Shown here: one piece after another, positions 1 to 64,000 of the stretch | How positions within the stretch are numbered: the first letter of the stretch is position 1 | Layout of the letters: every line of letters starts with the position of its first letter | Assembly (NCBI GenBank): GCA_035480235.1 | Contig: DATIHX010000009.1 | Coordinates: 3,857 to 67,856 of the forward strand | Source of the DNA: Candidatus Saccharimonadales bacterium | Lineage (GTDB): Bacteria; Patescibacteriota; UBA1384; 2-12-FULL-50-11 | Length of the DNA stretch: 64,000 nucleotides | Direction: 5' to 3' | Translations under genes and position numbers: made by a program | The notes under the pieces: model-generated | Databases searched by the model: none | The model's input: the letters and a program-made list of their open reading frames with translations, nothing else | What the model was told of the DNA's origin: nothing

Positions 1-780
1 TTTAGTGGCGACTTTAGCTTTGGTCACTTTCTTCGGTTTTTCTTCTTTGGTAATTTCTTCTACTTCTTCCCCTTTGTTTGGAATTTGGGATTTGGTGCTT
101 GGGATTTTCTCCCCCGCTGGCATTTCCACGATCGCGCGCAAAATTAATTCAACCGCCCGTGGTGCGTCGTCGTTGGCCGGAATTGGGTAGGTAATTTTGG
201 CCGGGTTAATGTCGGTATCGGTAATCGCCAAAACCGGAATACTGAGCTGGTTCGCTTCTTGAATAGCGATATTGTCGTTGGAAGCGGTGGCTAAAACAAT
301 TAAGTCTGGTAGTTTGGTTACCTTAGCCAAGCCGCCGAGAAAGCGGTGTAAACGCTTAAACTGGTTTTCTTTTACTAACCGATCTTTCTTGGTTAGCTTG
401 CTGGCTGCCTCAGTAGCCAAAAACGCTTCGATCTCGTTCATCTTTTTAATGTTGCCGAGCATCGTCGAAAAATTAGTTAGCGTGCCGCCGTACCACCGCT
501 CGGTGATGTACGGCGAATTAACACTTTCGGCCACGGCCTTGGTGGCTTCACGGGTGGAACGTTTGGTGCCCACAAAAAGAACTGTTTGATTATTTGCTAA
601 AGCGCCGCCAATCACTTTCTGGGCTCGGCTAATGGCGTCCTGGGTTTGCTCCAGGTTAATTAAGGCGACGTTATTTTTAATACTGTAAATGTAGCCTTGG
701 GCCTTCGGGTAAACCATCGATTTGTGGTGGCCGAAGTGGGCGCCGGATTCAGCAAGTTCTAAAAGGGTTGGAACTGGCAT
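1..780 (-). CDS. rpsB: 30S ribosomal protein S2; C-terminus runs off the left window edge
   Basis: Open-ended, so absent from the ORF track. My reverse-complement translation from the ATG at 780 reads MPVPTLLELAESGAHFGHHKSMVYPKAQGYIY...LFVGTKRSTREA...ITERWYGGTLTNF...LAITDTDINP, which is S2-like. Track ORFs 5..190 and 272..589 (+) are antisense shadows. Confidence 0.9.
   Translation of the reverse strand, partial: MPVPTLLELAESGAHFGHHKSMVYPKAQGYIYSIKNNVALINLEQTQDAISRAQKVIGGALANNQTVLFVGTKRSTREATKAVAESVNSPYITERWYGGTLTNFSTMLGNIKKMNEIEAFLATEAASKLTKKDRLVKENQFKRLHRFLGGLAKVTKLPDLIVLATASNDNIAIQEANQLSIPVLAITDTDINPAKITYPIPANDDAPRAVELILRAIVEMPAGEKIPSTKSQIPNKGEEVEEITKEEKPKKVTKAKVATK
76..111. repeat. in-frame heptamer-repeat module (rpsB tail copy)
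   Basis: gtttggaatttgggatttggtgcttgggattttctc aligns with mnmA 18265-18300. It encodes EKIPSTKSQIPNK. Confidence 0.75.
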
Positions 781-1008
781 TTACTTTTTCGCTCCTTGTT
801 TCGCTTCGGTTTTCTCGAGCCGGGCTTTAAAGCGATCGACGCGGCCGGCGATGTCCATGACCTTGGTTTTACCGGTGTAAAGCGGGTGGCAATTGGAGCA
901 GATTTCCAAACGCAGCTCCGGCACCGTTGCGCCGATTTCAAAAGTATTACCACACGAGCAGGTGGCAATGGCCTTGGGATAGTAGGTTGGATGGATATCT
1001 TTCTTCAT
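781..1008 (-). CDS. rpmE: 50S ribosomal protein L31
   Basis: 75 aa: MKKDIHPTYYP...CSCGNTF...CSNCHPLYTGK. The stop codon directly abuts the rpsB ATG. Confidence 0.95.
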   Translation of the reverse strand: MKKDIHPTYYPKAIATCSCGNTFEIGATVPELRLEICSNCHPLYTGKTKVMDIAGRVDRFKARLEKTEAKQGAKK

Positions 1009-1105
1009 GAAACTGTAGATAAATTGTACCAGAAGAGGATTTTTTCTTCAAGACATTAATCAGTATTAAGTGCTAATGTAAAACAAGATCGATTGGAGGT
1101 ATCTA

Positions 1106-1273
1106 ATGGCTCGTCGCACATCCCTAGTTAAAACCCCGCAACCAAAGCCGATCATTGATCCCGAGAAGCTTCGCCAGTTCCTGGCACGACCAGAACCACC
1201 GAAAAGCTATTACCAGTCCTTTCCGATGTCAGAACCCGTCATCGAGATTAAACCCTATCGAGGCTGGTATTAG
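1106..1273 (+). CDS. small hypothetical protein (55 aa), below the ORF-track length cutoff
   Basis: GGAGG lies 7 nt upstream of the ATG at 1106. Translation is MARRTSLVKTPQPKPIIDPEKLRQF...KPYRGWY, with TAG at 1271-1273 followed by a hairpin terminator. Confidence 0.45.
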   Translation: MARRTSLVKTPQPKPIIDPEKLRQFLARPEPPKSYYQSFPMSEPVIEIKPYRGWY

Positions 1274-1287
1274 CCCGGCCATCACCG

Positions 1288-1311
1288 CCCGCCGTTTTGG
1301 CGGGACTTTTT
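1288..1311 (+). terminator. intrinsic terminator hairpin
   Basis: CCCGCC gtttt GGCGGG, then ac TTTTT. Confidence 0.6.
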
Positions 1312-1358
1312 ATAAGCCAGCTGACTTCTGTGCCTATTTCTGGTAAAATAAACCTGTA

Positions 1359-2237
1359 ATGCTCAAAGAGTTAGAGCAAAAATTAGTGGAGGCAGAGCAA
1401 CTGCTCGCGGAAACCGACGACCAGGATATTAAAGCCTTGGCGCTTGAGGAAATTGCCAAACTCAAGCGCGAGATCGATGCCGCCAACCCGATTAACCAAC
1501 GTAATGCCATTCTAGAAATTCGAGCCGGCACCGGTGGCGACGAAGCCGAATTGTTTGCTCGTGAGCTTTTCCGGGCCTATCAGCGTTACGCCGAGCGGCA
1601 AGGCTGGCAGATCGAACTTTTAGACCACAATTTCTCGGAACTCGGCGGCGTTAAGTCGATCGTCGCCCAAATCAAGGGCCCACAAGCCTACGCCAAACTT
1701 CGCTTTGAGGGTGGCGTCCACCGCGTTCAACGGGTGCCAAAAACCGAAAAATCCGGCCGTATTCATACTTCCGCCGTCTCCGTTGCCGTTCTGCCAGAAG
1801 CCCGGGAAGTTGACGTTCAGCTCCGGCCGGATCAAATTCGGGTTGATGTTTACCGCTCCGGTGGCCACGGCGGCCAGGGCGTTAACACCACCGACTCAGC
1901 CGTTCGCCTCACCCATATCCCCACCGGCATTGTTGTCACCTGCCAAGACGGCCGATCGCAGTTAAAAAATAAGGAAAAAGCGATGGGCGTTCTGCGCTCC
2001 CGGATTTGGGAATTAGAGCAAGAAAAGCAAGAGCAAAGCGTCGGCGCTGCTCGCCGCGATATGATTAAGTCCGGCGACCGCTCCGATAAAATCCGCACCT
2101 ACAATTTCCCCCAAAGCCGGATTACCGACCACCGCATCAACAAAAGTTGGCACAACATCGACGCGGTGATGGACGGCGAACTCGACCCGATGATCACCGC
2201 CCTCCAAGAAGCTAATTTGGGAATCGACGAGAAGTAA
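1359..2237 (+). CDS. prfA: peptide chain release factor 1
   Basis: GGQ motif (SGGHGGQGVNTTDSAVR) and an RF1-type PxT tripeptide (RVPKTEK). At 292 aa the N-terminus is shorter than I expect for RF1. Confidence 0.9.
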   Translation: MLKELEQKLVEAEQLLAETDDQDIKALALEEIAKLKREIDAANPINQRNAILEIRAGTGGDEAELFARELFRAYQRYAERQGWQIELLDHNFSELGGVKSIVAQIKGPQAYAKLRFEGGVHRVQRVPKTEKSGRIHTSAVSVAVLPEAREVDVQLRPDQIRVDVYRSGGHGGQGVNTTDSAVRLTHIPTGIVVTCQDGRSQLKNKEKAMGVLRSRIWELEQEKQEQSVGAARRDMIKSGDRSDKIRTYNFPQSRITDHRINKSWHNIDAVMDGELDPMITALQEANLGIDEK

Positions 2238-2238
2238 T

Positions 2239-2329
2239 AATATTCAATAATTAAATTACAAATAATAATCAAATGATTAATAGTCAATTAAATATTTTTT
2301 ACTTAAGTATTATTTGCAACTTGAATATT
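2239..2329. repeat. AT-rich palindromic intergenic repeat, copy A
   Basis: Left arm aatattcaataattaaattacaaataat and right arm attatttgcaacttgaatatt are reverse complements. Related copies are at 7585-7673 and 61948-62049. Confidence 0.8.
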
Positions 2330-2334
2330 AATTA

Positions 2335-3198
2335 TTGGCTATTCTACCGATGACGGTTGAACAGGCTGTTAAAACGGCCGCCGCGACACTGGAAGATAAC
2401 GGCTACGTTCACGGCGAGCGCGAAGCCGTGATTTTTTTGTCCCATATTCTAAACCTGGACACGACTAATCTTTACAACCGTTACGAAGACAATATCGACC
2501 CGGCCGCCGAGGAACAGTTGGCCGAAGCAGTTGAGACGCGCCTGAAGGGCGCACCGGTGGCGTATATAGTTGGCGATCAAAATTTTATGGGCTGGGCGTT
2601 TTTAAGTGACAAACGCGCTCTCATCCCCCGGCCCGAAACAGAGCAGTTAGTTGAGCTGTTAATTCGCCGCGTTCGCGACCACAAAGTGGAGCGCGGTAAG
2701 TTCTTGGAGATCGGAACCGGGGCTGGCCCGATCGCCATCGCCTTGAAAAAATACTTCCCGCAGGCTGAAATCACCGCCACCGACGTCAGCGAAGAAGCCC
2801 TCGAATTAGCCCAAGAAAACGCCCAGCGCCTGAAAGTCGATATTACCATTGTAGAAAGCGACCTGTTTGACCAAGTGCCGCCAGCCAAATACGACGTTAT
2901 TGTGGCTAACTTACCGTACGTACCGTCACCAAAACTTGATTTTGTGTCTGATCAAATTCTCGATTGGGAGCCGATGGTGGCGATTGATGCTGGCGATGAC
3001 GGCCTGAAATATATCACGCCTTTTCTCGAGCAAATTAAACCGTTTTTGAGTGATTACGGGATTGTCGCCTTGGAGTTTTGGCACACCCACGGCCAACCGG
3101 TCAAAGAGTTGGTCGCCCAACATCTACCAGATCACGAAGTAGAGATTGAGAAAGACCTGGCCGGCTTCGATCGATTCGCGTTTATCACGCCCGAATAA
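2335..3198 (+). CDS. prmC: release factor glutamine N5-methyltransferase (HemK/PrmC)
   Basis: SAM-binding EIGTGAGPIA and an NLPY (NPPY-type) motif, immediately downstream of prfA. Start is TTG at 2335, or alternatively ATG at 2350. Confidence 0.85.
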   Translation: MAILPMTVEQAVKTAAATLEDNGYVHGEREAVIFLSHILNLDTTNLYNRYEDNIDPAAEEQLAEAVETRLKGAPVAYIVGDQNFMGWAFLSDKRALIPRPETEQLVELLIRRVRDHKVERGKFLEIGTGAGPIAIALKKYFPQAEITATDVSEEALELAQENAQRLKVDITIVESDLFDQVPPAKYDVIVANLPYVPSPKLDFVSDQILDWEPMVAIDAGDDGLKYITPFLEQIKPFLSDYGIVALEFWHTHGQPVKELVAQHLPDHEVEIEKDLAGFDRFAFITPE

Positions 3199-3228
3199 AA
3201 AAGCCCCGGTATTAGCGGGGTAAAATTT
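3199..3228. terminator. bidirectional terminator hairpin between convergent genes
   Basis: aaaaaG CCCCG gtattag CGGGG taaaattt. The stem is flanked by A-run/T-run on both sides. Confidence 0.6.
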
Positions 3229-3240
3229 GCTGTCCGCCGA

Positions 3241-3615
3241 CTAATCAGCAGACTCGGTAAGCCGTTCGAGTAGCAACACATCCCCTCCGTGGGCGGAAAT
3301 GGCGAGAACTCGAAAGTTGAACTTCCCTTGACCGTGTTCCCAAGGGATCGTGCCCTCGTGTGGCAGCCTCTTTGGTTCGGTACTGATTTCCGCCATTATT
3401 TCGAGGCGCCGAGTGAACGGATTCTGAAGGTTTTTGGGAACCGTGATAGCTTCTTTCCACGAGCCTTCGATGAAAAAGTCGATCCGCAAAGACGTTTTGG
3501 TGTGTGTGAGGCAGATTTTGGTTGCCCCATCAACAATTGATTGGTCCAAAATCGCCCTCACCAACTTAACAATCGGTGCCTGATTTTCCATCGGCTCAGT
3601 ATCTCTTTCTGACAT
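3241..3615 (-). CDS. stand-alone GspE/PilB N-terminal-subdomain-like protein with no ATPase core
   Basis: GGAGG RBS before the ATG at 3615 (track ORF trimmed from 3672). The pattern IVKLVRAILDQSIVDGATKICL...LRIDFFIEG...TRRLEIMAEIS...LPHEGTI...FRVLAISAHGGDVLLLERL parallels the segment preceding Walker A in the window's own PilB (IVSSLLKRSVREGASDIHIEP...RFRIDG...SRVKILANLKIDE..PQDGRI). Confidence 0.55.
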   Translation of the reverse strand: MSERDTEPMENQAPIVKLVRAILDQSIVDGATKICLTHTKTSLRIDFFIEGSWKEAITVPKNLQNPFTRRLEIMAEISTEPKRLPHEGTIPWEHGQGKFNFRVLAISAHGGDVLLLERLTESAD

Positions 3616-3688
3616 GTGCGTTTTCCTCCAAGGAACTGGGAGTATCTTACAATGGATACCACTAAAAATCAATAGCTTGGATGCTTTT

Positions 3689-4846
3689 TTAATTCCCGAG
3701 GGTGCCGAGGGTAAGTTTCACCGTTTGGCTGGTTTTGTTGCGAAGAATCGTCAGTGTTATTTGCTCGCCGGGGTCGTGAGAACGGATAATTTTTGACAGC
3801 GGATTGCTCTGGGTAACGGCGTCCGAATTCACTTTCGTTATCACATCGTTCACCTGCAAGCCGGCGGCTTGGGCCGGCGCGCCAGTGACCGCTTTAATCA
3901 GGGCGCCGTCAGTGACCGTCAAACCGAGCGTGCTCGCTAAGGTCGCTGTCAACGGCTCGTACTGAACACCGATAAAGGCCCGCAAAATTTTGCCGTTTTT
4001 GGTGTAAGAAGCTAGGGATTTTTGAATTTCGTTAGACGGCGTAACGAAGCCTAGGCTCTGGGCGGAAGCAGCAATGGCGGTATTGATACCGATCACTTGG
4101 CCGCCGAGCGTTAATAACGGCCCGCCAGAGTTACCAGGGTTAATAGCGGCGTCGGTTTGGATTAAATTATCTAGCGATTCGGTGGCGCCGGTCGCTTCAT
4201 CGGCCGGGCTGGCTTGGCGGTTAAGCCCAGAAATTACCCCAACAGTCACCGTATTTTGGTACTGGCCAAGAGCGTTGCCGATCGCCACCACCCACTGGCC
4301 AACTTGGACGTCGTCGGAATTACCAAAGTCCACCACTGGCAAACCGTGGGCCGTAATTTTTAGCAGGGCAAAATCGATGACGGGGTCGGTCGCGGCCACC
4401 GTGGCGTCGTAGGTCTTGCCGTCGCTGGTGGTCACTTTGAAGCCGGCGTTGCCGGTAACGACGTGTTTGTTGGTGGCGATCAAACCGTCACTGGTGACGA
4501 TAAAACCACTACCGGCCACTTTTGACGGCTGGCTGCTCAAACCGTTGATCGAGAAAAGATTAGTTTGAGCCTGGCCGGTGGCTGTAATACTGACAACCGA
4601 CGGCGAGACGTTTTTGGCCGTATCAATAACCTGCGACGATTCTTGAACGTTAATCGTCTGGTTTTTGTTAGTAGAAATGGTGAAGGTTTTGAAGTTGTTC
4701 AGGCCAAGCCGCGTGCGGAGCGCCTCACCGCTGGGGGTCGCCGAAAGAAAATACAAAACCGCCAACGTGGCAATCGCCCCTACAATAAAAACCACGAGCA
4801 ACGTCGCAACATAAGCCGGCCAGCGTTTTTTCCAGTCCCAATTCAT
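3689..4846 (-). CDS. htrA: HtrA/DegP-family serine protease with C-terminal PDZ domain and N-terminal TM anchor
   Basis: Catalytic-Ser motif GNSGGPL, a His region (TNKHVV) and a PDZ-like C-terminus. Confidence 0.9.
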   Translation of the reverse strand: MNWDWKKRWPAYVATLLVVFIVGAIATLAVLYFLSATPSGEALRTRLGLNNFKTFTISTNKNQTINVQESSQVIDTAKNVSPSVVSITATGQAQTNLFSINGLSSQPSKVAGSGFIVTSDGLIATNKHVVTGNAGFKVTTSDGKTYDATVAATDPVIDFALLKITAHGLPVVDFGNSDDVQVGQWVVAIGNALGQYQNTVTVGVISGLNRQASPADEATGATESLDNLIQTDAAINPGNSGGPLLTLGGQVIGINTAIAASAQSLGFVTPSNEIQKSLASYTKNGKILRAFIGVQYEPLTATLASTLGLTVTDGALIKAVTGAPAQAAGLQVNDVITKVNSDAVTQSNPLSKIIRSHDPGEQITLTILRNKTSQTVKLTLGTLGN

Positions 4847-4850
4847 CCTG

Positions 4851-5117
4851 TTATTTGCCTTTCTGGTTTTTTCGCAGCTCGTGTAAATGTTCCGATACTG
4901 TCCTGAGAATTGACTGAACCGCCACGCTAATTGTGCCCATATTGACGATGGCCGGGACGATCTCTTTCACAAATTGCCGAGCGGTTTCGTTCAAGTGGTC
5001 GAGTTTATAGAGCCAACGGTTGGCGCGATATAGCACTATTACCAATAGCACACCGGCCACCAAAAATACGATCAGAACCAAAATCGTTAACGTGTTAATC
5101 CAGTCAGTGCTGCTCAT
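4851..5117 (-). CDS. hypothetical single-pass membrane protein
   Basis: 88 aa with an N-terminal TM helix. It packs tightly between htrA and the mscS-like gene. Confidence 0.55.
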   Translation of the reverse strand: MSSTDWINTLTILVLIVFLVAGVLLVIVLYRANRWLYKLDHLNETARQFVKEIVPAIVNMGTISVAVQSILRTVSEHLHELRKNQKGK

Positions 5118-5647
5118 TTTCCTCCGTTCTTCTTTTGTAACACCACCCAGGCTTCTTTGTCTAACATCGAATTGGGGAAAATATGGAGATTGCCTTCTTC
5201 ATCGCGGAGGCGAATTTTCCGGGCGTCCATCCGCTCCACTCGCCCCATGATTTCACCGACCTTAATAATATCGCCGGTGTTAAAATCTTTGTCTTGAGCC
5301 AAGAATAAACCGGCCACCAAGTCTTGGACGAAGGCGCTCGACCCCACCGAAATCGCAATGCCGGCAATCGCCACGCTGCCCGATAAGGCCAACGAGATTT
5401 GGGTCAACCCAACTTGCTGAAGTAAGGCTGCGATCAGGAAAATCCAGAGCGCCACATCAATGACAGAAATTAAAATCCCCTTCATCGAGGTATTGGCGTG
5501 GGTTACTTTAATTGCCCCGTGTAGCACCGCTTTAATGAGCTTGATGAATAAATAACCGATAATCAGCGTTAGCAAAAGCTGCGGTAATTTGTCCCAGGCA
5601 TTTATGCCGATGCGGAAAAGACTGTCGGCAAACGACGTGAACTGCAT
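5114..5647 (-). CDS. small MscS-family mechanosensitive channel-like protein
   Basis: TM helices followed by DKDFNTGDIIKVGEIMGRVERMDARKIRLRDEEGNLHIFPNS, an MscS beta-domain signature. Start trimmed to the ATG at 5647 (MQFTSF...). Confidence 0.7.
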   Translation of the reverse strand: MQFTSFADSLFRIGINAWDKLPQLLLTLIIGYLFIKLIKAVLHGAIKVTHANTSMKGILISVIDVALWIFLIAALLQQVGLTQISLALSGSVAIAGIAISVGSSAFVQDLVAGLFLAQDKDFNTGDIIKVGEIMGRVERMDARKIRLRDEEGNLHIFPNSMLDKEAWVVLQKKNGGK

Positions 5648-5700
5648 ATACTTACTGTAGCAAAATTTGGCTGGAAAAATTGTAAGAAAAAAGCCGGGGG

Positions 5701-5919
5701 TTACCCGGCGGGAGTGGACTTCAGCCAATCATGAACGAAGATAAGCGCTAGGGCTCCGAAGACAAAGAAATGGATGAGCGCGATTTCCGGCTTTACTGCC
5801 AATTTTTGAGCGAACCAAAGGACTGGCGTCCAATAGATAACACTCCACCAACCCAGAAACCGGCCGAGTTTTTGCCAGCAAATACACACGGGTTCTTCGC
5901 TTTTGTAGAAGCAAAACAT
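5701..5919 (-). CDS. hypothetical small membrane protein
   Basis: 72 aa, hydrophobic. The stop overlaps a terminator hairpin (GCCGGG taacc CCCGGC followed by a T-run, read on the minus strand). Confidence 0.45.
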   Translation of the reverse strand: MFCFYKSEEPVCICWQKLGRFLGWWSVIYWTPVLWFAQKLAVKPEIALIHFFVFGALALIFVHDWLKSTPAG

Positions 5920-6149
5920 TAGTTACCACCCCTTATTATCCGCAGCTGTGGATTTCCCCTCTTTGATATGCGACCACGAAAGTATTGGATGAGAATTACT
6001 ATCGGGATTGAACCGAAGAACGTTGAGGCCACACGGTCGTTGATCCAAATAACGGTCTTAATGGGGGCAAAAGCGTTTATCAAAGCGAAAAAGATGAAAA
6101 CACCAACTGTGTGACAAAGTAAGAACGTGCCGATTCTTTTCATGTGCAA
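5919..6149 (-). CDS. hypothetical small membrane protein
   Basis: 76 aa with two predicted TM helices. No recognisable motif. Confidence 0.4.
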   Translation of the reverse strand: MHMKRIGTFLLCHTVGVFIFFALINAFAPIKTVIWINDRVASTFFGSIPIVILIQYFRGRISKRGNPQLRIIRGGN

Positions 6150-6198
6150 CCTCCGAACCTGAGCTCAGTATAGCAGGCTACAGCGCAGAGATCAGTGG

Positions 6199-7563
6199 TT
6201 AATTAAGTGCTTTTTGAAGTTCGGTGCGGACGGTTTGGATGTTGGCCCGGCCTTTGGTGGCAGCCATCACTTGGCCGACCAAGAAGTTGAACGAAGCTTC
6301 TTTGCCGCTTTTAAAGTCGGTGATAGCGGGTTGATTGGCGGCAAGCACTTCTTGGATGACGGCGCCAAAATCTTCGGCTTGGGCGAATTCTGGCAAAATA
6401 TGTTCGACCGTTTTGCCGACCGCCGTGACCCGCTCGATCACTTGGGCGAAAATCTCTTTGGTCCAGCCGTTTTGTTGTTTGGCTTCGAGTATTTTTACTT
6501 GGTCGATGACCGAAAGTTTGGCGAAATTGGGCATCTCCAGTAGCAAATGAGCCGCTTCTTTGGCCAATTTTGGCGCGAGTTTGTCCAGTTCTAAAATATT
6601 CTCGTCGAGGTCTTTATCCACTAGGGCCGTGGCGATGGCGCTGGGCGCACCGAGGGCTTCAATGGCTTTCCGGCGGTCGTCGGGCAGTTGATGGCTGGCC
6701 GCTGCGCCCAGGGTAATTTTCACTCGCGGTAAGTCTGGCTCCGGGAAATAGCGGTAATCAGCGCCGGTTTCTTTGGTTCGCATTGCAAAGGTTTGGCCTT
6801 TCGGGTCGTCCCAGCCACGGGTTTCACCATGAATAGTTTCGCCGGCTTCGAGGGCTTTGGTTTGACGCTCAAATTCGTAATTTATTGCCTTCTCAACGGC
6901 TCGAAAAGAATTAATATTCTTGACCTCGACTTTTGTCCCCAACTTCTCACTTTTACCTTCTAACTTTTTACTTACAGAGATGTTAGCTTCGCAGCGCATC
7001 TGGCCCTTTTCCATGTCGGCTGAAGAAATTTTCAGGCTTCTCATAATTCGTTGAAGCTCTTGGCAGAAACGTTTGGCGGCTTCGCTGGAATGGAAATCCG
7101 GTTCGGTGACGATTTCGAGAAGCGGTACGCCGGCTCGGTTGTAATTGACGAGCGAATGAGTGTTATCGGCCGAGTGGACTAATTTCCCTGCATCTTCCTC
7201 CAAATGAGCGTGATTCAAATGGTAATCGGTGCCATCAATACTGATCTTCCCGCCCTGAACCAGCGGCAAACTCATCTGGGAAACCTGGTAGCCTTTCGGT
7301 AAATCCGGGTAAAAATAGTTCTTTCGAGCCCAGAACGTATCGGCCGGAATCTCAGCATTAATCGCCTGACCAAACCGAGTGACCATCGCCACCGCTTCTT
7401 TGTTGATGAGCGGCAGTGCTCCGGGCAAGCCGTAACAAATTGGGCAGACGTAGATATTAGGCTCCGTTCCAAACGGATCGTTCGGGCAACCGCAAAACAT
7501 CTTGGTTTTGGTTTCCAGTTCGACGTGGATCTCCATCCCGACGGTCAGCTGCCAGTCAGCCAT
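6199..7563 (-). CDS. gatB: Asp/Glu-tRNA(Asn/Gln) amidotransferase subunit B
   Basis: 454 aa: VGMEIHVELETKTKMFCGC...NRAGVPLLEIVTEPD... and a GatB/YqeY-like C-terminus. Confidence 0.95.
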   Translation of the reverse strand: MADWQLTVGMEIHVELETKTKMFCGCPNDPFGTEPNIYVCPICYGLPGALPLINKEAVAMVTRFGQAINAEIPADTFWARKNYFYPDLPKGYQVSQMSLPLVQGGKISIDGTDYHLNHAHLEEDAGKLVHSADNTHSLVNYNRAGVPLLEIVTEPDFHSSEAAKRFCQELQRIMRSLKISSADMEKGQMRCEANISVSKKLEGKSEKLGTKVEVKNINSFRAVEKAINYEFERQTKALEAGETIHGETRGWDDPKGQTFAMRTKETGADYRYFPEPDLPRVKITLGAAASHQLPDDRRKAIEALGAPSAIATALVDKDLDENILELDKLAPKLAKEAAHLLLEMPNFAKLSVIDQVKILEAKQQNGWTKEIFAQVIERVTAVGKTVEHILPEFAQAEDFGAVIQEVLAANQPAITDFKSGKEASFNFLVGQVMAATKGRANIQTVRTELQKALN

Positions 7564-7584
7564 GAAGGCCTCCTGAAATAACTT

Positions 7585-7673
7585 TCAATAACCAATAATT
7601 AAGTTGCAAATAATGTTTAATGTTTAAATATTTAAGTAATTGATTATTATTTGTCACTTGAGTATTGAATATT
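7585..7673. repeat. AT-rich palindromic intergenic repeat, copy B
   Basis: Left arm tcaataaccaataattaagttgcaaataat, right arm attatttgtcacttgagtattgaatatt. Confidence 0.8.
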
Positions 7674-7683
7674 GCGCATTCCA

Positions 7684-8073
7684 TTATCGCAGCCCTCTCA
7701 AAGCGCTAATCCCTTCTTTAAAATACCGCCAGAATTGGTCGCGCTCCCAGTCGGCCACAAATGCGCCATGGTCGTGAACCAATTCGTTCCGTTTAATATG
7801 GGCCTGCCAAAGGTGTTTGTACGCCATATTGTCCATTTTTGGCCGGAGGGTTTTCAAGCGCTCGCCCATCGTCGCGCCGCGGACGCTGCCTTCCTTGAGA
7901 ATCGAATCCACTAGCACGTCAGCTTGAATAATCAGTTGCTTCATCGTCGCTTGGTCGCGGGAAGCGGCCATCGCGTCGATCGCTCGAACTTTGCCCTCGA
8001 CGGCTAGCCAATCCACTTTCCGCAAGCCACCTTTGCTACCCCCGCCACCAAATAAGTTCTGCCAAAAGCCCAC
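7684..8073 (-). CDS. hypothetical protein with an HEPN-like RNxxxH motif
   Basis: 129 aa, helical-looking, with KRNELVHD (Rx4H) near residue 95. GTG start overlaps the upstream stop (TAGTG). Confidence 0.6.
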   Translation of the reverse strand: MGFWQNLFGGGGSKGGLRKVDWLAVEGKVRAIDAMAASRDQATMKQLIIQADVLVDSILKEGSVRGATMGERLKTLRPKMDNMAYKHLWQAHIKRNELVHDHGAFVADWERDQFWRYFKEGISALRGLR

Positions 8074-8297
8074 TATAAACCCCTCTTCAGTAGCCGCTCG
8101 GTAATCCCAGGCAAATGATGGTTAATGAGAACGCCGACATAGAGTAAAACGATCGTTACCAGCAAGGTAACGGCCAGCTTGCGGGTCATCACGTAGACCG
8201 GGGCTAGCCGCTCGCGCCGGCGGGTTTCAATCAGCTGTTTTTCCTCAACAAATTGCTCAACTTTCGCTAGTTTTTTCTCCCGCGCTCTTTTTCCCAT
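8073..8297 (-). CDS. hypothetical small membrane protein (charged N-terminus plus 1 TM)
   Basis: The ATG at 8297 overlaps the gatA stop (TGATG), which implies translational coupling. Confidence 0.5.
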   Translation of the reverse strand: MGKRAREKKLAKVEQFVEEKQLIETRRRERLAPVYVMTRKLAVTLLVTIVLLYVGVLINHHLPGITERLLKRGL

Positions 8298-9682
8298 CAG
8301 TTCGGTTTCCTTTCGTGCCAATCGGTTTCTTTTTGATACTCTTTGGCGATGGTTAGTAGGAGGTTATCTTTTTTCCAACTGGCCGTCAGCTGGCCGCCAA
8401 TGGGTAAGTTGTCTCCGGTAAAACCAGCTGGCAACGACAACGCCGGTACACCGGCCAGGTTAGCGGAAACAGTCAGTAGGTCTGATTGGTACATCGCTAC
8501 CGGATCTTTGGCCTTTTCACCAAACTTGAAAGCGGGCGTTGGGGTAGTTGGGTTAACTAAAACGTCCACTTTTTGGAAAACCTCGGCGTACTCTTTTTTG
8601 ATTTGAGCCGCCACTTTCACGGCTAACTGATAATAGTCGTCGTAATGGCCGACAGAAAGCGCGAACGTGCCCAGCAAGATCCGCCTTTTTACCTCGGCGC
8701 CAAAATTAGCCCGAGTGTCAAAATAAGTCTCAAGTAATTGGCCGCTCTGCCGCTCACTTTTTTTGTAACGGATGCCATCATAACGCGCCAAATTGGCCGA
8801 GGCTTCAGCCGGCAAAATAACGCAGTAAGCTGGTAGGGCGTGGGCGGTGGCGGGCAGCGTTACTTCAGTAACGGTTGCGCCTTTGGTTTTCAGCCAGGCT
8901 ACAAACTCGTCGTTCAGTTTTTTTACTTCCGGGTCGATATCTAACTCCCAAAGCTCCTTAGGCAGGCCGATTTTCAGCTTTTTGAAGTCAATTTCCGTTG
9001 GTTTGTAGCTGTAATCGATGGTCGTTTGATCATTGTCATCTTTGCCACAAATTGCGGCAAAAACTTTCTCCACATCGGCGGCGCTGCGGGCCAACGGGCC
9101 GATAACGTCAAGCGAGCTAGCTAAAGCCACTAAACCGTAGCGCGAGACGGCACCGTAGGTGGGTTTGAGGCCGGTAACGCCGCAGAAAGCGGCTGGTTGG
9201 CGGATCGAGCCGCCGGTATCGGAGCCAAGAGCGACATCACAGAGACCGGCCGCCACCGCCGCCGCCGAGCCACCGCTCGAACCGCCCGGCACCCTTGAGG
9301 TGTCCCAGGGGTTTTTCGTCGGGCCAAAAGCTGAATTCTCGGTGGAAGAGCCCATCGCAAATTCATCAAGGTTGGTTTTACCGACTAACGTCGCCCTAGC
9401 TTTTTTTAGGCGTTGAATGATAGTGGCGTCGTACGGCGAAATATAACCTTCCAAGATTTTCGAGCCAGCCGTCAGCGGCCAATCTTTGACAGCAATATTG
9501 TCTTTGACGGCAATTTTTACGCCAGTGAGATTGCCGTCACCCTGAGCGAGGCTCTGCGAGTCGAAGGGTGGTGTGAGTGGCGTTAGCTCTGGGTATAAAA
9601 AAGCGTTGTATCTATTTGAGGGAACGACCTTGTCGCTCTTGTCGTGACCGAAAAAGTTTGTCGAAGACAAGCTATCCTTCAT
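8297..9682 (-). CDS. gatA: Glu-tRNA(Gln) amidotransferase subunit A
   Basis: Amidase signature GGSSGGSAAAVAAG...GSDTGGSIRQPA. Confidence 0.95.
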   Translation of the reverse strand: MKDSLSSTNFFGHDKSDKVVPSNRYNAFLYPELTPLTPPFDSQSLAQGDGNLTGVKIAVKDNIAVKDWPLTAGSKILEGYISPYDATIIQRLKKARATLVGKTNLDEFAMGSSTENSAFGPTKNPWDTSRVPGGSSGGSAAAVAAGLCDVALGSDTGGSIRQPAAFCGVTGLKPTYGAVSRYGLVALASSLDVIGPLARSAADVEKVFAAICGKDDNDQTTIDYSYKPTEIDFKKLKIGLPKELWELDIDPEVKKLNDEFVAWLKTKGATVTEVTLPATAHALPAYCVILPAEASANLARYDGIRYKKSERQSGQLLETYFDTRANFGAEVKRRILLGTFALSVGHYDDYYQLAVKVAAQIKKEYAEVFQKVDVLVNPTTPTPAFKFGEKAKDPVAMYQSDLLTVSANLAGVPALSLPAGFTGDNLPIGGQLTASWKKDNLLLTIAKEYQKETDWHERKPN

Positions 9683-9980
9683 CTGCTACCTCGCCGAAAA
9701 CCGCCGGCACGACGTTTTGGCCGTCTCGCCAGTCGGGCGCTAAGTTCTTTAATTGCTCCACACTTAACCGCTCGCCGCTCACTTCATCCGGCCGCAAACT
9801 TTCTAATTCTGCCGGTTCGGCTCCAGCTAAACTGTCATCCAATTTGACCGCTCGCAGCTGCTCCACAAATTCCACAATTTTCGGCAATTCCTGGCTCAAA
9901 CTTTTTTGTTCTTCGGTGCTCAGACGGATTCTGGCCAACTTGGCCAAATGAGCAATTTCGGCGGCAGAGAGTTCAGACAT
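9672..9980 (-). CDS. gatC: Asp/Glu-tRNA amidotransferase subunit C
   Basis: Small acidic protein (MSELSAAEIAHLAKLARIRLSTEEQ...) immediately upstream of gatA and overlapping it. Start trimmed from 10019. Confidence 0.8.
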   Translation of the reverse strand: MSELSAAEIAHLAKLARIRLSTEEQKSLSQELPKIVEFVEQLRAVKLDDSLAGAEPAELESLRPDEVSGERLSVEQLKNLAPDWRDGQNVVPAVFGEVADEG

Positions 9981-10081
9981 ATCTGGAACGAGTATACCAA
10001 CCCGTCCCTCTTCGCTCAATGCTAGAATTTTGCGAGCGAATTGGTACGCTCAGCTTATCTCATCGTTCCTTAAGAGGTCTA

Positions 10082-10252
10082 ATGGCTCTAATCACCCGGC
10101 TGTTGCTTATTCTCGACGTCATTTGTGCCGTCATTAGCGTGATGGCGGTCATTGGCAGCAACGGTAAGCTCAATCGCTTCTGGCGATTGTTCGTTTATTT
10201 CACCCTCGCCTTCACCGTCGTACTGATGACTTGCATCTTCTACCAGCCCTAA
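10082..10252 (+). CDS. hypothetical small membrane protein
   Basis: Two hydrophobic helices, followed by a terminator. Start uncertain (10019 or 10082). Confidence 0.35.
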   Translation: MALITRLLLILDVICAVISVMAVIGSNGKLNRFWRLFVYFTLAFTVVLMTCIFYQP

Positions 10253-10296
10253 CCGCTCCGGCGGTTTTTAAAAAAGCCGCCGAATTACTCCGGCGG
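10252..10296. terminator. back-to-back terminators for convergent genes
   Basis: Plus strand: ACCGC tccg GCGGT TTTT. Minus strand: CCGCCG gagtaatt CGGCGG CTTTTTT. Confidence 0.6.
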
Positions 10297-10311
10297 TCGA
10301 TACCACATCCT

Positions 10312-10641
10312 TCAACACTTTTTTGGTTCGTCTAAGTCGTCCAAATCTTCAAACGTGGCGCCGCCATTGTCGAATACCACCATGCTCCGATGATAACCGG
10401 CCTTGCTACCAGCCCTGAAGTTCAGCTCACCGATAAACGCATCGCCTAGATCGTGTTTTCCGACGAAGCGGGAAGCCATAGAAGCACCTTTGAGGAACGC
10501 AACACATTCACCAAGGCTTCCAAATGTAGCCCCTTCCTCACTCCGCACATTTTTCATCGAAATGTTGTAAACATTAATCGATGGAACGTCATCTGTTACC
10601 TTCTTCCGAACAATGATCGTCATTATCACTTTTCTTGCCAA
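10312..10641 (-). CDS. hypothetical protein
   Basis: 109 aa, with a GGAGA RBS 5 nt before the TTG start. No motif recognised. Confidence 0.5.
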   Translation of the reverse strand: MARKVIMTIIVRKKVTDDVPSINVYNISMKNVRSEEGATFGSLGECVAFLKGASMASRFVGKHDLGDAFIGELNFRAGSKAGYHRSMVVFDNGGATFEDLDDLDEPKKC

Positions 10642-10705
10642 GTTAATCTCCCTGCCGTGCCATCACGGTTTGTTGGGGTAATTGTACTGGTTTTTGACTG
10701 AAAAG

Positions 10706-13053
<2,348 letters not shown>

Positions 13054-13108
13054 TCTTCACCTCCTTATTTGCAAACTCTAGCAATTTTCCCGCAGTTAGT
13101 CAAGAGAT

Positions 13109-14011
13109 CTAGGCCATTTCCTGCAATTTTTTAATCCGGTCTTGGATCGGTGGGTGGGTGGAAAAAAGCGTGGTAAACCAGTTGGCTTTAACTTTCTCGT
13201 CGTCCACACCGTACGGCTCGTTAATAAACAAGTGGGCGGTGGCGCGGTTAACCCGGCGCATCGGTTTTTCAAATTTCTCAATTTTAACCAGCGCTGAAGC
13301 CAAGCCTTCTGGGTAACGTGTTAATAAAACGCCGGAAGCGTCCGCCAGATACTCGCGTTTGCGGGAGATGGCTAGTTGAATTAACTGGCCGAAAATTGGC
13401 GCTAAAATCGCTAACACAATGCCGATAATCATCAGCCAACCAGCCGAGTTATCGTTATCGCTATTACTCCGCCGACCGCCACCCCACCAGAGCGAACGTA
13501 AAAAGATGTCGGAAATAAGCACGATTGCCCCAACCAAGGTAACGGCCACCGTCATCACTAAAATATCGTAGTTTTTAACGTGGGAGAGCTCGTGGGCCAA
13601 TACCCCCTCCAGCTCGGTTTTGCTCATAATCGCTAGTAAACCGGTGGTGACCGCGACGGCGGCGTGGGTGGTGTTGCGACCGGTGGCGAAGGCGTTCGGC
13701 GCTGGGTCGTCGATTACGTAGACGCGCGGCTTGGGAAGGCCAGCCGTGATGGCTAAATTTTCCACCACGTGATGAAGCTCTGGGAACTGCGCCACCGGCG
13801 CTTCCACTGCTCCAGCCACCGCCAGGGCCACAGAGTCGGCAAAATAATAGCTAAACCAACTTTGCACCACGGCAATAATAACGGCGATCACCAAAATGAT
13901 GGGCGAATTATAGATATAGCTAAACGCCCAGCCGACGCCGATCACCACCAACGCAAAAAAGAAAAACAGGTAGAGTGTCCGACGTTTATTGGCATCAACT
14001 TGGCTGTACAT
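13109..14011 (-). CDS. htpX: M48-family zinc metalloprotease HtpX
   Basis: HELSHV zinc motif within a multi-TM protein. Start trimmed to the ATG at 14011 (MYSQVDANKRRT). Confidence 0.9.
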   Translation of the reverse strand: MYSQVDANKRRTLYLFFFFALVVIGVGWAFSYIYNSPIILVIAVIIAVVQSWFSYYFADSVALAVAGAVEAPVAQFPELHHVVENLAITAGLPKPRVYVIDDPAPNAFATGRNTTHAAVAVTTGLLAIMSKTELEGVLAHELSHVKNYDILVMTVAVTLVGAIVLISDIFLRSLWWGGGRRSNSDNDNSAGWLMIIGIVLAILAPIFGQLIQLAISRKREYLADASGVLLTRYPEGLASALVKIEKFEKPMRRVNRATAHLFINEPYGVDDEKVKANWFTTLFSTHPPIQDRIKKLQEMA

Positions 14012-14084
14012 TGCCGTTACAGTATACCATTCCCACCCCCTTGCATCGCGTAAAAAACACTGCCACGATAGGTTTAGGGGGATC

Positions 14085-14954
14085 ATGCGCAAAATATTTT
14101 CAACTAAAACACTCGTTATTTTCTTTACCGTCGTTCTACTGGCTCAAGTTTTTCAGGATATTTACCTGTACACTTTGCCGGCTCACGATACTAACGCCAA
14201 TTTTTGGATTAACCTCTACGGCTCCACCTCCATTTTCATCGCTATTCTGGGCTTCTTAACGGTTTATTTGGGCCGGGAGAAAAAAACCACCCTGTCACGC
14301 TCGGTTGCCTGGCTATCTTGGGGGGCGCTGTTGAACGGCCTCGGCTTGTTTTACTGGCTTTACAACAATTTGCACAACAACATTACCGTGCCGTACCCAT
14401 CGCTGGGCGAGTACCTTTTCTTGAGCTTTCCCCTCTTAATGTATGTGGGTTCGTGGCTCTTGCTCGATATTTACCGACCCCTCATTAAAACCCGGCTGAT
14501 TTTGGAAGCGGCCGTGATCTTCCTGGTCAGCGCAGCACTGATCTTTCACTACTTCATCATTCCTAATCTTGGTGGGGTAGAAAGTATCTTTGGTAAGATC
14601 GTGACCGTCTCTATCCCGGCCGAAGACGCTATCACCCTGGCATTTGCCTACATAATTTTGCGGGTTAGCGGCGGCAAAATGCACACCTACCTTTGGCTGT
14701 TTGTGATTAACTTAATTATTCTCACCATCGCCGACTTCACCTTCCAATACCGCGACGCGGTGGGTATTTACTGGAACGGCGACATCGCCGACCTTTTGTA
14801 CATGATTAATATGTACTTCTACGCTCTGGCGATTATTTACATGATCGACAACTCCACCACCGCCCAACAAGGTATTGCCAACAGCCTGCCGCCAACCCCA
14901 GCTGCCCCGACGCCAGCCGTTACCGCTCCCCAAGAGCCGGCCCCCACCGCTTAG
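14085..14954 (+). CDS. hypothetical polytopic membrane protein with a Pro/Ala-rich tail
   Basis: GGGGGA RBS before the ATG at 14085. Many TM helices. Confidence 0.6.
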   Translation: MRKIFSTKTLVIFFTVVLLAQVFQDIYLYTLPAHDTNANFWINLYGSTSIFIAILGFLTVYLGREKKTTLSRSVAWLSWGALLNGLGLFYWLYNNLHNNITVPYPSLGEYLFLSFPLLMYVGSWLLLDIYRPLIKTRLILEAAVIFLVSAALIFHYFIIPNLGGVESIFGKIVTVSIPAEDAITLAFAYIILRVSGGKMHTYLWLFVINLIILTIADFTFQYRDAVGIYWNGDIADLLYMINMYFYALAIIYMIDNSTTAQQGIANSLPPTPAAPTPAVTAPQEPAPTA

Positions 14955-15685
14955 TCGTTCGGTAAAACGTTAGTCACCAGCGACAGCAAGTCGCCACCGC
15001 CGCTGTAAATCTTCTCGAACTTTTGGCGAATCGCTAGGGCTTGCTGCTTAGCCACCAGCTCGCCGAAAAAGCTTTTTAGTTCGTCGTAGAGGCCCTTATA
15101 AAGCTGTTGGTAGGCGGCGACTACATCGGCTTTAGTCATAGCTTGAAACTTGGGGTGAACGTCGGTAAAGAGGATTCCGTCGTCGGTAATTTTAATCAGC
15201 GCCAGTGGCGTATTGGTAGCCGCTTTTTGCACCACCACTTGCAGTTGGTTCTGGCCCAAGCCAGTTAGCAGCAGCTGCATCAGGTCTACCGCCCCAATTT
15301 TCAGGAAATGGTCGGCCTGCTCATTATCGGCCGAAAAAATAAGGTGGAACATCGGCGTCATCTGGTCCAGTTGCACCCGGCTTTTCACTTTCTCTCGTAT
15401 TTGCTCGCGGGTGTAAACGTTTTTGACGGCCGGCGGCTGGTGCTCCAATACGTAGCGCTCCAGGGCAAAATAAATCGGGATAAAAGCCAGGTCGCGCTTC
15501 TTTTCTGTGATGGCTTGGGCCTGTTTGTACATTTCCATCTCGTGGCTAATGTCTTTAATGTTGGTTACCTCTTCCTCCAGGCAAATTAAGGCTTTGTTGG
15601 CCTCGGCTAAGGCCGGGTAACGGAAATGCTTTTGTAGCATATCCCCCGATCCAAATTTACTAAACAACCAGCTAATTAAGCTCAT
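14951..15685 (-). CDS. hypothetical protein
   Basis: 244 aa. Long ORF in the local coding orientation, no motif recognised. Confidence 0.6.
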   Translation of the reverse strand: MSLISWLFSKFGSGDMLQKHFRYPALAEANKALICLEEEVTNIKDISHEMEMYKQAQAITEKKRDLAFIPIYFALERYVLEHQPPAVKNVYTREQIREKVKSRVQLDQMTPMFHLIFSADNEQADHFLKIGAVDLMQLLLTGLGQNQLQVVVQKAATNTPLALIKITDDGILFTDVHPKFQAMTKADVVAAYQQLYKGLYDELKSFFGELVAKQQALAIRQKFEKIYSGGGDLLSLVTNVLPND

Positions 15686-15755
15686 CTCTCACGAGTATAG
15701 CACCGAGCAGCGCTTAACAGAAAAACTCAGTGGTTGGTAGACTAAAGGCAGTTTT

Positions 15756-16310
15756 TTAAAACTGCACTTTGACTGGTTGGCGTTCGGCGGGAGAATCGAC
15801 GCCGAAGAATTCGCGCTTGGCGTAGCCGAGCATCCCAGCGAAAATGCTGGTGGGGAATTTTTCAATCTTGATATTCAAATCTCGGACTTCGCCATTGTAA
15901 AATCGCCGGGCGGCCTGGATTTTGTCTTCGGTGTCGGTAATTTCGCTCTGGAGCTGCAGAAAGTTCTGTGAACTTTTCAGCTCGGGGTAGGCTTCGGTGA
16001 CGGCGAACAAGGTTTTTAGCGTGCCGGACAGCGCGTTTTCGGCTTTGGCCTTATCTTCCAGGCCGGTCGCGCCCATCGCTTTGGAGCGGGCTTCGGTCAC
16101 TTCCGTAAAGACTTTTTGCTCTTGTTTGGTAATACCCTTAACGGTCTCGACCAAATTTGGAATTAAATCATACCGGCGCTTGAGTTGGACGTCGATGTCG
16201 CTCCAGGCTTCATCGGTCCGGTTTTTGAGCGTTACCAAACCATTGTAAACGGCCACCAGCCAGAGCAAGAAAACTACGACGATCGCGATAATAATCCACA
16301 GAATTGTCAT
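15756..16310 (-). CDS. lemA: LemA family protein
   Basis: N-terminal TM helix, then YNGLVTLKNRTDEAWSDIDVQLKRRYDLIPNLVETVKG...RRFYNG. Confidence 0.9.
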   Translation of the reverse strand: MTILWIIIAIVVVFLLWLVAVYNGLVTLKNRTDEAWSDIDVQLKRRYDLIPNLVETVKGITKQEQKVFTEVTEARSKAMGATGLEDKAKAENALSGTLKTLFAVTEAYPELKSSQNFLQLQSEITDTEDKIQAARRFYNGEVRDLNIKIEKFPTSIFAGMLGYAKREFFGVDSPAERQPVKVQF

Positions 16311-16328
16311 GGACTTAATTATACACTT

Positions 16329-17504
16329 TTACTTATTGGCTAGCTCCAGCGCTTTAGCCAGCACGGGATCTGAACTATCGGTTTTAGCGTCGGTTACTTT
16401 AACGTCGGGCTGCAGACCGGTTTTGTTGATGGTTCGGCCGTTGGGCGTTAGCCACTCGGCGATGGTAATCCGCAGCGCCGTATTGCCCGGCAAGTCGATA
16501 ACGTCTTGAACCGAGCCCTTACCGAAGGTTTTTTCGCCGATCAACGTCGCTCGTTTGTAGTCTTGCAAAGCGCCAGCCAGAATCTCGGCGGCCGATGCTG
16601 AGCCGCCGTTGACCAAAACATAGATCGGCGTGGTCGGCAGCACCGGAATAGCGGTGGAGCGCAGCTCGGTAATCTTGCCGCTTTTGCTTTTTTCTTTGAC
16701 CACGATCGAAGGCGCCGCGAACTCGCCGAAGATCGGTGCCACGTCGTCCAGAAAACCACCCGGATCGTCGCGCAGATCAATTATCAATGCCTTGGGTTTG
16801 GAGGCTGCTAAGTCGGTAACGGCTTTCTGGACTTCGCCAACTGTGTCGTTGCCGAACTGGTTAATCTGCAGGAAGGCGACGTTGCCGGCGAGCGTCTTAC
16901 TGCTGACACTCGGCACGGCGATGTCGTCGCGAGTAATTTTAACGTCAAAAGGCTGTTGAACGTTGGAGCGAACAATCGTTAGGGTAACGGCGGTACCTTT
17001 AGCGCCACGAATTTCGCCCACCACCTGGTCCAAACTCTGGCCTTCGGTTGATTTGCCGTCAACTTTGGCGATGACGTCACCGGCTTTCAGCCCAGTTTTT
17101 TCGGCCGGTGAACCGGCCAGCGGCGCCAATATCGTTACCGTCTCATTCTTTTCCACTAACTCGGCGCCGATGCCTTGGAATTGCCCGGAGAGTTCGGTGG
17201 TTAAATCGTTCTTGGCGGCAGTAGTAAGGTATGAGCTGAACGGGTCGCCGAGGCTGTCCACTAGGCCTTGGGTCGCGCCCTGGACGGCCTTATTTTTATC
17301 GAGGCTGCCAACGTAATTAGCCTGAATCAGGCTGTAGACTTTCCAAAAACTGCCCAAGTCTAAACCTTGACGATTTTCCTCAAAACCAATTCCGCCAAAG
17401 ATCCCGGCCAAAAAAACTGCGATAAAAGCCGAGATTAGAAAAATTTTCTTAACCGTTTTTTGTGAGAGACTTTTTTTGGGCTGGGGCGTCGGTTCGGCCA
17501 TCAA
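16329..17504 (-). CDS. S41 C-terminal processing (tail-specific) peptidase with PDZ domain
   Basis: PDZ segment (GLKAGDVIAKVDG), then the S41 core (LIIDLRDDPGG...VLVNGGSASAAEILAGAL...GEKTFGKG). Confidence 0.9.
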   Translation of the reverse strand: MMAEPTPQPKKSLSQKTVKKIFLISAFIAVFLAGIFGGIGFEENRQGLDLGSFWKVYSLIQANYVGSLDKNKAVQGATQGLVDSLGDPFSSYLTTAAKNDLTTELSGQFQGIGAELVEKNETVTILAPLAGSPAEKTGLKAGDVIAKVDGKSTEGQSLDQVVGEIRGAKGTAVTLTIVRSNVQQPFDVKITRDDIAVPSVSSKTLAGNVAFLQINQFGNDTVGEVQKAVTDLAASKPKALIIDLRDDPGGFLDDVAPIFGEFAAPSIVVKEKSKSGKITELRSTAIPVLPTTPIYVLVNGGSASAAEILAGALQDYKRATLIGEKTFGKGSVQDVIDLPGNTALRITIAEWLTPNGRTINKTGLQPDVKVTDAKTDSSDPVLAKALELANK

Positions 17505-18687
17505 GTTTTTGGATAATCTGGTCGGCTGCTGGCACCGAGGCGATTACCGCTCCCCCCAAGAGCTGGCCTTTTTCACTATAAAAAACGATCGATTGGCCGG
17601 GCGTGATGGCTCGAACCGGTTCGCCAAAACGAACAAGAAGTTCTTCGCCTTTAAGCGAGACCGTGCAATCAACATCTTCCTGACGGTACCGGATTTTGGC
17701 TTTCATCGCAATCTGGCGATGAAAGCCACCCTGAGCAAGCGCTAGCGAGTCGAAGGGTTCTTCCGTTAGCCAATTCGCTTGGCTGGCGACTAGCTCACTG
17801 GCGTAGGTTTGGCTATCCGGCCCAACGATTAGGCGGTTATTTTTCAAATCTTTGGCGATCACAAACAGCGGCGGCACGTCTCCGGTCCAGGAAACTGAGC
17901 CGGCACCCAGGCGTTGGCCGATGGTATAGAGGTTAACACCGTCGTGGTGGGCGATGACCCGACCGTCAGTGAGCACAGCAACGCCAGGTTTTGACTTTAA
18001 GCGGCTAGCCAGAAATTGCCGGACTTTTAGTGGGCCAATAAAACAAATCCCCTGACTGTCTTTTTTGGTCGCCGTCGGCAAGCCGGACTTATTAGCCAGC
18101 TGGCGAACTTGGGGTTTAGTTAAATCTCCGAGTGGAAACAAAATATGCGACAGGATCTCCCGGCTAATCCCCCACAGAAAATAAGTCTGATCCTTGTTCT
18201 CATCATGCGCTTTGAAAATCGCTTGATTCGTAAATCCGAATTTCGAATTTCGAATTTCAAAACTGTTTCGGATTTCGGATTTCGTGCTTCGGATTTCTCG
18301 CAACTGTGCGTAGTGCCCTGTAGCCAGGTAATTTGGCTCGAATTGGCGGACGGCCTGCCAGAGCGCTTTAAATTTAATCTCGCGGTTACACAAAATGTCT
18401 GGGTTCGGCGTGACGCCGGCCGCGTAGCCGGCGAAAAATTCGTCAATGACGGCTTGCTCGTATTCTTTGCTCAAATTAACAGTGTAAAACGGGATTTCGA
18501 GCTTGCTGGCGACAGTCCGAGCGTCGGCTTCTTCGCTCTGCCAGTTGCAGGGGAATTCCTCCGTGCCGGTCCAACCCAAAATGTAGACGCCGATGACGTC
18601 GTAATTCTGTTCTTTCAGCAGCGCCGCTGCGACCGAGGAATCGACGCCACCAGACATTAAGGCAATTACCCGTCCTTTTGAATTCAT
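17449..18687 (-). CDS. mnmA: tRNA 2-thiouridine(34) synthase MnmA, carrying an in-frame repeat insert
   Basis: PP-loop MSGGVDSSVAA, ATGHYA and DENKDQTYFL motifs. Start trimmed to the ATG at 18687. Confidence 0.9.
   Translation of the reverse strand: MNSKGRVIALMSGGVDSSVAAALLKEQNYDVIGVYILGWTGTEEFPCNWQSEEADARTVASKLEIPFYTVNLSKEYEQAVIDEFFAGYAAGVTPNPDILCNREIKFKALWQAVRQFEPNYLATGHYAQLREIRSTKSEIRNSFEIRNSKFGFTNQAIFKAHDENKDQTYFLWGISREILSHILFPLGDLTKPQVRQLANKSGLPTATKKDSQGICFIGPLKVRQFLASRLKSKPGVAVLTDGRVIAHHDGVNLYTIGQRLGAGSVSWTGDVPPLFVIAKDLKNNRLIVGPDSQTYASELVASQANWLTEEPFDSLALAQGGFHRQIAMKAKIRYRQEDVDCTVSLKGEELLVRFGEPVRAITPGQSIVFYSEKGQLLGGAVIASVPAADQIIQKLDGRTDAPAQKKSLTKNG
18232..18300. repeat. in-frame heptamer-repeat module, inverted pair (mnmA copy)
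   Basis: aaatccgaatttcgaatttcgaatttcaaaac tg tttcggatttcggatttcgtgcttcggatttctcg. It encodes EIRSTKSEIRNSFEIRNSKFGF inside MnmA. Confidence 0.8.
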
Positions 18688-18738
18688 CCTTGGCAATTTT
18701 ACCAATTTTCCGGCCAAAAGTCTTGAGCTCAACGGATG

Positions 18739-19734
18739 CTAATTGGTAAAGTCCTGCGTAAACATCTCCCCGTAGATGCCGCCATCAATTACGCCCATGC
18801 CAACCTGCCGGAAATCTTTCTCTAAGATATTGGCCCGGTGCTCGGGGGAGTTCATCAAACCGTTGAAGGCCAGTTGGACGTTAGCGGCGTAGGCCAAGTT
18901 CTCGCCGGCCACTTTAAAGGTAATGCCGGCGTCGGTCATCCGGTCGAACGGCGTCTTGCCGTCCGGGTCGTTATGGGCAAAATAGCCGCGGGCGAACATA
19001 TCGCGCGAATGGGCTTCGCCCACCGCCACTAACTTCGTGGCCATCGTCAGCGGCACCAAACCGGCTTGGCGGCGGGCCTGATTGACCAGATCTAGTAGCT
19101 GGGTTTCGGCGGCGGCGTCTACCTTGACGTCGGTGGTGGTAAACTTTAAGTCCACGCGGTCGTTGGAGCCGATAATCTGCTCATTTTGCGGCGGCACCGT
19201 TAAAAACGTCAAGCTTTTTTCGACGTCCCGGCCGAAAATTTTATTCAAATACCCTTCCACCGTACCGCTTTGAGCGACAAACTTACTGCCCAAGTACGAG
19301 CCGTTGATAGCCTGCTTCAGTTGCCTCGGCACCGGGGCGATGACAGCCACCGTCAGAACAATAGCGATAATCACCGCCGCTTTAGCCAGTGCCGGGAAAA
19401 CGCCGGCGATGTGGTTAGATCGACTCCGGCGAATAACGGCGGGCAAGAGATGATAGCCGTATTTGAGGGCCAGAGAGAATAACGCCTGCAAAACCGTCCA
19501 ATCGATGAGAAAGGCCAGCGGGTCAGCGGCTTCCGGCAAAACGCCAGCGTGCGCGGAGAGCCAGGCGCCGATCGGCCGGTACGTCCAGGCGGCCAAGAAA
19601 ATCGTCAGGAAAAAGCCGATCAGCTCCAAAACCTGCTCCATAAAACCGCGGTTGACGCCCTCGAAAACGTAAATAACCAGCGTGACGACTATAATGCCGT
19701 CAATCCAGTTCATGAGCGACAAATCAAAAAGCAA
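18739..19734 (-). CDS. CvpA-like membrane domain fused to a CAP/SCP (PR-1-like) domain
   Basis: The N-terminus has multi-TM CvpA-like helices. The C-terminus reads AHSRDMFARGYFAHNDPDG...GENLAY...MNSPEHRANIL. Confidence 0.75.
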   Translation of the reverse strand: MLFDLSLMNWIDGIIVVTLVIYVFEGVNRGFMEQVLELIGFFLTIFLAAWTYRPIGAWLSAHAGVLPEAADPLAFLIDWTVLQALFSLALKYGYHLLPAVIRRSRSNHIAGVFPALAKAAVIIAIVLTVAVIAPVPRQLKQAINGSYLGSKFVAQSGTVEGYLNKIFGRDVEKSLTFLTVPPQNEQIIGSNDRVDLKFTTTDVKVDAAAETQLLDLVNQARRQAGLVPLTMATKLVAVGEAHSRDMFARGYFAHNDPDGKTPFDRMTDAGITFKVAGENLAYAANVQLAFNGLMNSPEHRANILEKDFRQVGMGVIDGGIYGEMFTQDFTN

Positions 19735-19771
19735 AAATTAAAAGTTAAAATTGTTGAGTGGCGATGCGACA

Positions 19772-20554
19772 TTACTTTAATTTAAACAGGTTTTTGGCGT
19801 TTTGAGTGGTGATGGTAGCAATTTCGGCGGTGGAGACACCACGTAATTCTGCTAAAAACGTAGCAATTTTTTCCACCGTTTTTGGGTCATTGCGGCCGCC
19901 GCGATTGTCGACGGGGGGTAAAAATGGGCTGTCGGTTTCCAGCATCAGGCGATCGGTCGGAATCGTTTTAAAGACTTCAGCCAACCCCGTATTTTTTGGG
20001 TAAGTGACGATGGCGGTAGCGGAAAGGTGCAAGCCCAAAGCCAAAAATGCTTCGGCTTGGGCCGCCGTGCCGCTGAAACAGTGAATAACCCCACCCAGCC
20101 CCGGGTAATCAGCGAGAATCGTCGCCAAGTCGCCGTAGGCGTCGCGGCAATGGAAAATGACCGGCAACTTTTGATCGGCAGCAAAAGTTAGCATTTCGCG
20201 CAAAGCGGCCTTTTGGCGGTTAGCGGTCTCGGTGGTCTGGTCGCGAAAGTAATCCAGGCCAATCTCGCCGATTGCCACAATTTTTGGGTTAGCGGCGATC
20301 AATTTTTGCCACTCCTTCATTAGTTCCGGCAATTGGGCCAAAGTTTGAGACCCGATTTCCGTCGGGTGAAGACCGAGCACTCCCCAAATAAGCGAATTCT
20401 CTGTCGCCAACGCATCTACTTTGGCCGCCGATTCTTGGTCGGTTGCCACCTCAATCACCCCAATTTCTAACCGGGCTAATTCGGCGATAACGGCCGGCCG
20501 GTCGGCGTCAAAGGCCGGAAAATGCAGGTGGGCGTGGGTATCCACCAGGCGCAT
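19772..20554 (-). CDS. tatD: TatD-family metal-dependent hydrolase
   Basis: MRLVDTHAHLHF...GEIGLDY...FHCRDA...IHCFSG...ETDSPFL. Start trimmed to 20554. Confidence 0.9.
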   Translation of the reverse strand: MRLVDTHAHLHFPAFDADRPAVIAELARLEIGVIEVATDQESAAKVDALATENSLIWGVLGLHPTEIGSQTLAQLPELMKEWQKLIAANPKIVAIGEIGLDYFRDQTTETANRQKAALREMLTFAADQKLPVIFHCRDAYGDLATILADYPGLGGVIHCFSGTAAQAEAFLALGLHLSATAIVTYPKNTGLAEVFKTIPTDRLMLETDSPFLPPVDNRGGRNDPKTVEKIATFLAELRGVSTAEIATITTQNAKNLFKLK

Positions 20555-20556
20555 GG

Positions 20557-21411
20557 TTACTGAAAGCTCAAAACCGTCGCCAGAACGACACAAACCAGAA
20601 CGACAACCGAGGCGATAATCATCCGCGGCCGAAGACGCTCATGCAAAATCTCCCAGGAAGCGAGGAAGACAATCACTGGCCCGAGAATAGTAATCAGCGT
20701 CGTATAGATGATGCCGACCTGCGCAAATGCGTAATACTTGGCGACCATCGAGACCACCGCCAAAACCGACCCGCCGATAATAATCCACCAGGGTTGTTGC
20801 CGGAGTTGGCCGGCTTTCGGGCGGTAATAAAGGAAGAAAAATATCGTAATGGCGAGCGTTCGGACGGCGTAAAGGGCCACCGGGGTGTATGAAACCAAGA
20901 GCTCGCGAATAATGATGGTCTCGGTGGCCATTAAAATTACGGCCAAAAAGGTGTTGTACGACGTTTTGCCGGTGAAAAAATGCTCTTTGGTGCTCTTAGA
21001 AAAAATTAGCGCCACGGCGGCGATCAGGGCCAGCACAAAGACCCGACGATCGAATGGTTCGGCAAAACGGAGCGGAAAAATCGCCGCCAAAATGATCGTC
21101 ACCAGCGGCACGAACATCATAATTAACTCGGTGTGATGGACTTTCTCGTGCTGGATGGCTTGGGCGTAGAGGACGTTCCAGGCCACCGCGATAATAATCA
21201 TCAAGAAAAACAGGAACAGTTCACTAGACAGGCCGGCCACTTGCCAGTTAACGTGACCCAACGTCGGCAGCAAAATTGCCGTTAAAACAAACACGCCCAA
21301 AAAGCCGGTAGATAGAAACATCCCCAACGGCATCCGCCGTTTACTTAGCAGTAATTTATCTAAAACCACCCCGGCCGCACCGGTCAGTGACGAAAGTATC
21401 GCTGCGAACAT
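20557..21411 (-). CDS. EamA/DMT-family transporter
   Basis: 284 aa, about 10 TM helices in a two-EamA-repeat architecture. Confidence 0.75.
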   Translation of the reverse strand: MFAAILSSLTGAAGVVLDKLLLSKRRMPLGMFLSTGFLGVFVLTAILLPTLGHVNWQVAGLSSELFLFFLMIIIAVAWNVLYAQAIQHEKVHHTELIMMFVPLVTIILAAIFPLRFAEPFDRRVFVLALIAAVALIFSKSTKEHFFTGKTSYNTFLAVILMATETIIIRELLVSYTPVALYAVRTLAITIFFFLYYRPKAGQLRQQPWWIIIGGSVLAVVSMVAKYYAFAQVGIIYTTLITILGPVIVFLASWEILHERLRPRMIIASVVVLVCVVLATVLSFQ

Positions 21412-21492
21412 ACTTTAATTTCAACACTTTGCCGCTAGCTACGCAATGCGTTGAATCCGACCGAAGGGAGATGGTAGAGCAAGATTGGGCAA

Positions 21493-22875
21493 TTAGAAAT
21501 TCAGCCGGGGGAACAGCGGTTTGGGATCGAGCTCGGCCAGCTGGCGGCGGATTTCTTGGCTCGTTGACGGGGTAAACGGTTCCAACAGGTCAGCCAGAGC
21601 GGCGACTTTTTCAGCGACGACCACTAACTCTTTTTGTTTCTCTTCGTCTTCGGTAATATTCTCCCAGAGCTTCAAGGCACTAATCGCTTGGTCGGCCGCG
21701 TTAACTTCGTCGTTAATGGCTTTGAGGGCGCCGGCAAAATCGGCGACTGCCAAATCTTGGCTGGCGACTTTCAGCTCGGCTTTGACCGGCCGGTTAATCT
21801 TTTTCAATAACCCCACCACCCGAGCCACCAAGTTGCCGATACCGTTAGCCAGTTCGCCGTTGTAGAGCGCGTCAAATTCTTCCCAAGAAAAATGAGAATC
21901 GTCGTAAAAATTCAGTTGGCGCAGCAGCAAATAACGGGTGCCGTCCACGCCGTAACGCGCCTTCAATTCCGAAGGCAATATAACGTTGCCGGTGGATTTT
22001 GAGAGTTTTTGGCCGCCAAAATTAATCCAGCCGTGGACAATTAACCGATGGGGCAACTCGTAGCCCAACGCCAACAACATCGCCGGCCAAATAATGGCGT
22101 GAAACTTGAGGATATCTTTGCCAATAAGTTGAATCCCCGGCCACGAGTCTTCGATTTTCTGGCCAGCGGCTTCGATGCCGGAAAGATAGTCCAGCAGAGC
22201 GTCAATCCAGACGTAAATCACTTGACTTGCGTCGCCCGGCACCGGAATCCCCCACTGCAATTTTTCCACCGGCCGCGAGGCGCTAACTTCGTTTAATTCT
22301 TCTAGTACGTTCAGCACTTCGCTCACCCGGTTCCCCGGCTTAATCGCTTCTTTCGCCCAAGCCCGGATTCGGTCTTTGACTGGTTCGGTAATTAGTAAGA
22401 AATAGTTCTCCTCGCTAATTTTCTCGACCGGCGTTTGGTGAATGGCACACTCGCCCTCAACAATTTCTTTTTCAGTTTTGAAGGCCTCACACCCGGCGCA
22501 GTAAAACCCCTCATAACTTTTTTTGACAATAACACCCTGCTGCGCCAATTTCTCCCAGGCCCTGGTGACAAATTCGATATGGGCTTGGTCGGTGGTTCGA
22601 ATAAAGTAATCGGAACTAATAGCAAATTCTTGGCCTAGCGCTTGGAACTTAGCCGAGAGTTGGTCGGCAAATTGTTGCGGCTCCTGCCCAGCCGCTTTGG
22701 CCGCCTGTTCAACTTTCGTGCCGTGCTCGTCGGTGCCGGTTAAGAAAAAGACGTCGTGGCCGGTTTGCCGCTGGAAGCGGGCCAAAACGTCAGCCGCTAC
22801 CAATTCAAACAAAAAACCGATGTGCGGCTCGGCGTTAATGTAGGCGATACTGGTGGAAATATATTTCTTGGTCAC
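21493..22875 (-). CDS. metG: methionyl-tRNA synthetase
   Basis: TKKYISTSIAYINAEPHIGF (HIGH region) and KLSKS (KMSKS). Start trimmed from 22977 to the GTG at 22875, where homology begins. Confidence 0.9.
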   Translation of the reverse strand: MTKKYISTSIAYINAEPHIGFLFELVAADVLARFQRQTGHDVFFLTGTDEHGTKVEQAAKAAGQEPQQFADQLSAKFQALGQEFAISSDYFIRTTDQAHIEFVTRAWEKLAQQGVIVKKSYEGFYCAGCEAFKTEKEIVEGECAIHQTPVEKISEENYFLLITEPVKDRIRAWAKEAIKPGNRVSEVLNVLEELNEVSASRPVEKLQWGIPVPGDASQVIYVWIDALLDYLSGIEAAGQKIEDSWPGIQLIGKDILKFHAIIWPAMLLALGYELPHRLIVHGWINFGGQKLSKSTGNVILPSELKARYGVDGTRYLLLRQLNFYDDSHFSWEEFDALYNGELANGIGNLVARVVGLLKKINRPVKAELKVASQDLAVADFAGALKAINDEVNAADQAISALKLWENITEDEEKQKELVVVAEKVAALADLLEPFTPSTSQEIRRQLAELDPKPLFPRLNF

Positions 22876-22924
22876 CTCGTCAGTATACTTCAGGTATTGA
22901 CAAGGGGGAAGAATTATGGCAACA

Positions 22925-23098
22925 TGACGTCGAGCAACTTTGTTGGTGATGGCACCCGACGAACGACAATAACGCACGTTGAACGGAAGGAAGGTGCTCC
23001 TAGGCAGCGTGGATCATACCCGACGCTTCCGTCCGGAAAGCTCGTTGATTTTTTCAGGAGCTAACCACCCGGCGCATTTATGCGCCGGCTTTTAGTTT
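22925..23098 (+). ncRNA. candidate small RNA (plus strand), unknown family
   Basis: TTGACA at 22896-22901 with an extended -10-like TGGCAACAT. A strong terminator at 23069-23098 has no plus-strand CDS to serve. Confidence 0.3.
23069..23098 (+). terminator. intrinsic terminator
   Basis: CCGGCGCA ttta TGCGCCGG CTTTTAGTTT. Confidence 0.75.
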
Positions 23099-23100
23099 CG

Positions 23101-23327
23101 GGTAAAGAAAGAGGGCTGGAGGATTACGTATTTCCCCCAGCCACTGGATGCGGCGACGCGGCCGCATGATGTTTAGACGATTGCGCTCCAGCGCGACGAG
23201 TTTGCAACGCCCGTTCAGATCGGACGACAACGAGGTGCGGTTCCTAGCTCTGGTGAATTATGGCGCTCACCCGAGGTTTGGATTGAAAGCCCATTGCCAG
23301 CGGCAACGCGCCCCCTAGCGGCCAAAC
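23101..23327 (-). ncRNA. candidate small RNA (minus strand), unknown family
   Basis: Minus-strand promoter-like TTGCAT-16 nt-TAAAGT (about 23335-23365). Ends at the hairpin GGCTGGGGG aaatacgtaat CCTCCAGCC CTCTTTCTTT. Internal hairpins include ATGCGGC...GCCGCAT. Confidence 0.3.
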
Positions 23328-23380
23328 GTGGCCTTAATTAAACTTTAGTATTTATTTTTTTCGATGCAAGCGGGTTCCTT

Positions 23381-23414
23381 AAAAAAGTGGCGTGGCCGGA
23401 GGAGCTCCGGCCAC
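23381..23414 (-). terminator. intrinsic terminator about 160 nt downstream of rsmI
   Basis: Minus strand: GTGGCCGGAG ctc CTCCGGCCAC gcca CTTTTTT. Confidence 0.65.
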
Positions 23415-23576
23415 TATGGTTCGTCCATGGTTTGACGTCCTTCTTACTTCCCCGTCTCAAAGCAAGGTGCGCACCGAGCCTTGAAGTCCGCTTCCGTAAG
23501 TTAGCCAACCGCCGTTTCGTCGTCGAGCCGGTAGTGGTTGCTAGCTATATTGTAGGAAGCTTCCAAGCGGCTGTCA

Positions 23577-24263
23577 TTAGGATTTTTGCCAATTTTTCGG
23601 CGCGAGCACCACCACAAATTCGCCCTTGGGTGTCGAAAAGTCGGCTTTGAGTTGGGGTGGAAAACCGGCGACGATCTGTTCAAATTTTTTAGTTAACTCG
23701 CGGCCAACCACCAAGTAACGCTGCTCGCCACCGAACTCGGTTAGTTGATCGAAAAACTTCTGGATTCGCGGGGCGGTTTCAAAAACGACGACCGTTTCTT
23801 CGAAGGCCAGGACTTTTTTAATGAAAGTTTGACGGCCCTTTTTGGTGGGGACGTAGCCAGCAAACCAATACGAGTTAGCCGGCAAACCCGCCACCGAGAG
23901 TAAAGCTGTGATTGCTGATGGGCCAGGAATGGGCACGATCGTCGCTTGAGAGTCCTTGCGAATGTATTCAACCAGCTTCCCGACCGGATCGGCGATGCCC
24001 GGCGTACCGGCATCGGTGACATAGGCAATACTATCCCCTTTTTCCAGCCGCTGCTGTATATCAAAAACGATATGCGGCTGACTGTGGTGATGATAGGAAT
24101 GCAGTGGTTTTTTGATACCGAAATGCGCCAAAAGTAAGCCGGTGTGGCGGGTGTCTTCGGCGTAAATAACATCAACGCTTTTCAGCGTCTCTAAAGCCCG
24201 CAAGGTAATATCTTCTAAATTACCGATCGGCGTCGCCACGATATAGAGCGTTCCTGGTTGCAT
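23577..24263 (-). CDS. rsmI: 16S rRNA (cytidine1402-2'-O)-methyltransferase
   Basis: MQPGTLYIVATPIGNLEDITLRALETLKSVDVIYAEDTR...GTPGIADPG-like motifs. Start trimmed to 24263. Confidence 0.9.
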   Translation of the reverse strand: MQPGTLYIVATPIGNLEDITLRALETLKSVDVIYAEDTRHTGLLLAHFGIKKPLHSYHHHSQPHIVFDIQQRLEKGDSIAYVTDAGTPGIADPVGKLVEYIRKDSQATIVPIPGPSAITALLSVAGLPANSYWFAGYVPTKKGRQTFIKKVLAFEETVVVFETAPRIQKFFDQLTEFGGEQRYLVVGRELTKKFEQIVAGFPPQLKADFSTPKGEFVVVLAPKNWQKS

Positions 24264-24280
24264 TACGGCTATTTTACTCG

Positions 24281-24304
24281 AAAAAAGCCGGGATGACACC
24301 CGGC
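24281..24304 (-). terminator. intrinsic terminator just upstream of rsmI
   Basis: Minus strand: GCCGGG tgtcat CCCGGC TTTTTT. Confidence 0.6.
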
Positions 24305-24473
24305 AGAAGTCAATCAAACCAAGACTTTGGATAACCTGCGTTCGGGAAGAGTTTTCCAAGTCCAATAGCAATACATCCGCTCACGTAATATAGCTAGCAG
24401 AAAGAATCACCCCAACGCAGTAACTTTCGACCGAAAAAAACATCTGCACTTCCTTGCGAAAACTAGGCTAAGT

Positions 24474-25289
24474 TTATGATTTCTGAATGTTTTTTCCCAC
24501 TTCTTGCGAGAGCTGCTGCCACTGCCGAAATGATAAATCGGCCGGCCGAGCGAGTGGGTTAAGTTTGAGTTCGGTAAATATAGCTTGAATCTCGGTTCGG
24601 CTCACCGGCAGGTCTTTCAGGCCGTTCATTAGGGTTTGGCGAGCGTGGCGGAAGCCAGCTTCGACAACTGGCCAGAAAACCGATTCCAGTTTTGATTCTT
24701 TGAAGGGCGTCACCTCGATCACCGCCGACTCCACTTTGGGCATCGGCCGGAAACTGCCCGGCGCCACTTTACGAATAATTTTAATATCGGCATTGGCTTC
24801 GCTTAAAACGGTCATAAAACCGCGATCGCGGTCGCCGGGTTTAGCGGTCAGCCGCTCGGCCAGCTCCTTTTGAACCAACAAAATAACTGTTTTTGGTTTT
24901 TTGGCCAAGTGGTAAATTTTTTGTAACAGCGGCGAGGTGATTGAGTACGGGATATTGGCGACGATTTTATAGCCGGCTGAGATTTCCAGCGTCCAATCCA
25001 CCCGTAACGCGTCGCCGGTCACCACCGTTAATTTAGGAATATGTTTTTCACGTAAATAGTCAGCTAATTCGCGATCGGCTTCAACAGCAATCACGCGCTT
25101 AACTTTTTCCAGGAGTGCAAATGTGAGTACACCCAACCCTGGCCCGATCTCCACGACCGTCTCCTCGCTTTCCAGCTTGGCCGCCGCCACGATGTCTGTC
25201 AAGGCTTTTTCGTCCACCAAAAAGTTCTGCCCAAATTTTTTATCGGGAAATTTCTGCAGGTCTTTGAGGATTTCGACGGGCTTCATCAT
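24474..25289 (-). CDS. rsmA: 16S rRNA (adenine1518/1519-N6)-dimethyltransferase
   Basis: FGQNFLVD...VVEIGPGLGVLT...ANIPYSITSP. The start could be the second ATG at 25286. Confidence 0.9.
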   Translation of the reverse strand: MMKPVEILKDLQKFPDKKFGQNFLVDEKALTDIVAAAKLESEETVVEIGPGLGVLTFALLEKVKRVIAVEADRELADYLREKHIPKLTVVTGDALRVDWTLEISAGYKIVANIPYSITSPLLQKIYHLAKKPKTVILLVQKELAERLTAKPGDRDRGFMTVLSEANADIKIIRKVAPGSFRPMPKVESAVIEVTPFKESKLESVFWPVVEAGFRHARQTLMNGLKDLPVSRTEIQAIFTELKLNPLARPADLSFRQWQQLSQEVGKNIQKS

Positions 25290-25330
25290 TACATTTTACT
25301 CTAATATCAGCTTCAGAGCTGCCGTTCTTA

Positions 25331-25579
25331 GTTAGGGTGAGGGGGCTTAGTTGCGAGGCAGCCCCCTACACCCTAACAACCCCGGCGGCTCGCTCGCCGC
25401 TTGGCAAAAGTTAGGGAAAAATTATAACTTTTGCAGCGGCTTCCGTTCGAAAGCTCCAAGCATTCGCTTTCTCACCCCCGCACGCTTCCTTTGCAGGGCA
25501 GTGGTGCAAGCTGATGGCTGTCAACCGGCAACTGGCACTGTTTCCTCCATCAGCTTGAGGAACTATTGGTAGGGCGGCA
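25331..25579 (+). ncRNA. structured-RNA-like element, copy 1 (unknown family; strand tentative)
   Basis: Nested helices GTTAGGGTG/CACCCTAAC and GGGGGCT/AGCCCCC, plus helix AAGCTGATGG/CCATCAGCTT. Paralogous to 34762-34918 with compensatory changes. Confidence 0.45.
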
Positions 25580-25583
25580 GGGC

Positions 25584-26573
25584 TTACGCCCAGGGCCAGC
25601 GTGAGCTGTAGCCCTTATGTATTGCGCAGGCTGTTACTTTAATCTGGGTCGGGCCGTCGTTCCAGGCGGCGCCAGGGAAGCCGCACATCGCCGAGGCCTG
25701 AGCCCAAAAGCTCGTCGTATATTGGAATAAGCCGTAATAAGTGCCGCCACCGCCAACCGAACCAGCGTGGCCGTTACTTTCAATAATTAAGCCTTTACAG
25801 AGTAAATTAGGGTCGACGTTGTTGGCGATCGCCGCCGATAAAACGGTGTTGTCGTACCCAGCGCAGGGCACGGTAATGACCGGTTTGGTACCGATTAAGT
25901 CGACTTCACTAATCGGCGCGGTGGTAACGCTCTGGCTCTGTAAAACGTGCGAAACCGTCACGCCATCTTTGCGGGTATCGCGGTAAACGCTGGTCAACAC
26001 GCCGTTTTTGCCCGGCGTTTTAACTTTAGTCAGGCCCTTGTTAAGCGTCGGGTCGTCTTGTTTAACGACGTTAAAGGCAACGGGGCTGGTTTGGGTCACC
26101 GACGTCACTGCCACCCGAACAATGGTAATTGTTTGTTTTGGGTGAAGCGTGGAAGCCAGAGCCGGCGAAATTTCGTCTTGGTCGCCGAGCGTAATATTTT
26201 GCTCTTTTAATAAACCGTCAACCGTCGCCGCCCAAGTGAAAGCGGCGTAGGGTTTAGTGCCGTCAACAATCGTCAGCGGCAGCGCTTGGGTATCAAATAT
26301 CACTCCGCCTAGGCCATCTTGGATATTGGCCGGAAAAACCTGGATCTGGTCTTGCGGGTGATAAGCAATGCCGGCTTGGGCAAAAGCGGCCACAACGGTG
26401 GTCGCACGACTGTCAAAGTGGAAGCTAACCACGGGATGGTAAGGGTTAACGCTCGTATTAGTACCGGCAAAGATTGGAGCGATCTTCTGGCCACCGGTAA
26501 GCAAAAAAACCAGGCCGGTGGCAAGTAAAATGGCCCCTCCGATAATCTTGTAGGCCAGACGAACGCGAAACAT
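25584..26573 (-). CDS. cell-wall lytic protein: N-terminal TM, G5-like region and transglycosylase-like C-terminal domain
   Basis: The C-terminus IIESNGHAGSVGGGGTYYGLFQYTTSFWAQ...QIKVTACAI resembles the ES..G...YGLfQ...W transglycosylase-like signature. The middle part is G5/DUF348-like. Confidence 0.7.
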   Translation of the reverse strand: MFRVRLAYKIIGGAILLATGLVFLLTGGQKIAPIFAGTNTSVNPYHPVVSFHFDSRATTVVAAFAQAGIAYHPQDQIQVFPANIQDGLGGVIFDTQALPLTIVDGTKPYAAFTWAATVDGLLKEQNITLGDQDEISPALASTLHPKQTITIVRVAVTSVTQTSPVAFNVVKQDDPTLNKGLTKVKTPGKNGVLTSVYRDTRKDGVTVSHVLQSQSVTTAPISEVDLIGTKPVITVPCAGYDNTVLSAAIANNVDPNLLCKGLIIESNGHAGSVGGGGTYYGLFQYTTSFWAQASAMCGFPGAAWNDGPTQIKVTACAIHKGYSSRWPWA

Positions 26574-26602
26574 GTCGTGTTACCCACACTAACCCAACCA
26601 CG

Positions 26603-26631
26603 TTGACTGTCAAGGCGATTTAAGCGATAAT
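26603..26631 (+). promoter_or_regulatory. sigma70-like promoter
   Basis: TTGACT, 17-nt spacer, GATAAT. Confidence 0.55.
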
Positions 26632-26663
26632 TATTTTGTCCGAAACACCGTTTGGAGGGATTT

Positions 26664-26885
26664 GTGAGGAAACGCGCGCACCTTGTTATTATGTTGAGTC
26701 TCGCGGCGGCGATTGAAGGAAGGAGCCACTGGGATCGAGCGGTGGTTGGGCCTAATCACCCAGGCCAGTTTCGCCTGCCAGCTCACTGGAACGGTCGTCC
26801 CGATTACCACCGGCTCAAGAATCAATCGTGCCACCGAGTTCGGCCAACGCTTGAACGCATCCATCGAGGTTTTCGCAGCTGCTAA
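26664..26885 (+). CDS. small basic His/Arg/Trp-rich protein with a signal-like N-terminus
   Basis: GGAGGGA RBS, then GTG at 26664. Translation is VRKRAHLVIMLSLAAAIEG.... It has its own promoter upstream and terminator downstream. Confidence 0.45.
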   Translation: MRKRAHLVIMLSLAAAIEGRSHWDRAVVGPNHPGQFRLPAHWNGRPDYHRLKNQSCHRVRPTLERIHRGFRSC

Positions 26886-26913
26886 AGCGCCCTTGCCTTG
26901 GCCTTTACCGTCT

Positions 26914-26938
26914 CCGCTCAATCGAGCGGGGATTTTTT
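26914..26938 (+). terminator. intrinsic terminator
   Basis: CCGCTC aatc GAGCGG gga TTTTTT. Confidence 0.65.
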
Positions 26939-29906
26939 AAATTCGGTCGAGCAGACTTTCGTCGAGTTCGGCCAGGAAGCGGCTGGGCAGCGTTGAGGTT
27001 AAGCCGCCGTGAATGATCCGCTGGCGGGCGTGCGTCAGGTACAAGCGTTTGCGGGCCCGGGTCATGCCCACATAACAAAGCCGGCGCTCTTCGTCCATCT
27101 CGCTTTGGTCTTCCAGCGCTCGCAGGTGCGGGAACAGGCCCTCTTCCATCCCGGTCAAAAAGACGGTCGTAAATTCCAGGCCTTTGGCGGCGTGCATGCT
27201 CATCATCGTCACCGCGTCAGCCGAGCCGTCGTAGTTATCGACGTCCGAAACTAAGGCGACGTGTTCTAAAAAATCTTCCAGATTTTCAAACTCGAAGGCC
27301 AAGTTTTTTAATTCTTCGACGTTCTCCCAACGAGCCTCGCCCTCGGGCGTGCCGTCGTTCACATAGTCCTGATATTTGATCGTTTTCAAAAGCGTCTCTA
27401 TAACCACTTGCGGCGTACTTTCGGCGACCATCGCTCTTAATGTCGCCATCTCGTTCAAAAAAGCCTGGACTTTTTCGCCGCCAGTGGCGAGCGTTTTTGG
27501 CCCGATCCCGCGGGTTGGCACGTTAATAATTCGGGCCAGCGAATGGGTATCGCTCTGGTTCAGCAAAAAGCGCAGATAGGCCAAGATGTCTTTGACTTCT
27601 TTCCGTTCATAGAAGCGCAGGGCACCGATCAGCCGGTACGGCACGCCTTCGTTTAAGAAGATTTCCTCGATCACCCGCGACTGGGCATTGGTCCGGTACA
27701 AGACCGCGAACTCGCCCCAATTTTTGCCCATGTTGTGGAGAACCCTGGCTTCTTCAGCGATAAAATCCGCTTCGCCGTAAGCGTTGTGAGCCTCGAAAAC
27801 GGTGATCGGCGGCCCTTCTTCGTTATCGGTCCAGAGTTTTTTGTCGGACTTCCTTTTGATCCGGTCAACAATTTGATTAGCGCCCTTAAGGATGGTTTTG
27901 GTCGAGCGGTAATTCTGCTCCAGTTTAATAACGGTCGTGCCGGGAAAATCCCGGGCGAAATTGAGGATATTTTTGAAATTGGCCCCGCGCCAGCCGTAAA
28001 TAGAGTTGTGCACTACAATGCCATTTGCAATAAGGGTGTTGCTTTCAACTACGTCAATATCATAAACGAGTCCCTCGTATTGCTCAAAAACCACTTCAGC
28101 AATTTCAGCGGTGACAACTTTCCCGTCCTCAACTATCGGCACAAGCATACCTGGGCGTAAATGAGCAGCCGGTTGCCAGGGGAAGTTTCTATCTTCCTTG
28201 GTTAGTCGGGCCGCTCGGTGTAAATCGACTTCGCCAGCTTTGCTCAGCTCTTCCGCTAAAGTGTAAGCGTCCGCAAAGTGCTTGCGCGATGTTTCCACAC
28301 GACGACTCTTTTTATCAGCCCGGGTTTCGATACCAGCGTTCGATAACCGCTCCAATAAGGCGGTGTTGCTTGTAGTCAAGCGGACACGGTGAGCATGCCA
28401 AGGCAACTTTGTTTCGACACGGCTATCGCCGAATTGGATTAAATAAGCTTGAGCCCGACCAGGGTAAAGGTTAGACAGTTCAGTTGTCACCGCCTGTGGT
28501 CGAAAATGTGGGTACTCGGAAAATAAAAGATAATCAGCCATTAAATTCTCCGCATTGGTGGTCGTATCGATTTCTTTATAAATCTGATCAATGTGTTTCT
28601 GGGTAAATGTCAGTCCGTCTCGACCCAGCGAAAAGAATAGTACTTTGGGGATCTGGTATTTGAGTGAGAGAAGCTCCTCCTGGTAACGGGCTTCAACTAA
28701 ACTACTCGTGACGACGATAATCCACATTTTATCGGCTCGTTCTTGATTCGCCCTAGCAAGTAAACCGTTTATTTCGCCTTTACCGGGGTTACGAATACCC
28801 CGCGTTATTCCCAATCGATAGCCCTTATCAGCCCGGAACATCAGGTAAACGTACCACTGACCTTCTTTCGGCTGGAGACGGGCGAAACAAATATGTTCCG
28901 GTGTCATCGTAACCGAGCGGCCGGATTTTGTTCTAATCTGTACGACACTGCCCTTATATTTCGTGGTTCTTACTTCGTTGACAGAGAATTGCTGCGTTTC
29001 TCCAAAACCACTGGCAGCCACAATCTTGGTGCCTTTTTTCACTTTTTCAATCGGCAATTCTTTTTCTAGAGTCAGGACTTTAGTATTAGGTAATAGGCAC
29101 TGGTAATCGTCGCCGACGACGCATAAATTCTTGGCGGTTGGGTTCATCAGCGCCAATGTCAGCCGGTACTGGGCGTGGTTGGTGTCTTGATACTCGTCGA
29201 CCATCACGTATTTGAAGAGTTTGTTGTACTTGGCTTTGATCGCTGGGTTGTTCTCGAGCATCCGAACTGTTTCACCGATTAAGTCGTCAAAATCCAGCGC
29301 CGAGAGTTTTTTTAGCTCTTTCTCGTAATTTTTGAACACGTCGACAGCGATCGTTTGAAAGTGGCCGTCGGCGTAGGTTTCGTACTGGGCCGCCGTTTGC
29401 AGCTCGTTTTTGGCGTTGGAGATAATGCTGCGAATCGCCTGGGGGCTGTATTGTTTCGGGTCGAGGTTTTTGTCCTTGAGGGCTTGTTTGATCACCAAGA
29501 GTGAGTCGTCGGAATCAAAAATGGTGAAGCTCCGGCTCAGGCCGATATTTTCGGCTTCAGCGCGGAGCAACCGGACGCAAATGCTGTGAAAGGTGCCGAC
29601 CCAAGGCAACCGGCGACGCATCACTAAATTCGGGTTTTTGGCCCAGGCGCTTTCGTCGTGACCGAGGATTTTTAATATCCGGTGGCCGAGTTCCTGGGCG
29701 GCTTTATTAGTGAACGTCACCATCAAGATTTCATCGAGCTCGGCTTTGTGTTCGGCCACGATATAGGCCATACGGTGGGTCAGGCACTTGGTTTTGCCGG
29801 AGCCGGCCCCGGCCAAGATTAAAACCGGCCCTTCGGTCGCCCGGACCGCTTCCTGCTGCGGCTCGTTCAAATCCGTAAAAATGTCGGTGGTTTTTGTCTC
29901 ACTCAT
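26937..29906 (-). CDS. pcrA: UvrD/PcrA-family DNA helicase interrupted by an intein
   Basis: Walker A GAGSGKTK, DEYQDT, motif III split as VGDDYQ | intein | SIYGWRGA, and later helicase motifs (VTMMSMHAAKGLEF, LCYVGMTRAR). Start trimmed to the ATG at 29906. Confidence 0.9.
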   Translation of the reverse strand: MSETKTTDIFTDLNEPQQEAVRATEGPVLILAGAGSGKTKCLTHRMAYIVAEHKAELDEILMVTFTNKAAQELGHRILKILGHDESAWAKNPNLVMRRRLPWVGTFHSICVRLLRAEAENIGLSRSFTIFDSDDSLLVIKQALKDKNLDPKQYSPQAIRSIISNAKNELQTAAQYETYADGHFQTIAVDVFKNYEKELKKLSALDFDDLIGETVRMLENNPAIKAKYNKLFKYVMVDEYQDTNHAQYRLTLALMNPTAKNLCVVGDDYQCLLPNTKVLTLEKELPIEKVKKGTKIVAASGFGETQQFSVNEVRTTKYKGSVVQIRTKSGRSVTMTPEHICFARLQPKEGQWYVYLMFRADKGYRLGITRGIRNPGKGEINGLLARANQERADKMWIIVVTSSLVEARYQEELLSLKYQIPKVLFFSLGRDGLTFTQKHIDQIYKEIDTTTNAENLMADYLLFSEYPHFRPQAVTTELSNLYPGRAQAYLIQFGDSRVETKLPWHAHRVRLTTSNTALLERLSNAGIETRADKKSRRVETSRKHFADAYTLAEELSKAGEVDLHRAARLTKEDRNFPWQPAAHLRPGMLVPIVEDGKVVTAEIAEVVFEQYEGLVYDIDVVESNTLIANGIVVHNSIYGWRGANFKNILNFARDFPGTTVIKLEQNYRSTKTILKGANQIVDRIKRKSDKKLWTDNEEGPPITVFEAHNAYGEADFIAEEARVLHNMGKNWGEFAVLYRTNAQSRVIEEIFLNEGVPYRLIGALRFYERKEVKDILAYLRFLLNQSDTHSLARIINVPTRGIGPKTLATGGEKVQAFLNEMATLRAMVAESTPQVVIETLLKTIKYQDYVNDGTPEGEARWENVEELKNLAFEFENLEDFLEHVALVSDVDNYDGSADAVTMMSMHAAKGLEFTTVFLTGMEEGLFPHLRALEDQSEMDEERRLCYVGMTRARKRLYLTHARQRIIHGGLTSTLPSRFLAELDESLLDRI
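28005..29099 (-). mobile_element. intein (365 codons) in helicase motif III
   Basis: Starts with Cys (CLLPNTKVLT), has block B TPEH, and ends ...NGIVVHN followed by extein Ser. Removing it restores VGDDYQSIYGWRGA. Confidence 0.85.
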
Positions 29907-29937
29907 GCGCTCATCAGCATAGCGGAAGTACGGAGTA

Positions 29938-29963
29938 GAAAAAAGCCGCGGATATACCGCGGC
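29938..29963 (-). terminator. intrinsic terminator separating the 724-aa gene from pcrA
   Basis: Minus strand: GCCGCGG tatat CCGCGGC TTTTTTC. Confidence 0.7.
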
Positions 29964-29970
29964 GGGTTCG

Positions 29971-32145
29971 TTAGTTGGCCTTAGCTGAGGCAACTCCCAA
30001 CTTGAAAACCAAGCTACTCATATTGCTATCTCCCAGGTCGAGATACCGTCGGGCTGCCCGAATTATGGCCGCATCTCCGGTTAGGAAGATGGCCCACTCG
30101 AGCCAGGCTTTGGCTTCCATATCGGCTTGATGGGCAAGGAGCCACCGCTTGAAATCTGCCACGCCTTTGTGGAACTCAAGCCAGTCAAACCAGAATTGCC
30201 GCTGGACATCGTAATTGTGGCGCAGAACGCCACGCAACTTAGCCAGCGCTTGGAGGAACATCCTTACCTGGTCCGCTTCGCTGTAGCCGTACTTTGCAAC
30301 GAACCGAGCCTTCGCTTCGTCCGAATGACCCTTACTCTCTTTATGGTAATCGATGAGACTCTCCTCGATCCAGTTTTCGGCAAACCATGCATCCACCTTT
30401 TTCCGCCATCGAGAATTGAGCCATTGTTTCGGCCTGTCAGCCGAGCTAACTAACTTAATAACGACGTCCTGAGCATGAGCGTATCTTTCTCGAGAATGGT
30501 TAATAGCCCAAGCGATTTCCAGTAATGCAGCTCGCACTTCGGCATCTCGATCGAATCGGGACATGAGATGCTCTTGGAGCCAGGCCAATTTGCCTTCATA
30601 GCCTCCTTCGGGCTGATAGAAGAGCGCTGAAACCACTACATCTTTGACGGCGACGCCGCAATCAAGGAGTGTATCCCGCCAGTGAGCGTCAGCCCAAAAG
30701 GCAGCCGATTCTGGCAGCGCTTCCCTTCCAGCGTAGTGGGATTGATAGGGCAAGATTGCCCGAACCACATTTTCGCTTTGGAGATCGGCCCTTACTAGCT
30801 GATAACCGGCCTTATAACAGGCTTCGGCATGATCTTCATTTGCGCTCAGGAGAGCACCTGGTTGAATGCCCCAAGGAATAACAAACTCCTTTACGAGCTT
30901 TTCCAGGCGATAAGCCAAATAACGCTCTTTCGGAGCTACGTAGCTGGCAATCCAACGACGCAAAACGGCCTTAGCCGCCTCCTCGTCGGGTTGGTCAGCC
31001 AGCCAGTCCGCCAGCTGACCAGCGTCAAGCTTATCGGCTACCGGATCAATCGAACCGGCGAGCTGGCGCCGACTCTCCTCCGGCAACTCGCTGTAGAAGC
31101 AATCCCAATCCCCGCTTTCAACGGCTAGCCGTCTCAGATACGGTGCAGCGATCCCGAAGGGCAGCTGCATAAGGACGTCGTAGAGCCGGGGAGCGCGATC
31201 TTCCGGAGCGCCTTTGTGGAGCGGATGCTCCTTATTGTTATGGGCAGCGAACCAACCCTCCAAGTTGGTCGTTAGCCCAGGGCTAATCGCTAGCTCCGGC
31301 AGCAACTCGTTTGCCAGCCGCCACGCGTAGTGGCTGTTGATACCAGCGAGCTCGGCGCGCTCAGCCGAGCTGAGCTCGCCGATGAACCGCTTCACAACCT
31401 TAACTGCATACCTTGAGACGTAGTCGTTTCGGTAGCTCGAGCCTTCTTTGATCACTGGCTCGCCCCGCAACGCCCCAACTAGTTCCGGCCAGAGACCACG
31501 GGGCAAGGCCCCGAGAAGAGTCGTGGGCGTCCTATCCTTTGAATGATCGACGGACTCGTCAAAGATCCAGCAGAATAAGTGTTGTCGCAAGTCTGGCAAA
31601 TGAGCCAGCTCCGGTAGCCCAACAGTTTCATTGACCAGACTTGCCAGGTTATCATCCCTCGGTTGGTAGACCCAGCGACAGGCCTGGTAGAATTCGACGT
31701 CGTTGTCGGCGGGTCGGTGGGTATACCGTCGCCCCAATCTACAGGCGGTGGCAATTTCCTCCCAGCTGACTTGCCCGTTTCCGGTAATCCGCGCCCAGAC
31801 CTGGTGCGCCGAGGTTGGGACCAGCGAAAGGTTGCGGACGAGGAACTTGTCGATGAAAGATTGCCGATTGGCGGCCGAATGGTTGGCTGCGTACAGCAAG
31901 CTTGTCAGCACCAGCGGATCGGTCTCCCGAGCCTGAAGATGCTCACGAGCTACGCGAAACAGTGGCGAGTCAGGATTCAGGGCGTTACTGGCCAAACTCT
32001 CGACTGCCAGCCGTGAGTTCCAGGTGCGCTCATCTTCGAGCAGGAACTTTAGGCCTAAGTTTCGAGTGCGATTATCGAGTTTGGCTCGGAAATCGAGACG
32101 ATGCATCAGGGTTTTACCCCATTCAGATAGATTAGCAGTGTTCAT
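29971..32145 (-). CDS. large orphan protein (724 aa), Trp-rich and helical-looking, no recognised motif
   Basis: AGGAGGAAGT RBS before the ATG at 32145. Uninterrupted 2.2-kb ORF with its own terminator. No signal peptide, TM helix or Walker motif seen. Confidence 0.8.
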   Translation of the reverse strand: MNTANLSEWGKTLMHRLDFRAKLDNRTRNLGLKFLLEDERTWNSRLAVESLASNALNPDSPLFRVAREHLQARETDPLVLTSLLYAANHSAANRQSFIDKFLVRNLSLVPTSAHQVWARITGNGQVSWEEIATACRLGRRYTHRPADNDVEFYQACRWVYQPRDDNLASLVNETVGLPELAHLPDLRQHLFCWIFDESVDHSKDRTPTTLLGALPRGLWPELVGALRGEPVIKEGSSYRNDYVSRYAVKVVKRFIGELSSAERAELAGINSHYAWRLANELLPELAISPGLTTNLEGWFAAHNNKEHPLHKGAPEDRAPRLYDVLMQLPFGIAAPYLRRLAVESGDWDCFYSELPEESRRQLAGSIDPVADKLDAGQLADWLADQPDEEAAKAVLRRWIASYVAPKERYLAYRLEKLVKEFVIPWGIQPGALLSANEDHAEACYKAGYQLVRADLQSENVVRAILPYQSHYAGREALPESAAFWADAHWRDTLLDCGVAVKDVVVSALFYQPEGGYEGKLAWLQEHLMSRFDRDAEVRAALLEIAWAINHSRERYAHAQDVVIKLVSSADRPKQWLNSRWRKKVDAWFAENWIEESLIDYHKESKGHSDEAKARFVAKYGYSEADQVRMFLQALAKLRGVLRHNYDVQRQFWFDWLEFHKGVADFKRWLLAHQADMEAKAWLEWAIFLTGDAAIIRAARRYLDLGDSNMSSLVFKLGVASAKAN

Positions 32146-32412
32146 ACTTCCTCCTAAGGAAGGGGCGCGAGACCGTCGCGCACGGTGGCAAACAGCCTAC
32201 TGGGTTTTCATGCATCAGCTTGAGCTCTGCGGTAAGGTTACTCCAACGCCTATTGGCAATACCGACCTGTCTTGCTGAGTAGAAAACTTTTTGACTTGCC
32301 GAAGACCGTGTTAGCGCTGCTTAGCGTTGAATTTAACACGGGCCAAATTGTTCAAGAACAGAGCCTGGGCTCATCAAAAGGATTGTGGCAGATATAAACC
32401 CTGGAAACAATG

Positions 32413-32467
32413 AGCTACTTGGCTACGGCTTTTTGCTTCCGCTCGACGTCGAAGAAACGGGCTTGCT
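32413..32467. repeat. degenerate copy of the dnaB 3' terminus (direct repeat A)
   Basis: About 46 of 55 positions match 33319-33373, with a 25-bp identical core tcgacgtcgaagaaacgggcttgct. Read on the minus strand it encodes ARFFDVERKQKAVAK* versus the dnaB tail ARFFDVERKQKVATK*. Confidence 0.85.
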
Positions 32468-32486
32468 TTTATGGTAAGATTGCCTC

Positions 32487-32918
32487 ATGGAATGGCTGTC
32501 GCTGGCGGTGTTTACTTCGGTTGGTTACGGCTTGTACAACTTTTTCATTAAAGCGGCCTCAGACAAAATTAACCCACTACTAGCGACGTTTTACCTCACC
32601 TTGACCGCCGCGATTGTCAGCGGCATTGCTTTACTAGTTTTGCGGTCGCTCAACTTACTACCAGCCGTTCACTCTACCCGCAGCGGCGTGGCTTTGGTGA
32701 TCGCCGCCGGGGTTGCTACCGGCGTGGCCGATTTGTTGTATTTTATTATGTTTGCGCGCGGCCAAAGCTTGAACGTTGGCTTGCCATTCGCGCTCGGCCT
32801 AGCGACGGTTTTGGCAATTACGTTGTCAATGATTTTTCTACACGAGACGCTGACTATTACCAAAACGCTCGGAATTATTATTACTCTCGTCGGCATCGTC
32901 ATCTTGGCTAAGTATTAA
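32487..32918 (+). CDS. half-size EamA/DMT-like membrane protein (143 aa)
   Basis: Single EamA-like repeat with about 5 TM helices. TGgTAAGAT extended -10 lies 6 nt upstream of the ATG. Confidence 0.7.
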   Translation: MEWLSLAVFTSVGYGLYNFFIKAASDKINPLLATFYLTLTAAIVSGIALLVLRSLNLLPAVHSTRSGVALVIAAGVATGVADLLYFIMFARGQSLNVGLPFALGLATVLAITLSMIFLHETLTITKTLGIIITLVGIVILAKY

Positions 32919-32930
32919 AAAGGGCGCCAT

Positions 32931-33263
32931 TTAGGCGCCAGGATTTTCGTTAACTGCTAAATCCGGGATCACTTCGAAGTCAGCCAAGAACACTGAGTGA
33001 AAAGAACCGCCCGTCTTCAAAACGTTGGCTTGCCCGTAGAGCCGAACAATGGCTATGCGCTGGGTTGCAAGGGGCGAGAACACTTCAAGGCTCTTAAAGA
33101 ACAGCTGTTTACCAACTTCATAGTCTTCGTCGGTCATGGTGCCCGTGCTGAATTCAAACATCTTGCCATCCGCTACCAAGTCAGCCATCGCCTGCTGCCA
33201 AGTGGCAATTTGTTCAAGATTGGCCTGCGGCGCACCGATCACTAATTCACAAGTCCGTACCAC
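32931..33263 (-). CDS. hypothetical protein (110 aa)
   Basis: ORF that fills the cassette. No motif recognised. Confidence 0.5.
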   Translation of the reverse strand: MVRTCELVIGAPQANLEQIATWQQAMADLVADGKMFEFSTGTMTDEDYEVGKQLFFKSLEVFSPLATQRIAIVRLYGQANVLKTGGSFHSVFLADFEVIPDLAVNENPGA

Positions 33264-33318
33264 AACTCACCTCCTCCGGTGTAGTGAGAATATTCTAGCA
33301 ATTCTACCAGAGAAATCA

Positions 33319-33373
33319 AGCTACTTCGTCGCGACCTTTTGTTTCCGTTCGACGTCGAAGAAACGGGCTTGCT
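33319..33373. repeat. dnaB 3' terminus (direct repeat B)
   Basis: Partner of 32413-32467. Confidence 0.85.
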
Positions 33374-34685
33374 CGGCGCGGAAGTGCAGCTCCACTTCGC
33401 CGATCGGGCCGTTCCGGTGTTTCCGAATCAAAATATCGGTCATGCCTTTGCGCTCGGTGTCGCGCTCGTAGTAATCTTCGCGGTAAATAAACATCACCAC
33501 GTCGGCGTCTTGCTCGATGGAACCAGAGTCACGCAAATCCGAGAGTTGCGGCGTTTTTTTGTCGCGGCTTTCGACGGCCCGAGAGAGCTGCGCCAGGGCC
33601 AGCACGGGGACATCCAATTCACGGGCCAGCGCCTTCAAATTCCGGGAGATCTCCGAGACCTCTTGAACCCGGTTGTTGTCGCCGTAACCGCCGCTCATGC
33701 CGCCGCTAATGAGCTGTAAATAATCGACGACGATTAAACCGAGATTGTGATCGGCCTTCAGTCGTCTGGCTCGGGTGCGGATATCAAGTGTGGTCAGCAT
33801 CGGCGAATCGTCGATAAAAATCGGCGCCTCGGCCAACGTTCCCATCGCCATACCGATCGCCGGGAAATCGTCTTCGCTGAGGTTGCCGGTGCGCAGTTTC
33901 CAGCCGTCCACCATCGCTTGGGCGCAGATCAACCGGTCGACCAACTGCTCTTTGCTTTGCTCCAGCGAAAAGAAACCAACCGGTGTCTTGCCTTTGACGG
34001 CCGCGTTCAAAGCCATGTTTAAGGCCAGGGCGGTTTTTCCCATAGAGGGTCTGGCCGCCAGAATAATTAAGTCGGAGTTCTGAAAACCGGAGAGCTTGTG
34101 GTCGAGATCGCGGAAACCGGTAGTGACGCCGCGTAAAATCCCTTTTTCGCGGTGGAGCTGGTCGATCCGGTCGAAGCTCGAAGCCAGAATGTCGGAGATC
34201 GGCATGAAGTTGTCTTTCACCTGGGCGTGCGAGACTTCAAAGATCGCTTTTTCGGCTTGGTCCAGCACTTCGGCGACCTCGCGGTCTTCTTCGTAACCGA
34301 GTTGGCTGATTTTTTGGCCGGCCGTTAAGATTCGCCGCAAGACCGCTTTTTGGTGGACGATCTCGGCGTAGTGGGCGACGTGAATGGCGGTTGGTACCGA
34401 GTTGACCAGTTCGGCCAGGTAGGCGGCGCCGCCAACGCCGTCGAGCTGCTTGACCCCTTCCAGCTCGTTAGTCAGTGTTACTAAATCGATCGGCGCCCGT
34501 TTGTCGTAGAGGCGCAAGACCGCCCGGTAAATCGTTTGGTGATCGGTCCGGTAAAAATCGACATCGGTAATAATGTCGGCGATTTTGTCCATCGCGTCTT
34601 TGCTGGTTAAGACCGCGCCGAGCACCGCCGCTTCGGCCTCGATATTCTGCGGCGGGATTTTGCCGAGTAATTGTTCTTTGGCCAT
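33321..34685 (-). CDS. dnaB: replicative DNA helicase
   Basis: Walker A ARPSMGKTA, IVVDYLQL and the RecA-like core, with a DnaB N-terminal domain (PQNIEAEAAVLGAVL). Confidence 0.95.
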   Translation of the reverse strand: MAKEQLLGKIPPQNIEAEAAVLGAVLTSKDAMDKIADIITDVDFYRTDHQTIYRAVLRLYDKRAPIDLVTLTNELEGVKQLDGVGGAAYLAELVNSVPTAIHVAHYAEIVHQKAVLRRILTAGQKISQLGYEEDREVAEVLDQAEKAIFEVSHAQVKDNFMPISDILASSFDRIDQLHREKGILRGVTTGFRDLDHKLSGFQNSDLIILAARPSMGKTALALNMALNAAVKGKTPVGFFSLEQSKEQLVDRLICAQAMVDGWKLRTGNLSEDDFPAIGMAMGTLAEAPIFIDDSPMLTTLDIRTRARRLKADHNLGLIVVDYLQLISGGMSGGYGDNNRVQEVSEISRNLKALARELDVPVLALAQLSRAVESRDKKTPQLSDLRDSGSIEQDADVVMFIYREDYYERDTERKGMTDILIRKHRNGPIGEVELHFRAEQARFFDVERKQKVATK

Positions 34686-34761
34686 CGTCTTTTAAGTACT
34701 ACGGTTTTTTGAAGAATTTTCAATGACTACTATATGCGGCTAGCGCCGCAGCTCTCTTTTC

Positions 34762-34918
34762 CCAGAGGATAAGGGGCCTACTTGCGAAGCGGCCCCCTAC
34801 CCTCTGGACTCCCACCCCTGCACGCTTCCCTTCGGGGAGAGGAGGAAACGGATGGCTGGAAACCGGAAACTGTCACGGTATCCTCCATCGGTTTCAGGAA
34901 ACTATTTTATTGGCGGCA
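34762..34918 (+). ncRNA. structured-RNA-like element, copy 2 (unknown family; strand tentative)
   Basis: Helices CCAGAGG/CCTCTGG, GGGGCC/GGCCCC, TTCCC ttcg GGGAG and AAACGGATGG/CCATCGGTTT. Candidate promoter TTGAAG-16 nt-TATATG at 34709-34736. Confidence 0.45.
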
Positions 34919-34934
34919 ACAAGAAGAAAACCTC

Positions 34935-34963
34935 TTGACTTTTCAGGGTTAACATGTTAAAGT
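34935..34963 (+). promoter_or_regulatory. sigma70-like promoter with extended -10
   Basis: TTGACT, 17 nt (ending in TGT), TAAAGT. Confidence 0.55.
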
Positions 34964-34991
34964 TAGCCCAACAATCCCCAAGGAGAGTTGA

Positions 34992-35342
34992 ATGTACCGA
35001 ACCTTAAGTATTGCCGCGATAGTTTCGTTAATCACCATCTTTTTTTGTCTCCTGGTCGTTATCGGATGTGAGCCGGAGCAAAATCACCAATCGTCCACTC
35101 CGCCAGCATCGGCGATGGCTGTAGGCAAACTGGTGAAAATCGTACCAATCCAAACGTCCTGGAACGAGTCCCAGCGAAGCCAGGTCGTCACCGACAAAGC
35201 AACGTATATTGTCATTGGCTACCCCAGCGGCGGGCTTTCAACAGAGGTAAAACTCGAAAAAGGACCAGATGCACTAGAGCCTTACTATCTCTGGATTGAG
35301 CAGCCGGACGGCGAGTTCCGAAGATACACTTCCAGCGGCTAA
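34992..35342 (+). CDS. small lipoprotein (116 aa)
   Basis: AAGGAGAG RBS. Signal peptide with lipobox LVVIGC. Confidence 0.65.
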   Translation: MYRTLSIAAIVSLITIFFCLLVVIGCEPEQNHQSSTPPASAMAVGKLVKIVPIQTSWNESQRSQVVTDKATYIVIGYPSGGLSTEVKLEKGPDALEPYYLWIEQPDGEFRRYTSSG

Positions 35343-35352
35343 ATAGCCGTGG

Positions 35353-35379
35353 CCACATCTCAAAGTGATGTGGTTTTTT
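35353..35379 (+). terminator. intrinsic terminator (overlaps the dnaX stop)
   Basis: CCACATC tcaaagt GATGTGG TTTTTT. Confidence 0.65.
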
Positions 35380-36910
35380 ATTTCACTTCTTCCAGCTCAA
35401 AGACGTCGACGACGGCTTCCATGAGGTCGTCTTCGCTTTTGACGGGAATGCTGAGTTCGGTTTTAACCACCGAATCCAAAACCAGCGGTTTGCCGGCGAC
35501 GGTTTCGGCGACTTTTTCCAGTAACTTCCGGTTTTTGATCTCGCCAAGGCGGTCGGCGTAGAACTTGAATTTAACGGCGATAATCAGCTTATCGTCGGTT
35601 AGCTCGGCCAGTTCAGCGGCCCGAACGACGGCGTACAAGGCGTGATTGTGGTTTTTCACTTCGGCGATAAAGCGCGGCCAGAAATCCCCACTATCAGTTG
35701 GTGGGGCAGCAGCTTTGGGCGATTCGGTAACCGCGTCCACCGCTACCGGCGTCTCTTCGGCCGGTTTTTGAATATCCATCGGGGTTGGTTTACCCTGAGC
35801 CTGGTCGAAGGGAGCGTCTTCAGCTTTTTCCGCCACACCAGTTTTGGTAATTGGAATTTCGGTATTGGAATTTGTTTGTGATTTGGGATTTGGAGTTTGA
35901 AGTTTTCCGCTTTGCTGCAGCAGCCGGGCCACCAGTAAAGCGGTTGGATCGGCCGAGACCCGGGCCCGGGCCAGAGTGGCTAAAAGCATCTCCAACAAGT
36001 CGGCGGTTTGGCCGAGCGCTGCCGGGTCGCTGGCGCCCAGTAACTCTTCCCGTAATTCGTCGGCGACGGCTTTCACCAAAACCGCTAGGTCACTACCCGT
36101 CGCCAAGGCTTCGGTTAATAATCTTTTGACGGCCGTTTGGTCGCCGGTAATCAGCGCTATTTTCAGAGCCGCCACCGTTTCGCCGGGCGGCAAACCCAAG
36201 AGCACCCGCACCGCCCCGGCATTTAAATCGGCCGCGCCGCTCAAACTGCCAAGGAGCGTTAAGGCGTCGCGGAACGAGCCCTCGGCCCGGCGGGTAATTA
36301 AATTTAAGCCCTCGTCATCTAGAGTAATTTTTTCCTGCTTGGCGATGGCTTTTAAGACGCCGAGCAAAGCTTCCGGCGAGGCCCGGTGAAACTGGTAGCG
36401 CTGGCAGCGGGAAACGATCGTCACCGGCACTTTTTGCAACTCGGTGGTGGCTAGAATAAAAATGACGTGGGCTGGCGGCTCTTCCAGGGTTTTCAGTAAA
36501 GCATTGAAGGCTGAAGTAGAAAGCATATGGACTTCGTCGATGATGTAAACCTTGTATTTAGCACTGCTTGGCGCGAAGCCGACCTTTTCCCGCAACTCAC
36601 GGATATCGTCCACCCCGTTATTAGAGGCGGCATCAATCTCAATGACGTCCAACAGCTGGCCGTTATCAAACTGGAGGCAGATCTCGCACTGCCCACACGG
36701 CTCACCGGCCTTTGAGCGGTTTTGGCAATTAACCGCCCGGGCCAGCAGCCGAGCTAGGCTGGTTTTGCCGGTGCCGCGCGGGCCGGAGAACAAATAGGCG
36801 TGGCCCACCGAGTTGTTGGTGAGTGAATTGGTAATGGCCGTAATTAAATGGTCTTGGCCGACGACCTCGGAGAATTTAGTGGGACGGTAGGTTCGGTAAA
36901 GCGATGACAT
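35378..36910 (-). CDS. dnaX: DNA polymerase III subunit gamma/tau
   Basis: Walker A GPRGTGKTS, a Zn module (CQNRSKAGEPCGQCEIC), DEVHML and SRCQ. Start trimmed to the ATG at 36910. Confidence 0.9.
   Translation of the reverse strand: MSSLYRTYRPTKFSEVVGQDHLITAITNSLTNNSVGHAYLFSGPRGTGKTSLARLLARAVNCQNRSKAGEPCGQCEICLQFDNGQLLDVIEIDAASNNGVDDIRELREKVGFAPSSAKYKVYIIDEVHMLSTSAFNALLKTLEEPPAHVIFILATTELQKVPVTIVSRCQRYQFHRASPEALLGVLKAIAKQEKITLDDEGLNLITRRAEGSFRDALTLLGSLSGAADLNAGAVRVLLGLPPGETVAALKIALITGDQTAVKRLLTEALATGSDLAVLVKAVADELREELLGASDPAALGQTADLLEMLLATLARARVSADPTALLVARLLQQSGKLQTPNPKSQTNSNTEIPITKTGVAEKAEDAPFDQAQGKPTPMDIQKPAEETPVAVDAVTESPKAAAPPTDSGDFWPRFIAEVKNHNHALYAVVRAAELAELTDDKLIIAVKFKFYADRLGEIKNRKLLEKVAETVAGKPLVLDSVVKTELSIPVKSEDDLMEAVVDVFELEEVK
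35846..35910. repeat. in-frame heptamer-repeat module (dnaX linker copy)
   Basis: ggtaattggaatttcggtattggaatttgtttgtgatttgggatttggagtttgaagttttccgc. It encodes KLQTPNPKSQTNSNTEIPITK. Confidence 0.65.
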
Positions 36911-37012
36911 GACACAATTGACCGTGCCACAAAACTCCCCGTTTGTCATCAGTTGCTTGGCGCCCTGACGAGGCGTAGAATGAGCCCTGAGCCCAAACGG
37001 GCAGGAGGAAAA

Positions 37013-37630
37013 ATGGCTATTGCCAGCGATCTAACGAGAGTCGGGTCGCGCCAGTTGGCCGACCCCTGTTCAAACAGCTTGTCCCTTGAAAAAGTATTCA
37101 TCGACAATCGCCATCGCTTCGTCGGCCGGGCCGATGTTATCGTCCACGATCGGGAATTGGCCGAGGACGTTGTCGAGCTAGCTTGGCTAAGGGCCGCGCG
37201 ACGACTCGCCACCAATGGGCTGCGCGCCAAATCATACGGTACCTACGTTGACTAGATCAACAAGGCGATCAAATGGGTAGCGATCGAGCAACTTCGCCGA
37301 AAAAAGCCGGACGAACCGTTGGAGTGCCATACCCACTTAACCAGCCTGGACAGCGCCGATCCCGAAGCAACGTTACTGAAAAGCGAGAATCGGCGGGTAC
37401 TCGCAGCCGCCGTTGCTCGGTTGTCCGAGCCACATCGCCGGGCTATCCAACTGTTCTACCTGGGGGGGCTGAACTACGAGGAGGCCGCCCAAATGGAGGG
37501 GATCGGTATGGTGTGTTTTAAGAGCCGGCTTGATCGAGCTCGTCGTCAGCTCTTTCAACTTCTTAAGGCGAGCGATCTGGTTGCCGGCGAGGTGCCGGAC
37601 AAACGACCAAACTTCCGAACGCGCCGTTAA
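37013..37630 (+). pseudogene. ECF-type sigma-70 factor interrupted by a single in-frame TAG (37253-37255)
   Basis: AGGAGGAAAA RBS before the ATG at 37013. Track ORFs 36953..37255 and 37319..37630 are in the same frame. Region 2 (AEDVVELAWLRAARRL) precedes the stop and region 4 (LSEPHRRAIQLFYLGGLNYEEAAQMEGI) follows it. Confidence 0.7.
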
Positions 37631-37687
37631 CGACGGCGCTTTTTTAATTTTTTAGCGAATACGCTAGGATGAAATAAGGAGGGGATT

Positions 37688-39580
37688 TTGGCCGTTACCA
37701 ACGACGTCATTAAGCGCATCAGTAAGATCACCGGCAAGCCGACGTTCAAAACGCGGGCCTACTTAAAGGCGGCCACCGATGCCGTCGGCCAAGCCTTGAG
37801 CGAGGGCGACAAAGTAACCCTCGAGGCGTTAGGCGAATTCAAACTGCTCCGGCTGCCGGAACGGCAAGTTAAAACCAATTTTGCCGGCAAAAACCAGACG
37901 ATCAAGTTGGCGGCTACCCTCACCCCAGATTTTGAGCTGGCCAGCGCCTTGAAGGGGCAACTGAAAACCGCCGCCCCAACTGCCGCCCAAAGTGCCGGCG
38001 ACAGCCCGGATTTTCGCCTGGGCAACTTGAGCACCCGCGGCAGCGACGTCCAGTTTATCGAGCTAACTGGCAAAACCATCCCGAAAAACCTTTTGTCGTT
38101 GGTGCCGGAAGCCATCGCCCGCAAATATCAAATAGTGCCGTTTTTACTCGAAGGCAAAACGCTTTCAGTGGCGATGACCGACCCGGAAAACGAAGAGGCC
38201 TTCAACGCTATCCGCAAATCCAGCGGCAAAATTATTAAGCCGTTTTTAACTACTGAAAGCGAAATCTCCCCGATCCTCGACCAGTATTCTTCTTTAACCA
38301 ATGAGTTGAAAGATTTAGTGAAAAGCGGCGATCAGGAAGACGAGACGGCGGCCAAAACCAAGAAAACTGAAGAAGACGACAATCTCACCGCCGGCTCGCC
38401 GGCCGCCAAAATCGTCTCGTCGCTCTTGAAGCGTTCAGTTCGCGAGGGCGCCTCCGATATTCACATCGAGCCCGGCGACGACGAAGTGGTCGTCCGCTTC
38501 CGCATCGACGGCGTGCTGCGGAAAATTTTAACTCTGCCTAAAGACGTTCAACCGGCTTTAACCAGCCGGGTAAAAATCTTGGCCAACTTAAAAATTGACG
38601 AGAACCGGCTGCCCCAAGACGGCCGGATCCAAATTTTGCTGGACGCCGAGAAAATCGATTTCCGAATTTCGACCATCCCGACAGTCAGCGGCGAGAAAAT
38701 TGTCGCCCGGGTGTTGGCCCACGCCAAAGGCGTGATGAGTTTTGAAGACCAGGGTCTACGCGGCCGCAACCTCCAGGTTTTGGAAGACAACACCAAAAAA
38801 GCCCACGGCATGACGCTGGTCACTGGCCCGACCGGCAGCGGTAAATCCACCACGCTCTACGCCATCATCAACAAAATTAAAAGCGACGGCATCAACATTA
38901 TCACCATGGAAGACCCGGTTGAGTACCGGATGCCGGGCATCAACCAAAGCCAGGTCAACGCCAAAATCGGCTTTACCTTCGCCACCGGTTTGCGGTCGAT
39001 TTTGCGCCAAGACCCAGACGTGGTGATGGTGGGCGAAATCCGCGACCGTGAGACCGCCGATATTGCCATTAACGCCGCCTTAACCGGCCACATCGTCATC
39101 TCTAGTTTGCACACCAACGACTCGGCCGGCGCTATCCCCCGCTTGCTTGATATGGGCATTGAGCCGTTTTTGATTACCTCTTCAACCAACGCCGTCATCG
39201 CTCAGCGGTTGTGCCGGAAAATTTGCGACCAGTGCCGAATCGAGACCGAAGTCGACCCGAGCGTCATCGCCACCATCAAAAGTGATCTCGAGGCCTTGCC
39301 AACCGCCGATAAGCAACAGGCCGCCAAAAAAAATAAATTTTACAAGGGCCAGGGCTGCGCTAATTGCGGCAACACCGGCTACAAAGGGCGGATCGGCATT
39401 TTCGAGATAATGGCGGTGGACGACAAAATTAAAGAGCTGACGCTCAAACGGGCGACGGCCGGCGATTTGATGAACCAAGCCCGGGCCGAAGGCATGACGA
39501 CGATGCGCCAAGACGGCATTTTGAAAGCACTCGACGGCATCACCACCATCGAGGAAGTTTGGCGAGTGACCAAGGAATAA
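37688..39580 (+). CDS. pilB: type IV pilus assembly ATPase PilB/GspE with an N-terminal HU/IHF-like domain
   Basis: AAGGAGGGG RBS and TTG start. Residues 1-95 are HU-like, followed by a GSPII_E_N-like segment, Walker A GPTGSGKST, and a tetracysteine cluster CRKICDQC...GCANCGNTGY. Confidence 0.9.
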   Translation: MAVTNDVIKRISKITGKPTFKTRAYLKAATDAVGQALSEGDKVTLEALGEFKLLRLPERQVKTNFAGKNQTIKLAATLTPDFELASALKGQLKTAAPTAAQSAGDSPDFRLGNLSTRGSDVQFIELTGKTIPKNLLSLVPEAIARKYQIVPFLLEGKTLSVAMTDPENEEAFNAIRKSSGKIIKPFLTTESEISPILDQYSSLTNELKDLVKSGDQEDETAAKTKKTEEDDNLTAGSPAAKIVSSLLKRSVREGASDIHIEPGDDEVVVRFRIDGVLRKILTLPKDVQPALTSRVKILANLKIDENRLPQDGRIQILLDAEKIDFRISTIPTVSGEKIVARVLAHAKGVMSFEDQGLRGRNLQVLEDNTKKAHGMTLVTGPTGSGKSTTLYAIINKIKSDGINIITMEDPVEYRMPGINQSQVNAKIGFTFATGLRSILRQDPDVVMVGEIRDRETADIAINAALTGHIVISSLHTNDSAGAIPRLLDMGIEPFLITSSTNAVIAQRLCRKICDQCRIETEVDPSVIATIKSDLEALPTADKQQAAKKNKFYKGQGCANCGNTGYKGRIGIFEIMAVDDKIKELTLKRATAGDLMNQARAEGMTTMRQDGILKALDGITTIEEVWRVTKE

Positions 39581-40785
39581 TGGCTAATTTCTCTTACCGG
39601 GTTCGCCAACCCGGCACCAAAAAAGTTCTAACCGGCCAAGTGGAAGCGGCGACAGCTGGCGACGCCAACCGGCTGCTCCATCAGCAAGATTACGTCGTCT
39701 TGGCCCTGGATTTAGGCGAATCGAGTGGCGGCCGCTTCAGTTTTAAACGCCACAAGGTAGCGCTCAAAGAAAAAATCATCTTCACTCGCCAATTGGGGGT
39801 AATGATTAAAGCCGGCCTGCCGATTATTAAGGCTTTGGAGGCGCTGGGCGAGCAGAGCGAAAGCCGGTACTTCCAAACTGTCGTGGCCGATTTAGTAATA
39901 ATGATTAAGGGCGGTCAGACGCTCTCCAAGGCCCTGCAAAAATACCCGGCGGTTTTTGGCGAAGTTTATGTGGCCGTCATTCAGGCTGGCGAAGAAAGCG
40001 GCCAGCTCTCGGAGGTACTCGTTCATTTGGCCGAACAGCAAGAGAAAGACGCCGCAATTATCGGTAAAGTCCGCGGGGCCCTGATTTACCCGGCAGTGAT
40101 TTTGGTGGCGCTCATTGGCGTTATCGGGTTGGTAACGTTTTACGTGCTGCCCAGCCTGAAAGGCGTCTTCAAAGATTTAGGCGGTCAGTTGCCGCTTTCC
40201 ACCCGACTGTTGTTTGGTGCCAGCAATTTTCTCATTCACGATTATTGGCTGTTGGCGATCATTATTATCGGGCTTTATGTACTACTTCGTTACCTGGTTC
40301 ATCGGCCAGGCGGCCGGTATTGGGCCGACAAAATTAAACTACGTTTGCCGATTTTCGGTTCTTTAACCAAAAAACTTTACATGGCCCGATTCGCCCGGAC
40401 CATGGCGATGTTAGTGAAAGCCAGTTTGCCAATTTTAGACTCGTTAAAAATCGTCCGCAAAACCATTAATAACCAAGCCTACGACGGCCCGTTTACCGAA
40501 ATTAGCCGGGCGGTTGAGGCCGGCAAACCGCTCTCCGCCGCCCTGAAAGAGCAATCAATTTTCCCGCCGATGGTTTACCAGCTCTTGAGCCTGGGCGAGG
40601 AGTCGGGTGATCTGGAGCCAGTTTTCAGCGAAGTGGCTAATTTCTACGAAACCGAAGTGGACGACATCACCAAAAACATCGCCACTTTAATTGAGCCAAT
40701 TATGATTATCGCCATGGGGCTGGGCGTAGCCTTTGTGGTGGTGGCGGTCTTGGGGCCGATTTACGGCCTGGTTAATAAGTTCTAA
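39580..40785 (+). CDS. pilC: type IV pilus platform protein PilC/GspF
   Basis: Two GspF repeats (FTRQLGVMIKAGLPI... and ARFARTMAMLVKASLPI...). The ATG overlaps the pilB stop (TAATG). Confidence 0.9.
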   Translation: MANFSYRVRQPGTKKVLTGQVEAATAGDANRLLHQQDYVVLALDLGESSGGRFSFKRHKVALKEKIIFTRQLGVMIKAGLPIIKALEALGEQSESRYFQTVVADLVIMIKGGQTLSKALQKYPAVFGEVYVAVIQAGEESGQLSEVLVHLAEQQEKDAAIIGKVRGALIYPAVILVALIGVIGLVTFYVLPSLKGVFKDLGGQLPLSTRLLFGASNFLIHDYWLLAIIIIGLYVLLRYLVHRPGGRYWADKIKLRLPIFGSLTKKLYMARFARTMAMLVKASLPILDSLKIVRKTINNQAYDGPFTEISRAVEAGKPLSAALKEQSIFPPMVYQLLSLGEESGDLEPVFSEVANFYETEVDDITKNIATLIEPIMIIAMGLGVAFVVVAVLGPIYGLVNKF

Positions 40786-41165
40786 TGCGGCGGGCTTTCA
40801 CGCTCATTGAAACCCTCATCGCCATCGCCGTTTTTTCGCTGGGGGTGTTAATTTTGTTCGACGGCTTTACGCTCTCGCTCCGTTACAGCCGGGCCAGCCG
40901 TGACACAGCGGTGGCTACTCACGCTGCCGAGCAAGCCGTTGAGCAAATCCGTTTAAGCGGCTTTACGGCGCTCGCCATCAACACCAACCCGTCGCCGATC
41001 GCCGTGAGCGGCCTCGACCAAGGGCAGCAAAAAACCTTCGTCGATCTTTACAGCGGCAACGCCAACATTAAACAAGTGACGGTAGAGATTTATTACCGGA
41101 CGCGGCCGGAGAGCCAAGCGATCAGCCTGACCACTTTGGTCAGCCAGAACGGCATTCATGGCTAA
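40785..41165 (+). CDS. prepilin-type N-terminal domain protein (pilin/pseudopilin, 126 aa)
   Basis: MRRAFTLIETLIAIAVFSLGVL, a class III signal with Ala at -1 and Glu at +5. Confidence 0.8.
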   Translation: MRRAFTLIETLIAIAVFSLGVLILFDGFTLSLRYSRASRDTAVATHAAEQAVEQIRLSGFTALAINTNPSPIAVSGLDQGQQKTFVDLYSGNANIKQVTVEIYYRTRPESQAISLTTLVSQNGIHG

Positions 41166-41763
41166 GCAACGAGCATTTACGGTGATCGAACTACTGACGG
41201 CCGGCACTATCGGCATCGTGGTCGCGACGGTAGTCGGTTACGGCATCGTTCAGGGCTGGCGGGCTTTCTTAAACCAACAAGACCAGAGCGAACTCGACCG
41301 CGCTAACCGCTCAACGATTAACCAAATCGAGACCCAAGCCCGCGGCGCCACTGGTGTCATCCCGGCCGTGACCATCGCTGGCACCTTATACCAAAGCGAC
41401 GCAACCGACGTCGTCCTCCACCTCACCCCCATCGACAGCGCCGGCAATTTCTTAACGACCGGCGACGACTATCTGGTTTTTCGGCTCCGGCCCACCACCA
41501 CTGACACCGTGGAAGAAATGTTGCTGCCCGACCCAGCCAGCGCCCGCCTTAACTGGCCGTCGCCCGTAACCTTGAATAGTCTCTCTACCCAATTCCAGGT
41601 GCGCTATTTCACCGCCGGCGGCACCGAACTAATCCCCGGCACCGACGATTTAAGCGCCAGCGCCCAACTGACTGTCACCTCCCAGCTCGGCAAAACCGGC
41701 GCTTTGGGCAACAACAGCCAGACGCTCTCCACCAACATTTTCTTCCGCAATAAAACCACATGA
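41158..41763 (+). CDS. prepilin-type N-terminal domain protein (201 aa)
   Basis: MAKQRAFTVIELLTAGTIGIVV. Confidence 0.75.
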   Translation: MAKQRAFTVIELLTAGTIGIVVATVVGYGIVQGWRAFLNQQDQSELDRANRSTINQIETQARGATGVIPAVTIAGTLYQSDATDVVLHLTPIDSAGNFLTTGDDYLVFRLRPTTTDTVEEMLLPDPASARLNWPSPVTLNSLSTQFQVRYFTAGGTELIPGTDDLSASAQLTVTSQLGKTGALGNNSQTLSTNIFFRNKTT

Positions 41764-43556
41764 AGCCGTTGCTCAACCCCCACCACGCTTTTCCAAAACC
41801 GCGCCAAGGCGGCTACATTCTGGTTTTCACCTTATCGGTGATGGCCTTAATTCTCCTCTTGACCGGCGTCACCCTGAACTTTGTCGGCAGCGATAATAGT
41901 TTCAATTACCAAACCTACCGGCGAGCCCAAGCCTTGAGCCTGGCCGAAGCCGGGGTGGATAAGGCCGTGGTCCAGCTTAACTCGAACGTCAATTACGCCG
42001 GCGAAACTAATACCCCGCTCGGACCGGGCACCTTCACTGCCGCCGTTACCACGGTGGACAGCTTCACCAAAAATATCGTCGTCACCGGTTATATTCCGAA
42101 CGCTAGCAACCCGAAAGCCCAACAAAGTGTCCGCAGTCAGTTAACTTTTAACGGCTGGGGCGTCTCGTTCCCCTACGCCCTGCAGGTCGGCGCCGGCGGC
42201 TTGCAGATGGATCAAAACGCCTCGGTTAGCGGCGACTTATACTCGAACGGCGTCGTCCACGGCGCCAGCGGTGCCACCATCACCGGCAAAGCCACCGTTG
42301 CCGCCAGCTCGGCCCAAACCGCTGACCAAGAATGGCTCGACCAAAGCGGTGATTTCAGTTTTGGCAACACCAGCGCCACCGCCGCGGCCGCCCAAAGTTT
42401 TATTCCAACCGTTACCGATAAATTAACCCAAATCAATCTTTACCTGAAAAAGGTCGGCACGCCCGGCAAAATCAACCTCCGAATCTTAACCGACAATAAC
42501 GGCGTGCCCAGCAAAACCGTCGTCGACTCGGCCAGTATTAACGCTAACCAAGTCTCCACCAACTCCGCTTTCGTCAATACGGTTATGAAAACGCCGCAAA
42601 CCTTAACGGCCGATCAAAAATATTGGCTGGAGCTCGACACCGGCGTCAACGCCACCAAATATTACCAGTGGGGCTTCGACGCCGACAACGACTTCCCCGG
42701 CAACACTGGCGTCTTCTCCAACGACTGGAACCCGCCTAACCCGGTTTGGAACGCCGCTAACGGCGATATGATGTTCCAAACGATTATGGGTTCAAGCAAG
42801 GCCTCGCTTTCCAAGCTAGCGGTGGGCGGCGACGCGCTGGCAAACAGTTTGAAAGACTGCACGGTCGGCGGCTCGGCCTACTACCAAATCATCAACAACT
42901 GCCCGGTCACTGGCACGCTCAACCCCGGCAGCACCTCGCCAACGCCTACCACCTTCCCGATTAGCCAAACCCAAATTACCGGTTGGGAGAACTGGGCCCA
43001 AGGCAATCAAGTGATCGCCGGGCCTTACACGGTTAGCGGCGCTGTGGCGCTTGGCCCAGGCGAGATTAACGGCGATTTAATTATTAACGGCGCCTTAACG
43101 CTGCGCGGCGCCCTCTGGGTTAACGGCAAAATTATCTTTAACAGCGGCTCGTCGCTGACCGTTGACAGCTCGCTTGGCAGCGGTAGCGCCATGATTATCG
43201 CCGACAAAACCAGCGACCACGTTACGAGCAGCACCATTTTCGTCAACCAAAACGTGACGATGACCAGTAATGGCGTGGCGGGTAATTACCTCATGGCCTT
43301 GGCGATGAATAGCGACACTAAAAAAGAAGCGATCGAGCTGAAAAATAACGCCTCGCTTTCGACGATTTTCTACGCCCCGAACGGCTTTATCGACGTCCAC
43401 AACAACGTCAGCGCCAGCAATCTTGTCGCCTACAAACTGCACCTCCATAACAATACTCGGGTCACCTATAATCCCGGCAGCACCACCCCCACCTTCAGCG
43501 GCGGCACTCCCACCTGGGCGGCCGTGCCCGGCAGCTGGCGCCAAAGCCTCAACTAA
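41760..43556 (+). CDS. large PilX-like minor pilin / putative pilus-tip protein (598 aa)
   Basis: N-terminal RQGGYILVFTLSVMALILL hydrophobic helix. The rest is Gly/Asn/Ser/Thr-rich and looks beta-rich. Confidence 0.6.
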   Translation: MKPLLNPHHAFPKPRQGGYILVFTLSVMALILLLTGVTLNFVGSDNSFNYQTYRRAQALSLAEAGVDKAVVQLNSNVNYAGETNTPLGPGTFTAAVTTVDSFTKNIVVTGYIPNASNPKAQQSVRSQLTFNGWGVSFPYALQVGAGGLQMDQNASVSGDLYSNGVVHGASGATITGKATVAASSAQTADQEWLDQSGDFSFGNTSATAAAAQSFIPTVTDKLTQINLYLKKVGTPGKINLRILTDNNGVPSKTVVDSASINANQVSTNSAFVNTVMKTPQTLTADQKYWLELDTGVNATKYYQWGFDADNDFPGNTGVFSNDWNPPNPVWNAANGDMMFQTIMGSSKASLSKLAVGGDALANSLKDCTVGGSAYYQIINNCPVTGTLNPGSTSPTPTTFPISQTQITGWENWAQGNQVIAGPYTVSGAVALGPGEINGDLIINGALTLRGALWVNGKIIFNSGSSLTVDSSLGSGSAMIIADKTSDHVTSSTIFVNQNVTMTSNGVAGNYLMALAMNSDTKKEAIELKNNASLSTIFYAPNGFIDVHNNVSASNLVAYKLHLHNNTRVTYNPGSTTPTFSGGTPTWAAVPGSWRQSLN

Positions 43557-43584
43557 GTGTATTCTGGTAAGTAAGGAGGGATGA

Positions 43585-44673
43585 GTGAGTGCAGGAGTAG
43601 TTGGGGTGGACATCGCCTACGAAGCCGTCAAGATTTGCGGCTTGGTTAAAAAAGGCGCCCGTTACCAGTTAATCGGTCTGAACTGGGCGGCAATCCCCAA
43701 AGACAGTTGGGGCGCTGATCAGTTGAAAAACCGCGACGAGATCGCCCGGGTCTTGGTTGACGCCTTGAAAACGGCTAAACCTGAGCCGATTAAAACCACT
43801 GCGGCGGTAGTCGCCTTGCCGGAAACGGCGGTTTACTCGGCGACGTTCTCGATGCCGGCCTTGAGCCGGGCCGAGCTGACCCAAGCTTTACCGTTTGAGA
43901 TCGGCGAACGATTGGCCATTAACCCGGATGAATATTATTTTGATTACGAAACGCTCTCCAGCGCCTGCCAGCCGCTCGGCGACACCGTCGGCTCACCGGC
44001 TGGCAGCGCTCCGACGCTGCCCCGCCCGGGCCCGACTACTGATGCTGGCAGCAAAACCAAAGCGCTTGATAGCGCGCGAGCTGCGAGTAAAACCGCTGCC
44101 CCGAGCCAAAAGGCCGGGACCCCCCAGATGGCCGTTTTCGCCGTTGCCGCCAAACGAACACTGGTTGATTCGGTGATCGACTGCCTCCACCAAGCCGGCT
44201 TGACGGTCAGCGGCATCGATATTAAAGCCGGGGCAATTATTAACGCCCTCCTGCCCCGCGATGACAAAAAAATGCGGCTGATCGTTGATTTGGGCGCCGG
44301 CACTACTGGCATCGCGGTCGGCGAAGGCAAGGCCATTCACCTCATTTCCTCGGTGCCGATCGGCACCAGAGGCCTGGGCGATAACGACTTGGCCGGCTTC
44401 CAACAGGTCGCCGCGCCGATTTTTGACGAACTGGTCCATGCCACCAAATTCTTTGAAAACCGGATGTGCCCGGGCCGAAAAATCGAGGAAATAATTATTA
44501 TCGGCGGCTCGGCCACCATCACCGGCCTGAGCGAATTTTTCACCACTCAAACCGGCCTGAAAACGGTCGTCGGCAACCCGTTTGGCCAAATCGACACCCA
44601 CCGCTACCCGATTCCCGACGAATTTATCCACAAATTTGCCGACAGTATCGGCTGCGCGATGAGGAAATTCTGA
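43585..44673 (+). CDS. pilM: PilM-like actin-fold pilus assembly protein with a Pro/Ala-rich insert
   Basis: VGVDIAYEAVKICGL...DLGAGTTGIAV...IIIGGSATITGL. GTG start after AGGAGG. Confidence 0.75.
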   Translation: MSAGVVGVDIAYEAVKICGLVKKGARYQLIGLNWAAIPKDSWGADQLKNRDEIARVLVDALKTAKPEPIKTTAAVVALPETAVYSATFSMPALSRAELTQALPFEIGERLAINPDEYYFDYETLSSACQPLGDTVGSPAGSAPTLPRPGPTTDAGSKTKALDSARAASKTAAPSQKAGTPQMAVFAVAAKRTLVDSVIDCLHQAGLTVSGIDIKAGAIINALLPRDDKKMRLIVDLGAGTTGIAVGEGKAIHLISSVPIGTRGLGDNDLAGFQQVAAPIFDELVHATKFFENRMCPGRKIEEIIIIGGSATITGLSEFFTTQTGLKTVVGNPFGQIDTHRYPIPDEFIHKFADSIGCAMRKF

Positions 44674-45215
44674 TGCTCAATTTATTGCCACCGACCGTTA
44701 AAAACGAGGTGATTGTCCGGGCTAAAAGCGCCAACCTGATTTTCGGCTACGGCATTGCCTTAGCGGCTATCGCTTTATTCTTAGGCGGTTTTTTTGCCTA
44801 TAACTTCAGCCAAGCCTCAGCGCTCGGCGACAAAGAATCGCAGTTGACTACCCTCTCAACTCAACGCCAGCGGGTCTCTAGCCAAGCGACCAAACTGGCC
44901 TTTATCCAAGATCGTTTGACGGTAGCCAAACAATTTCAGGAGAAAACCGACTGGGCGACGCTTTTAAATGCCATCGCCAGCGACACGCCGCAAAGCCTGC
45001 AGCTCACCGATTTGAAGGTGACGACCGACGCCACCAAAGGGACGCTCGTTAACATCACCGGCCAAAGCACCAACCGGCGGGACATCGTCCTTTTCCAAGA
45101 GAAATTAGCCGCCGAAAAAACCCTAACCAACGTGACAATTCAATCGATGACCGAAAGCGGCGATAGCGCCAAAACTATCACCTTTATTATTCAGGCTGGG
45201 GTGGGAACGCACTGA
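44673..45215 (+). CDS. pilN: PilN-like protein
   Basis: MLNLLPPTVKNE followed by a TM helix. The ATG overlaps the pilM stop (TGATG). Track ORF trimmed from 44466. Confidence 0.65.
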   Translation: MLNLLPPTVKNEVIVRAKSANLIFGYGIALAAIALFLGGFFAYNFSQASALGDKESQLTTLSTQRQRVSSQATKLAFIQDRLTVAKQFQEKTDWATLLNAIASDTPQSLQLTDLKVTTDATKGTLVNITGQSTNRRDIVLFQEKLAAEKTLTNVTIQSMTESGDSAKTITFIIQAGVGTH

Positions 45216-45883
45216 TGGGCAACTTACTGAAAAGCCAGCGCTTTTGGATCGCCACTGGCAGTTTTCTCGTTCTCGCCGGCGCCCTGCTGTATTTCACGTT
45301 CCCGCCGCTCTGGCGAACATTTCAGAGCCAACGCTCGCGCCTAAGCGATTTAAACGCTCAAATTAGTAGCCAAACCCAGTACATCGCTACCATCAAAAGC
45401 CTGACCGCTCAACCCGACACCGTTAACAGCTTGTACCAAAAAGCTACCGAGCTACTGCCGCCGGCGCTGGACAGCGACCTATTAGCTTTGCAGCTCGACG
45501 GCTTGCTGGCCAGTTTGAATTTAAGTAATTTGACGGTGACCGTTCCGTTCGCCGCCACCGGCACCGTCGCGCCAAGCGTTACTTTAACCGGCGCCGCCAG
45601 TTTTAGCCAAGCCCAAACGCTGATCGCCGCCTTAAAAACCTTCGGCCGCTGGAACAAAATCACCTCCATCGACCTAGCTCAAACCGGCCAAAATTCCACC
45701 GTCACCGTCAGCACTAGCGTTTTTTTCCGGGCCGCTAAAGCGCCGGAATTTAGCGGCAGCAACACTAAACTCCTCACCCAAGCGGCGACGCTCTTCAAGG
45801 GTTATCAGACCTACGCCACCGCCCCGAACGTCACCCAAGAAGGCGACTTTGGCCGGACCGACCCGTTTGCCAGCACGCCCTAG
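45215..45883 (+). CDS. pilO: PilO-like protein
   Basis: N-terminal TM helix plus a coiled segment. The ATG overlaps the pilN stop. Assignment is positional. Confidence 0.5.
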   Translation: MGNLLKSQRFWIATGSFLVLAGALLYFTFPPLWRTFQSQRSRLSDLNAQISSQTQYIATIKSLTAQPDTVNSLYQKATELLPPALDSDLLALQLDGLLASLNLSNLTVTVPFAATGTVAPSVTLTGAASFSQAQTLIAALKTFGRWNKITSIDLAQTGQNSTVTVSTSVFFRAAKAPEFSGSNTKLLTQAATLFKGYQTYATAPNVTQEGDFGRTDPFASTP

Positions 45884-45884
45884 A

Positions 45885-47234
45885 TTACGATTCTTCTCGG
45901 ATGTCGGCGCCAAGCGAAACAAGTTTTTCGGTTAAATTCTCATAACCACGGTAGAGCGTCCGATAGCCATTGAGCGTCGAAGGCCCCTGCGCGGTCAAGG
46001 CAGCAATCACATACGAGAAGCCAGCGCGGAGGTCGGGAACGGTGATCTCGGCGCCGTGGAGCGGCGTCGGGCCGGTCACGGTGGCACTGTGAAGGTGATT
46101 CAAGCCGGCAAAACGGCATTCCTTCGAGCCTAAGCATTGCGGGTAAAGCTGAATTTGGGCGCCCATTTGGTTTAAGGCCTCGATGTAGCCAAAGCGGTTT
46201 TCGTAAACCGTCTCGTGAACTACCGAGCTGCCTTTGGCCTGGGTTAGCAATACGACAAACGGCTGTTGGTAGTCGGTGGCAAAGCCCGGGTGGACGTCGG
46301 TTTCCAGGGAAATTGACCGGAGCTCGCCCGCAGCCCGGAAAAATTCGATCCCCTCATCGGTGACCGCAAATTCGCCGCCGACTTGGCGGAGTTTGTTTAA
46401 GAAGGTCATGAGGTCGAGTTGGCGAGCGCCGCGCACAAAAATTCGGCCGTTCGTTGCCACCGCCGCACAAGCCCACGAAGCCGCTTCCAACCGATCGGGC
46501 ATTGCCGTATGTTTGTAGCCGTGAAGTATTTCGACGCCGTTAATCGTAATTACTCGATCAGTGTTGACGGCGATAATCGCGCCCATTTTTTGCAAAACCG
46601 CGATTAAGTCGATTATTTCGGGCTCGACGGCGGCGTTGGAAAGTTCGGTAATACCTTCGGCCAACACACTGGCGAGTAGCACTTGTTCAGTCGCGCCGAC
46701 GCTCGGGTAGTCGAGGTGGATTTTAGCGCCAACCAATCTTTTGGCTTTTAAATAAAAATGTTCGTCGCGCTCTTCGATCTGGGCGCCGAGTTCCTTCAAG
46801 GCCTGGAGGTGAAAATTAATCGGCCGCAAACCGATGTTGCAGCCGCCGGGCATCGGAATAATCGCTTCGCCGAGCCGGGCCAGCATCGGGCCACAAACCA
46901 GCGGCGGAATCCGGCTTTTCTTGCCGAACGGCAGTAGCTCTTGAGCCGGCGGGAGTTTTAAGTTCTTAGGGTTGATTGTTAACGTGTGACCGTCGCGTTC
47001 CACCGCCGCGCCCAGGGCCCCCAACATGCCGGTCATAATCTCCACGTCCTCAATGAGCGAGATGTTGGTGAGTGTGGATGGCTCAGCCGACAGTAACGCC
47101 GCCACCATATCTTTGGAAACAGTATTTTTGGCGCCGCGCAAGGTAATTTCGCCTTTCAATGGCCGGCCGCCGGTAATTCTCACCACGTCAGTTGGCGCGA
47201 TCGCGGGAGAGGAGCCAGAGAGCGCAGCGCCCAC
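45885..47234 (-). CDS. murA: UDP-N-acetylglucosamine 1-carboxyvinyltransferase
   Basis: GRPLKGEITLRGAKN...PGGCNIGLRPI... EPSP-synthase-fold signature. AAGGAG RBS and GTG start at 47234. Confidence 0.92.
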   Translation of the reverse strand: MGAALSGSSPAIAPTDVVRITGGRPLKGEITLRGAKNTVSKDMVAALLSAEPSTLTNISLIEDVEIMTGMLGALGAAVERDGHTLTINPKNLKLPPAQELLPFGKKSRIPPLVCGPMLARLGEAIIPMPGGCNIGLRPINFHLQALKELGAQIEERDEHFYLKAKRLVGAKIHLDYPSVGATEQVLLASVLAEGITELSNAAVEPEIIDLIAVLQKMGAIIAVNTDRVITINGVEILHGYKHTAMPDRLEAASWACAAVATNGRIFVRGARQLDLMTFLNKLRQVGGEFAVTDEGIEFFRAAGELRSISLETDVHPGFATDYQQPFVVLLTQAKGSSVVHETVYENRFGYIEALNQMGAQIQLYPQCLGSKECRFAGLNHLHSATVTGPTPLHGAEITVPDLRAGFSYVIAALTAQGPSTLNGYRTLYRGYENLTEKLVSLGADIREES

Positions 47235-47236
47235 CG

Positions 47237-47665
47237 TTACTCCTTGGTTTCGGGAGTTGGCTGGGCAGCCGGGGCGCCGGCCGCGTGTTTTTCCAGAACC
47301 GCTTTAACTTTGGCGATGACGTCGCCCGGCATTGTCTCGGATTTGACGATGTAGTCGTCGGCGCCGCGAGTGATGCTCTCCATTTTTTCCCGGTCTTGAA
47401 TTAGGGCGGTCAAAACGATTACCGGAATGCCCTTGGTGCCGTCTTGCTCGCGCATTTTTTTCAGCACATCCAGGCCGTTAATTTTCGGCATCATCACGTC
47501 GAGAAGCACAATATTCGGACGCAGATCGGTGGCCTTTTGCAAGGCCTCTTCGCCGTCTTTGGCGGTCTCCACCACGAAGCCTTCGGCCTTTAGCCGCTCG
47601 GCGTACATTTCGCGCAAGGTTAAATCGTCGTCAACCAGTAAGATACTTTTGCCCGTCTCTGCCAT
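47237..47665 (-). CDS. receiver-only response regulator
   Basis: ILLVDDD...VLLDVMMPKINGLDVLKKMR...VIVLTA. No output domain. Confidence 0.85.
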   Translation of the reverse strand: MAETGKSILLVDDDLTLREMYAERLKAEGFVVETAKDGEEALQKATDLRPNIVLLDVMMPKINGLDVLKKMREQDGTKGIPVIVLTALIQDREKMESITRGADDYIVKSETMPGDVIAKVKAVLEKHAAGAPAAQPTPETKE

Positions 47666-47705
47666 AGTTCTTTCAAGTTAGCATATTCTGCCCGGCCCGC
47701 AAGAG

Positions 47706-50006
47706 TTAAGAAGTTTGCTTGCTGGAGGCCGTGATAATCGCCGGCACTTCCTTGCCGGTCGCCGCCACCACCTTCGGCGCCGAGAGCGGGCCGTCCAAAA
47801 TCGCCCCTTCAATTTGTTTCGGCGCTTCCGTCACGATCGGCAATTCAAAACTGAACGTGGCGCCTTGGCCGGCATCACTTTCCACACTCAAGCGGCCTTT
47901 GTGCAGCTCCACAAAGTTTTTGGAGATATACAAGCCCAGCCCGGTGCCTTGATGTTCGTCCACTTCGCGGTGAATTTGGGAAAATTTTTGGAAAAGTTTT
48001 TTCTGGTCTTCTTTGGCGATGCCGCGGCCGGTATCGGTGACGGAACCAACGATCGTGTTGCCTTCGCCCTTGGCGATCTTGATCGTGACGCCGCCTTTTT
48101 CGGTAAACTTAATGGCGTTGCCAGCCAGATTCACAAAGACCTCGCGGATCCGGTCGGGGTCGCACCACGTCAACGGGATTTTGCCTTTGTCCGCCTCAAC
48201 TTTCAGATAAATTTTCTTAGCGTCGGCCTTAATCTGGAGCTCGTGAATCACCGACTCGGCCAAGTCCGCCAAATTCACCTGAACAAACTTCATCTTCAGC
48301 CGGCCTTGCTCAATTCTAGAAACGTTCAGCAGGTCCAAAATTAATTCTGCCAAACGCTTGGAGCTGGCGTAGGCCCGAGACAGGTATTCCTTGGTTTTGG
48401 CGTCGATTTTGCCGCCCATATGCTCGTCCAGAATCATCGACAAGTAGCCCTCAATGGCGGCCAGCGGCGTGTTCAATTCGTGCGAGGCCATGGAGATAAA
48501 TTCGTCTTTCATTTTATCCAGTTGCGAGAGGTACTCGTTGGCGTCCTTCAGTTGCTGGAAGGCTTCGGCTCGTTGAACAGCCAGGCTCATCTCGTCAGCC
48601 ACCGACTTAGCGATCTCAAAATTTTTGCCGTGAATTTGGTCGCGACTGGCGCTAAAGACAAACAGTAACACGCCAAACGGCGCCCCACCGGCGTAGAGCG
48701 GGAAGGCTTCCATATGTTTGGCGCCGATAATCTTCTGCAAGGTCATCGCCACTGGTTTAGCGATCGGTGGCGAGATGAAATCGGCCAGCGAGTCGGAATC
48801 GAGTGAGGCTTTCGTCACCAGCGCGGTGTGAAGGCGATTGAAATCTTTTTTGATCGGGAAGGAATACTTTTCCAAATCAGTGCCGATGGCATGGTAAATT
48901 TTGTCGTTGAAGTGGTTGGTCGTTAAGGCGTAAGCCATCAGCTCGCCTTTGCGAACGATCGAGAGAAAACCGCCGATGCAATTATCCAGTTGTTTGGGTA
49001 ACTCGTCCAAAATTTTCTGGGTCATCAGCTTCATCTCGCTTTCGTTCAAGACGATATCGGAAATCTTCTGCAGCGCCCGGAGGTTTTTATTTCTTTGTTC
49101 CAACTCCGTTAACGCCGCCGTCTTCTCCCCGGCCAGTTTTTCGATTTCCTCGCGGCGAAATACTTCGTTCCTCACAGATCTAATCAAAAAGAAACTTACG
49201 AGCGATGAGGCGCAAAGAATTATTCCTTCAAATATAAAGTCCGTAGTAGTATTTGAGGTTAAGAATCTGCCCAAAATAACCAAAAGTAGGATGCCAACGA
49301 AAAGCTCGGTAGCAAGTACTTTTACATTGAATAGTTTGTACCTAGTCATCGCGATAGTAGTCGTCGTTAGGAAGATTGTGATCGAATAAATCCCAAGTCT
49401 CGGGATAAAGCTGCTTACAGAATAGACCTGGGGAATAATTAGATTTGTAGTAACAGCTACCAGAGCGGAAACTGCTAAGCCAAACATAATATACTTAAGC
49501 TGAGTCCTCTTACCGTCGCTACTTCTCCTAAAAGCAACAAAAAGTGCGTAAGTACCCAAAGAGAAGTTGGCTATTAATGCGATCGTGTACCAAACATATA
49601 GTCCTCCCTGGAAAATTTTTATTGACGCCCCGTTAACATTCTCAATTGAAGAAACGACGTTGTTCGATATTACGGCCCATACAAAAAATATCGCCAATCC
49701 AATCAATAAGTATTTAATCGTATTCCTGAACTTTTTGTTTATCTCAACAAATGAAGCGGTAAAAAAAAGAAAAACTACGCTTATTAAAAAAGCTGCACTG
49801 AAGTCTGCGTTGACCAGTAGGGGCTTAATTGAAAAAGACACTGGCTGCTCTTCAAAGAAAGTAGCAACTGCCCAAAGGGCGATTAAGAGAGACATCACGA
49901 AGAATAGTTTATTTCTCACCGATTTCTTATCGCTGGCGAGCGAAATGAATGACAAGAAAACGCAAATAATAACAATGATCGTGAGTAATGCTTCCTGAAT
50001 CGTCAT
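47706..50006 (-). CDS. sensor histidine kinase with a polytopic N-terminal sensor
   Basis: H-box MASHELNTPL and an HATPase region (NLAGNAIKFT, DTGRGI, GTGLGLYI). There are about 8 N-terminal TM helices. The ATG overlaps the GNAT stop (ATGA). Confidence 0.85.
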   Translation of the reverse strand: MTIQEALLTIIVIICVFLSFISLASDKKSVRNKLFFVMSLLIALWAVATFFEEQPVSFSIKPLLVNADFSAAFLISVVFLFFTASFVEINKKFRNTIKYLLIGLAIFFVWAVISNNVVSSIENVNGASIKIFQGGLYVWYTIALIANFSLGTYALFVAFRRSSDGKRTQLKYIMFGLAVSALVAVTTNLIIPQVYSVSSFIPRLGIYSITIFLTTTTIAMTRYKLFNVKVLATELFVGILLLVILGRFLTSNTTTDFIFEGIILCASSLVSFFLIRSVRNEVFRREEIEKLAGEKTAALTELEQRNKNLRALQKISDIVLNESEMKLMTQKILDELPKQLDNCIGGFLSIVRKGELMAYALTTNHFNDKIYHAIGTDLEKYSFPIKKDFNRLHTALVTKASLDSDSLADFISPPIAKPVAMTLQKIIGAKHMEAFPLYAGGAPFGVLLFVFSASRDQIHGKNFEIAKSVADEMSLAVQRAEAFQQLKDANEYLSQLDKMKDEFISMASHELNTPLAAIEGYLSMILDEHMGGKIDAKTKEYLSRAYASSKRLAELILDLLNVSRIEQGRLKMKFVQVNLADLAESVIHELQIKADAKKIYLKVEADKGKIPLTWCDPDRIREVFVNLAGNAIKFTEKGGVTIKIAKGEGNTIVGSVTDTGRGIAKEDQKKLFQKFSQIHREVDEHQGTGLGLYISKNFVELHKGRLSVESDAGQGATFSFELPIVTEAPKQIEGAILDGPLSAPKVVAATGKEVPAIITASSKQTS

Positions 50007-50671
50007 AATTTAAAAATTAACGCCCCAAAACTGCCAATTATTTTACCTAGAGTACGATTTCTAAGGTAGAATGGGTTTTTCCAGTAACACAGAACACCGT
50101 AATTAAGGCTGTCAGGATCAGGAAAATACTCAGGGATTAGCTTGATTAAGCTCAGTCTATTTCTCTCATAGAACCTCAATTCACTATCAATTAGCTTACC
50201 ATCATCACCGCGTTTAGTAATATATTCTTCCGCCGAGATGTCTTTATGGTGAAGGTGATAATCTGGCATGCGTGCACCGAGTACCCCACCTTTTAGATTT
50301 CTCCTGATAGCCATTTTTCCTATCTCTAGAAGAAGGCCCTTACCGATTCCGGCCTTTCGGTGACTTGGCATTACGCTCAAGTCAACCCCGAAGAGCACGT
50401 CACCCCTTTCGTCGTGAGTGGTTATTAGCCCCTCACCACTAATTTCTGCCCAACTATGTCTGACCCTAGTCAGCTCACCCAAATCAACTATTTCAGCCAT
50501 AACAGCCCCAACCAAAGTTGTATTATCGAAGGCAGCAATTACACCAGAAGGAAAGATATTAATCCTACTTTTCAACTGTTCTTCCGAAGCTCCTTCGCCT
50601 TTCGGCCAAGCTTCGCGCTCCAGTTTTAATAAGCCGTTTAAATCAGCCAATGTTGCTTGTCGATATTCCAT
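50003..50671 (-). CDS. GNAT-family N-acetyltransferase
   Basis: LSVMPSHRKAGIGKGLLLEI acetyl-CoA-binding-type motif. Confidence 0.75.
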   Translation of the reverse strand: MEYRQATLADLNGLLKLEREAWPKGEGASEEQLKSRINIFPSGVIAAFDNTTLVGAVMAEIVDLGELTRVRHSWAEISGEGLITTHDERGDVLFGVDLSVMPSHRKAGIGKGLLLEIGKMAIRRNLKGGVLGARMPDYHLHHKDISAEEYITKRGDDGKLIDSELRFYERNRLSLIKLIPEYFPDPDSLNYGVLCYWKNPFYLRNRTLGKIIGSFGALIFKL

Positions 50672-51128
50672 GCTTTCCGACTTCGATTACAGAGAAAGTT
50701 ATGATTAGAACGATTACTAACTCAACCAAGAGGAGCAAGGTTAGTGAAAAAGGGATTTTGCCCCAACCAACTGCTAGTACGTAAATCCATGGGATAGCAG
50801 CTGCAATTCTATTTAAGAAAAAACCGAAAAAGAATGAATTGAATTCAAAGTTAACTTTTTTGAACTCGAAAGTTAGTATTTGCTTTAGCGACATCTTTAA
50901 TATTCCGCTCGCCTTTAGCATGATAATTATTCCAACGTTGAAGGCGACCTCTGCGATAACTAAGATGGAGGTTAGTAATTCTGGGTTAATTCCATACTGT
51001 GCTGAGAATGCTTCCTTATGAATATTTGCATCAAAAAATAGAAAAATAATACTGACTAAAACTAGAATGGTAATTGACGTCTTCAGCTTCCTCAACATCT
51101 CTTTCCAATCTACTTCCCTCTGACCCAA
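50643..51128 (-). CDS. hypothetical polytopic membrane protein
   Basis: 161 aa with 4-5 TM helices. Very AT-rich. Overlaps the GNAT start. Confidence 0.55.
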   Translation of the reverse strand: MGQREVDWKEMLRKLKTSITILVLVSIIFLFFDANIHKEAFSAQYGINPELLTSILVIAEVAFNVGIIIMLKASGILKMSLKQILTFEFKKVNFEFNSFFFGFFLNRIAAAIPWIYVLAVGWGKIPFSLTLLLLVELVIVLIITFSVIEVGKHGISTSNIG

Positions 51129-51218
51129 CAGTCAAAACAGGATTTTACGCAGAATTATTTTTCCGTTACGTTGAGCTTGCCGCACTTTACGGCGGACATG
51201 AACATTCTGGAGGAGATT

Positions 51219-52976
51219 ATGCGTCAACTCGCAATTCTCGGCCTTATTATTAGCCTTATCCTCGCCGGCTGCGGCGGAGGCGGCAGCTCGGCTTCAGGCA
51301 ATACCGGCCATCACTACGACTTCACGCCTAACCAAGCCTTGAACGCCCCGATTACACAAGGCCTCGTTAGCCTGCCGGGCGAAACGTTCAGCCAAGCTTG
51401 CTCAATTAATGTGACCGAGGAAAACGCCCCGCAGCTACCGCAATCGCACCAGATTGCCGACCAGCCGAAGCTAACCCTCGCGCTACCCACCCTGCCCGCC
51501 GCCACCATTACTGTTAGCTACCCGGATAGCCACCCGGAACTGCCGAATCTTTCGGCGGCTGCCTGGTTTGGTTCAAGATTGGTCGGTACCTTTGGGGTGA
51601 TTCGTCAAAACGGCCGCGTGATCGTTCAACTCGACCCGGAACGACTGACCAAGATGGCCGGCGCCGGGCCGCAAAAGCGCAACAACTCGATCGTCATCTC
51701 GCTACTGCTCAGCTTCCTGACCATCATCGACTCACCCGATCAAAGCCCAAGCTTGGAGCAAGTTGGTTTAGAAACCGACCGAAGCCGGGTGGCAATTTTC
51801 ACCCATGGCTTGCTCCAACAGGGCCGCGACCTGACTCCCAGCGCCCAACGGGCCCAAACCATCGCCAATTACAGCGCCGTCTATGTGTACCGTTACCCCT
51901 ACGACGAACCAGTCGCCCAAGCCGGTCATGATCTAGCAGTTCTGATCCGGCAGCTTAACCTGCCGGCAAAATCGGCGGTTTTGTGGGGCTACTCGAAGGG
52001 AGCGCTGGTTAATCTCTGGACGTTAGTGATGGAACAGGAAACCGCCACCACCAAACAAGCGGTCTTTTTAGCTGGCCCGTTCGAGGGCTGCCGATTAGAC
52101 TTGCTGGGGCTCTACCTGTTTCTGGGCACAGACTTCTTTACTTCCGACGCCGCTGTGCCGTTTCTTCAGAACCCGAACGACAACTGTTTGGCCGAACTGC
52201 TGCCCGGCAGCGATCCGCTCAGCAGTTTAATGGGCGCCACGGGCGGCCAGCACGGCGACGTTGATTACTACTTCTTCGCCGGCGGCTCCGACGATGTCGT
52301 CGGCCCGGCTTCCGCCCAGTTTGCCAGCTCTAAAACGGCTGAAAACCTGACCAGCGGCGGTGTCTACCGGGGAACGATCCCCAATCGGGGTCACCTAGCG
52401 ATGGACGAGCCGGACGTTATTAGCACCGCCCTCGGCCAAATGTCCGAGGAACGGAGCGATGTGAGCGTTAGGGCAACCGTCAACGGCCACATCGTGACCA
52501 ACGTCGTCGCTGACGGCACCGATGGCAGTTGGCACTACCAGCTCGTACTGCGTAACAGTAGTAGCGAATCGGTCACTGTCCGATCGCTGCAAATGGAGTA
52601 TTACGACCGTTACGCCAACCATACTTCCCAAGACCAATGGTACGCTCGCATCAGCGGCGGCGAGGTCTTCCCTACCCAATACGTCGCCTGGAATCAACCA
52701 CTCGCGGCTAACCAGGTGCTCGACCCAAACATCAGCCTCCAAACTTGGGCCGGCGGCCCAAACGTGCCGGTTTGGAATTACGGCCAAGACCGTTGGGCCT
52801 TAACGGTGCACTACACCGTCATCGCCATCGGCGACCAAACCCACCGGCTCTACAAAAATCATTGGGATGTTGGTTGCGCCTACGGCGGTGTTTCACCAGT
52901 TTGGCCGCTCAACACTCGAGCAGTTCAAGGCCCGGCGACCGGCGCTCGGCCCAGCTCCACCCAGTTAAGCCACTAA
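51219..52976 (+). CDS. lipoprotein with an alpha/beta-hydrolase-like GxSxG signature
   Basis: GGAGGAG RBS. Signal peptide plus lipobox ILAGC. Motifs VAIFTHGL and LWGYSKGALV. Start trimmed from 51171. Confidence 0.6.
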   Translation: MRQLAILGLIISLILAGCGGGGSSASGNTGHHYDFTPNQALNAPITQGLVSLPGETFSQACSINVTEENAPQLPQSHQIADQPKLTLALPTLPAATITVSYPDSHPELPNLSAAAWFGSRLVGTFGVIRQNGRVIVQLDPERLTKMAGAGPQKRNNSIVISLLLSFLTIIDSPDQSPSLEQVGLETDRSRVAIFTHGLLQQGRDLTPSAQRAQTIANYSAVYVYRYPYDEPVAQAGHDLAVLIRQLNLPAKSAVLWGYSKGALVNLWTLVMEQETATTKQAVFLAGPFEGCRLDLLGLYLFLGTDFFTSDAAVPFLQNPNDNCLAELLPGSDPLSSLMGATGGQHGDVDYYFFAGGSDDVVGPASAQFASSKTAENLTSGGVYRGTIPNRGHLAMDEPDVISTALGQMSEERSDVSVRATVNGHIVTNVVADGTDGSWHYQLVLRNSSSESVTVRSLQMEYYDRYANHTSQDQWYARISGGEVFPTQYVAWNQPLAANQVLDPNISLQTWAGGPNVPVWNYGQDRWALTVHYTVIAIGDQTHRLYKNHWDVGCAYGGVSPVWPLNTRAVQGPATGARPSSTQLSH

Positions 52977-53005
52977 ACTCTATCTCCGTTGCGAAACGGA
53001 GATTT

Positions 53006-53653
53006 TTAATACTGGTGCTGATGGTAGAGCGCGGCGATCTTGCCCATAATCACCGCGGTCGCCGCGGTCGTGTTCTCATCCGAGAAATCCAAATAATAGG
53101 TGTTGTTGAGGTAAAACGGTTCACCGATGTTTATGACGATATGCGGCCGAGTAAAAATAAATTTGAAGGGGTTAAGACCGGCTGGGGTGTGCAGGCTGAT
53201 TGGCACCAACTGAGCCCGGGTAGTTAGCGCCAAAATCGCCGCGCCGCGCCGGCCGCTGCCGAGCGCTCCGCGTTCAGGGAAAATGTGGGCTTCCGGAAAC
53301 ATCACCAAGCCGCCCTTATTTTCCAGGATCTTCACCGGGCCAAGCAGCGTTCGGCCGATCCCTTGTTTTTTTCGGGCCCGGAACGAGCCGAGCAGCCAAA
53401 TTAATAAGTTAAACCCCGGGATCCAAAAGAGCTGGTCTTTGGCCATAAACCGAATCGGAAAAAGCTTTGGCTGGTACAGCATCGCCACGCCAACCAGCGG
53501 CGGATCCAGGTGGCTTTCATGGTTAGCCACAATAATAAACGGCCGGCGAATTTCGCGTAAATTCTCCCGGCCATTAACTTCAAAACGGGTAAAAATTTTT
53601 AGTACGATCCAAACTACCGCCGTCGAGACAAACTGAAAAAAGGCGATAACCAT
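53006..53653 (-). CDS. plsC: 1-acyl-sn-glycerol-3-phosphate acyltransferase
   Basis: NHESHLDP (HX4D) and a FPEA(H)IFP block. Confidence 0.85.
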   Translation of the reverse strand: MVIAFFQFVSTAVVWIVLKIFTRFEVNGRENLREIRRPFIIVANHESHLDPPLVGVAMLYQPKLFPIRFMAKDQLFWIPGFNLLIWLLGSFRARKKQGIGRTLLGPVKILENKGGLVMFPEAHIFPERGALGSGRRGAAILALTTRAQLVPISLHTPAGLNPFKFIFTRPHIVINIGEPFYLNNTYYLDFSDENTTAATAVIMGKIAALYHQHQY

Positions 53654-53661
53654 CTAAGCTA

Positions 53662-53691
53662 TTGTAACCCGGAAATTTGCGGGCGTATAAT
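53662..53691 (+). promoter_or_regulatory. promoter placed for a leaderless transcript
   Basis: TTGTAA, 18 nt, TATAAT, then 6 nt to the ATG at 53698. Confidence 0.5.
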
Positions 53692-53697
53692 CATGGC

Positions 53698-54189
53698 ATG
53701 GATAGTGCGAATAGCGAATATATGGTTTTGCGCGGCGAAATTACCGCCCGGGCGAAAACCGCTCACGATGTTCTGAACGTCGCGACAGTGCTGAGCTTTC
53801 TGGCCGTTGCCGTTGGCTTTGTCGCCCAATGGTTCGGCGAGCTTCAAACCTTCTTGCTGTTTTTACCGGTGGTTTTCGGGTTTTTAACCTTCAACTATCA
53901 AACCAACCAATGGACGCTTTTTGCCCTGGCCCGCTACCTGCGCGACCAAAGTTCCAGCAAATCCATGGCTGTCGGCTGGGAAAATTACGTCGTCGCCGAG
54001 CGAGCTAAGAGCCATCATTTACTCAGCTTTTTAGCCCTCTTGCCGCTAATTTTGCCGCTTTTGCTACCGCTTTTCGTTTGGTGGCTCTACGGTGATTCCG
54101 CTTCAACGCTCGATACAGCCCTAACGACGATCGACCTAATAATTCTGGCGCTGGCTATCTTTAACTTTCGCTACCTGCTCAAAAAGTAA
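53698..54189 (+). CDS. hypothetical membrane protein
   Basis: Multiple TM helices. Start moved to the ATG at 53698 because of the adjacent TATAAT. Confidence 0.5.
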   Translation: MDSANSEYMVLRGEITARAKTAHDVLNVATVLSFLAVAVGFVAQWFGELQTFLLFLPVVFGFLTFNYQTNQWTLFALARYLRDQSSSKSMAVGWENYVVAERAKSHHLLSFLALLPLILPLLLPLFVWWLYGDSASTLDTALTTIDLIILALAIFNFRYLLKK

Positions 54190-57105
54190 TTAGATTCCGA
54201 ATTTTACCGCCAATTTTTCGTTGGCGATTGTTGTTAAACCTTCACCACTGGCGGCTTTTTCCAGGGCGTTCAAACTTAAATCTTTTTGAAAATCTTTGGC
54301 CCGTTTATGCAGCAACGCCGCCAACGCTTCGTTATCGGTTATATACGATAATGTTACCTTCTGGCCAACCGCCAGACCGGCTTTTTTGCGAGCGTCTTGG
54401 AGCAATCGCACCAGTTCGCGGTAGCGGCCTTCTTCTTTCAGTTCGGGGGTTAGCTCCGGGTCAAGGCTAATGACTTGGCCGGGCGCTAATTCCGCGCTTT
54501 TAAAACTTTTAAGCGCGCTATTAAAGGTAATGCTGCCGACGTTCACTTCGTCTTTGATAATCGCCAAAACATCGTCGCTCGCTTTTAACTCAATCAGGCC
54601 GGTTAAATCCATCACCGCTAGCGGCTGACGCAGCGACACGCCCATTTCGGCACGGAGCTGGTGGGCTACCGACACGATTTGCCGAGCCGCCGCCATTTGC
54701 CCCAACAAATCGGCGTCTTCTTTGTGCTCCATATTAGAAACGGGATAATTCTGGAGATGGACCGAGTCTGTTTTGCCGGTTAAGACGTGGTGAATAATTT
54801 CCGCGCTAAACGGCAACGTCGGCGCGATCGCATCCGCAAAACGAATTATGACGCCTTCCAAAGTACAGAGCGCCTCTTTGTCGCCGTTCACAAACCGTTC
54901 CCGTGAGCGCCGAATATACCACGTCGATAAGTCTTCAATGAACGGCCTGATTTCTTTAGTAGCAGCAACAAAATCAAAAGCGTCGAGCGCGGTGGAGTGC
55001 TTGTAGATGAATTCTTCTAGACGTAACTCCAGCCAACGATCGAGCAGCTGCGTGCTTGCTGGCCGCTCAGTCTTCGGCTGAAAGTTATGGACATTGGCGT
55101 ACGTCACAAAATACCGGACCGAGTTGTGCAGCACTTGCAGCAAGCGCTGTTCGTCGCGGATGCCGGTTTCGTCCAGCGTCAGGTCTTCGCCGGCCATGAT
55201 TTTTGAACCCATGAAGTAGAGCCGTAAGGCTTCGGCGCCGTATTTTTCAATGGTTTGTTTGGGATCCGGATAGTTGCCGTAGGATTTACTCATCTTGCGG
55301 CCGTCGGTCCCCATCAAGACCCCGGTGACAACAACGTTCTTGAAAGCGTTTTCGTGCTTCAAGGCGTTAGCCAGCAGGTGTAAATAATAAAACCAACCGC
55401 GCAGTTGGCCGGTGTATTCAATAATGAAATCTGCTGGAAAGCTTTGTTCAAATTCTTGCTCGTTTTGGAACGGATAATGAAATTGGCCGTACGGCATCGA
55501 GCCGGATTCGAACCAAACGTCCAGCACGTCTTTGACGCGGGTGAACTTTTTGCCGTCGCGTTCAATAAACACTTCATCAATTTTTGGCCGATGTAGGTCG
55601 GTAATTTTGGTGCCAGAAAGTTCCTCCAGCTCCGCCACTGAACCCGGCACAATCGTCTCACCGTCTTCGGCCTGCCAAACTGGCAGCGGCGTCCCCCAGT
55701 AGCGGCTGCGCGAAATACTCCAATCTGGCGCGTTCTGTATGTTGTAAGCAAACCGGCCGTCGCCAAAGTGCTTCGGTACCCAATTAACATCGTGGTTTTT
55801 TTCCAGCAGCTGCTCGCGAATCCGGTCGAGCTTCAGGTACCAGGAGACCTGGGATTTGTAGATCAGCGGCGTGCCGCAGCGGTAACAATGGGGGTAGCTG
55901 TGGGTAATGGTTTCTTCTTTGAAAAGCAGCCCCCGCTCTTGCAAATCAGCAGTAATGCCGGGGTTAGCTTTTTTGTAATACTGACCGGCCCAGTTTTTGA
56001 CTTCCGGTACGAAGTGGCCCTCATCGGTCAGGGTTAAAGCTAAAGACAGATTATTTTTCTCACCCAGCTTGGTGTCGTCTTCGCCAAAACCCGGGGCGAT
56101 GTGGACGATGCCAGTGCCTTCGTCCATCGAGACAAAATCCCCGGCGTAAACCTGAAAATCCTGCGGTTTGGTGGCAAAGAATTTGTAGAGCGGCTCGTAC
56201 TTTTGGCCGACAAGTTTTTCGCCTTTGAAGGTCTCAATAATCTCTAAGTCGAAGTCGCGATAGCGCTCCAGGGCCTGGTGGGCCAAAATATAGGTTTCTT
56301 TGCCATCGGTTGCCCGGACGTACTCGGCTTTCGGGTCGACGGCCAAGGCCAAATTGGCCGGCAAGGTCCAGGGCGTCGTCGTCCAAGCCAAGAAGTAGTC
56401 TCCTGCCCTGAGCGACCCGGCTTTGCCGGAGGAAGTCGAAGGGTCGTCAACCAGTTTGAATTTCACTGTCACCGCCGGGTCTTCCACGTCTCTGTAATTG
56501 CCGTCGTCCATGGTTATTTCGAACTTACTCAGCGGCGTGGCGCAGCGTGGGCAGTACAACGACACCCGGCGGCCTTGGTAAATCAGCCCCTTGTCGTAGA
56601 GCGTTTTGAACACCCAGAGCACCGTTTCCATGTAGTCCAAATTGTCGGTGCGGTAGGCGTTGTCCATGTCCACCCAGCGGCCGATGTGGTCGATGTACCA
56701 GCGCCAAGCCTCCGAGGTTTCGCCCACGTACTCGCGGCAAGCGGCGATAAATTTATCGATCCCCAGCGCTTCGATGTCTTTTTTACTCTTCAGCCCCAGT
56801 TTTTTCTCCACCTGGTTTTCGGCTGGCAAACCGTGCGTATCCCAACCCCATTGGCGGCGGACGTACTTGCCTTTCATGGTTTGGTAACGCGGGATGATAT
56901 CTTTGGCGATCGACGGCAACAGCGTGGCGTAATGCGGCAAGCCAGTGATAAACGGCGGCCCGTCGTAAAAACTGAAAACTTCGCCCTTAGCGGTTTTGTC
57001 TAAGGATTTCTGAAACGTCTTGTCTTTAGCCCAAAATTCCAGGACGTGCTCTTCCAGCTCGAAAAGTGATTTAAAACTCGGCAGCTCAAATTTTTCTTCG
57101 GCCAT
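54190..57105 (-). CDS. ileS: isoleucyl-tRNA synthetase (type-2-like N-terminus)
   Basis: FYDGPPFITGLPHYAT (HIGH region), GWDTHGLP and KMSKS (GRKMSKSYGN). Confidence 0.95.
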   Translation of the reverse strand: MAEEKFELPSFKSLFELEEHVLEFWAKDKTFQKSLDKTAKGEVFSFYDGPPFITGLPHYATLLPSIAKDIIPRYQTMKGKYVRRQWGWDTHGLPAENQVEKKLGLKSKKDIEALGIDKFIAACREYVGETSEAWRWYIDHIGRWVDMDNAYRTDNLDYMETVLWVFKTLYDKGLIYQGRRVSLYCPRCATPLSKFEITMDDGNYRDVEDPAVTVKFKLVDDPSTSSGKAGSLRAGDYFLAWTTTPWTLPANLALAVDPKAEYVRATDGKETYILAHQALERYRDFDLEIIETFKGEKLVGQKYEPLYKFFATKPQDFQVYAGDFVSMDEGTGIVHIAPGFGEDDTKLGEKNNLSLALTLTDEGHFVPEVKNWAGQYYKKANPGITADLQERGLLFKEETITHSYPHCYRCGTPLIYKSQVSWYLKLDRIREQLLEKNHDVNWVPKHFGDGRFAYNIQNAPDWSISRSRYWGTPLPVWQAEDGETIVPGSVAELEELSGTKITDLHRPKIDEVFIERDGKKFTRVKDVLDVWFESGSMPYGQFHYPFQNEQEFEQSFPADFIIEYTGQLRGWFYYLHLLANALKHENAFKNVVVTGVLMGTDGRKMSKSYGNYPDPKQTIEKYGAEALRLYFMGSKIMAGEDLTLDETGIRDEQRLLQVLHNSVRYFVTYANVHNFQPKTERPASTQLLDRWLELRLEEFIYKHSTALDAFDFVAATKEIRPFIEDLSTWYIRRSRERFVNGDKEALCTLEGVIIRFADAIAPTLPFSAEIIHHVLTGKTDSVHLQNYPVSNMEHKEDADLLGQMAAARQIVSVAHQLRAEMGVSLRQPLAVMDLTGLIELKASDDVLAIIKDEVNVGSITFNSALKSFKSAELAPGQVISLDPELTPELKEEGRYRELVRLLQDARKKAGLAVGQKVTLSYITDNEALAALLHKRAKDFQKDLSLNALEKAASGEGLTTIANEKLAVKFGI

Positions 57106-57151
57106 CGTTCCCCTATTTTACTCGGAAAGCGCTGTAAGGAGAATGGAGTAT

Positions 57152-57180
57152 AAAAAAGCCCCACCGCTAGAAGGTGGGGT
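57152..57180 (-). terminator. intrinsic terminator
   Basis: Minus strand: CCCCACC ttctagc GGTGGGG CTTTTTT. Confidence 0.7.
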
Positions 57181-57185
57181 CGACG

Positions 57186-57698
57186 CTACTGCGTCAGAAA
57201 TAACATTGGATCATCCGTCTGGGCATTTTCCATAACCGAAGAAGGTGGCCAAGGCCAGATTTGAACTTCCCAAGCTTCTTCCGCCAACTCGGGCACCAGA
57301 ATAACGAGGTCGTTGTTGTAGTTTCCCAGCGGTCGAGTAACAAACGGGGGAACAATTCCGAACACCCCCTTTTTGATTTTGGACGGTCGGTTCACCAACA
57401 TGAAGCCAACCATCTTATCCAACCCAACTATGCCGAGCTCCCTGGAATACTCCTTCAGTTTCACCAGGTCAAGACCCGGATTGCGGCCGAACTTGTAGGC
57501 CGTGATCGATGATGTTTGGCTTTCCCAGGTTTGGCTGAAGTCTGGTGTAACGCGACACATAAACCGCTTTCGGCTGGGTTCAACTTTGGCGTTCCACTGA
57601 TTTCCCTTATCTTGCAACAGGTTGAGCGCTTCCAGCTCGGTCATTCCAACCGCCTTAAACGTTCTGACCGCCCGAACGATTTGACTAATTTCTGGCAT
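57186..57698 (-). CDS. hypothetical protein (170 aa)
   Basis: Has its own promoter, a GAGGTG RBS and a terminator. No motif recognised. Confidence 0.65.
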   Translation of the reverse strand: MPEISQIVRAVRTFKAVGMTELEALNLLQDKGNQWNAKVEPSRKRFMCRVTPDFSQTWESQTSSITAYKFGRNPGLDLVKLKEYSRELGIVGLDKMVGFMLVNRPSKIKKGVFGIVPPFVTRPLGNYNNDLVILVPELAEEAWEVQIWPWPPSSVMENAQTDDPMLFLTQ

Positions 57699-57726
57699 AA
57701 AAGGTACACCTCACTTTTGTGCGGTA

Positions 57727-57755
57727 ATAATAGCACCCCAACCCTAATAAGTCAA
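57727..57755 (-). promoter_or_regulatory. sigma70-like promoter
   Basis: Minus strand: TTGACT, 17 nt, TATTAT. Confidence 0.6.
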
Positions 57756-57765
57756 GGGCTTTTAC

Positions 57766-58998
57766 TTAGATTTGGTCGCGTGAAATCGCTTCTTGTTTGC
57801 CTGTCGCCAGGAACTTTCGAACGATTTGACCTCTTTGCCACTCGTTTTCAAACGGAATCAAAATATTGGCGTAGCCGCGTTTGTCGGCGTATTTGATCTG
57901 TTTGCCGAGCTCGATGGTATCGTCTAGGTAAACTTCCACGTTTTTACCGTTTTTACGGAGTTCACGGACCCACATATTAACCTCGTTTGAAGTTTCAGGG
58001 AGGCGAACAACAAACAGCGTGTCATCCGGTTTTTGGTCTGTTAGTAAGTCGCTCAAACGATCAACGCCAAAACTCAGACCAACCGCTGGCACGCGCTGGC
58101 CGGTTAAATTAGCAATTAAATTGTCGTAGCGGCCACCAGCCACCACCGTCCCGCCGTCGTAACCGTCGGCTTTAAATTCGAAGATCGTGCCGGTGTAATA
58201 ATCCAGCCCTCGGACCATCCCCGGCGCAAAGACCGCCTCAACGCCGCGCTTTTTGGCCCAGGCTAATACCGCTTTAACAGTGATAAAGGCCGGCGAACCC
58301 GGCAGCAGCTGCTCAATTTTTTCCAGCGCCTCGTCGCCTTCGGCTAAAAAGTAGGCCGAAAGTTGTCGGCGTTCGACGTCGCTCAAACCCAATTGTTTGA
58401 ATTGAGCTATAAACTCGTCTTCCGGCAACTTGTCCTTTTTATCAAACAGTTGGGTGATCTTAACCCGTTCTTTAGCCGGAATCTTAAGCTCGTCGAAAAC
58501 GGCGGTAATTAACCGGCGATCGTTAACCAAGCAAGTCAGTTTGACACCCAGTCGTTCGCCAGCGGCAGCTACTACTGACATCAGCTCCAGTTCGCTGGAA
58601 GGCTCCGGCGCGCCGATAATATCGATATCCGCCTGAGTAAATTGGCGGTAGCGGCCTTTTTGCGGCCGTTCGGCTCGCCAGCTACTGCCAATCTCAAAGC
58701 GCTTAAACGGCAACGGTAGTTCGCTCAAATTGGCGGCCACAAACCGGCTGAGCGGGACGGTTAGGTCGTAACGCAAACCGACTTGGCGTTTACCATTATC
58801 TTCAAATAAGTAGAGTTGTTTCTGGCCCTCGTCGCCCAGTTTACCGAGCAAAATCTCTTGCCGTTCGATGGCTGGCGTCTCTAAAGCCTGGTAGCCGTAA
58901 CTTTGAAAAGTTTTTTGGAGTTCGTTAATGACCCAACTTTTGGCCGGGCCAAGTTGGTCGCGAAATCCGCTTAAAGGCAAAAAACTTGTTTTGTCCAT
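57766..58998 (-). CDS. hisS: histidyl-tRNA synthetase
   Basis: Class II motifs (FRAERPQKGRYRQF, GGRYDNL, GLSFGVDR) and an anticodon-binding C-terminus. Confidence 0.93.
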   Translation of the reverse strand: MDKTSFLPLSGFRDQLGPAKSWVINELQKTFQSYGYQALETPAIERQEILLGKLGDEGQKQLYLFEDNGKRQVGLRYDLTVPLSRFVAANLSELPLPFKRFEIGSSWRAERPQKGRYRQFTQADIDIIGAPEPSSELELMSVVAAAGERLGVKLTCLVNDRRLITAVFDELKIPAKERVKITQLFDKKDKLPEDEFIAQFKQLGLSDVERRQLSAYFLAEGDEALEKIEQLLPGSPAFITVKAVLAWAKKRGVEAVFAPGMVRGLDYYTGTIFEFKADGYDGGTVVAGGRYDNLIANLTGQRVPAVGLSFGVDRLSDLLTDQKPDDTLFVVRLPETSNEVNMWVRELRKNGKNVEVYLDDTIELGKQIKYADKRGYANILIPFENEWQRGQIVRKFLATGKQEAISRDQI

Positions 58999-59057
58999 GG
59001 GGTTATTTTACCTGAAAAGCGGTACTGGAGGTAGAGCAGAAATCGAGCCCAAATCCC

Positions 59058-59086
59058 TTGACTTTTTGGCCATTTTATGGTATAAA
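59058..59086 (+). promoter_or_regulatory. sigma70-like promoter with extended -10
   Basis: TTGACT, 17 nt (ending TGG), TATAAA. Confidence 0.6.
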
Positions 59087-59146
59087 TAGCTATCGAAGAA
59101 AGGTTACATTAACCGCTTCGTGAACATCAAATAAGGAGGCTCGTGA

Positions 59147-59791
59147 TTGAAACGATCCGCATTGCTCTGGCTCTCCCACGTCTGCACGGTGCTCTTCGGC
59201 ATCGGTAGCGTCTGGGTAATTTGCCAGCAACCGGCGGGTCAGTCGGTGAGTTGGTATCTGTCATTTTTCTTGTTCTGCGTGGTCGCCTTAGCGATTACCG
59301 TGCAAGAAACCCCTTCTCCCGAAACCCTAACCCGCAGGGAGGTTTATCGACTGTGGTCAATCGTGGCCGCTGTCAATCTTACTGCCTGCGTTACCGCTAA
59401 ACTGGTAACCAGCAGCCCGCTCTGGACGGAAAAGGACAAACTCAACTTCGGCATTTATGGCACTGCTACGCTCGTTGTGGTGGTGGCCGCCTGGCTAACT
59501 GGCAAAAAGTTGACCGACCCGCTAGTTAGAGGTTGGTGCGCCTTTGCCCTCAAGGACATCCCGCAAGGATTTCTGGCTTGGCTAGGCTCGCATGACCCTA
59601 AAGTACTGCCGATTATCCTGACGATTGTAGTTGGGTTGGTCACAATCCTGCTGCGGTTGATTCAGTTCGGTAATCCGCTTCAGCTCCTGAATTGGACCCG
59701 AGAGAAGCAGAGCTTGGCTCTGGCCGAGTACTTCAATTTCATTTCCTGGGCAGCCGTGGGAGTCGTCTGGACTGTTCACTATTTCGCCTAA
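59147..59791 (+). CDS. hypothetical polytopic membrane protein
   Basis: AAGGAGG RBS 7 nt before the TTG start. About 6 TM helices. Confidence 0.6.
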   Translation: MKRSALLWLSHVCTVLFGIGSVWVICQQPAGQSVSWYLSFFLFCVVALAITVQETPSPETLTRREVYRLWSIVAAVNLTACVTAKLVTSSPLWTEKDKLNFGIYGTATLVVVVAAWLTGKKLTDPLVRGWCAFALKDIPQGFLAWLGSHDPKVLPIILTIVVGLVTILLRLIQFGNPLQLLNWTREKQSLALAEYFNFISWAAVGVVWTVHYFA

Positions 59792-59819
59792 AGAGGTCGC
59801 TATCGCGGCCTCTCTTTTT

Positions 59820-60629
59820 TTACAATTGGACGGAGTCACAGCGGAAAGAATGTTCCAGCGTGCGGATGGCGCGGTAATGGGTGTCAGCGTCAGTACTGGC
59901 AATGACGGCAGAATCGTAAACTTTTTGATCAAATTTTTCGGCGGAAATTGTGGGGCTCGGGCTAAAAACTAGGCCGTTGATATCGGCTTTAGCGGCAAGC
60001 CAAGCGGCTAGAGCGGTCGGCAGAACAGTGATGAACTTTTTTGGTTCCGGCAAAGCGCTAATTTTTGCCAGAACTTTAGCGTCGAGCGCCGGCTCCAGCA
60101 AAACCGCGCCCAAATAGACGTGCTGGAGGCTGGCCAACTTTTCGCCGATGCCATGGACCGAGCTGCGGCCAACAAACAGCGCCAAAAAGCCGTGATGGCC
60201 GGCTTTTTCTTCAAGTTTTTCCAGCTCTTTCTTTTCAATCGCACCCAAAAGCAATTGCGCTGAAACGTCGCTGGCTAAGCCGATAATATACGAGAATTTT
60301 TTACTATTCTCTTCCACTAATTTTTGCTCACCGACGAGCGATAACGTTCGGCTATCCAGCAGCGCGACTTTCGGCAGTTTCCCCTTCATCGCCGGCAAAA
60401 TCTTTTCCACCTCGCTCTGGCTATTTTTAGTGGCCGCTAAAACTTTCAAGGCCGCTTCCACTTGGCTGCCTTGGCCGGTATAGCGGGCGACCTGCCAAGA
60501 CTTTATCAGTAAACCGAGCGGCTCGATTATTTGCAGCACTGGCTTTTGTAGTCGCTGGTGCGCCACCAGCCAGAGCACAAAGAAAAGGCCTGCCATTACC
60601 AAAACTGCCGCCATAATTGCCGCCTCCAT
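59820..60629 (-). CDS. membrane-anchored protein resembling a degenerate P-type ATPase cytoplasmic (N/P-domain) segment
   Basis: One TM helix, then ...GFLALFVG...YLGAVLLEPALDAKVLAKISAL..KKFITVLPTALAAWLAAKADI. This parallels ...VIALAY...FVGFLALNDQVRLDARAAIAAAQAAGVKVVMLTGDHLLTARTIAQKVGI of the ATPase at 62051. Start uncertain (60629 ATG or 60656 TTG). Confidence 0.5.
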   Translation of the reverse strand: MEAAIMAAVLVMAGLFFVLWLVAHQRLQKPVLQIIEPLGLLIKSWQVARYTGQGSQVEAALKVLAATKNSQSEVEKILPAMKGKLPKVALLDSRTLSLVGEQKLVEENSKKFSYIIGLASDVSAQLLLGAIEKKELEKLEEKAGHHGFLALFVGRSSVHGIGEKLASLQHVYLGAVLLEPALDAKVLAKISALPEPKKFITVLPTALAAWLAAKADINGLVFSPSPTISAEKFDQKVYDSAVIASTDADTHYRAIRTLEHSFRCDSVQL

Positions 60630-60684
60630 GCTTTCAGTGTACCCGATGTTGCCCAAACGGTTTCAAGCAGGTACGGTTAGAGAA

Positions 60685-60993
60685 ATGCCAGAACCCACGT
60701 GGGCGCCGCCGATTCAATCGCTCGATATTGCCCCGGAGAAAAAGCCGCGTTTGCCGTGGCTGAACGCTCGCAACGTGCTCATCGTCTCCATCGCCGGCTA
60801 TATTTTCGACTTCCCTCACAACACCTTTGGCAAAGTTTCCAATTTGATCGGCCTAATCGGCCTAGTCCTCGGGTTCGTGATGCTGGTGGAAAACGTGGTG
60901 GAGAGCGGCATTCACCGCAAATGGAACAGCCGCCAACTGCTGATCGGCTGGCTGCTCCTCATCGCCGCCGTGGTGGTGGGGATTTATACGTAG
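60685..60993 (+). CDS. hypothetical small membrane protein
   Basis: Three hydrophobic helices. Weak RBS and uncertain start. Confidence 0.4.
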   Translation: MPEPTWAPPIQSLDIAPEKKPRLPWLNARNVLIVSIAGYIFDFPHNTFGKVSNLIGLIGLVLGFVMLVENVVESGIHRKWNSRQLLIGWLLLIAAVVVGIYT

Positions 60994-61038
60994 TTGTAAT
61001 GCTTCAGCACTTAGAGTAGAAAAACTAAAAGGAGGAAT

Positions 61039-61437
61039 ATGGGCGAAGGATTAAATTACACCCCTGAAAATGCAACCGACGAGCAACCAATAGGGTTCAC
61101 CGACCCAGATGCACGGCAATACGAAGCAGACGTCAAAGAGTCTCAAGAGGAAACTCTACAAAAAATAACGGCCATTAACGACGAGGCAAATTTGTTGCTC
61201 CCTAGCAAATTTCCTAATTTTGTCACTTGGAAACGAGACAATGTAGCGCAAATGCAAGAAGATTTATCAAATTATCTAGCTTACCGAGGACAATTACCCA
61301 AACTTACGGAGTTGTTTGAGCAACGAGAATCTTTAAAGGATAAAAGGGACTATTTGGAACAGCAATCACAGCATATAGATCCACATCACTTAGGACCTCA
61401 CATCGACGAACCAAAACTGCCCAAAGAAGGGGTTTAG
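61039..61437 (+). CDS. hypothetical acidic protein (132 aa)
   Basis: AAAGGAGGAAT RBS. Lower GC than its surroundings. Abuts the tRNA 3' end. Confidence 0.6.
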   Translation: MGEGLNYTPENATDEQPIGFTDPDARQYEADVKESQEETLQKITAINDEANLLLPSKFPNFVTWKRDNVAQMQEDLSNYLAYRGQLPKLTELFEQRESLKDKRDYLEQQSQHIDPHHLGPHIDEPKLPKEGV

Positions 61438-61456
61438 TTTTTCAAATCTACCCGTG

Positions 61457-61530
61457 CGGTCTCAGCGGGAGTCGAACCCGCGATCTCTTGGATGAGAACC
61501 AAGTGTCCTAGGCCACTAGACGATGAGACC
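61457..61530 (-). tRNA. tRNA-Glu (anticodon CUC), no encoded CCA
   Basis: Manual cloverleaf: GGTCTCA tc GTCT agtggccta GGAC a CTTGG ttCTCat CCAAG agatc GCGGG ttcgact CCCGC TGAGACC g. The D-arm UCGUCUAGUGGCCUAGGACAC matches the tRNA-Glu pattern. Confidence 0.9.
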
Positions 61531-61578
61531 AATATCTAAGCCATTTTACCGAAATTTCTGCCCTAGGTCGAGCGTGTA

Positions 61579-61956
61579 TTAGCCCTTCAGCAGCGCTTTA
61601 ACCTTTTCCACCAGCTCCTGGGGCTTGATTTCGGTTTTGTGGTAGAAACCTTGAACCAAGTTTTTGGTTTGAGTTTGGTACTCAGGGTTGGGGAGGGCGG
61701 TGAGGATAATAATCGGCAGGTGCTTAGTCTCGGGGTGCGAGCGCAAAATTTTGAGCGTCCGCATCCCGCCTTGGCGCGGCAACATCAGGTCTAAAACAAC
61801 GGCGTCCGGCTCTTGGGCTAGTGTCACACTCACCCCTTCTTCGCCGTCACCAGCCTCCAAGACATCAAAATTGTTATGGGTGAAGATTTCTTTGTAGAGC
61901 GTTCGGAGCGTGACGTCGTCTTCAACTAGTAGAACCTTCATTAGTTTAATATCCAA
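61579..61956 (-). CDS. receiver-only response regulator
   Basis: VLLVEDD...VVLDLMLPRQGGMRTLKILR...IIILTA. Confidence 0.85.
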   Translation of the reverse strand: MDIKLMKVLLVEDDVTLRTLYKEIFTHNNFDVLEAGDGEEGVSVTLAQEPDAVVLDLMLPRQGGMRTLKILRSHPETKHLPIIILTALPNPEYQTQTKNLVQGFYHKTEIKPQELVEKVKALLKG

Positions 61957-62049
61957 TAATCAATAGCTAAGTTGCAAATAATATTCAAAATTCTAAATAA
62001 TTAATTGATTTTTACTTGGTTATTATTTGTAACTTGAGTATTGAATATT
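61948..62049. repeat. AT-rich palindromic intergenic repeat, copy C
   Basis: Left arm aatatccaataatcaatagctaagttgcaaataat, right arm attatttgtaacttgagtattgaatatt. Confidence 0.8.
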
Positions 62050-62050
62050 A

Positions 62051-64000
62051 TTAATTAGTTTCCAACGCCTGCTCGGTTTTGGCCCAGACTTTCAGCTGGT
62101 GGGCTGACCATTTACGCAGCTCGTCGGCGACGATAATTAGTATGGCGACGCCAGCGCAAGCGAACAGGGCGTTGACGCTTAACGGCACCGTCCCGAGCAG
62201 CCGGTTACCGAGCGGGTGGTAGACGGCTAGAACTTGGAGAACCAGCGACAAGCCGAAGAGGCCGATCAGCGGCCGGTTGGTGTCAGGAGAGAGGCTAAAG
62301 ATCGATTTGGTTTCGGAGCGGCTGGCAAAAAGGTTGAAGATTTGGAAGAAAACCATCGTCGTTAACGCGACAGTTCGGGCCAAGGCCAAGCTGCCAGTGA
62401 CGCTGTGAAAGAGAATTAATGTGCCGATAGTCATCACTAGAGTAGCGAGTAAAATCCGCCGCGCCATTGAACCGTCAAGCAAGCTCCGCCCCTTCAGACG
62501 GGCTTTTTTCGTCATGAGGTTAGCTTCGGCTGGCTCAAAAGCCAAGGCGGCCGAAGTGACGCCGTCGGTGACTAAATTCATCCACAAAATTTGAACGGCG
62601 GAGAGCGGAATCGGCCAGCCGAGGCCCAAAGCAGCGATTAAAATTAATGCCTCGGCGACGCTGGTGGAAAGCAAATAGTAAATAATTTTCCGCAAATTGG
62701 CCCAGATCAGCCGACCTTCTTGGATGGCGGCGACGATGGCGCTTAAGTGGTTGCCGAGCAAGACGATATCGGCCGCTTCCTGGGCGGCGTCGGTGCCGCC
62801 GCGGCCGATCGCCACCCCGATGTTGGCGGCTTTGAGGGCTGGCGTATCGTTGACGCCGTCGCCGGTCATCGCCACGATCTCGCCCTGCTTCTGCCAACCG
62901 GCCACGATCGCTAGTTTTTCCTCTGGGCTCAGCCGGGCAATAACGTCAATGTTTTGGAGCGAATGAGCGTGGAGCTCGCTGGCGTGAACGGCCACGGGTT
63001 CGGCACTAATGCCAACTTTCTGGGCGATCGTTCGGGCGGTTAGTAAGTGGTCGCCGGTCAGCATCACCACTTTGACGCCGGCCGCTTGGGCAGCAGCAAT
63101 GGCCGCCCGGGCATCCAGGCGGACTTGGTCGTTGAGTGCTAAGAAGCCCACAAAGGTTAGCGGGTTAATTTTTGGCGAAACGACCGCTTCTTTCTTGGAT
63201 CGATCAGCGTAAGCCAGGGCGATGACCCGGTAGCCGGCTGCAGCGTAGCTGTTGGCCGCTTCGGTCAGGCGCGATCGGCTCTCTTGCAGGAGCCGGCGGC
63301 TCTTGCCGTCTGGGCTTAGTTGAAATTCGGCCAGTTTGAGAATTTCTTCCGGCGCGCCCTTGGCGATTAACCGCTCGCCGCGGCCGAATTGGTGAACAGA
63401 GATCGCGGCCCGGCGGTGACGGTCGTAGGGCAGCTCTAAGAGCTCTGGGTGGGCTTTTTCTTCCAGAAAGGCGTAAAAGCCGGCCTTGGCCGCCACCACT
63501 GCTAAAGCCGTTTCCGTGGGGTCGGTGAGCTGCAAGATTTCGTCGCGTTTTAAATCGGCCGGGCCGATGGTAGCTAAAGTTGAGAGCGCCGAGAGCTCAA
63601 GAAGCAGCCGAGCGGCCGGTTGTTTGGTGATTTCTACCTTGTCATCGCCTTGGTAAAAGTGGCCCGATAACCGGTAGCCGTCGCCGTCCACCCGATATTC
63701 GCTTCCAGCCACCAGCAGTTTTTCGACGGTTAATTTGTCTTCGGTTAGCGTCCCGGTTTTGTCGACGCCGATCAGCGTCACGCTGCCCAGCGTTTCGGCG
63801 GCCGCCAATTTCCGGACCACTGCGCCGTTTTGGAGAATGTTTTTAACGCCCACCGCTAGGACGACCGTGACGGCGATTGGCAAGCCTTCCGGCACCATCG
63901 AAACTAACAGCGAGACGACGATTGTCACCATTGAAAGTAGGCTATTACCCCGACTTAGGCCGACCAGTAAAACTGCGATGGCCAACAGCACGCCGATCGC
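62051..64000 (-). CDS. cation-transporting P-type ATPase; N-terminal part lies beyond the right window edge
   Basis: DKTGTLT phosphorylation motif, MLTGDH and TGDGVNDTPALK. The reading frame stays open to position 64000. Confidence 0.9.
   Translation of the reverse strand, partial: AIGVLLAIAVLLVGLSRGNSLLSMVTIVVSLLVSMVPEGLPIAVTVVLAVGVKNILQNGAVVRKLAAAETLGSVTLIGVDKTGTLTEDKLTVEKLLVAGSEYRVDGDGYRLSGHFYQGDDKVEITKQPAARLLLELSALSTLATIGPADLKRDEILQLTDPTETALAVVAAKAGFYAFLEEKAHPELLELPYDRHRRAAISVHQFGRGERLIAKGAPEEILKLAEFQLSPDGKSRRLLQESRSRLTEAANSYAAAGYRVIALAYADRSKKEAVVSPKINPLTFVGFLALNDQVRLDARAAIAAAQAAGVKVVMLTGDHLLTARTIAQKVGISAEPVAVHASELHAHSLQNIDVIARLSPEEKLAIVAGWQKQGEIVAMTGDGVNDTPALKAANIGVAIGRGGTDAAQEAADIVLLGNHLSAIVAAIQEGRLIWANLRKIIYYLLSTSVAEALILIAALGLGWPIPLSAVQILWMNLVTDGVTSAALAFEPAEANLMTKKARLKGRSLLDGSMARRILLATLVMTIGTLILFHSVTGSLALARTVALTTMVFFQIFNLFASRSETKSIFSLSPDTNRPLIGLFGLSLVLQVLAVYHPLGNRLLGTVPLSVNALFACAGVAILIIVADELRKWSAHQLKVWAKTEQALETN

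Follow-up and report, generated by a model that had tools for sequence, protein, structure and literature searches.

Three genes in a 64,000-nucleotide stretch of a Saccharimonadales MAG (the window) contain short in-frame segments built of heptamer units. These segments are probably copies of one dispersed repeat family that propagates as a selfish or neutral element, with the encoded peptides as passengers. In the best reading of the data the family resembles REP elements, Rickettsia palindromic elements (RPE) and cyanobacterial STRR elements, and its in-frame copies survive at permissive protein sites. The data show homology to extragenic copies, insertion/deletion polymorphism among orthologs, a structurally permissive site in MnmA, positions outside the Pfam domains in S2 and DnaX, and conservation at the nucleotide level.

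Heptamer segments in rpsB, mnmA and dnaX

A preliminary description of the window had placed three related segments with a period of about 7 nt in minus-strand genes. Sequence and translation confirmed their positions and reading frames (Table 1), and Tandem Repeats Finder detected period-7 arrays at all three sites (77-107, 18237-18258, 18266-18297 and 35875-35893). Minus-strand translation yielded the related peptides that had been claimed, EKIPSTKSQIPNK in S2, EIRSTKSEIRNS in MnmA and LQTPNPKSQTNS in DnaX. The 32-nt pattern GTTTSGGATTTSGGATTTSGTGCTTSGGATTT occurs without mismatch in mnmA and with one mismatch in rpsB, while no match with up to three mismatches was found in 100 dinucleotide-preserving shuffles. 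A profile made from 129 arms of other phyla and run over the window matched exactly three sites, in mnmA (18229-18298, E = 1e-12; reverse arm E = 0.012), in dnaX (35835-35899, E = 1.5e-6, aligning to foreign arms) and in rpsB (83-107, E = 6e-5); 20 shuffled windows gave a single match with an E of about 5. The element is oriented identically in all three genes and is read in the same frame in each. The host genes have no functional link to one another.

Table 1. Repeat copies and their host genes in the window
Feature	Position	Strand	Form of the copy	Basis of assignment
Copy 1, rpsB	76..111	-	single outer arm, G-type units	
Copy 2, mnmA	18232..18300	-	short hairpin, 69 nt = 23 codons, C-type units	
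Copy 3, dnaX	35843..35910 (start approximate)	-	whole single arm, degenerate, G-type units	
Host gene rpsB (ribosomal protein S2)	1..780	-		Pfam PF00318, E = 1.2e-69
Host gene mnmA (tRNA 2-thiouridine(34) synthase)	17449..18687	-		translation, Pfam, structure superposition
Host gene dnaX (DNA polymerase III gamma/tau)	35378..36949	-		translation, Pfam

The rpsB copy reads GTTT/GGAATTT/GGGATTT/GGTGCTT/GGGATTT on the plus strand and encodes EKIPSTKSQIPN in the C-terminal tail of S2, downstream of the end of the Pfam S2 domain. The C-terminus of rpsB extends past the window start. For dnaX the location given in the preliminary description was correct, but not the extent of 35874-35910: the whole degenerate arm runs from about 35843 to 35910, with the profile match beginning at 35835. 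Its plus strand reads GTTTTGGTAATTGGAATTTCGGTATTGGAATTT/GTTT/GTGATTT/GGGATTT/GGAGTTT/GAAGTTT and encodes KLQTPNPKSQTNSNTEIPITKT in the linker past the clamp-loader ATPase and lid domains, and the Pfam domains of DnaX end well upstream of it.

The copy in mnmA alone is palindromic. The imperfect inverted copy that had been noticed in front of its module is real: the plus-strand arms AAATCCGAATTTCGAATTTCGAATTTCAAAAC (18232-18263) and GTTTCGGATTTCGGATTTCGTGCTTCGGATTT (18265-18296) are 32 nt each, 75% complementary and separated by 1 nt, and the hairpin folds with a z of about -2.4 on both strands. Since the two other window copies are single arms, the hairpin is not essential to all copies. The mnmA copy encodes REIRSTKSEIRNSFEIRNSKFGF between GHYAQL and TNQAIFK. 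As had been suspected, the segment between the GHY and KDQ motifs is thereby long, 41 residues compared with 18 in the basal CPR form of MnmA, and it is missing from solved MnmA structures. The NCBI product for mnmA (P0001) begins 10 codons further in.

Close orthologs of rpsB, mnmA and dnaX lack the segments, and alignment showed each segment as present or absent among close relatives. It is absent from an S2 ortholog with 92% identity (P0243) and from the sister MnmA ortholog (P0003). Inserts in MnmA orthologs range from 0 to about 57 residues, all at one site, at which related peptides return across many CPR lineages, and insert-bearing and insert-less sequences are interleaved in the MnmA tree. 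The closest DnaX ortholog (P0122) is the only one with a heptamer stretch at the corresponding place, which is made of a different unit, CAATAAT. Compared with the empty site in L162, no target-site duplication is visible at the mnmA junctions, at a sequence divergence of about 25%.

The AlphaFold model of MnmA has a mean pLDDT of 90.7, and the insert (pLDDT 54-73) forms a low-confidence tip of a beta-hairpin between strands E118-122 and E144-148. Without the insert, the model superposes on the solved structures 2hma and 2deu with a TM score of 0.88. The encoded segment thus leaves the host fold undisturbed, as judged by structure in MnmA and by placement outside the Pfam domains in S2 and DnaX.

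A composite palindrome shared by many phyla

The full element is about 90-190 nt long and imperfectly palindromic, built from a GTTT junction and a small set of units (CGGATTT/GGGATTT, or SGGATTT; CGTGCTT, or SGTGCTT; GAATTT; TGGTCAT). Along each arm, heptamers of several types follow one another in a preferred order, and the 36-nt module that drew attention in the window is the outer portion of a single arm of this bigger element. GTGCTTS, which looks irregular in the module, proved by unit census to be a second regular unit rather than a one-off.

Beyond the window the motif is abundant. Among species-representative genomes, at least 120 stretches contain the 20-mer GGATTTSGTGCTTSGGATTT, which comprises three units, compared with about four expected by chance in our own estimate for uniform composition. 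By their record titles these stretches belong to about 13 phyla, with a GC content from 0.34 to 0.71; Patescibacteria, Planctomycetota, Desulfobacterota, Chloroflexota and others share the unit set. The flanks of the 20-mer are conserved as well, and A-rich units upstream of it form the second arm. Among the 20-mer loci there are 65 palindromic elements (median length 151 nt, fold z about -7.5) and 98 single arms. The subtypes of the two arms covary within an element (C/C 45, G/G 6, discordant 1; p = 3e-7), and C-type copies are commoner than G-type copies. Open frames are about twice as frequent in the arms as in shuffled sequence.

Most copies outside the window are intergenic, as in stretches L160 and L031 and the majority of the remaining loci. 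In L160, a syntenic relative, full copies fill two intergenic gaps, and both are missing at the corresponding sites in the window and in L162, although the filled and empty sequences are not alignable. In-frame copies were also found elsewhere in CPR, in LepA/EF4 and in a PIF1-type helicase, and the exact mnmA module is present in an intercistronic leader of a phage contig. The analogy drawn earlier with palindromic elements that colonise genes in the manner of RPE fits these observations, that is, the dispersed and mostly intergenic occurrence, the filling of syntenic gaps, the presence or absence in orthologs and the permissive sites.

Independent, microsatellite-like growth by polymerase slippage, with the likeness across genes and phyla being convergence, is very unlikely to account for this pattern. 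In many bacteria no other long simple repeat is as strongly over-represented as heptamers, for which slippage has been proposed (PMC4679880, PMC4692102). The different unit in P0122 would agree with such an origin, as would the uniform C/G position inside each copy (CC 95, GG 26, mixed 14) and the uninserted MnmA site, which already resembles element units (ATTTTCAAA and CCAAATTACCAAACC). However, the copies share features that are not periodic, namely the GTTT junction, the A-B-A unit order and the inner TGGTCATTTGAATTT block. The mnmA copy, moreover, is recognized at E = 1e-12 by the profile from other phyla, and slippage alone does not explain a palindrome with covarying arms.

No known family was found for the element. 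Rfam at gathering thresholds, applied to the window and 18 loci, reported only tRNAs, and a permissive scan of one full element gave only sub-threshold likeness to plant microRNA hairpins, which we read as a mere long-hairpin effect. Nor did BLAST with a full element match any plasmid in PLSDB or phage in INPHARED; the low-complexity filter may have contributed to this. Literature searches with six element strings as exact sequences returned nothing, and at the concept level only general papers on heptamer repeats and RPE. The family is probably distinct from RPE, and we found no published description of it.

Conservation of the nucleic acid rather than the peptide

Third-position identity in the MnmA insert was 0.79, 0.71 and 0.72 in three pairwise comparisons, higher than in any other window of mnmA. 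Of the codons that specify identical amino acids, 17/20 were themselves identical in the insert compared with 102/229 elsewhere (p = 7e-4). As the insert is the best-conserved part of mnmA at synonymous sites, what is constrained is the nucleic acid and not the peptide. Orthologous copies differ in that whole units are swapped (GAAATCC to GAAGCAC) instead of single bases changing here and there. In orthologs with a shared peptide the underlying DNA is likewise conserved, not unrelated.

These data make it highly improbable that a KSQIPNP- or KSEIRNP-type peptide was selected as a low-complexity linker or interaction motif and gained independently by the three proteins. Such selection would be compatible with the identical orientation and frame of the three copies and with the return of related peptides at the MnmA site. 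On the other hand, identical DNA is non-coding in most genomes, and the switch between C and G subtypes replaces P by R and Q by E in each unit, whereas the DNA pattern is kept. Synonymous sites are conserved, and the segment is modelled with low confidence and is dispensable in close orthologs. The 31-residue insert peptide, a query too short for such use, had just two weak matches among 1.84 billion protein representatives, an apparently spurious ORF over tandem element copies and a different repeat.

A function for the host is less easily set aside, and the synonymous-site conservation, together with the unit set kept over about 13 phyla, could equally signal one. The element would then be a host-beneficial nucleic-acid signal: a conserved single-strand-binding protein, of the cold-shock, S1 or CsrA type proposed for TAACTGA repeats, would bind its array of 7-nt sites, or else the hairpin would be processed in the mRNA. 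The coding copies would in that case be functional regulatory sites whose translation is incidental. The whole-unit swaps point in this direction, and so does the divergence of copies within a genome, which is unlike a recent selfish burst. In several viral contigs and in L160, arrays stop a few nucleotides before a start codon, which matches the TAACTGA repeats of Beggiatoaceae (PMC4679880). We nevertheless consider this reading rather unlikely, given that relatives manage without copies in all three genes (the 92% S2 ortholog and the sister MnmA among them), that nothing links the three hosts functionally and that the element has no Rfam match. The antisense hairpin was more stable than the sense hairpin in 4/4 orthologous mnmA inserts, but among 31 intergenic co-directional palindromes there was no significant folding-energy bias between sense and antisense (12 vs 19, p = 0.15). 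Strand asymmetry was hence dropped as evidence for selection at the RNA level.

Comparison with known repeat systems

Like RPE, of which Rickettsia felis has 728 with 85 inside ORFs (PMC1166351), the heptamer element is a small repeat, palindromic in its full form, that invades coding and non-coding DNA, its gene copies being in frame, translated and tolerated. This holds for the window, LepA and the PIF1-type helicase, with intergenic copies elsewhere. The hosts differ (Rickettsia vs Saccharimonadales/CPR), and the present family, compared with RPE by description only, consists of 7-nt units and occurs in many phyla. RPE are about 100-150 bp long, whereas the mnmA copy, with its 75% complementary arms, has 69 nt, and rpsB and dnaX each carry a single arm of this element.

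Heptameric simple sequence repeats include the cyanobacterial STRR, GGGGA(T/C)T of Nostoc and GGGAATC of Xanthomonas; they are mostly intergenic, often have about four units and are sometimes found as inverted pairs (PMC4692102). The present family shares all these traits with them, together with tandem, head-to-tail 7-nt units (period 7 by Tandem Repeats Finder at all three sites) and similar units (GGGATTT here, GGGGATT there). In addition, the inner unit TTGGTCA presumably equals Calothrix STRR2. It is not, however, a simple array of a single unit, but a composite palindrome of several ordered unit types with a non-periodic 4-nt GTTT junction and an inverted second arm. Furthermore, it is found in about 13 phyla rather than being confined to a genus, and has in-frame copies in housekeeping genes. 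Its C-type copies cannot form G-quadruplexes; a G-quadruplex role was rejected as a general explanation because these commoner units have no G-runs.

TAACTGA direct repeats are known from marine Beggiatoaceae, Cyanobacteria and Bacteroidetes; a role in translational regulation was proposed for them, with proteins of the S1, cold-shock (Csp) or CsrA type as candidate readers (PMC4679880). They too are heptamer arrays scattered patchily over phyla, often just before start codons and in some cases in ORFs at the protein periphery. The unit is another one, forward TAACTGA has stops in all frames, and the repeats are direct and not palindromic. Geobacter metallireducens contains 49 copies of four-heptamer elements (GGGACCG/GGACCGG) within and between genes (PMC2700814). 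These short arrays lie inside and between the genes of one genome, as here, but the unit is GC-rich, the description concerns a single genome and palindromy was not described.

REP, BIME and REPIN sequences are likewise imperfect palindromes that recur in multiple copies, mostly outside genes and seldom between divergent ones. By a crude heuristic ORF call, 28 palindromic copies of the heptamer element lie between co-directional, 19 between convergent and only 4 between divergent genes. Rarity between divergent genes, common to both groups, implies that transcription would reach the palindromes at gene 3' ends. The GTAG and CGTC tags that define two REP super-families (PMC3733652) are absent from the ends of the consensus and of individual copies, and heptamer elements are longer (median 151 nt) than the 20-40 nt palindrome of tagged REP and have copies also inside genes. 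The single cluster inspected (L144) showed no RAYT transposase.

MITEs are bounded by terminal inverted repeats with a target-site duplication, and recent mobilisation by a partner transposase leaves near-identical copies within a genome. The heptamer element is as a whole an inverted repeat, and its copies within a genome are not nearly identical. Flank identity of copies was 0.64 within one genome and 0.56 between phyla. As copies from the same genome are barely closer than those from different phyla, there is no sign of a recent burst as from an active MITE, and recent proliferation was rejected. A CRISPR array, suggested by the 36-nt module, the GTTT start and a 61-nt periodicity in L110, was rejected as well, because the "spacers" of L110 are identical and point to tandem duplication.

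Propagation and persistence

Like REP, RPE or STRR elements, the family is multi-copy and mostly extragenic, is seldom found between divergent genes and varies in its presence at orthologous sites. As a selfish or neutral element, which it probably is, it may spread by insertion, by recombination at microhomology, by slippage or by fold-back copying. For transposition, neither a transposase nor a target-site duplication nor any other sign was found at the mnmA junctions, in the L160 gaps or in one cluster. That cluster (L144) contains no transposase-like ORF and flanks ORFs that, by our own reading of the translations, resemble arginine-biosynthesis genes.

In this small, gene-dense CPR genome the window copies lie within genes, where four properties probably let them persist. 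Their length is a multiple of three. The gene strand bears the A-rich orientation, which is free of stops in the frame used and encodes hydrophilic peptides of K, S, E, Q, I, P, R and N. The copies occupy the tail of S2, the linker between DnaX domains and the beta-hairpin tip of MnmA, and they leave the host fold undisturbed.

The repeat sequence itself is maintained at the DNA or RNA level, presumably either by the needs of the family's own propagation or by some heptamer-reading factor of the cell. We tentatively raise the possibility, which we consider doubtful, that this undescribed cross-phylum family is written in heptamer "words" whose set is common to the phyla because a conserved cellular factor reads or writes 7-nt units, with nucleotide-level selection persisting even though the copies are translated in housekeeping genes. 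Such a factor might be a protein that binds single strands with a 7-nt footprint, or else a replication or repair process.

Implications

Our results extend the Rickettsia paradigm, in which palindromic repeats live in protein-coding genes, to CPR/Patescibacteria, whose small, gene-dense genomes leave repeats few places besides permissive protein loops. They explain the recurrent length variation in CPR MnmA, S2, DnaX, LepA and the PIF1-type helicase, which might pass for lineage-specific functional domains or annotation errors if the repeat went unrecognized. Such segments can mislead gene callers, which predict spurious ORFs over intergenic copies, as well as alignment trimming and structure prediction. 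Finally, the composite sequence common to about 13 phyla and its conservation at synonymous sites lead to a testable question, namely what reads or copies the 7-nt units, and this bears on the long-noted, unexplained excess of heptameric repeats in bacteria.

Heptamer repeats in rpsB, mnmA and dnaX

The preliminary description had placed related heptamer segments in three genes, identified here by Pfam as encoding ribosomal protein S2, MnmA and DnaX, and all three segments were found there. For its 32-nt pattern, mnmA is an exact match and rpsB differs at one position; with up to three mismatches allowed, 100 dinucleotide-preserving shuffles produced no match. All three copies are translated in frame, as had been claimed, and their orientation and frame relative to the element are identical. 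The inverted arm reported ahead of the mnmA module was recovered as well (arms of 32 nt, 75% complementary, 1 nt apart), and this region gives a hairpin on both strands (fold z about -2.4). The dnaX segment is present but longer than stated. According to a unit census, GTGCTTS is no irregularity but a second regular unit of the family.

Features of the window and of related loci (period-7 arrays by Tandem Repeats Finder)
Feature	Position	Strand	Remark
rpsB copy	array 77-107	minus-strand gene	outer arm only
mnmA copy	arrays 18237-18258, 18266-18297	minus-strand gene	short hairpin
dnaX copy	array 35875-35893	minus-strand gene	whole arm, degenerate
mnmA 3' end/PDZ-S41 peptidase start	17449-17504 (L159 11157-11209)		overlap, about 50 nt
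Gap orthologous to L160 element site	19718-19752	minus	full palindromic element in L160
AAATTAA array	19721-19750		period 7; no arm-profile match
UvrD-type helicase	26937-29993	minus	1018-residue ORF, called as 989 residues
Second heptamer palindrome	L160 2500-2640		adjoins element in same intergenic gap
LepA/EF4 copies (Levyibacteriota)	L130 about 3300-5200		two, in frame, in one translational GTPase gene
Modules in cysteine-rich ORFs (Sungiibacteriota MAG)	L082 1874-1915, 4384-4430		near C-terminus, same position in two paralogs
Direct module copies (Phycisphaerales MAG)	L110 2872-3013		three, 61-nt period

A repeat family in many phyla

Beyond the window, a search for the 20-mer GGATTTSGTGCTTSGGATTT in one genome per GTDB species retrieved at least 120 genome stretches, with about 4 expected by chance (1.2e12 positions, uniform-composition calculation). 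Among the matches listed, the hosts, assigned to phyla from record titles, included Planctomycetota, Desulfobacterota, Patescibacteria (many of them Saccharibacteria), Chloroflexota, Verrucomicrobiota/Victivallales, Acidobacteriota, Omnitrophota, Hydrogenedentes, Nitrospirae, Binatia, Auribacterota, Bacteroidota and Gammaproteobacteria, among them the isolate Wenzhouxiangella sp. 15190. The GC content of the loci ranged from 0.34 to 0.71, and the carriers are therefore not a single mis-binned lineage.

To the left of GGATTTSGTGCTTSGGATTT lies a conserved flank, with a GTTT junction followed by TTTGAATTT and TTGGTCATT units and, farther left, A-rich units in 7-nt phasing. These features point to a full element that is an imperfect palindrome of approximately AAATCCGAAGCACGAAATCCGAAAC AAATTCAAATGACCAAAATTCAAAAC - loop - GTTTTGAATTTTGGTCATTTGAATTT GTTT CGGATTT CGTGCTT CGGATTT. 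Among the loci examined, 65 palindromic elements (median length 151 nt; fold z about -7.5 versus shuffles) and 98 single arms were counted. The C/G position of the unit is uniform within copies (CC 95, GG 26, mixed 14), and the subtype covaries between arms (C/C 45, G/G 6, discordant 1; p = 3e-7).

An arm profile of 129 arms, every one from other phyla, matched the 64-kb window in mnmA (E = 1e-12; reverse arm E = 0.012), dnaX (1.5e-6) and rpsB (6e-5) and gave no other significant match there, while 20 shuffled windows yielded a single match with E about 5. Judged by this similarity, the window copies are members of the cross-phylum family. The exact mnmA module also occurs in the intercistronic leader of a phage contig.

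Presence and absence among relatives

For this Saccharimonadales MAG, alignment of the orthologs agreed with a lineage-specific segment. The insert is missing from the syntenic sister MnmA (P0003; 72% identity); an S2 ortholog of 92% identity lacks the module and one of 77% identity carries SNPKSEVPNK; among DnaX orthologs, only the closest has a heptamer stretch, made of CAATAAT units. In this ortholog (P0122, locus L234), (CAATAAT)n-type heptamers occupy the linker codons after LLQSS, where the window has a GGGATTT-type arm; the period was kept and the unit changed between relatives 76% identical. Across 120 MnmA homologs, nearly all from CPR/Patescibacteria, the GHY...KDQ spacing varied from 18 residues in the basal form up to 75, and many inserts read like translated element units (e.g. 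KSEIRNP, KSQIPNP and STKS, as well as KIENSKLKIEN by our reading of the DNA). Proteins with and without insert were interleaved in a neighbour-joining tree.

The syntenic relative L160 has full palindromic copies in two intergenic gaps, one between TatD and CAP and one between M48 and ligA; they are absent at the corresponding positions in the window and in L162, a second relative. Window positions 19718-19752 may represent a decayed arm. The second palindrome of L160 has GAAGTAC/GAATTAT units on one side and CATAATTC on the other; CPR genomes thus seem to hold more than one heptamer-palindrome family.

Structural tolerance and level of constraint

In an AlphaFold2 model of MnmA (mean pLDDT 90.7) the insert has pLDDT 54-73; it falls between strands E118-122 and E144-148, at a beta-hairpin tip. 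The model superposes on the solved MnmA structures 2hma and 2deu (TM 0.88), both of which lack the inserted segment. The S2 copy lies in the tail beyond the Pfam domain, and the DnaX copy follows the ATPase and lid domains, within the linker.

For synonymous sites, the window mnmA was compared with the insert-sharing orthologs L233 and L160. Third-codon-position identity within the insert was 0.79 and 0.71, respectively, and 0.72 between L233 and L160, values reached by no segment of equal length elsewhere in the gene (respective maxima 0.71, 0.62 and 0.68). Identical amino acids used the same codon in 17/20 cases in the insert versus 102/229 elsewhere (p = 7e-4). Orthologous copies differ largely by whole-unit swaps (GAAATCC to GAAGCAC), and the switch between C and G subtypes changes P to R and Q to E with the DNA pattern unaltered. 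Taken together, these sequence comparisons speak against a function of the peptide; they favour a constraint acting on the DNA or RNA, or homogenisation at that level.

Copies in other genes and contigs

Coding copies also occur in other CPR genomes. In the LepA/EF4 gene, one copy (KIRSTKSEIRK) lies close to the N-terminus of the open frame, before the DTPGH motif; the second, a complete hairpin spanning about 35 residues, separates the G domain from domain II. In a PIF1-type helicase from Saccharibacteria, the module precedes the HTH domain, in the linker. The two cysteine-rich ORFs, read from DNA, have about 600 residues, and a Pfam scan of one of them gave no match; the shared module position suggests gene duplication after module acquisition. 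The L110 repeats were rejected as a CRISPR array, since the copies are separated by identical sequence throughout, which indicates tandem duplication of element and flank.

IMG/VR contigs (L001, L014/L032, L016/L021/L036, L017, L027, L030; GC 0.5-0.69) contain pure (AAATCCS)n arrays that stop 5-12 nt upstream of apparent ATG starts on the same strand, a placement like that of the TAACTGA repeats of Beggiatoaceae. Giant-virus-labelled MAG contigs (L019, L022, L028 and other GVMAG loci; GC about 0.3) lack the composite module but have long arrays of pure (GGGATTT)n.

Other features of the window

The UvrD-type helicase appears to contain an intein, as its precomputed Pfam matches include Intein_splicing (PF14890). 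The overlap of mnmA with the peptidase gene downstream is called similarly in L160 and L162 and could be real or a shared mis-called start.

Origin of the copies and comparison with known repeats

By a rough ORF heuristic, 4 palindromic copies lie between divergent, 19 between convergent and 28 between co-directional genes, a distribution typical of REP elements, which are rare between divergent genes. Open reading frames in the arms are about twice as frequent as in shuffled sequence. We therefore place the family with the REP-, RPE- or STRR-like genomic repeats; its coding copies would be survivors of selection for a length divisible by three, a reading frame that is open and hydrophilic, and a site that tolerates them. 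No transposase was seen in the one element cluster examined, no target-site duplication was recognisable at the mnmA junctions against the empty L162 site (sequences about 25% diverged), and a comparison of copies within and between genomes gave no sign of a recent burst. Because of this, and because one unit set is common to many phyla, a host function stays a serious rival, either through a single-strand-binding protein that reads heptamers, of the kind suggested for the TAACTGA repeats (PMC4679880), or in mRNA processing. No sense/antisense bias in folding energy was found that would point to RNA-level selection.

Heptameric repeats are over-represented in bacteria (PMC4692102, PMC4679880, PMC2700814). 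Described cases include STRR elements, GGGGATT in Nostoc and GGGAATC in Xanthomonas (PMC4692102), TAACTGA in Beggiatoaceae (PMC4679880) and GGGACCG in Geobacter (PMC2700814), and Rickettsia has palindromic repeats within genes (PMC1166351). No Rfam family matched the element, literature searches by its sequence found no mention, and BLAST against plasmids and cultured phages gave no match. The element described here is a composite heptamer palindrome of cross-phylum distribution that has in-frame copies, with conserved synonymous sites, in CPR housekeeping genes.

Follow-up and report, generated by a model that had tools for sequence, protein, structure and literature searches.

Two intergenic segments of a Candidatus Saccharimonadales MAG are paralogous copies of an undescribed multi-copy, modular non-coding family of CPR bacteria (Patescibacteria). 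The stretch of DNA that was analysed, hereafter called the window, is 64 kb long and carries two copies of the element, at approximately 25309-25583 and 34736-34918. The family occurs at least in Saccharimonadales and in Berkelbacteria-like lineages, and the fold of its core is kept by selection on one strand, the minus strand of the window. The pattern of pairing and conservation suggests that the element probably works as an RNA. The reading we prefer, to which we give about an even chance, is that of a REP/BIME-like dispersed modular element with an RNA-level core and terminator-like flanks. The general kind, a covarying multi-copy intergenic element, is known; this particular family appears to be new, as do its architecture and its range within CPR.

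Anatomy of the two window copies

The initial annotation had proposed a paralogous structured non-coding element. This is borne out by the BLAST comparison of copy 1 with copy 2 (E = 4e-15), by a 39-nt degenerate pattern for the second module, which matched both sites and nothing else in the window (0 of 100 shuffles had a match), and by a covariance model, whose search of the 64-kb window without filters returned these two copies only. The features of the two copies and their flanking genes are as follows.

Copy 1
24474-25289, minus: ksgA/rsmA
25309..25322, minus: distal GC-rich hairpin CAGCU-CUGA-AGCUG, from sequence reading
25331..25377, minus: long two-part hairpin with outer helix GUUAGGGUG/CACCCUAAC; covariance model 54 bits, covariation
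25331-25339/25369-25377: arms of this outer helix in plus-strand letters, GTTAGGGTG/CACCCTAAC, from sequence reading
Within the long hairpin, minus: inner helix GGGGGCU/AGCCCCC and 12-nt loop GCCUCGCAACUA
25378..25472, minus: insert of 95 nt with three further hairpins, copy 1 only
25473..25489, minus: conserved single-stranded motif GGAAGCGUGCGGGGGUG (family consensus AGCGUGC-R-GGG)
25476-25489: single-stranded stretch in plus-strand letters, CCCNGCACGCTTCC
25488..25497, minus: small hairpin CCU-GCAA-AGG
25508..25556, minus: long hairpin of the 5' module, AAGCUGAUGG...CCAUCAGCUU, apical CAGUUGCCGGUU
25508-25517/25547-25556: arms of the 10-bp helix
25557..25583, minus: conserved 5' tail, CUGCCGCC...CAAUAG box, adjoining the G5/DUF348 stop codon
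25584-26573, minus: G5/DUF348 gene

Copy 2
33321-34685, minus: dnaB
34736..34749, minus: distal GC-rich hairpin GCGGC-GCUA-GCCGC
34761..34807, minus: long two-part hairpin, continuous pairing; covariance model 83 bits
34762-34768/34800-34806: outer helix CCAGAGG/CCTCTGG; inner helix GGGGCC/GGCCCC
34813..34829, minus: conserved single-stranded motif GGAAGCGUGCAGGGGUG
34816-34829: the single-stranded stretch CCCNGCACGCTTCC in plus-strand letters
34828..34837, minus: small hairpin CCC-CGAA-GGG
34846..34894, minus: long hairpin of the 5' module, AAACCGAUGG...CCAUCCGUUU, one C.C mismatch, apical CAGUUUCCGGUU
34846-34855/34885-34894: arms of the 10-bp helix
34895..34918, minus: conserved 5' tail, UUGCCGCC...AAUAAAAUAG box
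34992-35342, plus: ORF of 116 aa

All the features that had been read by eye (helices, loops, single-stranded stretch, small hairpin, GGCGGCA tail and insert) were found at the coordinates above, the outer and inner helices and the 12-nt loops of both copies being as described from sequence reading. The 10-bp helix is likewise present in both copies, in copy 2 with one internal mismatch, which reads G.G in plus-strand and C.C in minus-strand letters. Both segments are real, but the element proved larger than first reported and modular: each copy has an additional GC-rich hairpin on its gene-proximal side (25309-25322 and 34736-34749), outside the initial span. At its other end copy 1 reaches the stop codon (25584-25586) of the upstream G5/DUF348 gene, and the homology with a relative (L012) upstream of dnaB restarts just beyond the distal hairpin of copy 2. 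The insert of copy 1, taken at first for a variable expansion of a structured RNA, is present and hairpin-rich as claimed. However, it has a homologue in none of the fetched loci and contains a degenerate second motif, GAGCGAGCCGCCGGGG, adjoining the long hairpin (aligned to the motif columns of the covariance model); its sequence suggests a partial element, nested or in tandem, rather than a variable RNA domain, and copy 1 is in this sense a composite. GC skew near the window copies shows no switch, i.e., no signal of a replication origin or terminus.

In the sense of the window minus strand, the unit measures approximately 180-270 nt, holds 4-5 hairpins and is built as follows: (i) an AT-rich box (TAATAA, AATAG or TATAAT) that stands before the 5' hairpin in most copies; (ii) a long hairpin between an A-tract and a U-tract, with at least five subtypes that have conserved internal or apical sequences, the 5' hairpin of the window copies resembling the subtype with the loop AGCGAYCCUUCCGG; (iii) a small hairpin with a covarying stem (CCC/GGG, CUC/GAG, CGCC/GGCG, CACC/GGUG or CGC/GCG); (iv) the single-stranded stretch (U/A)AGCGUGC(R)GGG(G)U(R)GG(G)AG; (v) a two-part hairpin of 16-18 bp with the 12-nt loop GCYUCGCAAYUA, whose inner helix GGGGCY/RGCCCC is conserved and whose outer helix varies strongly; and (vi) an A-rich linker followed by one or two GC-rich hairpins with covarying stems and, frequently, a GCA loop. 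A counterpart of the distal GC-rich hairpin of copy 1, likewise with a covarying stem, comes after the long hairpin in most members of the family. The small hairpin, the single-stranded AGCGUGC(R)GGG and the two-part hairpin with its GCYUCGCAAYUA loop make up the core. Conservation within the element is highest in the loop and in the unpaired motif, AGCGUGC being invariant in 42 pattern-selected sequences and slightly variable in distant copies found by the model only. The 5' hairpin subtypes lie directly 5' of a core on the same strand in 16/17, 4/4 and 3/3 cases and are therefore part of the unit; this linkage rules out that the 5' hairpin is an unrelated host terminator.

The flanking modules resemble transcription terminators. 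In most metagenomic copies the 5' hairpin has the form of an intrinsic terminator (GC-rich hairpin and U-tract), TTTT stands just 5' of the small hairpin in 31/57 copies, and the distal GC hairpins are followed by A-runs in the sense direction and by U-tracts in the antisense direction. A terminator scan of the minus strand of the window copies called none; long A/U tracts are absent there, the tracts being short. In most copies a terminator-like hairpin stands just upstream of the core in the sense direction, an observation that counts against the preferred reading.

Family range, covariation and strand

The conserved parts of the element were revealed by a partial copy in the dnaX-dnaB gap of a relative (L013), which guided the design of a pattern composed of the inner helix, the loop and GCACGCT. 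Scanning metagenomes with this exact pattern yielded 54 loci, compared to approximately 0.3 expected by chance (our estimate, from 24 specified bases), the sampling of loci being biased in that the pattern demanded the core. A covariance model of the core, applied to the window and to metagenomes as the initial annotation had suggested, recovered 57 distinct copies at E < 1e-5, 13 of which had not been caught by the pattern. The element-bearing contigs are CPR, from Saccharimonadales and Berkelbacteria-like genomes: the window and its DnaB relatives belong to Saccharimonadales, and in the one locus checked for the AT-rich subgroup (L028) DnaK is nearest to proteins of Candidatus Berkelbacteria. 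Copy density is modest, at about 1 per 30-60 kb. The core pattern had 0 matches in a collection of viral contigs. A scan of reference genomes with CAGTTNCCGGTTN{20,50}GGAAGCGTGC, a pattern too specific to the 5' hairpin of the window copies, gave 7 matches, about the number expected by chance; the two inspected (L005 and L007) fall within coding sequence and are chance-like.

The claim that the element matches no known RNA family held for the window and for 18 related loci when these were compared with Rfam 15. At E values up to 10, both window regions gave only spurious matches of 12-20 bits; 12 related loci gave tRNAs only, and 6 more, searched at E up to 1, gave only spurious hits of terminator type. 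The sole Rfam 15 family above its gathering threshold in the window is a tRNA at 61457-61530. In the full-text literature searched, we found no paper linking CPR with REP or MITE elements.

Compensatory changes, initially noted between two sequences, hold across 57 homologues. In the model alignment, 91% of the cells are standard-paired, compared to 71% in shuffles and to 45-58% when the partners are slid by 1-3 columns; this alignment is fitted to the covariance model and its pairing is therefore somewhat inflated, although complementarity is plain in the raw sequences. Both sides vary in 17 of the 19 modelled pairs, and 0 of 500 shuffles matched any of the observed measures. The covariance-model alignment was used because unanchored MAFFT/RNAalifold misaligned the 3' arm. 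The outer helix exists in 39 variants among the 57 copies, with at least 8 of its 9 pairs formed in 46/57. The copies of L013 and L072, which lie in the same gap and in the same orientation, are set apart in their outer helices by four pair-preserving double changes, and their small hairpins, which differ too, are both still paired. These data demonstrate that the core fold is maintained by selection.

Further pairings and a coding function were considered; the pairings found no support and the coding function was rejected. A helix CUCUC/GGGAG that would close off the small hairpin and the motif is only 50-75% paired and shows no clear covariation. A pseudoknot between the 12-nt loop and AGCGUGC was examined by eye; both partners are nearly invariant and their rare variants do not covary. 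Protein coding does not fit copy lengths that vary by 2 nt, a frame through the loop that varies, or changes in both arms of the helices. Open frames traverse the core on the plus strand in single copies.

Several comparisons bear on the strand. Folding of copy 2 gave z = -4.55 for the minus strand and -2.20 for the plus strand, and where its long hairpin has 3 G.U pairs in minus-strand reading, the plus strand has A.C mismatches (-37.5 kcal/mol for the minus versus -27.1 kcal/mol for the plus strand). The covariance model scored 83 (copy 2) and 54 (copy 1) bits on the minus strand, versus 12 and 17 on the plus strand. Among 40 distinct sequences of the long hairpin, the minus-sense strand was the more stable in 29 and the other strand in 10. 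Across the family, the modelled pairs of the long hairpin include 58 G.U versus 13 A.C cells, an asymmetry that favours the minus strand. Judged from these signatures, the functional strand is the minus strand of the window. The 5' hairpin and the distal GC hairpins have no significant strand bias, and for the 5' hairpin such symmetry is what a two-way terminator needs. The differing strand behaviour of the modules favours an RNA over one strand of DNA, but not decisively. Taken together, the conserved loop, the unpaired stretch and the strand-specific wobbles argue that what is read is a folded single strand of the element, not its DNA duplex.

Gene context, turnover and alternative readings

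The element is independent of its neighbouring genes. Neighbour proteins of about 45 unique copies share no common family and do not cluster, and the flanking genes occur in all four classes of orientation (roughly 10 convergent, 9 co-directional, 8 opposite and 5 divergent). In the window, each copy precedes a housekeeping gene encoded on its own strand, ksgA (24474-25289) in one case and dnaB (33321-34685) in the other, as would be expected of a cis-regulatory 5' leader, i.e., a riboswitch or a protein-binding attenuator, that controls these two genes. The gene context of the family contradicts such a leader, which we hold to be extremely improbable. Downstream genes across the family are unrelated and antisense to the element in about 24 of 40 loci (~60%). 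Within the dnaX-dnaB gap itself, the element is sense to dnaB in the window and antisense in L013 and L072. Most close relatives have short gaps and no element: the dnaX-dnaB gap is free of it, and 2-54 bp long, in L071 (DnaB 90% identical), L011, L015 and L016, and the G5-ksgA gap measures 22-36 bp in L011, L015 and L016 versus 294 bp in the window. Finally, the element is separated from the ATG of both ksgA and dnaB by promoter-like -10 boxes, which are also found in relatives without the element; standing upstream of these boxes, the element is therefore not a leader or riboswitch.

The distribution of the copies is that of a repeat. Several contigs carry at least two copies in mixed orientation, and head-to-head (inverted) doublets occur in six loci, the halves of the L023 doublet forming a near-perfect long palindrome. 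L060 and L064 share one unit in the same place, to which L064 adds a second unit, head-to-head and with another 5' hairpin subtype; the opposite orientations in these two loci might have indicated an inversion switch, which we reject, as the shared unit keeps its orientation and L064 merely has the extra unit. The L027 doublet brackets an ORF of 160 aa between murD and mraY; this ORF was considered as a transposase and discarded, having no Pfam match and no homologue in the other loci. Eight copies, from Hainich groundwater and one JGI data set, contain an identical 62-nt motif-plus-hairpin block and vary in their 5' hairpin subtype, small hairpin and distal hairpins, which indicates module exchange or gene conversion. 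With gain and loss among relatives, either orientation and doublets, the element is therefore as much REP/BIME-like as RNA-gene-like. No mobilising enzyme was found beside the copies, and no terminal inverted repeat or target-site duplication, the filled and empty sites that were compared being too diverged to give boundaries.

According to the preferred reading of a REP/BIME-like element with an RNA-level core, a conserved trans-acting factor would recognise the conserved loop and the single-stranded motif in a folded single strand, which would most likely be RNA. The hairpins flanked by A- and U-tracts would act as transcription terminators or insulators in most copies, and less so in the window copies with their short tracts. 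The units may spread by a transposition-like or recombination process that uses functions encoded elsewhere. For selfish repeats it is unusual that motif and loop stay nearly invariant between two deeply separated CPR lineages; a cellular RNA function fits this better.

The same strong covariation, strand-specific G.U pairs and single-stranded parts that are invariant across Saccharimonadales and Berkelbacteria-like genomes would also be produced by independently transcribed, trans-acting structured sRNA genes on the minus strand, which would start at the AT-rich box and whose AGCGUGC(R)GGG and 12-nt loop would bind a conserved protein or RNA partner, their scatter reflecting duplication and loss of small genes. 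In most copies the AT-rich box precedes the 5' hairpin by 6-10 nt, in about one third it has the form TAnnnT, and copies in the same gap stay paired through compensatory changes. Nevertheless, we consider sRNA genes unlikely, if still a serious candidate: there is no conserved -35 element and no terminator in the sense direction after the core, where A-runs follow the distal hairpins; the putative start and the core are separated by a terminator-like hairpin with a U-tract; the 5' ends of head-to-head copies are only about 13 nt apart, which leaves little space for two promoters; and module shuffling and presence or absence among close relatives are more typical of repeats. A bolder version of the RNA function, in which the core would be a new functional RNA class of Saccharimonadales- and Berkelbacteria-like CPR carried on a self-spreading, terminator-insulated cassette, is in our estimation doubtful; such a core could serve as the platform to which a conserved CPR protein binds, or it could be a small fold akin to a ribozyme.

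Two further readings appear improbable. The copies might be ordinary punctuation, namely intrinsic and partly two-way terminators or 3'-end stabilisers of their neighbours, alike by convergence or local duplication. The A- and U-tracts of the 5' hairpin, the antisense U-tracts of the distal GC hairpins, the terminator-type character of all sub-threshold Rfam matches in the loci and the dozen or so copies that begin right behind the stop codon of a same-strand gene are in line with it. However, plain terminators need neither an invariant 11-nt single-stranded motif nor an invariant 12-nt loop, the fixed order of four modules in two CPR lineages is left unexplained, many copies lie in divergent or antisense contexts with nothing to terminate, and the window copies lack U-tracts; we give this reading little credence. 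Equally low in our estimate is a PATE-, MITE- or REPIN-like non-autonomous element derived from a transposon that recognises single-stranded DNA hairpins, e.g., IS200/IS605 Y1 or REP/RAYT, in which the hairpin and its 5' motif would be the DNA recognition site of the enzyme and not an RNA. A strand-specific hairpin that tolerates G.T pairs with a conserved motif 5' of it, inverted doublets resembling REPINs, one doublet flanking a cargo ORF, and copies present or absent between relatives would all be expected of such a derivative. Yet no transposase gene, including those for Y1-transposase and TnpB, was found beside about 45 unique copies, and the initial statement that no transposase, reverse transcriptase or Cas gene adjoins the copies was upheld. 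Orientation is mixed within single 10-kb stretches, unlike the strand-biased insertions of IS200/605, and no constant GTAG/GGAG tetranucleotide stands at a fixed offset 5' of the hairpin, where the flanks read GGGGUAGGGAG, GGGGGUGGAG, GGGUAAGGAAU and so on. Module-specific strand preferences fit RNA folding better than one DNA strand, and we know of no related IS with its own transposase.

CPR genomes measure about 1 Mb and leave very short gaps between genes; in close relatives the two gaps that hold the element in the window are just 2-50 bp long. An element of 180-270 nt present in tens of copies, with folds kept by compensatory change in two lineages and in such tight genomes, is therefore unlikely to be neutral. 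It represents a new candidate structured-RNA/repeat family for a group with almost no described non-coding elements, and its covariance model can be used to annotate such regions in metagenome-assembled CPR genomes. With it, the spread of repeats or RNA modules through minimal genomes, and the tolerance of such genomes towards them, can be put to the test; if the core were a new RNA class, the cassette would constitute a new route by which an RNA useful to the host spreads through a minimal genome. Cultivable, genetically tractable Saccharibacteria exist (PMC10633639), and if these strains carry the element, expression and deletion tests are possible.

Comparison with known systems

Class C group II introns insert just behind intrinsic terminators. 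The core of the element similarly lies right after a terminator-like hairpin, and its motif includes GUGCG, the sequence with which group II introns start by consensus. However, the core is of approximately 90 nt, without domain V or VI and without an intron-encoded protein; GUGCG is found in about half of the copies and GUGCA in the rest, compared to GUGYG at the 5' end of group II introns; and there was no match to Rfam intron models and no reverse transcriptase near the copies. Integron attC sites are marked by R''/R' boxes (RYYYAAC/GTTRRRY) and a neighbouring intI gene. In the element, GTT...AAC ends occur in one subgroup only, the others starting with GTG, GCA or GCG, and the copies are dispersed among housekeeping genes in both orientations, unlike attC cassette arrays, which have a single orientation.

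Correia elements of Neisseria and other MITEs are small non-autonomous elements with regulatory side-effects (reviewed in PMC3184786). Like them, the element is small, ORF-less and intergenic, occurs in either orientation, is present or absent between strains and can provide terminators, promoters or processing hairpins. In contrast to them, no terminal inverted repeats or target-site duplication were identified, no such repeat being visible between the 5' box and the distal end of the element, and purifying selection clearly acts on its internal structure. Orphan multi-copy structured RNA motifs are known from comparative genomics (PMC5737381, PMC2864571). Like these, the element has covarying helices that surround invariant unpaired nucleotides, is present several times per genome, and has neither an obvious association with genes nor an assigned function. 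It differs from them in being absent from Rfam 15, in its restriction to CPR lineages so far, and in its repeat-like turnover, module shuffling and terminator-like flanks, which most orphan RNA motifs do not have.

The REP/BIME/REPIN repeats of Proteobacteria are, like the element, dispersed, intergenic, multi-copy, imperfect palindromes kept by compensatory change, which occur in both orientations, as inverted doublets and as mosaics of modules, and often at gene ends, where they are potential terminators or RNA-stabilising hairpins. The two have no sequence similarity, and no RAYT (Y1 transposase) gene was found among the genes adjacent to the copies. The REP/RAYT palindrome measures 20-40 nt with a 5' GTAG/GGAG, whereas the hairpin of the element measures approximately 47 nt with a 12-nt loop, and the whole unit, at ~180-270 nt and with 4-5 hairpins, far exceeds a REP in length. 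There are tens of copies of the element per genome, compared to hundreds of REP/BIME/REPIN sequences. Unlike these repeats, the element combines a large loop with a single-stranded motif, both of them conserved, and while REP/BIME/REPIN repeats are species-specific, it is conserved over two CPR lineages.

Flanking boxes and the tails of the window copies

The two copies of the element in the window lie beside ksgA (copy 1) and dnaB (copy 2), each of which has a -10-like box close to its start codon:

Window 25290-25308: -10-like box TAAAAT, about 7-12 nt 5' of the ksgA start codon
Window 34686-34735: -10-like box TAGTAC, about 7-12 nt 5' of the dnaB start codon

Both boxes are kept in relatives (loci L011-L016 and L072). 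Because these conserved boxes stand just ~7-12 nt from the ksgA and dnaB start codons, their position suggests that leaders are very short or absent in the lineage of the window. The gap between dnaX and dnaB is a hotspot of variation (window 34686-35377; L012 9237-10000; L073 694-1734). In the window it contains a 116-aa ORF with no Pfam match; L012 has a 184-aa ORF resembling sigma-70 region 4 / RNA polymerase alpha CTD there, L073 has a dihydroorotate dehydrogenase/Dus-like gene, and in other relatives the gap is empty.

Each window copy has a conserved 5' tail. In copy 2 (window 34867-34955, minus strand), the tail reads in frame as ...LPPIK*, closing a 17-codon ORF, MLTLKSQEVFFLLPPIK. In copy 1 (window 25563-25586, minus strand), it reads as ...ALPPYQ*, in frame immediately past the TAA codon that terminates the G5/DUF348 gene. 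The tail may derive from the 3' end of a gene, retained as a relic that travels with the element.

Genes between the copies and a possible cargo cassette

Two further genes of the window are as follows:

Window 26937-29993, minus strand: UvrD/PcrA-type helicase with an intein (Pfam Intein_splicing, residues 328-663)
Window 29971-32145, minus strand: 724-aa ORF, between the helicase gene and an EamA-family transporter gene (32487-32918)

According to Pfam, the intein separates the N-terminal UvrD domain from the C-terminal one; the helicase orthologues of relatives are 621-649 aa long and carry no intein. The 724-aa ORF, which had zero Pfam matches, shares 23 nt with the helicase ORF.

At the metagenomic locus L027 (5012-5860), an inverted pair of element copies flanks a 160-aa ORF, the whole block being inserted between murD and mraY. 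This ORF had no Pfam match and no homologue among the other loci, and the doublet with its ORF may constitute a cargo cassette. At a second metagenomic locus, L025, a (TTAGCTG)n tandem heptamer array (~4580-4660) lies directly upstream of one element copy.

Possible alternative folds and look-alikes of the core

On the sense strand, the single-stranded motif and the long hairpin's 5' arm together supply four G-tracts (window 34773-34829, minus strand), also present in family members such as the metagenomic locus L058 (2866-2954; GGGG-UA-GGG-AGUGUGA-GGG-UGUA-GGGG). The complementary strand is rich in C and poor in G. These tracts fit a G-quadruplex pattern, and the predicted quadruplex would compete with the hairpin.

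In a plus-strand reading, the inner helix with its loop (window 34773-34796; GGGGCU-UAGUUGCGAAGC-AGCCCC) may resemble the helix 43 hairpin of 23S rRNA (GGCUUAGAAGCAGCC), in the GTPase-associated centre. This likeness falls on the strand disfavoured by the wobble pairs of the element, and Rfam gave no LSU match.

Follow-up and report, generated by a model that had tools for sequence, protein, structure and literature searches.

In a 64,000-nucleotide stretch of DNA from a Candidatus Saccharimonadales bacterium (the window), the 3' end of dnaB, the gene for the replicative helicase, is present as two direct copies that bracket a self-contained module of 851 bp, comprising a gene for a 110-aa ORFan (ORF110) and a gene for a single-domain EamA transporter. 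This arrangement is a real and fairly ordinary recombination scar without an integrase, and the data fit homology-driven recombination of a relative's DNA better than the activity of a self-mobile element. We consider it moderately probable that the ORF110 and EamA module was horizontally acquired and that an incoming copy of the dnaB tail recombined by homology through a 25-bp core.

The host is a Saccharimonadales-like, ultrasmall soil bacterium (Patescibacteria). Its DnaB has Pfam matches to DnaB_C (E=2e-107) and to the DnaB N-terminal domain (E=5e-35), and is 73-90% identical at the amino acid level to DnaB proteins of Patescibacteria. A repeat search delimited two copies of 55 nt that are 85% identical (47/55) and lie 906 bp apart from start to start, in agreement with an earlier note made from the sequence alone, which had described direct repeats of about 46/55 identity with a 25-bp perfect core. 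The right copy, taken in that note for the real end of dnaB, indeed consists of the last 17 codons and the stop codon of DnaB and reads ...AEQARFFDVERKQKVATK up to the stop on the minus strand. The left copy, which had been said to lie on the same strand attached to nothing, is in frame with a stop codon immediately upstream and has no start codon. The core, TCGACGTCGAAGAAACGGGCTTGCT, has exactly two matches in the window even when three mismatches are allowed, where 0.00 are expected by chance (100 dinucleotide shuffles); the further copies that the earlier note envisaged did not turn up, either elsewhere in the window or in viral contigs. Differences between the copies number 0/25 in the core and 8/30 in the tail, and the confinement of all 8 to the 30-nt tail has p of about 0.005 by a hypergeometric estimate. 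Three of them fall within the ERKQK codons, and all three are synonymous.

Table 1. Features at and around the duplicated dnaB 3' end (positions are those of the window)
Feature	Position	Strand	Remarks
uvrD, carrying an intein	26937-29993	-	Pfam UvrD-helicase (E=3.5e-78) and Intein_splicing; conserved right-hand dnaB neighbour in relatives
ORF724, lineage-specific gene between orphan and uvrD	29971-32145	-	outside the repeat-bounded unit; variable content of the site
Spacer, orphan to ORF724	32146-32412	.	267 nt, without detectable feature
Left repeat copy, orphan dnaB 3' end	32413-32467	-	stop-KQARFFDVERKQKAVAK-stop; putative displaced resident tail
25-bp perfect core, left copy	32443-32467	.	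10-bp palindrome TCGACGTCGA; putative crossover segment
Extended -10-like box	32472-32480	+	TGgTAAGAT; TGGTAAGAT; 7 nt upstream of the EamA ATG
EamA/DMT transporter, half-size, cassette gene 2	32487-32918	+	143 aa; Pfam PF00892 (E=3.3e-14)
GC-rich hairpin between the convergent genes	32923-32939	.	GGCGCC-N5-GGCGCC; terminator scan
ORF110, ORFan, cassette gene 1	32931-33263	-	110 aa; ORF call
Promoter-like site for ORF110	33292-33319	-	TTGATT-16 nt-TG-n-TAGAAT, from 2 nt past the dnaB stop
Right repeat copy, working dnaB 3' end	33319-33373	-	...QARFFDVERKQKVATK-stop and 2 nt past the stop
25-bp perfect core, right copy	33349-33373	.	12-bp palindrome TTCGACGTCGAA at 33348-33359
dnaB, replicative helicase, intact	33321-34685	-	454 aa; last ~30 nt a putative imported replacement tail

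An assembly artefact is unlikely, because the copies differ at 8 positions and two further assemblies agree on the arrangement. A Logan contig of run SRR9179560 is 99.98% identical to the window over 5,834 nt and spans both copies. A second MAG has the same gene order: its consecutive proteins HSX42232-HSX42234 comprise an EamA and a DnaB identical to those of the window, together with an ORF110 of 99% identity. The window does derive from a metagenome-assembled genome. Given that the exact repeat is just 25 bp, under the usual final k-mer sizes, and that the chance expectation is zero, the idea that the repeat arose in assembly or by accidental similarity is scarcely credible.

The content of the module is as the earlier note had described it, a half-size EamA-like gene and a 110-aa ORF, on the evidence of the open reading frames and the PF00892 match. 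The two genes are convergent, each with its own predicted promoter, and have a terminator hairpin in common. Canonical EamA members have two EamA domains; the protein encoded here has a single one (53.8 bits, cut-off 28.2) covering residues 3-140 of 143, and may be a small DMT/EamA-type exporter or importer that acts as a dimer. Homologues of 61-62% identity are found only at two of the related dnaB loci discussed below, L091 and L166. ORF110 matched nothing in Pfam, NCBIfam, PHROGs or PADLOC. Its only database relative comes from the same species, it is 31.5% identical to a 107-aa ORF at the equivalent position in L091, and an AF2 single-sequence model (pLDDT 42) was unusable. The hairpin, whose position is conserved in L091, has six GC pairs followed by CTTTTTAATA on the minus strand and is likely a shared bidirectional terminator. 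A consensus match suggests a promoter for ORF110, and CTTGATTT together with a TAGAGT box is kept downstream of dnaB in L091. As for the EamA promoter, which had been placed right at the edge of the left repeat, the extended -10-like box does sit 4 nt from that edge and aligns to TAGGAT in L091; its promoter function is a prediction, and its spacing to the gene suggests a leaderless mRNA. In L091 a TTGATA -35 element precedes that box by 17 nt, at a position that in the window is taken by the orphan. No phage or defence signature was found in the cassette, PHROGs and PADLOC being empty bar one non-significant match, and neither the transporter nor ORF110 matched a toxin, immunity or defence family. 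A phage, plasmid or defence origin was ruled out, EamA, ORF110 and the core having no relatives in viral contigs.

We compared the locus with about 170 related dnaB loci, across which the order dnaX-dnaB-uvrD-G5 is conserved and the content of the dnaB-uvrD junction varies. dnaB adjoins uvrD directly in at least 14 relatives (L002, L003, L007-L009, L021, L023, L027, L074, L087, L088, L095, L173 and L174), among them the closest of all, L174, whose DnaB is 90% identical (84% for L173). Other junctions hold ORF-X, a 114-aa ORF, a 227-aa ORF, a 305-aa ORF with ORF-X, a purF-like gene, a 2.7-kb pair or the cassette, so that the site is a general hotspot for unrelated genes in different relatives. 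The nearest relatives of the window carry ORF-X (L086, L172, L171 and L004), the 114-aa ORF (L169) or nothing (L174); ORF-X is common to four relatives in its larger clade, two of them inside its immediate clade of five. The window retains no remnant of the relatives' ORF-X or other gap genes. A homologous cassette at the same junction occurs only in L091 and L166, which belong to a clade separate from that of the window in the DnaB tree (bootstrap 100, versus 94 and 99 for the clades of the window) and otherwise made up of empty sites. No homologue of the cassette genes was found at dnaB loci of the window's own clade, and the distribution of the cassette is patchy.

The duplication of the dnaB tail is unique to the window's species among these loci, contrary to the possibility raised in the earlier note that all relatives share it. 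No flanking repeat surrounds the cassette in L091 and L166, or the other junction insertions (L001, L004, L006, L090, L091 and L169-L172). The motif AFYQIE in L091 and L166 had resembled RFYDIE by eye before alignment. A decayed orphan tail between EamA and uvrD in these two loci was rejected by local alignment with 2000 shuffles (p=0.3-0.9). The DnaB 90% cluster is a single sequence, and a DnaB with the alternative tail is absent from it; neither an empty site within the species nor an excised form is on record.

On its far side the orphan is followed by a spacer without similarity to any relative and by ORF724, which has no family at meaningful scores in Pfam, NCBIfam, PHROGs or PADLOC and is absent from all related dnaB loci. 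Its 17 remote homologues (24-30% identity) among 1.84 billion representatives stand in unrelated contexts, which rules it out as a dnaB-linked gene elsewhere. The 340-nt intergenic region between EamA and ORF724 was also considered as a possible RNA element or riboswitch and dismissed, with no Rfam match at E<=1; its folding is not unusual (z-scores -1.2 and +0.4). Pilus/T2SS-type genes lie 3 kb away.

The two copies of the dnaB end differ in their affinities along their length. Cores of relatives are merely 18-23/25 identical to the window core, whereas the orphan and working cores are identical at 25/25. The orphan tail is 21/27 identical to the tails of L172, L171 and L004, as against 19/27 to the working tail, and the working tail is 14-16/27 identical to the same three; the orphan also aligns to the dnaB tails of L004, L172, L171 and L174 right up to the stop. 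At the 8 differing sites the majority of relatives agrees with the orphan at 5 and with the working copy at 2, a comparison based on 8 sites only and on dnaB tails that are hypervariable. By these counts the orphan tail appears the more clade-typical of the two and the working tail atypical, and RKQK with the exact core is present in both copies and in no relative. Homology between the window and L091 is continuous through dnaB, the ORF110 promoter, both genes, the hairpin and the EamA -10 box, and ends within 7 nt of the orphan. Because it runs unbroken from dnaB to the -10 box, the working tail lies physically in the cassette-bearing segment. With a core identical to that of the working copy and a tail nearer to those of relatives, the orphan reads as a crossover mosaic. 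Sliding-window identity revealed no recombination breakpoint inside dnaB, where relatives are 65-85% identical at the DNA level. Taken together, the empty sites, the species-unique duplication and the clade-typical orphan tail uphold the structural part of the earlier reading, insertion at the 3' end of a gene with supply of a replacement end; its further claim, that of an integrative element, is not supported.

In the account we favour, the 851-bp module would have entered the variable dnaB-uvrD junction on DNA that brought its own last ~55 bp of a closely related dnaB, and the identical core would be the site at which this DNA recombined with the resident gene. The exchange may have been of Campbell type, with a circular intermediate of ~906 bp integrated by one crossover, or a double crossover in which the dnaB-tail copy acted as a short second homology arm. 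The product would be the resident dnaB body with the imported tail (VATK-stop), then the cassette, and past it the imported core with the resident tail (AVAK-stop), left as an orphan before the old downstream DNA (spacer, ORF724, uvrD). Because dnaB stays intact, the essential gene would be unharmed. The machinery would be the host's homologous recombination acting on a relative's DNA, with no dedicated integrase.

Several considerations weigh against this account. An identical stretch of 25 bp is close to the shortest on which RecA-type recombination acts, and natural transformation brings in DNA as linear single strands, which offers no obvious source for a circle. Natural competence has been shown for cultivated Saccharibacteria (PMC10633639), and inserts in E. 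coli flanked by a duplication of the homologous segment arose from a single crossover with a circular molecule (PMC3240628). We infer the transfer rather than trace it: no donor genome with the same working tail (FFDVERKQKVATK before the stop) and the cassette was found, and the only relatives that carry a cassette stand far off (EamA 61%, ORF110 31%), their dnaB tails being of the FYDID type. The divergence of the cassette from that of L091 is like that of the flanking genes (DnaX 51%, UvrD 59-69%, G5 39%), a pattern also compatible with an old, vertically inherited cassette that was lost many times.

Integrase-mediated integration is not supported. The earlier note had itself remarked that no integrase or recombinase is present, and this stands: no recombinase domain was found in the cassette genes, ORF724 or ORF116 (Pfam, NCBIfam, PHROGs, PADLOC), none in about 8 kb on each side (precomputed Pfam annotations), and no integron integrase nearby. 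A site-specific integrative cassette could still be imagined, a 906-bp element whose attP mimics the dnaB end, with the core as crossover site and a recombinase encoded elsewhere (Xer-like or from a helper). It would suit the 10-12-bp palindrome in the perfect core, the GTTTC/GAAAC symmetry flanking it, the abrupt boundary of the homology, the replacement end in frame with the same stop codon, the occurrence of one cassette at one junction in two separate clades, and the existence of empty sites. We nevertheless find it decidedly doubtful, since the palindrome is a simple outcome of the codons TTC-GAC-GTC-GAA (F-D-V-E), the cassette of L091 and L166 has neither a repeat nor a detectable decayed orphan (p=0.3), unrelated genes fill the same junction without att-like scars or flanking repeats, no recombinase lies in or near the unit, and the core is absent from viral contigs. 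Rather unlikely, in our estimate, is a recombinase-free, self-targeting mobile unit, that is, a minimal mobile element with built-in homology at the end of an essential, universally conserved gene. A fragment spanning it would be a natural knock-in construct, with dnaB as the long arm and the orphan tail plus the 25-bp core as the short arm. Ordinary homologous recombination could carry the unit from one naturally competent Patescibacterium to another, and recombination between the repeats could release it again as a 906-bp circle.

Other routes were weighed as well. By homology-facilitated illegitimate recombination (HFIR), a relative's DNA would have arrived as a linear fragment (dnaB 3' part, tail, ORF110, EamA) and been anchored by homologous recombination inside dnaB, and its end past the EamA -10 box joined illegitimately 55 bp upstream of the resident dnaB stop, duplicating the tail. 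We rate this unlikely, while allowing it a small but real chance: competence is known in the group (PMC10633639), HFIR has been invoked to account for comparable orphaned 3' ends at T6SS and Rhs loci (PMC5361080), and the left border of the cassette seems to run through the EamA promoter, separating the -35 and -10 elements present in L091, as an arbitrary breakpoint would. The process normally deletes recipient DNA, with 3-10 bp of microhomology (PMC3240628), whereas a duplication is observed here. The illegitimate joint would moreover have had to coincide by accident with the very start of the perfect block outside which all 8 differences lie. Alternatively, the cassette and working tail might be native, inherited vertically from an ancestor shared with L091, and the arriving block would be the orphan tail, the 267-nt spacer and ORF724, possibly with the 5' part of uvrD, from a relative that had ORF724 after dnaB; uvrD would have provided the anchor for this block, with an illegitimate joint upstream of EamA. 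ORF724 is peculiar to the window's lineage, as is the UvrD intein, the cassette has diverged from L091 in line with its flanking genes, and the orphan resembles an ordinary clade-type tail. This reversed course is quite improbable all the same: it requires that clades with good support lost the cassette independently, at least 5-6 times, gives no mechanistic role to the 25/25 core, and sits poorly with the absence of any dnaB linkage among ORF724 homologues and with the sharing of ORF-X, rather than the cassette, by relatives in the larger and immediate clades. Very improbable is an origin in situ, without horizontal transfer, by tandem duplication of the dnaB tail and cassette followed by deletion of the second cassette, or by replication slippage, with later divergence of the tails. 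The direct repeats do flank a unit that is native in L091, and RKQK with the exact core is confined to the two copies. Such an origin needs two precise events, however, and predicts the opposite of what is seen, as the unconstrained orphan is clade-typical and the selected working copy derived. The contrast of 0/25 core with 8/30 tail differences, including the three synonymous ones in ERKQK, points instead to divergence within two functional genes, and the cassette is missing from the window's own clade.

The recombination of incoming dnaB-tail DNA that we favour has precedents in part. In the Campbell-type integrations obtained experimentally at E. coli lacZ, as in the window, it is exactly the segment of shared homology that stands in direct duplicate on either side of the insert; in the window the similarity sets in abruptly at the core and ends 2 nt past the stop. 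In both cases each copy is a chimera, reciprocal to the other, of the sequences on the two sides of the crossover (in the window, on a small sample of sites), no dedicated recombinase is needed, and recombination between the repeats can reverse the event. The E. coli duplications span 109-950 bp and derive from a conjugated plasmid (PMC3240628); the homology in the window comes to just 55 bp, of which 25 bp are perfect, and a circular intermediate and its origin are hypothetical. In the C-terminal displacement, or orphaning of 3' ends, at Rhs, CDI and T6SS effector-immunity loci (Jackson et al. 2009, as cited in PMC5361080; Kirchberger et al. 2017, PMC5361080), a new 3' end likewise arrives together with genes downstream of it, and the old end moves further down and survives as an orphan that keeps a piece of the conserved core. 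No integrase takes part; proposals there invoke homologous recombination, by itself or combined with illegitimate recombination. What is displaced in those loci are toxin domains accompanied by immunity genes, and weapons are diversified as a result, whereas the piece displaced in the window is a variable tail of 9 residues on an essential helicase and the cargo is unrelated to dnaB.

Further parallels concern the site. In the minimal mobile elements of Neisseria, as here with dnaB and uvrD, a conserved gene pair holds differing gene content or nothing, and mobility genes are lacking. Their definition reportedly goes back to Saunders and Snyder in 2002, and exchange is ascribed to natural transformation and recombination in the conserved flanks. 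The term is in use (PMC3082526, PMC1538595). Classical exchange of this kind is a clean, scarless double crossover, whereas in the window one junction falls inside the dnaB tail and a duplication is left, and the taxa compared are far more divergent than Neisseria strains. Integrase-mediated islands, prophages and IMEs that insert at the 3' end of a gene also have direct repeats (attL/attR) made from that end and restore it in frame, and empty sites in relatives are a further shared trait. The window differs from these in having no integrase or excisionase, a unit of less than 1 kb with two cargo genes and no further copies, and a homologous cassette elsewhere without att-like repeats.

Patescibacteria have tiny genomes and few recognisable mobile elements, natural competence was demonstrated among them only recently, and the scar provides a clean, datable footprint of gene gain in this group. 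Small accessory genes have settled repeatedly at the junction behind dnaB, and an essential gene could serve as a landing site unharmed, its variable tail being exchanged for the incoming one. A 25-bp block of identity was apparently sufficient for the exchange. For annotators, the orphan tail is a warning, as it is a pseudo-3' end and not a gene. Genetic tools for Saccharibacteria might also use the dnaB-uvrD site as a neutral place of insertion. If the reading of a cassette with a built-in homology arm is true, it would explain how accessory genes pass between these bacteria without integrases or transposases.

The 3' end of dnaB occurs twice in this region of a Patescibacteria MAG. A repeat search returned a 55-nt two-copy direct repeat, 47/55 (85%) identical and 906 bp from start to start; its 25-mer core has exactly these two occurrences in the 64-kb window even with three mismatches allowed, against 0.00 expected from shuffles. 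The right copy is the C-terminal end of DnaB, reading AEQARFFDVERKQKVATK to the stop, while the left copy reads KQARFFDVERKQKAVAK between two stops in the same register and, lacking a start codon and directly preceded by a stop, is therefore an orphan. These results bear out the earlier note, which had described a dnaB 3'-end repeat with a 25-bp core, one real and one unattached copy, and a half-size EamA gene plus a 110-aa ORF inside. The arrangement is almost certainly genuine: a Logan contig (run SRR9179560) is 99.98% identical to the window over 5,834 nt, both copies included, and in a second MAG three consecutive genes encode an unchanged EamA, an unchanged DnaB and an ORF110 with 99% identity. 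The perfect repeat is just 25 bp long and eight positions separate the copies, which makes misassembly very unlikely.

Between the copies lies a compact, self-contained module of 851 bp. The spacing between the -10-like box and the EamA start suggests a leaderless transcript. Database searches returned no relatives of ORF110 outside its own species, its single-sequence structure model was unusable (pLDDT 42), and the region gave neither an Rfam match nor unusual RNA folding.

Features of the window and of related dnaB loci (L numbers)
Feature	Position	Strand	Details
UvrD	26937-29993	-	1018 aa
UvrD intein	~28065-29093		residues ~301-643
ORF724	29971-32145	-	724 aa, between orphan tail and uvrD
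Orphan dnaB tail (left copy)	32413-32467	-	core 32443-32467
Extended -10-like box	7 nt before EamA ATG		TGgTAAGAT; orphan begins 4 nt beyond
EamA	32487-32918	+	143 aa, single EamA domain (E=3e-14)
GC-rich hairpin	32923-32939		T-runs on both sides; ORF110 and EamA converge here
ORF110	32931-33263	-	110 aa
Promoter-like site for ORF110	2 nt past dnaB stop		TTGATT-16-TGnTAGAAT
Working dnaB tail (right copy)	33319-33373	-	core 33349-33373
DnaB	33321-34685	-	454 aa, Pfam DnaB_C E=2e-107
dnaX-dnaB junction	34686-35377		
ORF116	34992-35342	+	116 aa
37-nt repeat	73-109, 18262-18298, 35871-35907		
~105-nt palindrome	2225-2340, 7573-7680, 61941-62055		
Insertion in L010 dnaB	L010 ~2337-3580		~1.2 kb
ORF-X at dnaB-uvrD junction	L086 3238-3999, L004 3211-3843, L172 2787-3422, L171 8428-9102	opposite to dnaB	
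Empty dnaB-uvrD junction			dnaB abuts uvrD: L002, L003, L007, L008, L009, L021, L023, L027, L074, L087, L088, L095, L173, L174
Other dnaB-uvrD junction contents			114-aa ORF (L169); 227-aa ORF (L001); 305-aa ORF with ORF-X (L171); purF-like gene (L006, L089); 2.7-kb ORF pair (L094)

DnaB scans of one-genome-per-species contigs, JGI metagenomes and a protein collection yielded ~170 related loci, among which dnaX-dnaB-uvrD-G5 synteny is conserved and the content of the dnaB-uvrD junction is highly variable. The junction is empty in many relatives, including the closest one found (L174, DnaB 90%), where uvrD begins 38 nt past the dnaB stop. Within the window's larger clade, the unannotated ORF-X family (210-253 aa, 23-47% mutual identity) directly follows dnaB in four relatives, of which two belong to its immediate clade; ORF-X is probably the ancestral junction content of this clade, and no remnant of it was found in the window. 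Cassette homologues occur at the junction only in L091, from Hainich groundwater (identity 61% for EamA and 31.5% for the ORF110 counterpart), and in the closely related L166, both without ORF724 and without a dnaB-tail duplicate. An apparent decayed orphan tail in L091 failed a shuffle test (p=0.3). None of the ~170 loci has a duplicated dnaB tail, and other insertions at this junction showed no flanking repeats. An arrangement common to all relatives, which the earlier note had said would count against integration, is thus not what we see.

Local GC falls to 0.44-0.48 in the UvrD intein (Pfam Intein_splicing/Hint), a segment missing from the UvrD matches of every one of the ~20 relatives examined (tblastn jump from residue ~300 to ~644-664). 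DnaB inteins occur in the clade, yet not in the window, as indicated by an insertion after residue ~397 of the L010 DnaB and by a related 591-aa DnaB (P0081) with an Intein_splicing domain. Four HMM libraries gave no family match for the lineage-specific ORF724, which has just 17 remote homologues among 1.84 billion representatives (24-30% identity, ~700 aa), in unrelated gene contexts. The dnaX-dnaB junction is also variable: the window holds ORF116, an ORFan with a lipoprotein-like N-terminus on the opposite strand and no flanking repeat seen, and close relatives have nothing, a gene that is sigma-70-like or RNA-polymerase-alpha-CTD-like (L169, L171), or a 315-aa ORF (L086). Three copies of an AT-rich imperfect palindrome (~80% column identity) lie in intergenic gaps that separate co-directional genes; the sequence folds into a long hairpin (z=-3.4 vs shuffles) and may serve as a terminator/promoter module or represent a small repeat element. 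A diverged repeat resembling TTTGGGATTTGG is probably not mobile; its copy at 35871-35907 falls within a low-complexity part of dnaX that reads PNPKSQTNSN.

A neighbour-joining DnaB tree unites the window with L086, L174, L169 and L172 at bootstrap 94, and this group sits within a larger clade (99). L091 belongs to another clade (100), where empty sites occur among the remaining members. Because the cassette is confined to the window and L091/L166, in separate clades with empty sites among relatives, its distribution is patchy. Vertical descent would require at least five or six independent losses, and gain by transfer into the window's lineage is more parsimonious. Among the weak points of transfer, the cassette has diverged from L091 about as far as its flanking genes have; no donor genome was found, and no same-species empty allele is on record.

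The window-L091 alignment is unbroken from dnaB up to the EamA -10 box, taking in the ORF110 promoter, the two cassette genes and their hairpin, and it stops within 7 nt of the orphan; this continuity makes the working tail physically part of the cassette-bearing segment. We compared tails codon by codon across ten relatives. The two cores are 25/25 identical, with relatives' cores only 18-23/25 identical to the same sequence, and all eight differences fall in the 30-nt tail, none in the 25-nt core (p ~0.005 by our own hypergeometric estimate); the three in conserved ERKQK codons are all synonymous. The orphan 27-nt tail matches those of L172, L171 and L004 at 21/27 positions versus 19/27 for the working tail, itself an outlier at 14-16/27 to these three. 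In this comparison of eight sites in hypervariable tails, the relatives' majority sides with the orphan at five and with the working copy at two, the remaining site being a tie. Such a core/tail mosaic would be expected from a crossover in the identical core that joined a resident to an incoming allele. The orphan tail would then be the former resident end, and the tail now in use would be the imported one.

We favour, as somewhat probable, homology-driven acquisition using a dnaB-tail copy carried on incoming DNA, which would recombine through the identical core. The insert is bracketed by a direct duplication that covers just the shared segment, and the two copies are reciprocal chimeras; this is the signature of single-crossover (Campbell-type) integration of DNA with a short homologous segment. 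For E. coli inserts flanked by homologous-locus duplications, the origin was found to be a single crossover with a circular molecule (PMC3240628). Alternatively, a donor already repeat-bounded could have entered by double crossover, dnaB serving as its long arm and the orphan tail providing the short one. The repeat, the gene content, the empty sites, the patchy distribution and the mosaic are observations, from which the direction of transfer, the crossover point, the machinery and the form of any intermediate are deduced. Saccharibacteria are naturally competent (PMC10633639), a possible route for relatives' DNA. Homology-facilitated illegitimate recombination is unlikely, since its genuine products in E. 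coli were typically deletions with 3-10 bp microhomologies (PMC3240628), whereas a duplication is seen here. In-situ duplication followed by orphan decay is hardly credible, as it predicts the opposite of the mosaic. The mirror event, with the orphan, spacer and ORF724 block as the incoming piece, is very unlikely.

As for mobility, the earlier note's reading of insertion at the dnaB 3' end with a replacement end is supported, but a self-mobile integrative element is not. ORF110, EamA, ORF724 and ORF116 match no recombinase, phage or defence family (Pfam, NCBIfam, PHROGs, PADLOC), and precomputed annotation of ~8 kb on each side lists only housekeeping and pilus/T2SS-type genes, in agreement with that note's remark on the absent integrase. 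A recombinase-free cassette carrying its own homology arm and spreading by transformation is rather unlikely. A genuine site-specific cassette that depends on a recombinase acting in trans is quite unlikely. The unit is not a member of the integrase-mediated island and prophage family: it shares the att-like repeats and the empty sites, but tests for the recombinase that defines the family and for recurrent insertions bounded by repeats found neither.

At minimal mobile element sites, interchangeable gene content lies between conserved flanks and mobility genes are lacking. The dnaB-uvrD junction behaves like those of Neisseria, for which the term is used (PMC3082526, PMC1538595). The scar itself works like a Campbell-type duplication and resembles the C-terminal displacement by which 3' ends are orphaned in Rhs and T6SS effector loci (PMC5361080), but in this case a short helicase tail has been displaced and the cargo has no connection with dnaB. 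It is a fresh example, from an under-studied phylum, of an already known type of recombination scar.

Follow-up and report, generated by a model that had tools for sequence, protein, structure and literature searches.

The Patescibacteria (Candidate Phyla Radiation) constitute a large and poorly understood branch of the bacteria and are characterized by tiny genomes and very short intergenic regions. The described systems that come closest to the intergenic element reported here are the REP, BIME and REPIN sequences mobilised by RAYT, the MITE-like repeats, the ends of IS200/IS605 together with the PATEs, and small RNAs of Gram-positive bacteria. With REP/BIME/REPIN the element has in common an extragenic imperfect palindrome with a conserved bulge, a placement in either orientation between housekeeping genes and inside operons, differences in presence and absence between strains, an inverted doublet (at the locus L079) and a hairpin quality that differs between the two strands, as for a folded single strand. 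It resembles Correia/CREE of Neisseria, RUP and BOX of Streptococcus and ERIC/IRU in the size class of 100-300 nt, in being non-coding and in a structure that would form when transcribed, and MITE-like repeats in its terminator-like hairpins, its insertion beside promoters and its modular or mosaic build (compare BOX A/B/C). The ends of IS200/IS605 and the PATEs likewise have a subterminal imperfect hairpin that is better paired on one strand, an intergenic insertion site and no target duplication. Furthermore, RsaE/RoxS and the UCCC-motif Rsa RNAs of Gram-positive bacteria, about 100-170 nt in length, share with the element the unpaired C-rich motifs between hairpins, the 3' hairpin with a U-tract and the independence from neighbouring genes. 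Within the Patescibacteria, a preprint of 2022 on TM7x, a cultured Saccharibacteria strain, reported short intergenic regions without validated small RNAs (10.1101/2022.03.25.485537). Given this setting, the module described here, with its helices kept by compensatory change, its invariant loops and its coming and going between near-identical strains, is a concrete handle on this branch, and it could lead either to RNA-based regulation or to a mechanism of mobility in Patescibacteria.

The DNA analysed, called the window below, is a single stretch of 64 kb. Its DnaB shares 100% identity with a protein from a metagenome-assembled genome (MAG) named 'Candidatus Saccharimonadales bacterium', and the relatives of this DnaB are Patescibacteria. 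The GC skew is too weak for a firm assignment of the replication strand. The window carries two copies of the element, 9.4 kb apart and 78% identical over 99 nt by Blastn (Table 1), and the sequences quoted in an earlier, sequence-only reading of this DNA were all found where that reading had placed them. Copy 2 occupies the 306-nt spacer from dnaB to a lipoprotein gene. The latter is an ORFan, that is, no homologue but the protein itself was found among 5.8 billion proteins, which fits a recently remodelled spacer. It was ruled out as a recurring partner of the element on account of this ORFan status, and a 116-aa ORF in L003 is unrelated to it. The sole promoter called by the consensus scan between 34500 and 35100 is that of the lipoprotein gene and sits downstream of the element, so the element is not the 5' leader of this gene, in agreement with the sequence-only reading.

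Table 1. Features of the two copies and of their surroundings (positions in the 64-kb window)
Feature	Position	Strand	Details
rsmA	24474-25289	minus	start 25289 flanks copy 1
Copy 1, long form	about 25308-25581		between the rsmA start (25289) and the G5-domain gene stop (25584)
Copy 1, P0	25308-25321
Copy 1, P2	25331-25377
Copy 1, optional module	25378-25472
Copy 1, GCACGCT	25480-25486
Copy 1, P3	25488-25497
Copy 1, P4	25507-25557		Y type
Copy 1, GGCGGCA	25573-25579
G5/DUF348 gene	25584-26573	minus	stop 25584 flanks copy 1
dnaB	33321-34685	minus
dnaB promoter block (putative)	34686-34726	minus	TTGAAA 34723-34718, 16-nt spacer, TAGTAC 34701-34696, ATG 34685
Palindrome TTGAAGAATTTTCAA	34709-34723		plus half TTGAAG, minus half TTGAAA
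TTGAAG-16-TATATG	34709-34736	plus	TTGAAG 34709-34714, 16-nt spacer, TATATG 34731-34736; chance match, outside the element
Copy 2	34736-34918		3' end near 34918
Copy 2, P0	hairpin 34736-34749, with T-rich run to 34759	plus	GCGGC-TAGC-GCCGC and T-rich run; left border
Copy 2, P2 (main hairpin)	arms 34762-34778 and 34791-34807		12-nt loop TACTTGCGAAGC 34779-34790
Copy 2, linker ACTCCCACCCCT plus GCACGCT	34808-34826		unpaired; C-rich on plus, G-tract-rich on minus
Copy 2, P3	34826-34839	plus	TTCCC (34826-34830)-TTCG-GGGAG (34835-34839); T34826 opposite G34839
Copy 2, P4 (Y-type 3' domain)	34845-34895		outer helix GAAACGGATGG (34845-34855) with CCATCGGTTTC (34885-34895)
Copy 2, 3' tail AGGAAACTATTTTATTGGCGGCA	34896-34918		right border
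Promoter-like site of the lipoprotein gene	34935-34963	plus	TTGACT-17-TAAAGT; outside the element; called by the consensus scan
Lipoprotein gene (116 aa)	34992-35342	plus	ORFan
dnaX	35378-36949	minus	right of the 116-aa gene

Relatives of the element were gathered by way of DnaB homologues, by one genome scan and by one metagenome scan. They gave about 17 distinct members, namely copies 1 and 2 of the window (c1 and c2), L002 (two partial), L003, L018, L043, L044, L079 (two), L085, L118, L129, L134, L136, L140, L146 and L148. Only 7 of the about 119 loci listed in the genome scan were real, and the remainder were chance matches in high-GC genomes. All true matches among those listed, whether from the genome or from the metagenome scan, belong to MAGs or contigs of Patescibacteria type, and both the copies per genome and the taxonomic range are to be read as at least those given. 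A covariance model of the 5' half recovers 15 full members and two partial ones, with E values of 1e-5 to 1e-26 for the full matches, and within the window it finds c1 and c2 only. In viral contigs, phage records and plasmid records there was nothing beyond chance matches. No Rfam 15 family matched any member at gathering level, the only such match of the window being a tRNA, and permissive Rfam scans of the two window copies and 7 further member loci gave only chance matches (hairpin-shaped miRNA models, E > 0.3). In addition, a literature search found no relevant described RNA motif or repeat of Patescibacteria. Because Rfam 15 gave no match, the members are regarded as a novel family within a general kind that is already known.

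Read on the plus strand of the window, members are about 150-270 nt long and consist of a hairpin P0 with a U-run, the main hairpin P2, the linker, the small hairpin P3 and a variable P4, to which an optional extra module is added in some. The P0 of copy 2 was called terminator-like by the scan on the plus strand only, and its counterparts stand at the same place in other members (GCGAC/GUCGC, GCAAC/GUUGC, GCAAG/CUUGC and GUGC/GCAC, each with a U-run). Across the members P2 has 16-17 bp, one conserved bulged A and a 12-nt loop, UAGUUGCGARGC, and the linker consists of an invariant ACUCCC(U)ACCCC and then GCACGCU; at the DNA level the motifs ACTCCC, CC and GCACGCT are invariant or nearly so. 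P3 is followed by G(U/A)GAAAA and then by the P4 hairpin, which has an A-run and a U-run on its flanks and occurs as simple hairpins, as an X type (L043, L136, L140 and L148) or as the Y type, seen in the two window copies only among the members compared. P3 and P4 are both missing in L079a and L118. In copies 1 and 2 the U-tract of P4 is degenerate and no terminator was called there. The motif GGCGGCA in the 3' tail of copy 2 is common to copy 1 and is able to pair with the GCCGC of P0. The optional module of copy 1 has the blocks CTCGCTCGSCGCT and CTTCCGTTCG and a covarying AAAA...UUUU hairpin in common with the long-form member L148.

The fold is supported by compensatory changes in five separate helices. 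In the model alignment 93.3% of the cells are paired vs 75.4% in shuffles, 15 of the 20 model pairs show changes on both sides, none of 500 shuffles reaches any of the observed measures, and controls with slid partners bring the pairing down to 39-53%. P2 contributes 16 model pairs, 11 of them with both-sided changes (94.6% of cells paired), and P3 has double changes at all 4 pairs (UCCC/GGGG, ACCC/GGGU, CACC/GGUG, CGCC/GGCG, UCAU/AUGG and UCUC/GAGA), while two compensatory changes separate the Y-type P4 of copy 2 from that of copy 1 (CAAGCTGATGG/CCATCAGCTTG). Loops and linker are more conserved than the stems. The element is therefore a genuine structured unit, as had been supposed from copies 1 and 2, with members recognised by the covariance model and with pairing and covariation above all 500 shuffles. 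Several further structures were tried and rejected: a pseudoknot of GAAGC in the P2 loop with the GCUUC after GCAC, where the base facing the loop A may be U, A, C or G and is uncompensated; an alternative pairing of P3, linker CCCC with GGGG, which is lost in L136 and L043, two members in which compensation maintains the local hairpin; and a K-turn in P2 or in the X-type P4, the defining features of which are absent. Coding was rejected as well, since a frame of 26-48 codons, open in L018, L140 and L085, is broken elsewhere by 1-2-nt indels and stop codons, so that the members have no conserved reading frame.

The sequence-only reading had given copy 2 a promoter of its own, TTGAAG-16-TATATG, from which a plus-strand transcript would run into the element. 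This site agrees with the consensus at 8 of 12 positions and is without the near-invariant last T (-7) of the -10, which is why the consensus scan does not call it; at the stringency of that reading, 310 sites at least as good occur in the window, about 4.8 per kb. Moreover, its '-35' belongs to dnaB, because the same block precedes dnaB in relatives with or without the element: in L012, L001, L146 and L147, TTGAAA or TTGTTT is followed by 16 nt, TAGTAG or TAGTAC, about 10 nt and ATG, whether the element is present or not. The palindrome had also been said to offer a minus-strand TTGAAA for dnaB, and this hexamer probably does serve dnaB, as relatives without the element also keep it, together with TAGTAC or TAGTAG, immediately before the ATG of dnaB. 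From the TTGAAA-16-TAGTAC block, which is a putative promoter, the dnaB leader would be only a few nucleotides long. Upstream of P0 or P2, no consistent TANNNT and no -10 at a fixed distance was found in 14 members; the flanks of the element have nothing in common until P0 begins, and P0, a terminator-like hairpin with a T-run, starts on the final base of the supposed -10, TATATG. On these grounds the proposed promoter of copy 2 was abandoned. Internal promoters reading out of the P2 loop, judged from sequence only, were rejected too, their spacing not being conserved.

Relatives of the dnaB locus show how loosely the element is placed. It lies in the spacer upstream of dnaB at 4 of 12 such loci, on the strand opposite to dnaB in the window and L002 and on the same strand in L003 and L146, where it is situated between dnaX and dnaB. 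It is absent at the other eight (L001, L005, L012, L013, L144, L145, L147 and L148), most of which have dnaX and dnaB 2-50 nt apart or other DNA between them; L148 carries a long-form member upstream of dnaX rather than of dnaB. L001 and L002 encode the same DnaB protein with dnaB DNA 99.5% identical, and their homology stops at the ATG, the element being in L002 only. L018 and L140 are nearly identical in the 5' half from the first base of P0 and differ in the 3' half and in the flanks. At L079 the two copies face each other 56 nt apart as an inverted pair. The neighbours include dnaB, dnaX, rsmA, rnpA/yidD, mraZ, nusA, tgt, the RNase HII gene, a NUDIX gene, a GH94 gene and others, and all relative arrangements to them occur, the members of L018 and L140 lying between two gene ends. 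There are 2 copies in the 64 kb of the window and usually 1 per fetched locus (0-1 extra per 8-20-kb locus), and the copies are diverged. At the loci scanned, no transposase or recombinase was found among the genes adjoining the elements.

Both window copies precede essential minus-strand genes in one relative orientation; for this reason a cis or antisense role had been thought conceivable, and a comparison of the location of homologs across genomes had been recommended. That comparison revealed no constant neighbour or orientation, and it lends the idea no support, as the orientation to dnaB is reversed in L003 and L146 and the other neighbours are unrelated. Because its orientation to dnaB flips in relatives, the element is not a dnaB leader. 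For a leader or riboswitch of dnaB or rsmA, no constant position or orientation upstream of one gene class was seen. From its presence and absence, its flips and its unrelated neighbours it follows that the element is bound to neither dnaB nor rsmA, and that it can be acquired, lost or inverted within a short time.

The wobble pairs of small hairpins had further been taken as evidence for plus-strand transcription. The closing pair of P3 bears this out, being U-G on plus in 6-7 members (6 of 15 sequences; 7 U-G vs 1 A-C cells) and U-A, A-U or C-G in others, but P2, the X-type P4 and the fold z-scores do not; P3 is the only helix whose wobble pairs favour plus. P2 has 227 Watson-Crick cells, 11 cells that are A-C on plus and thus G-U on minus, and none that is G-U on plus. 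No one-sided (G-U) change was found on plus at its 16 pairs, and 11 of its 13 unpaired cells are A-C or C-A; two such pairs, A-C on plus and G-U on minus, are in copy 2. In a hand alignment of 16 hairpins the count is 14 minus-favouring vs 0 plus-favouring. These changes represent about 8-12 independent ones (in c2, L043, L044, L129, L136, L079a/L118 and L079b), and by our rough estimate such an asymmetry would have a probability below about 0.01 under an even split; the sample behind the wobble statistics is about 16 sequences, among which some are close relatives. P4 gives a mixed count (9 minus vs 5 plus), and its X type forms on minus only, in the 4 members that have it, a continuous 10-bp helix with G-U and then a 2x2 GA/GA internal loop (RNAalifold, -9.8 kcal/mol on minus vs -5.5 on plus). 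Against dinucleotide shuffles, the fold z-scores of full-length members average -4.0 on minus vs -3.1 on plus, minus being lower in 9 of 12, and for copy 2 the folds are -86.6 kcal/mol (z -4.05) on minus and -74.2 kcal/mol (z -2.43) on plus. Most members end in a unit of A-run, hairpin and U-run that is usable in both directions, with a U-rich tail that extends further on plus. The C-tract arm of P2 has an invariant CCC, opposite which G's have drifted to A, and a sequence constraint on this arm could account for the P2 asymmetry instead. The evidence on the strand is thus split and leans to minus, with the wobbles of the large helices, the X-type P4 and the fold z-scores on one side vs P3, the U-tail and P0 on the other. 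Inferring the transcribed strand from a single small hairpin is risky, as here the largest helix points the opposite way.

At somewhat less than even confidence, copies 1 and 2 are read here as members of a family of portable, non-coding and hairpin-rich intergenic modules which have no promoter of their own and are folded as a single strand. The mechanism that we infer for an architecture seen directly in the aligned members would be as follows. The module would pass as one unit among intergenic sites, where it would be acquired, lost, inverted and duplicated, either through an enzyme acting in trans or through recombination after DNA uptake. Its active form would be the folded single strand, which may be RNA from read-through of a neighbour or single-stranded DNA, and of which the P2 loop, the bulge and the linker may be the parts recognised. 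Two features would make it tolerable, namely border hairpins that resemble terminators and a landing place upstream of, and not inside, the short promoters of genes with almost no leader, dnaB and rsmA among them. The strand selected for folding would more likely be the minus strand of the window than the plus strand of the sequence-only reading, given the wobble pattern of the large helices. As for marks of mobility, the copy number is low, no mobilising enzyme was found next to the elements, target-site duplications are missing and terminal inverted repeats do not exceed 5-6 nt. Diverged copies that keep their structure by compensatory changes look more like selection for a host function than like a recent selfish burst. 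The portable-module reading has against it the U-G of P3 on plus, the longer U-tail on plus and the single-stranded C-rich linker, all of which fit a plus-strand small RNA with an intrinsic terminator.

That small RNA would be the product of a trans-acting gene on the plus strand, with copies 1 and 2 as paralogues, P0 as a 5' stem-loop, P2 as a structural part, P3 with P4 and the U-tract as the intrinsic terminator, and the single-stranded ACUCCC(U)ACCCC as an anti-Shine-Dalgarno-like seed pairing with G-rich ribosome-binding sites. It is the main rival and a serious one, though less probable than the portable module. An unpaired linker and loops that are conserved while the stems covary speak for it, as do the closing U-G of P3 in 6-7 members with U-A, A-U or C-G in its place elsewhere, the hairpin with a U-tract in which most members end, U-rich onward on plus, the orientation independent of neighbours and the structure kept in diverged paralogues. 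However, the members have no conserved promoter, with flanks unrelated right up to P0; the hexamers of copy 2 are at chance level and in part the dnaB promoter; P0 with its U-run would stop a plus transcript before the conserved core; the wobbles of P2 and of the X-type P4, like the fold z-scores, point to the other strand; and the terminator part is degenerate in its U-tract in the two window copies and missing altogether in L079a and L118. A narrower form, in which a structured RNA with the C-rich anti-Shine-Dalgarno-like seed and its own terminators moves as a horizontally portable cassette among sites and genomes of Patescibacteria, is distinctly unlikely; if true, it would be the first small-RNA family described in Patescibacteria. 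If the minus strand is taken instead, the element could be a cis-acting RNA within operon transcripts (G5 gene to rsmA, dnaX to dnaB), where it would be a processing, stabilising or attenuating structure in front of dnaB, rsmA and similar genes. The folding signals agree with that strand, the element lies in minus orientation directly upstream of rsmA, dnaB, yidD, mraZ, nusA, tgt and dnaX at 7 loci, and the window copies have no U-tract in the minus direction after P4, so that read-through is possible. This explanation is nevertheless quite improbable, because transcription of the host region would read plus in L003, L146 and L136, gene ends flank the members of L018 and L140 on both sides, the (putative) promoters of dnaB and rsmA are still present in element-less relatives, close relatives manage without the element and the downstream genes have no function in common.

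The terminator-like hairpins on both borders, which face the core, together with the 46-nt identical core in two copies of one strain and the rearranged dnaX-dnaB spacer of many relatives, would also suit a protein-binding or recombination site acting as DNA, its core of P2, linker and P3 being shielded from incoming transcription by the inward terminators P0 (left) and P4 (right). Five helices with compensatory changes and strand-specific wobbles point to a folded single strand and not to recognition of a duplex, and no recombinase gene adjoins any locus examined, which makes this very unlikely. That ordinary terminator hairpins are alike by chance is hardly credible: P0 and P4 do resemble terminators, but E values of 1e-10 to 1e-26 in unrelated contexts, invariant motifs of 12 nt and 19 nt and a covariation above that of 500 out of 500 shuffles are against it.

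By analogy, the portable module would work most like REP/BIME/REPIN or MITE-like intergenic repeats, yet here it departs from both in the features that define them. It is 150-270 nt long with 4-6 helices and invariant linkers vs a palindrome of 20-40 nt in REP/BIME/REPIN; it is low-copy and diverged in the genome, whereas REP/REPIN exist as tens to hundreds of near-identical copies; and it has no GTAG-type 5' tetranucleotide and no RAYT among the adjoining genes scanned. Unlike in MITEs, its inverted end match is of 5-6 nt only (CTGCCG/CGGCAG in copy 1, GCCGC/GCGGC in copy 2), there is no direct repeat at the element borders and copies are few, and stems that evolve strongly by compensation while the loops stay invariant are not what decaying MITEs usually show. 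IS200/IS605 and PATEs differ in that the element has one P2-type hairpin per unit, a P4 unrelated to P2 and no matching pair of ends, with no TnpA/TnpB nearby and no conserved tetra- or pentanucleotide target seen. An integron attC was considered and rejected, since the base of P2, GTGAGGG...CCCTCAC (GTTAGGG...CCCTAAC in copy 1), is in the wrong order for R''/R' and there is no array. From RsaE/RoxS and the Rsa RNAs the element differs by having no sequence or Rfam similarity to them and no conserved promoter, by main helices that are better on the opposite strand and by its sporadic occurrence between close strains. The contig of L002 has both ends inside copies of the element with a 14-nt overlap; by our inference, this fits the outcome of a k=31 assembly graph for two copies with the 46-nt core, 11.3 kb apart.

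The spacer between dnaX and dnaB appears to be a hotspot for differing inserts. In several relatives the two genes are directly neighbouring, whereas in the window their spacer bears, on the strand opposite to both, a gene for a 116-aa putative lipoprotein, which matched only itself among 5.8 billion proteins. In the relative contig L012, a gene takes the place of the hairpin-module element in this spacer, and its 184-aa product has Sigma70_r4 and RNA_pol_A_CTD matches. An additional GC-rich stretch of about 190 nt lies between the element and dnaB in another relative, L146; it contains long inverted repeats (AGGAAATTG...CAAATTCCT; GCGGCC/GGCCGC runs) and is a possible second structured insert, unrelated to the hairpin-module family. 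On the other side of the window dnaB, toward uvrD, a 724-aa ORF that matches no Pfam family is accompanied by a short EamA-like one. The corresponding interval in relatives contains nothing but a small ORF, so the two look like another lineage-specific insertion in the dnaB neighbourhood.

Coordinates of the features discussed
Feature	Sequence	Position	Strand
Minus-strand G-tracts	window	34808-34840	-
GC-rich stretch	L146	1190-1379	
Putative lipoprotein gene	window	34992-35342	+
724-aa ORF	window	29971-32145	-
EamA-like ORF	window	32487-32918	+
184-aa gene	L012	9320-9874	-
Facing pair of elements	L079	1312-1517	
Contig-end elements	L002	1-63, 11330-11373	
dnaB start region	window	34683-34726	-
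rsmA start region	window	25287-25310	-
UvrD/PcrA-type helicase	window	26937-29993	-

Locus L079 carries two family members in facing orientation, 56 nt apart, resembling the inverted doublet of REPINs; both stop after GCAC(GCT) and lack the hairpins P3 and P4. L002, an 11.4-kb Logan contig running from dnaB to tatD, has an element copy cut off at each of its two ends, with a 14-nt overlap between them, which implies that this strain has two copies with a common 46-nt core.

Throughout the family, the minus strand of the C-rich linker and one arm of the main hairpin P2 contains four or five G-tracts, for example GGGG-UA-GGG-AGUGUGA-GGG-UGUA-GGGG in L018, another relative. These fit the G-quadruplex consensus, and the predicted G-quadruplex would compete with the P2 hairpin on that strand.

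No Shine-Dalgarno sequence precedes the window dnaB or rsmA, and a -10-like box lies at most about 10 nt 5' of each start codon (TAGTAC...ATG and TAAAAT-GTA-ATG, respectively). This close arrangement is kept in relatives, where rsmA is preceded by TAGAAT or TATAAT, and points to leaderless or near-leaderless mRNAs for both genes.

The window UvrD/PcrA-type helicase has 1018 aa, compared with about 620-650 aa in relatives, and contains an intein (Intein_splicing and Hint matches, residues ~296 to 663).
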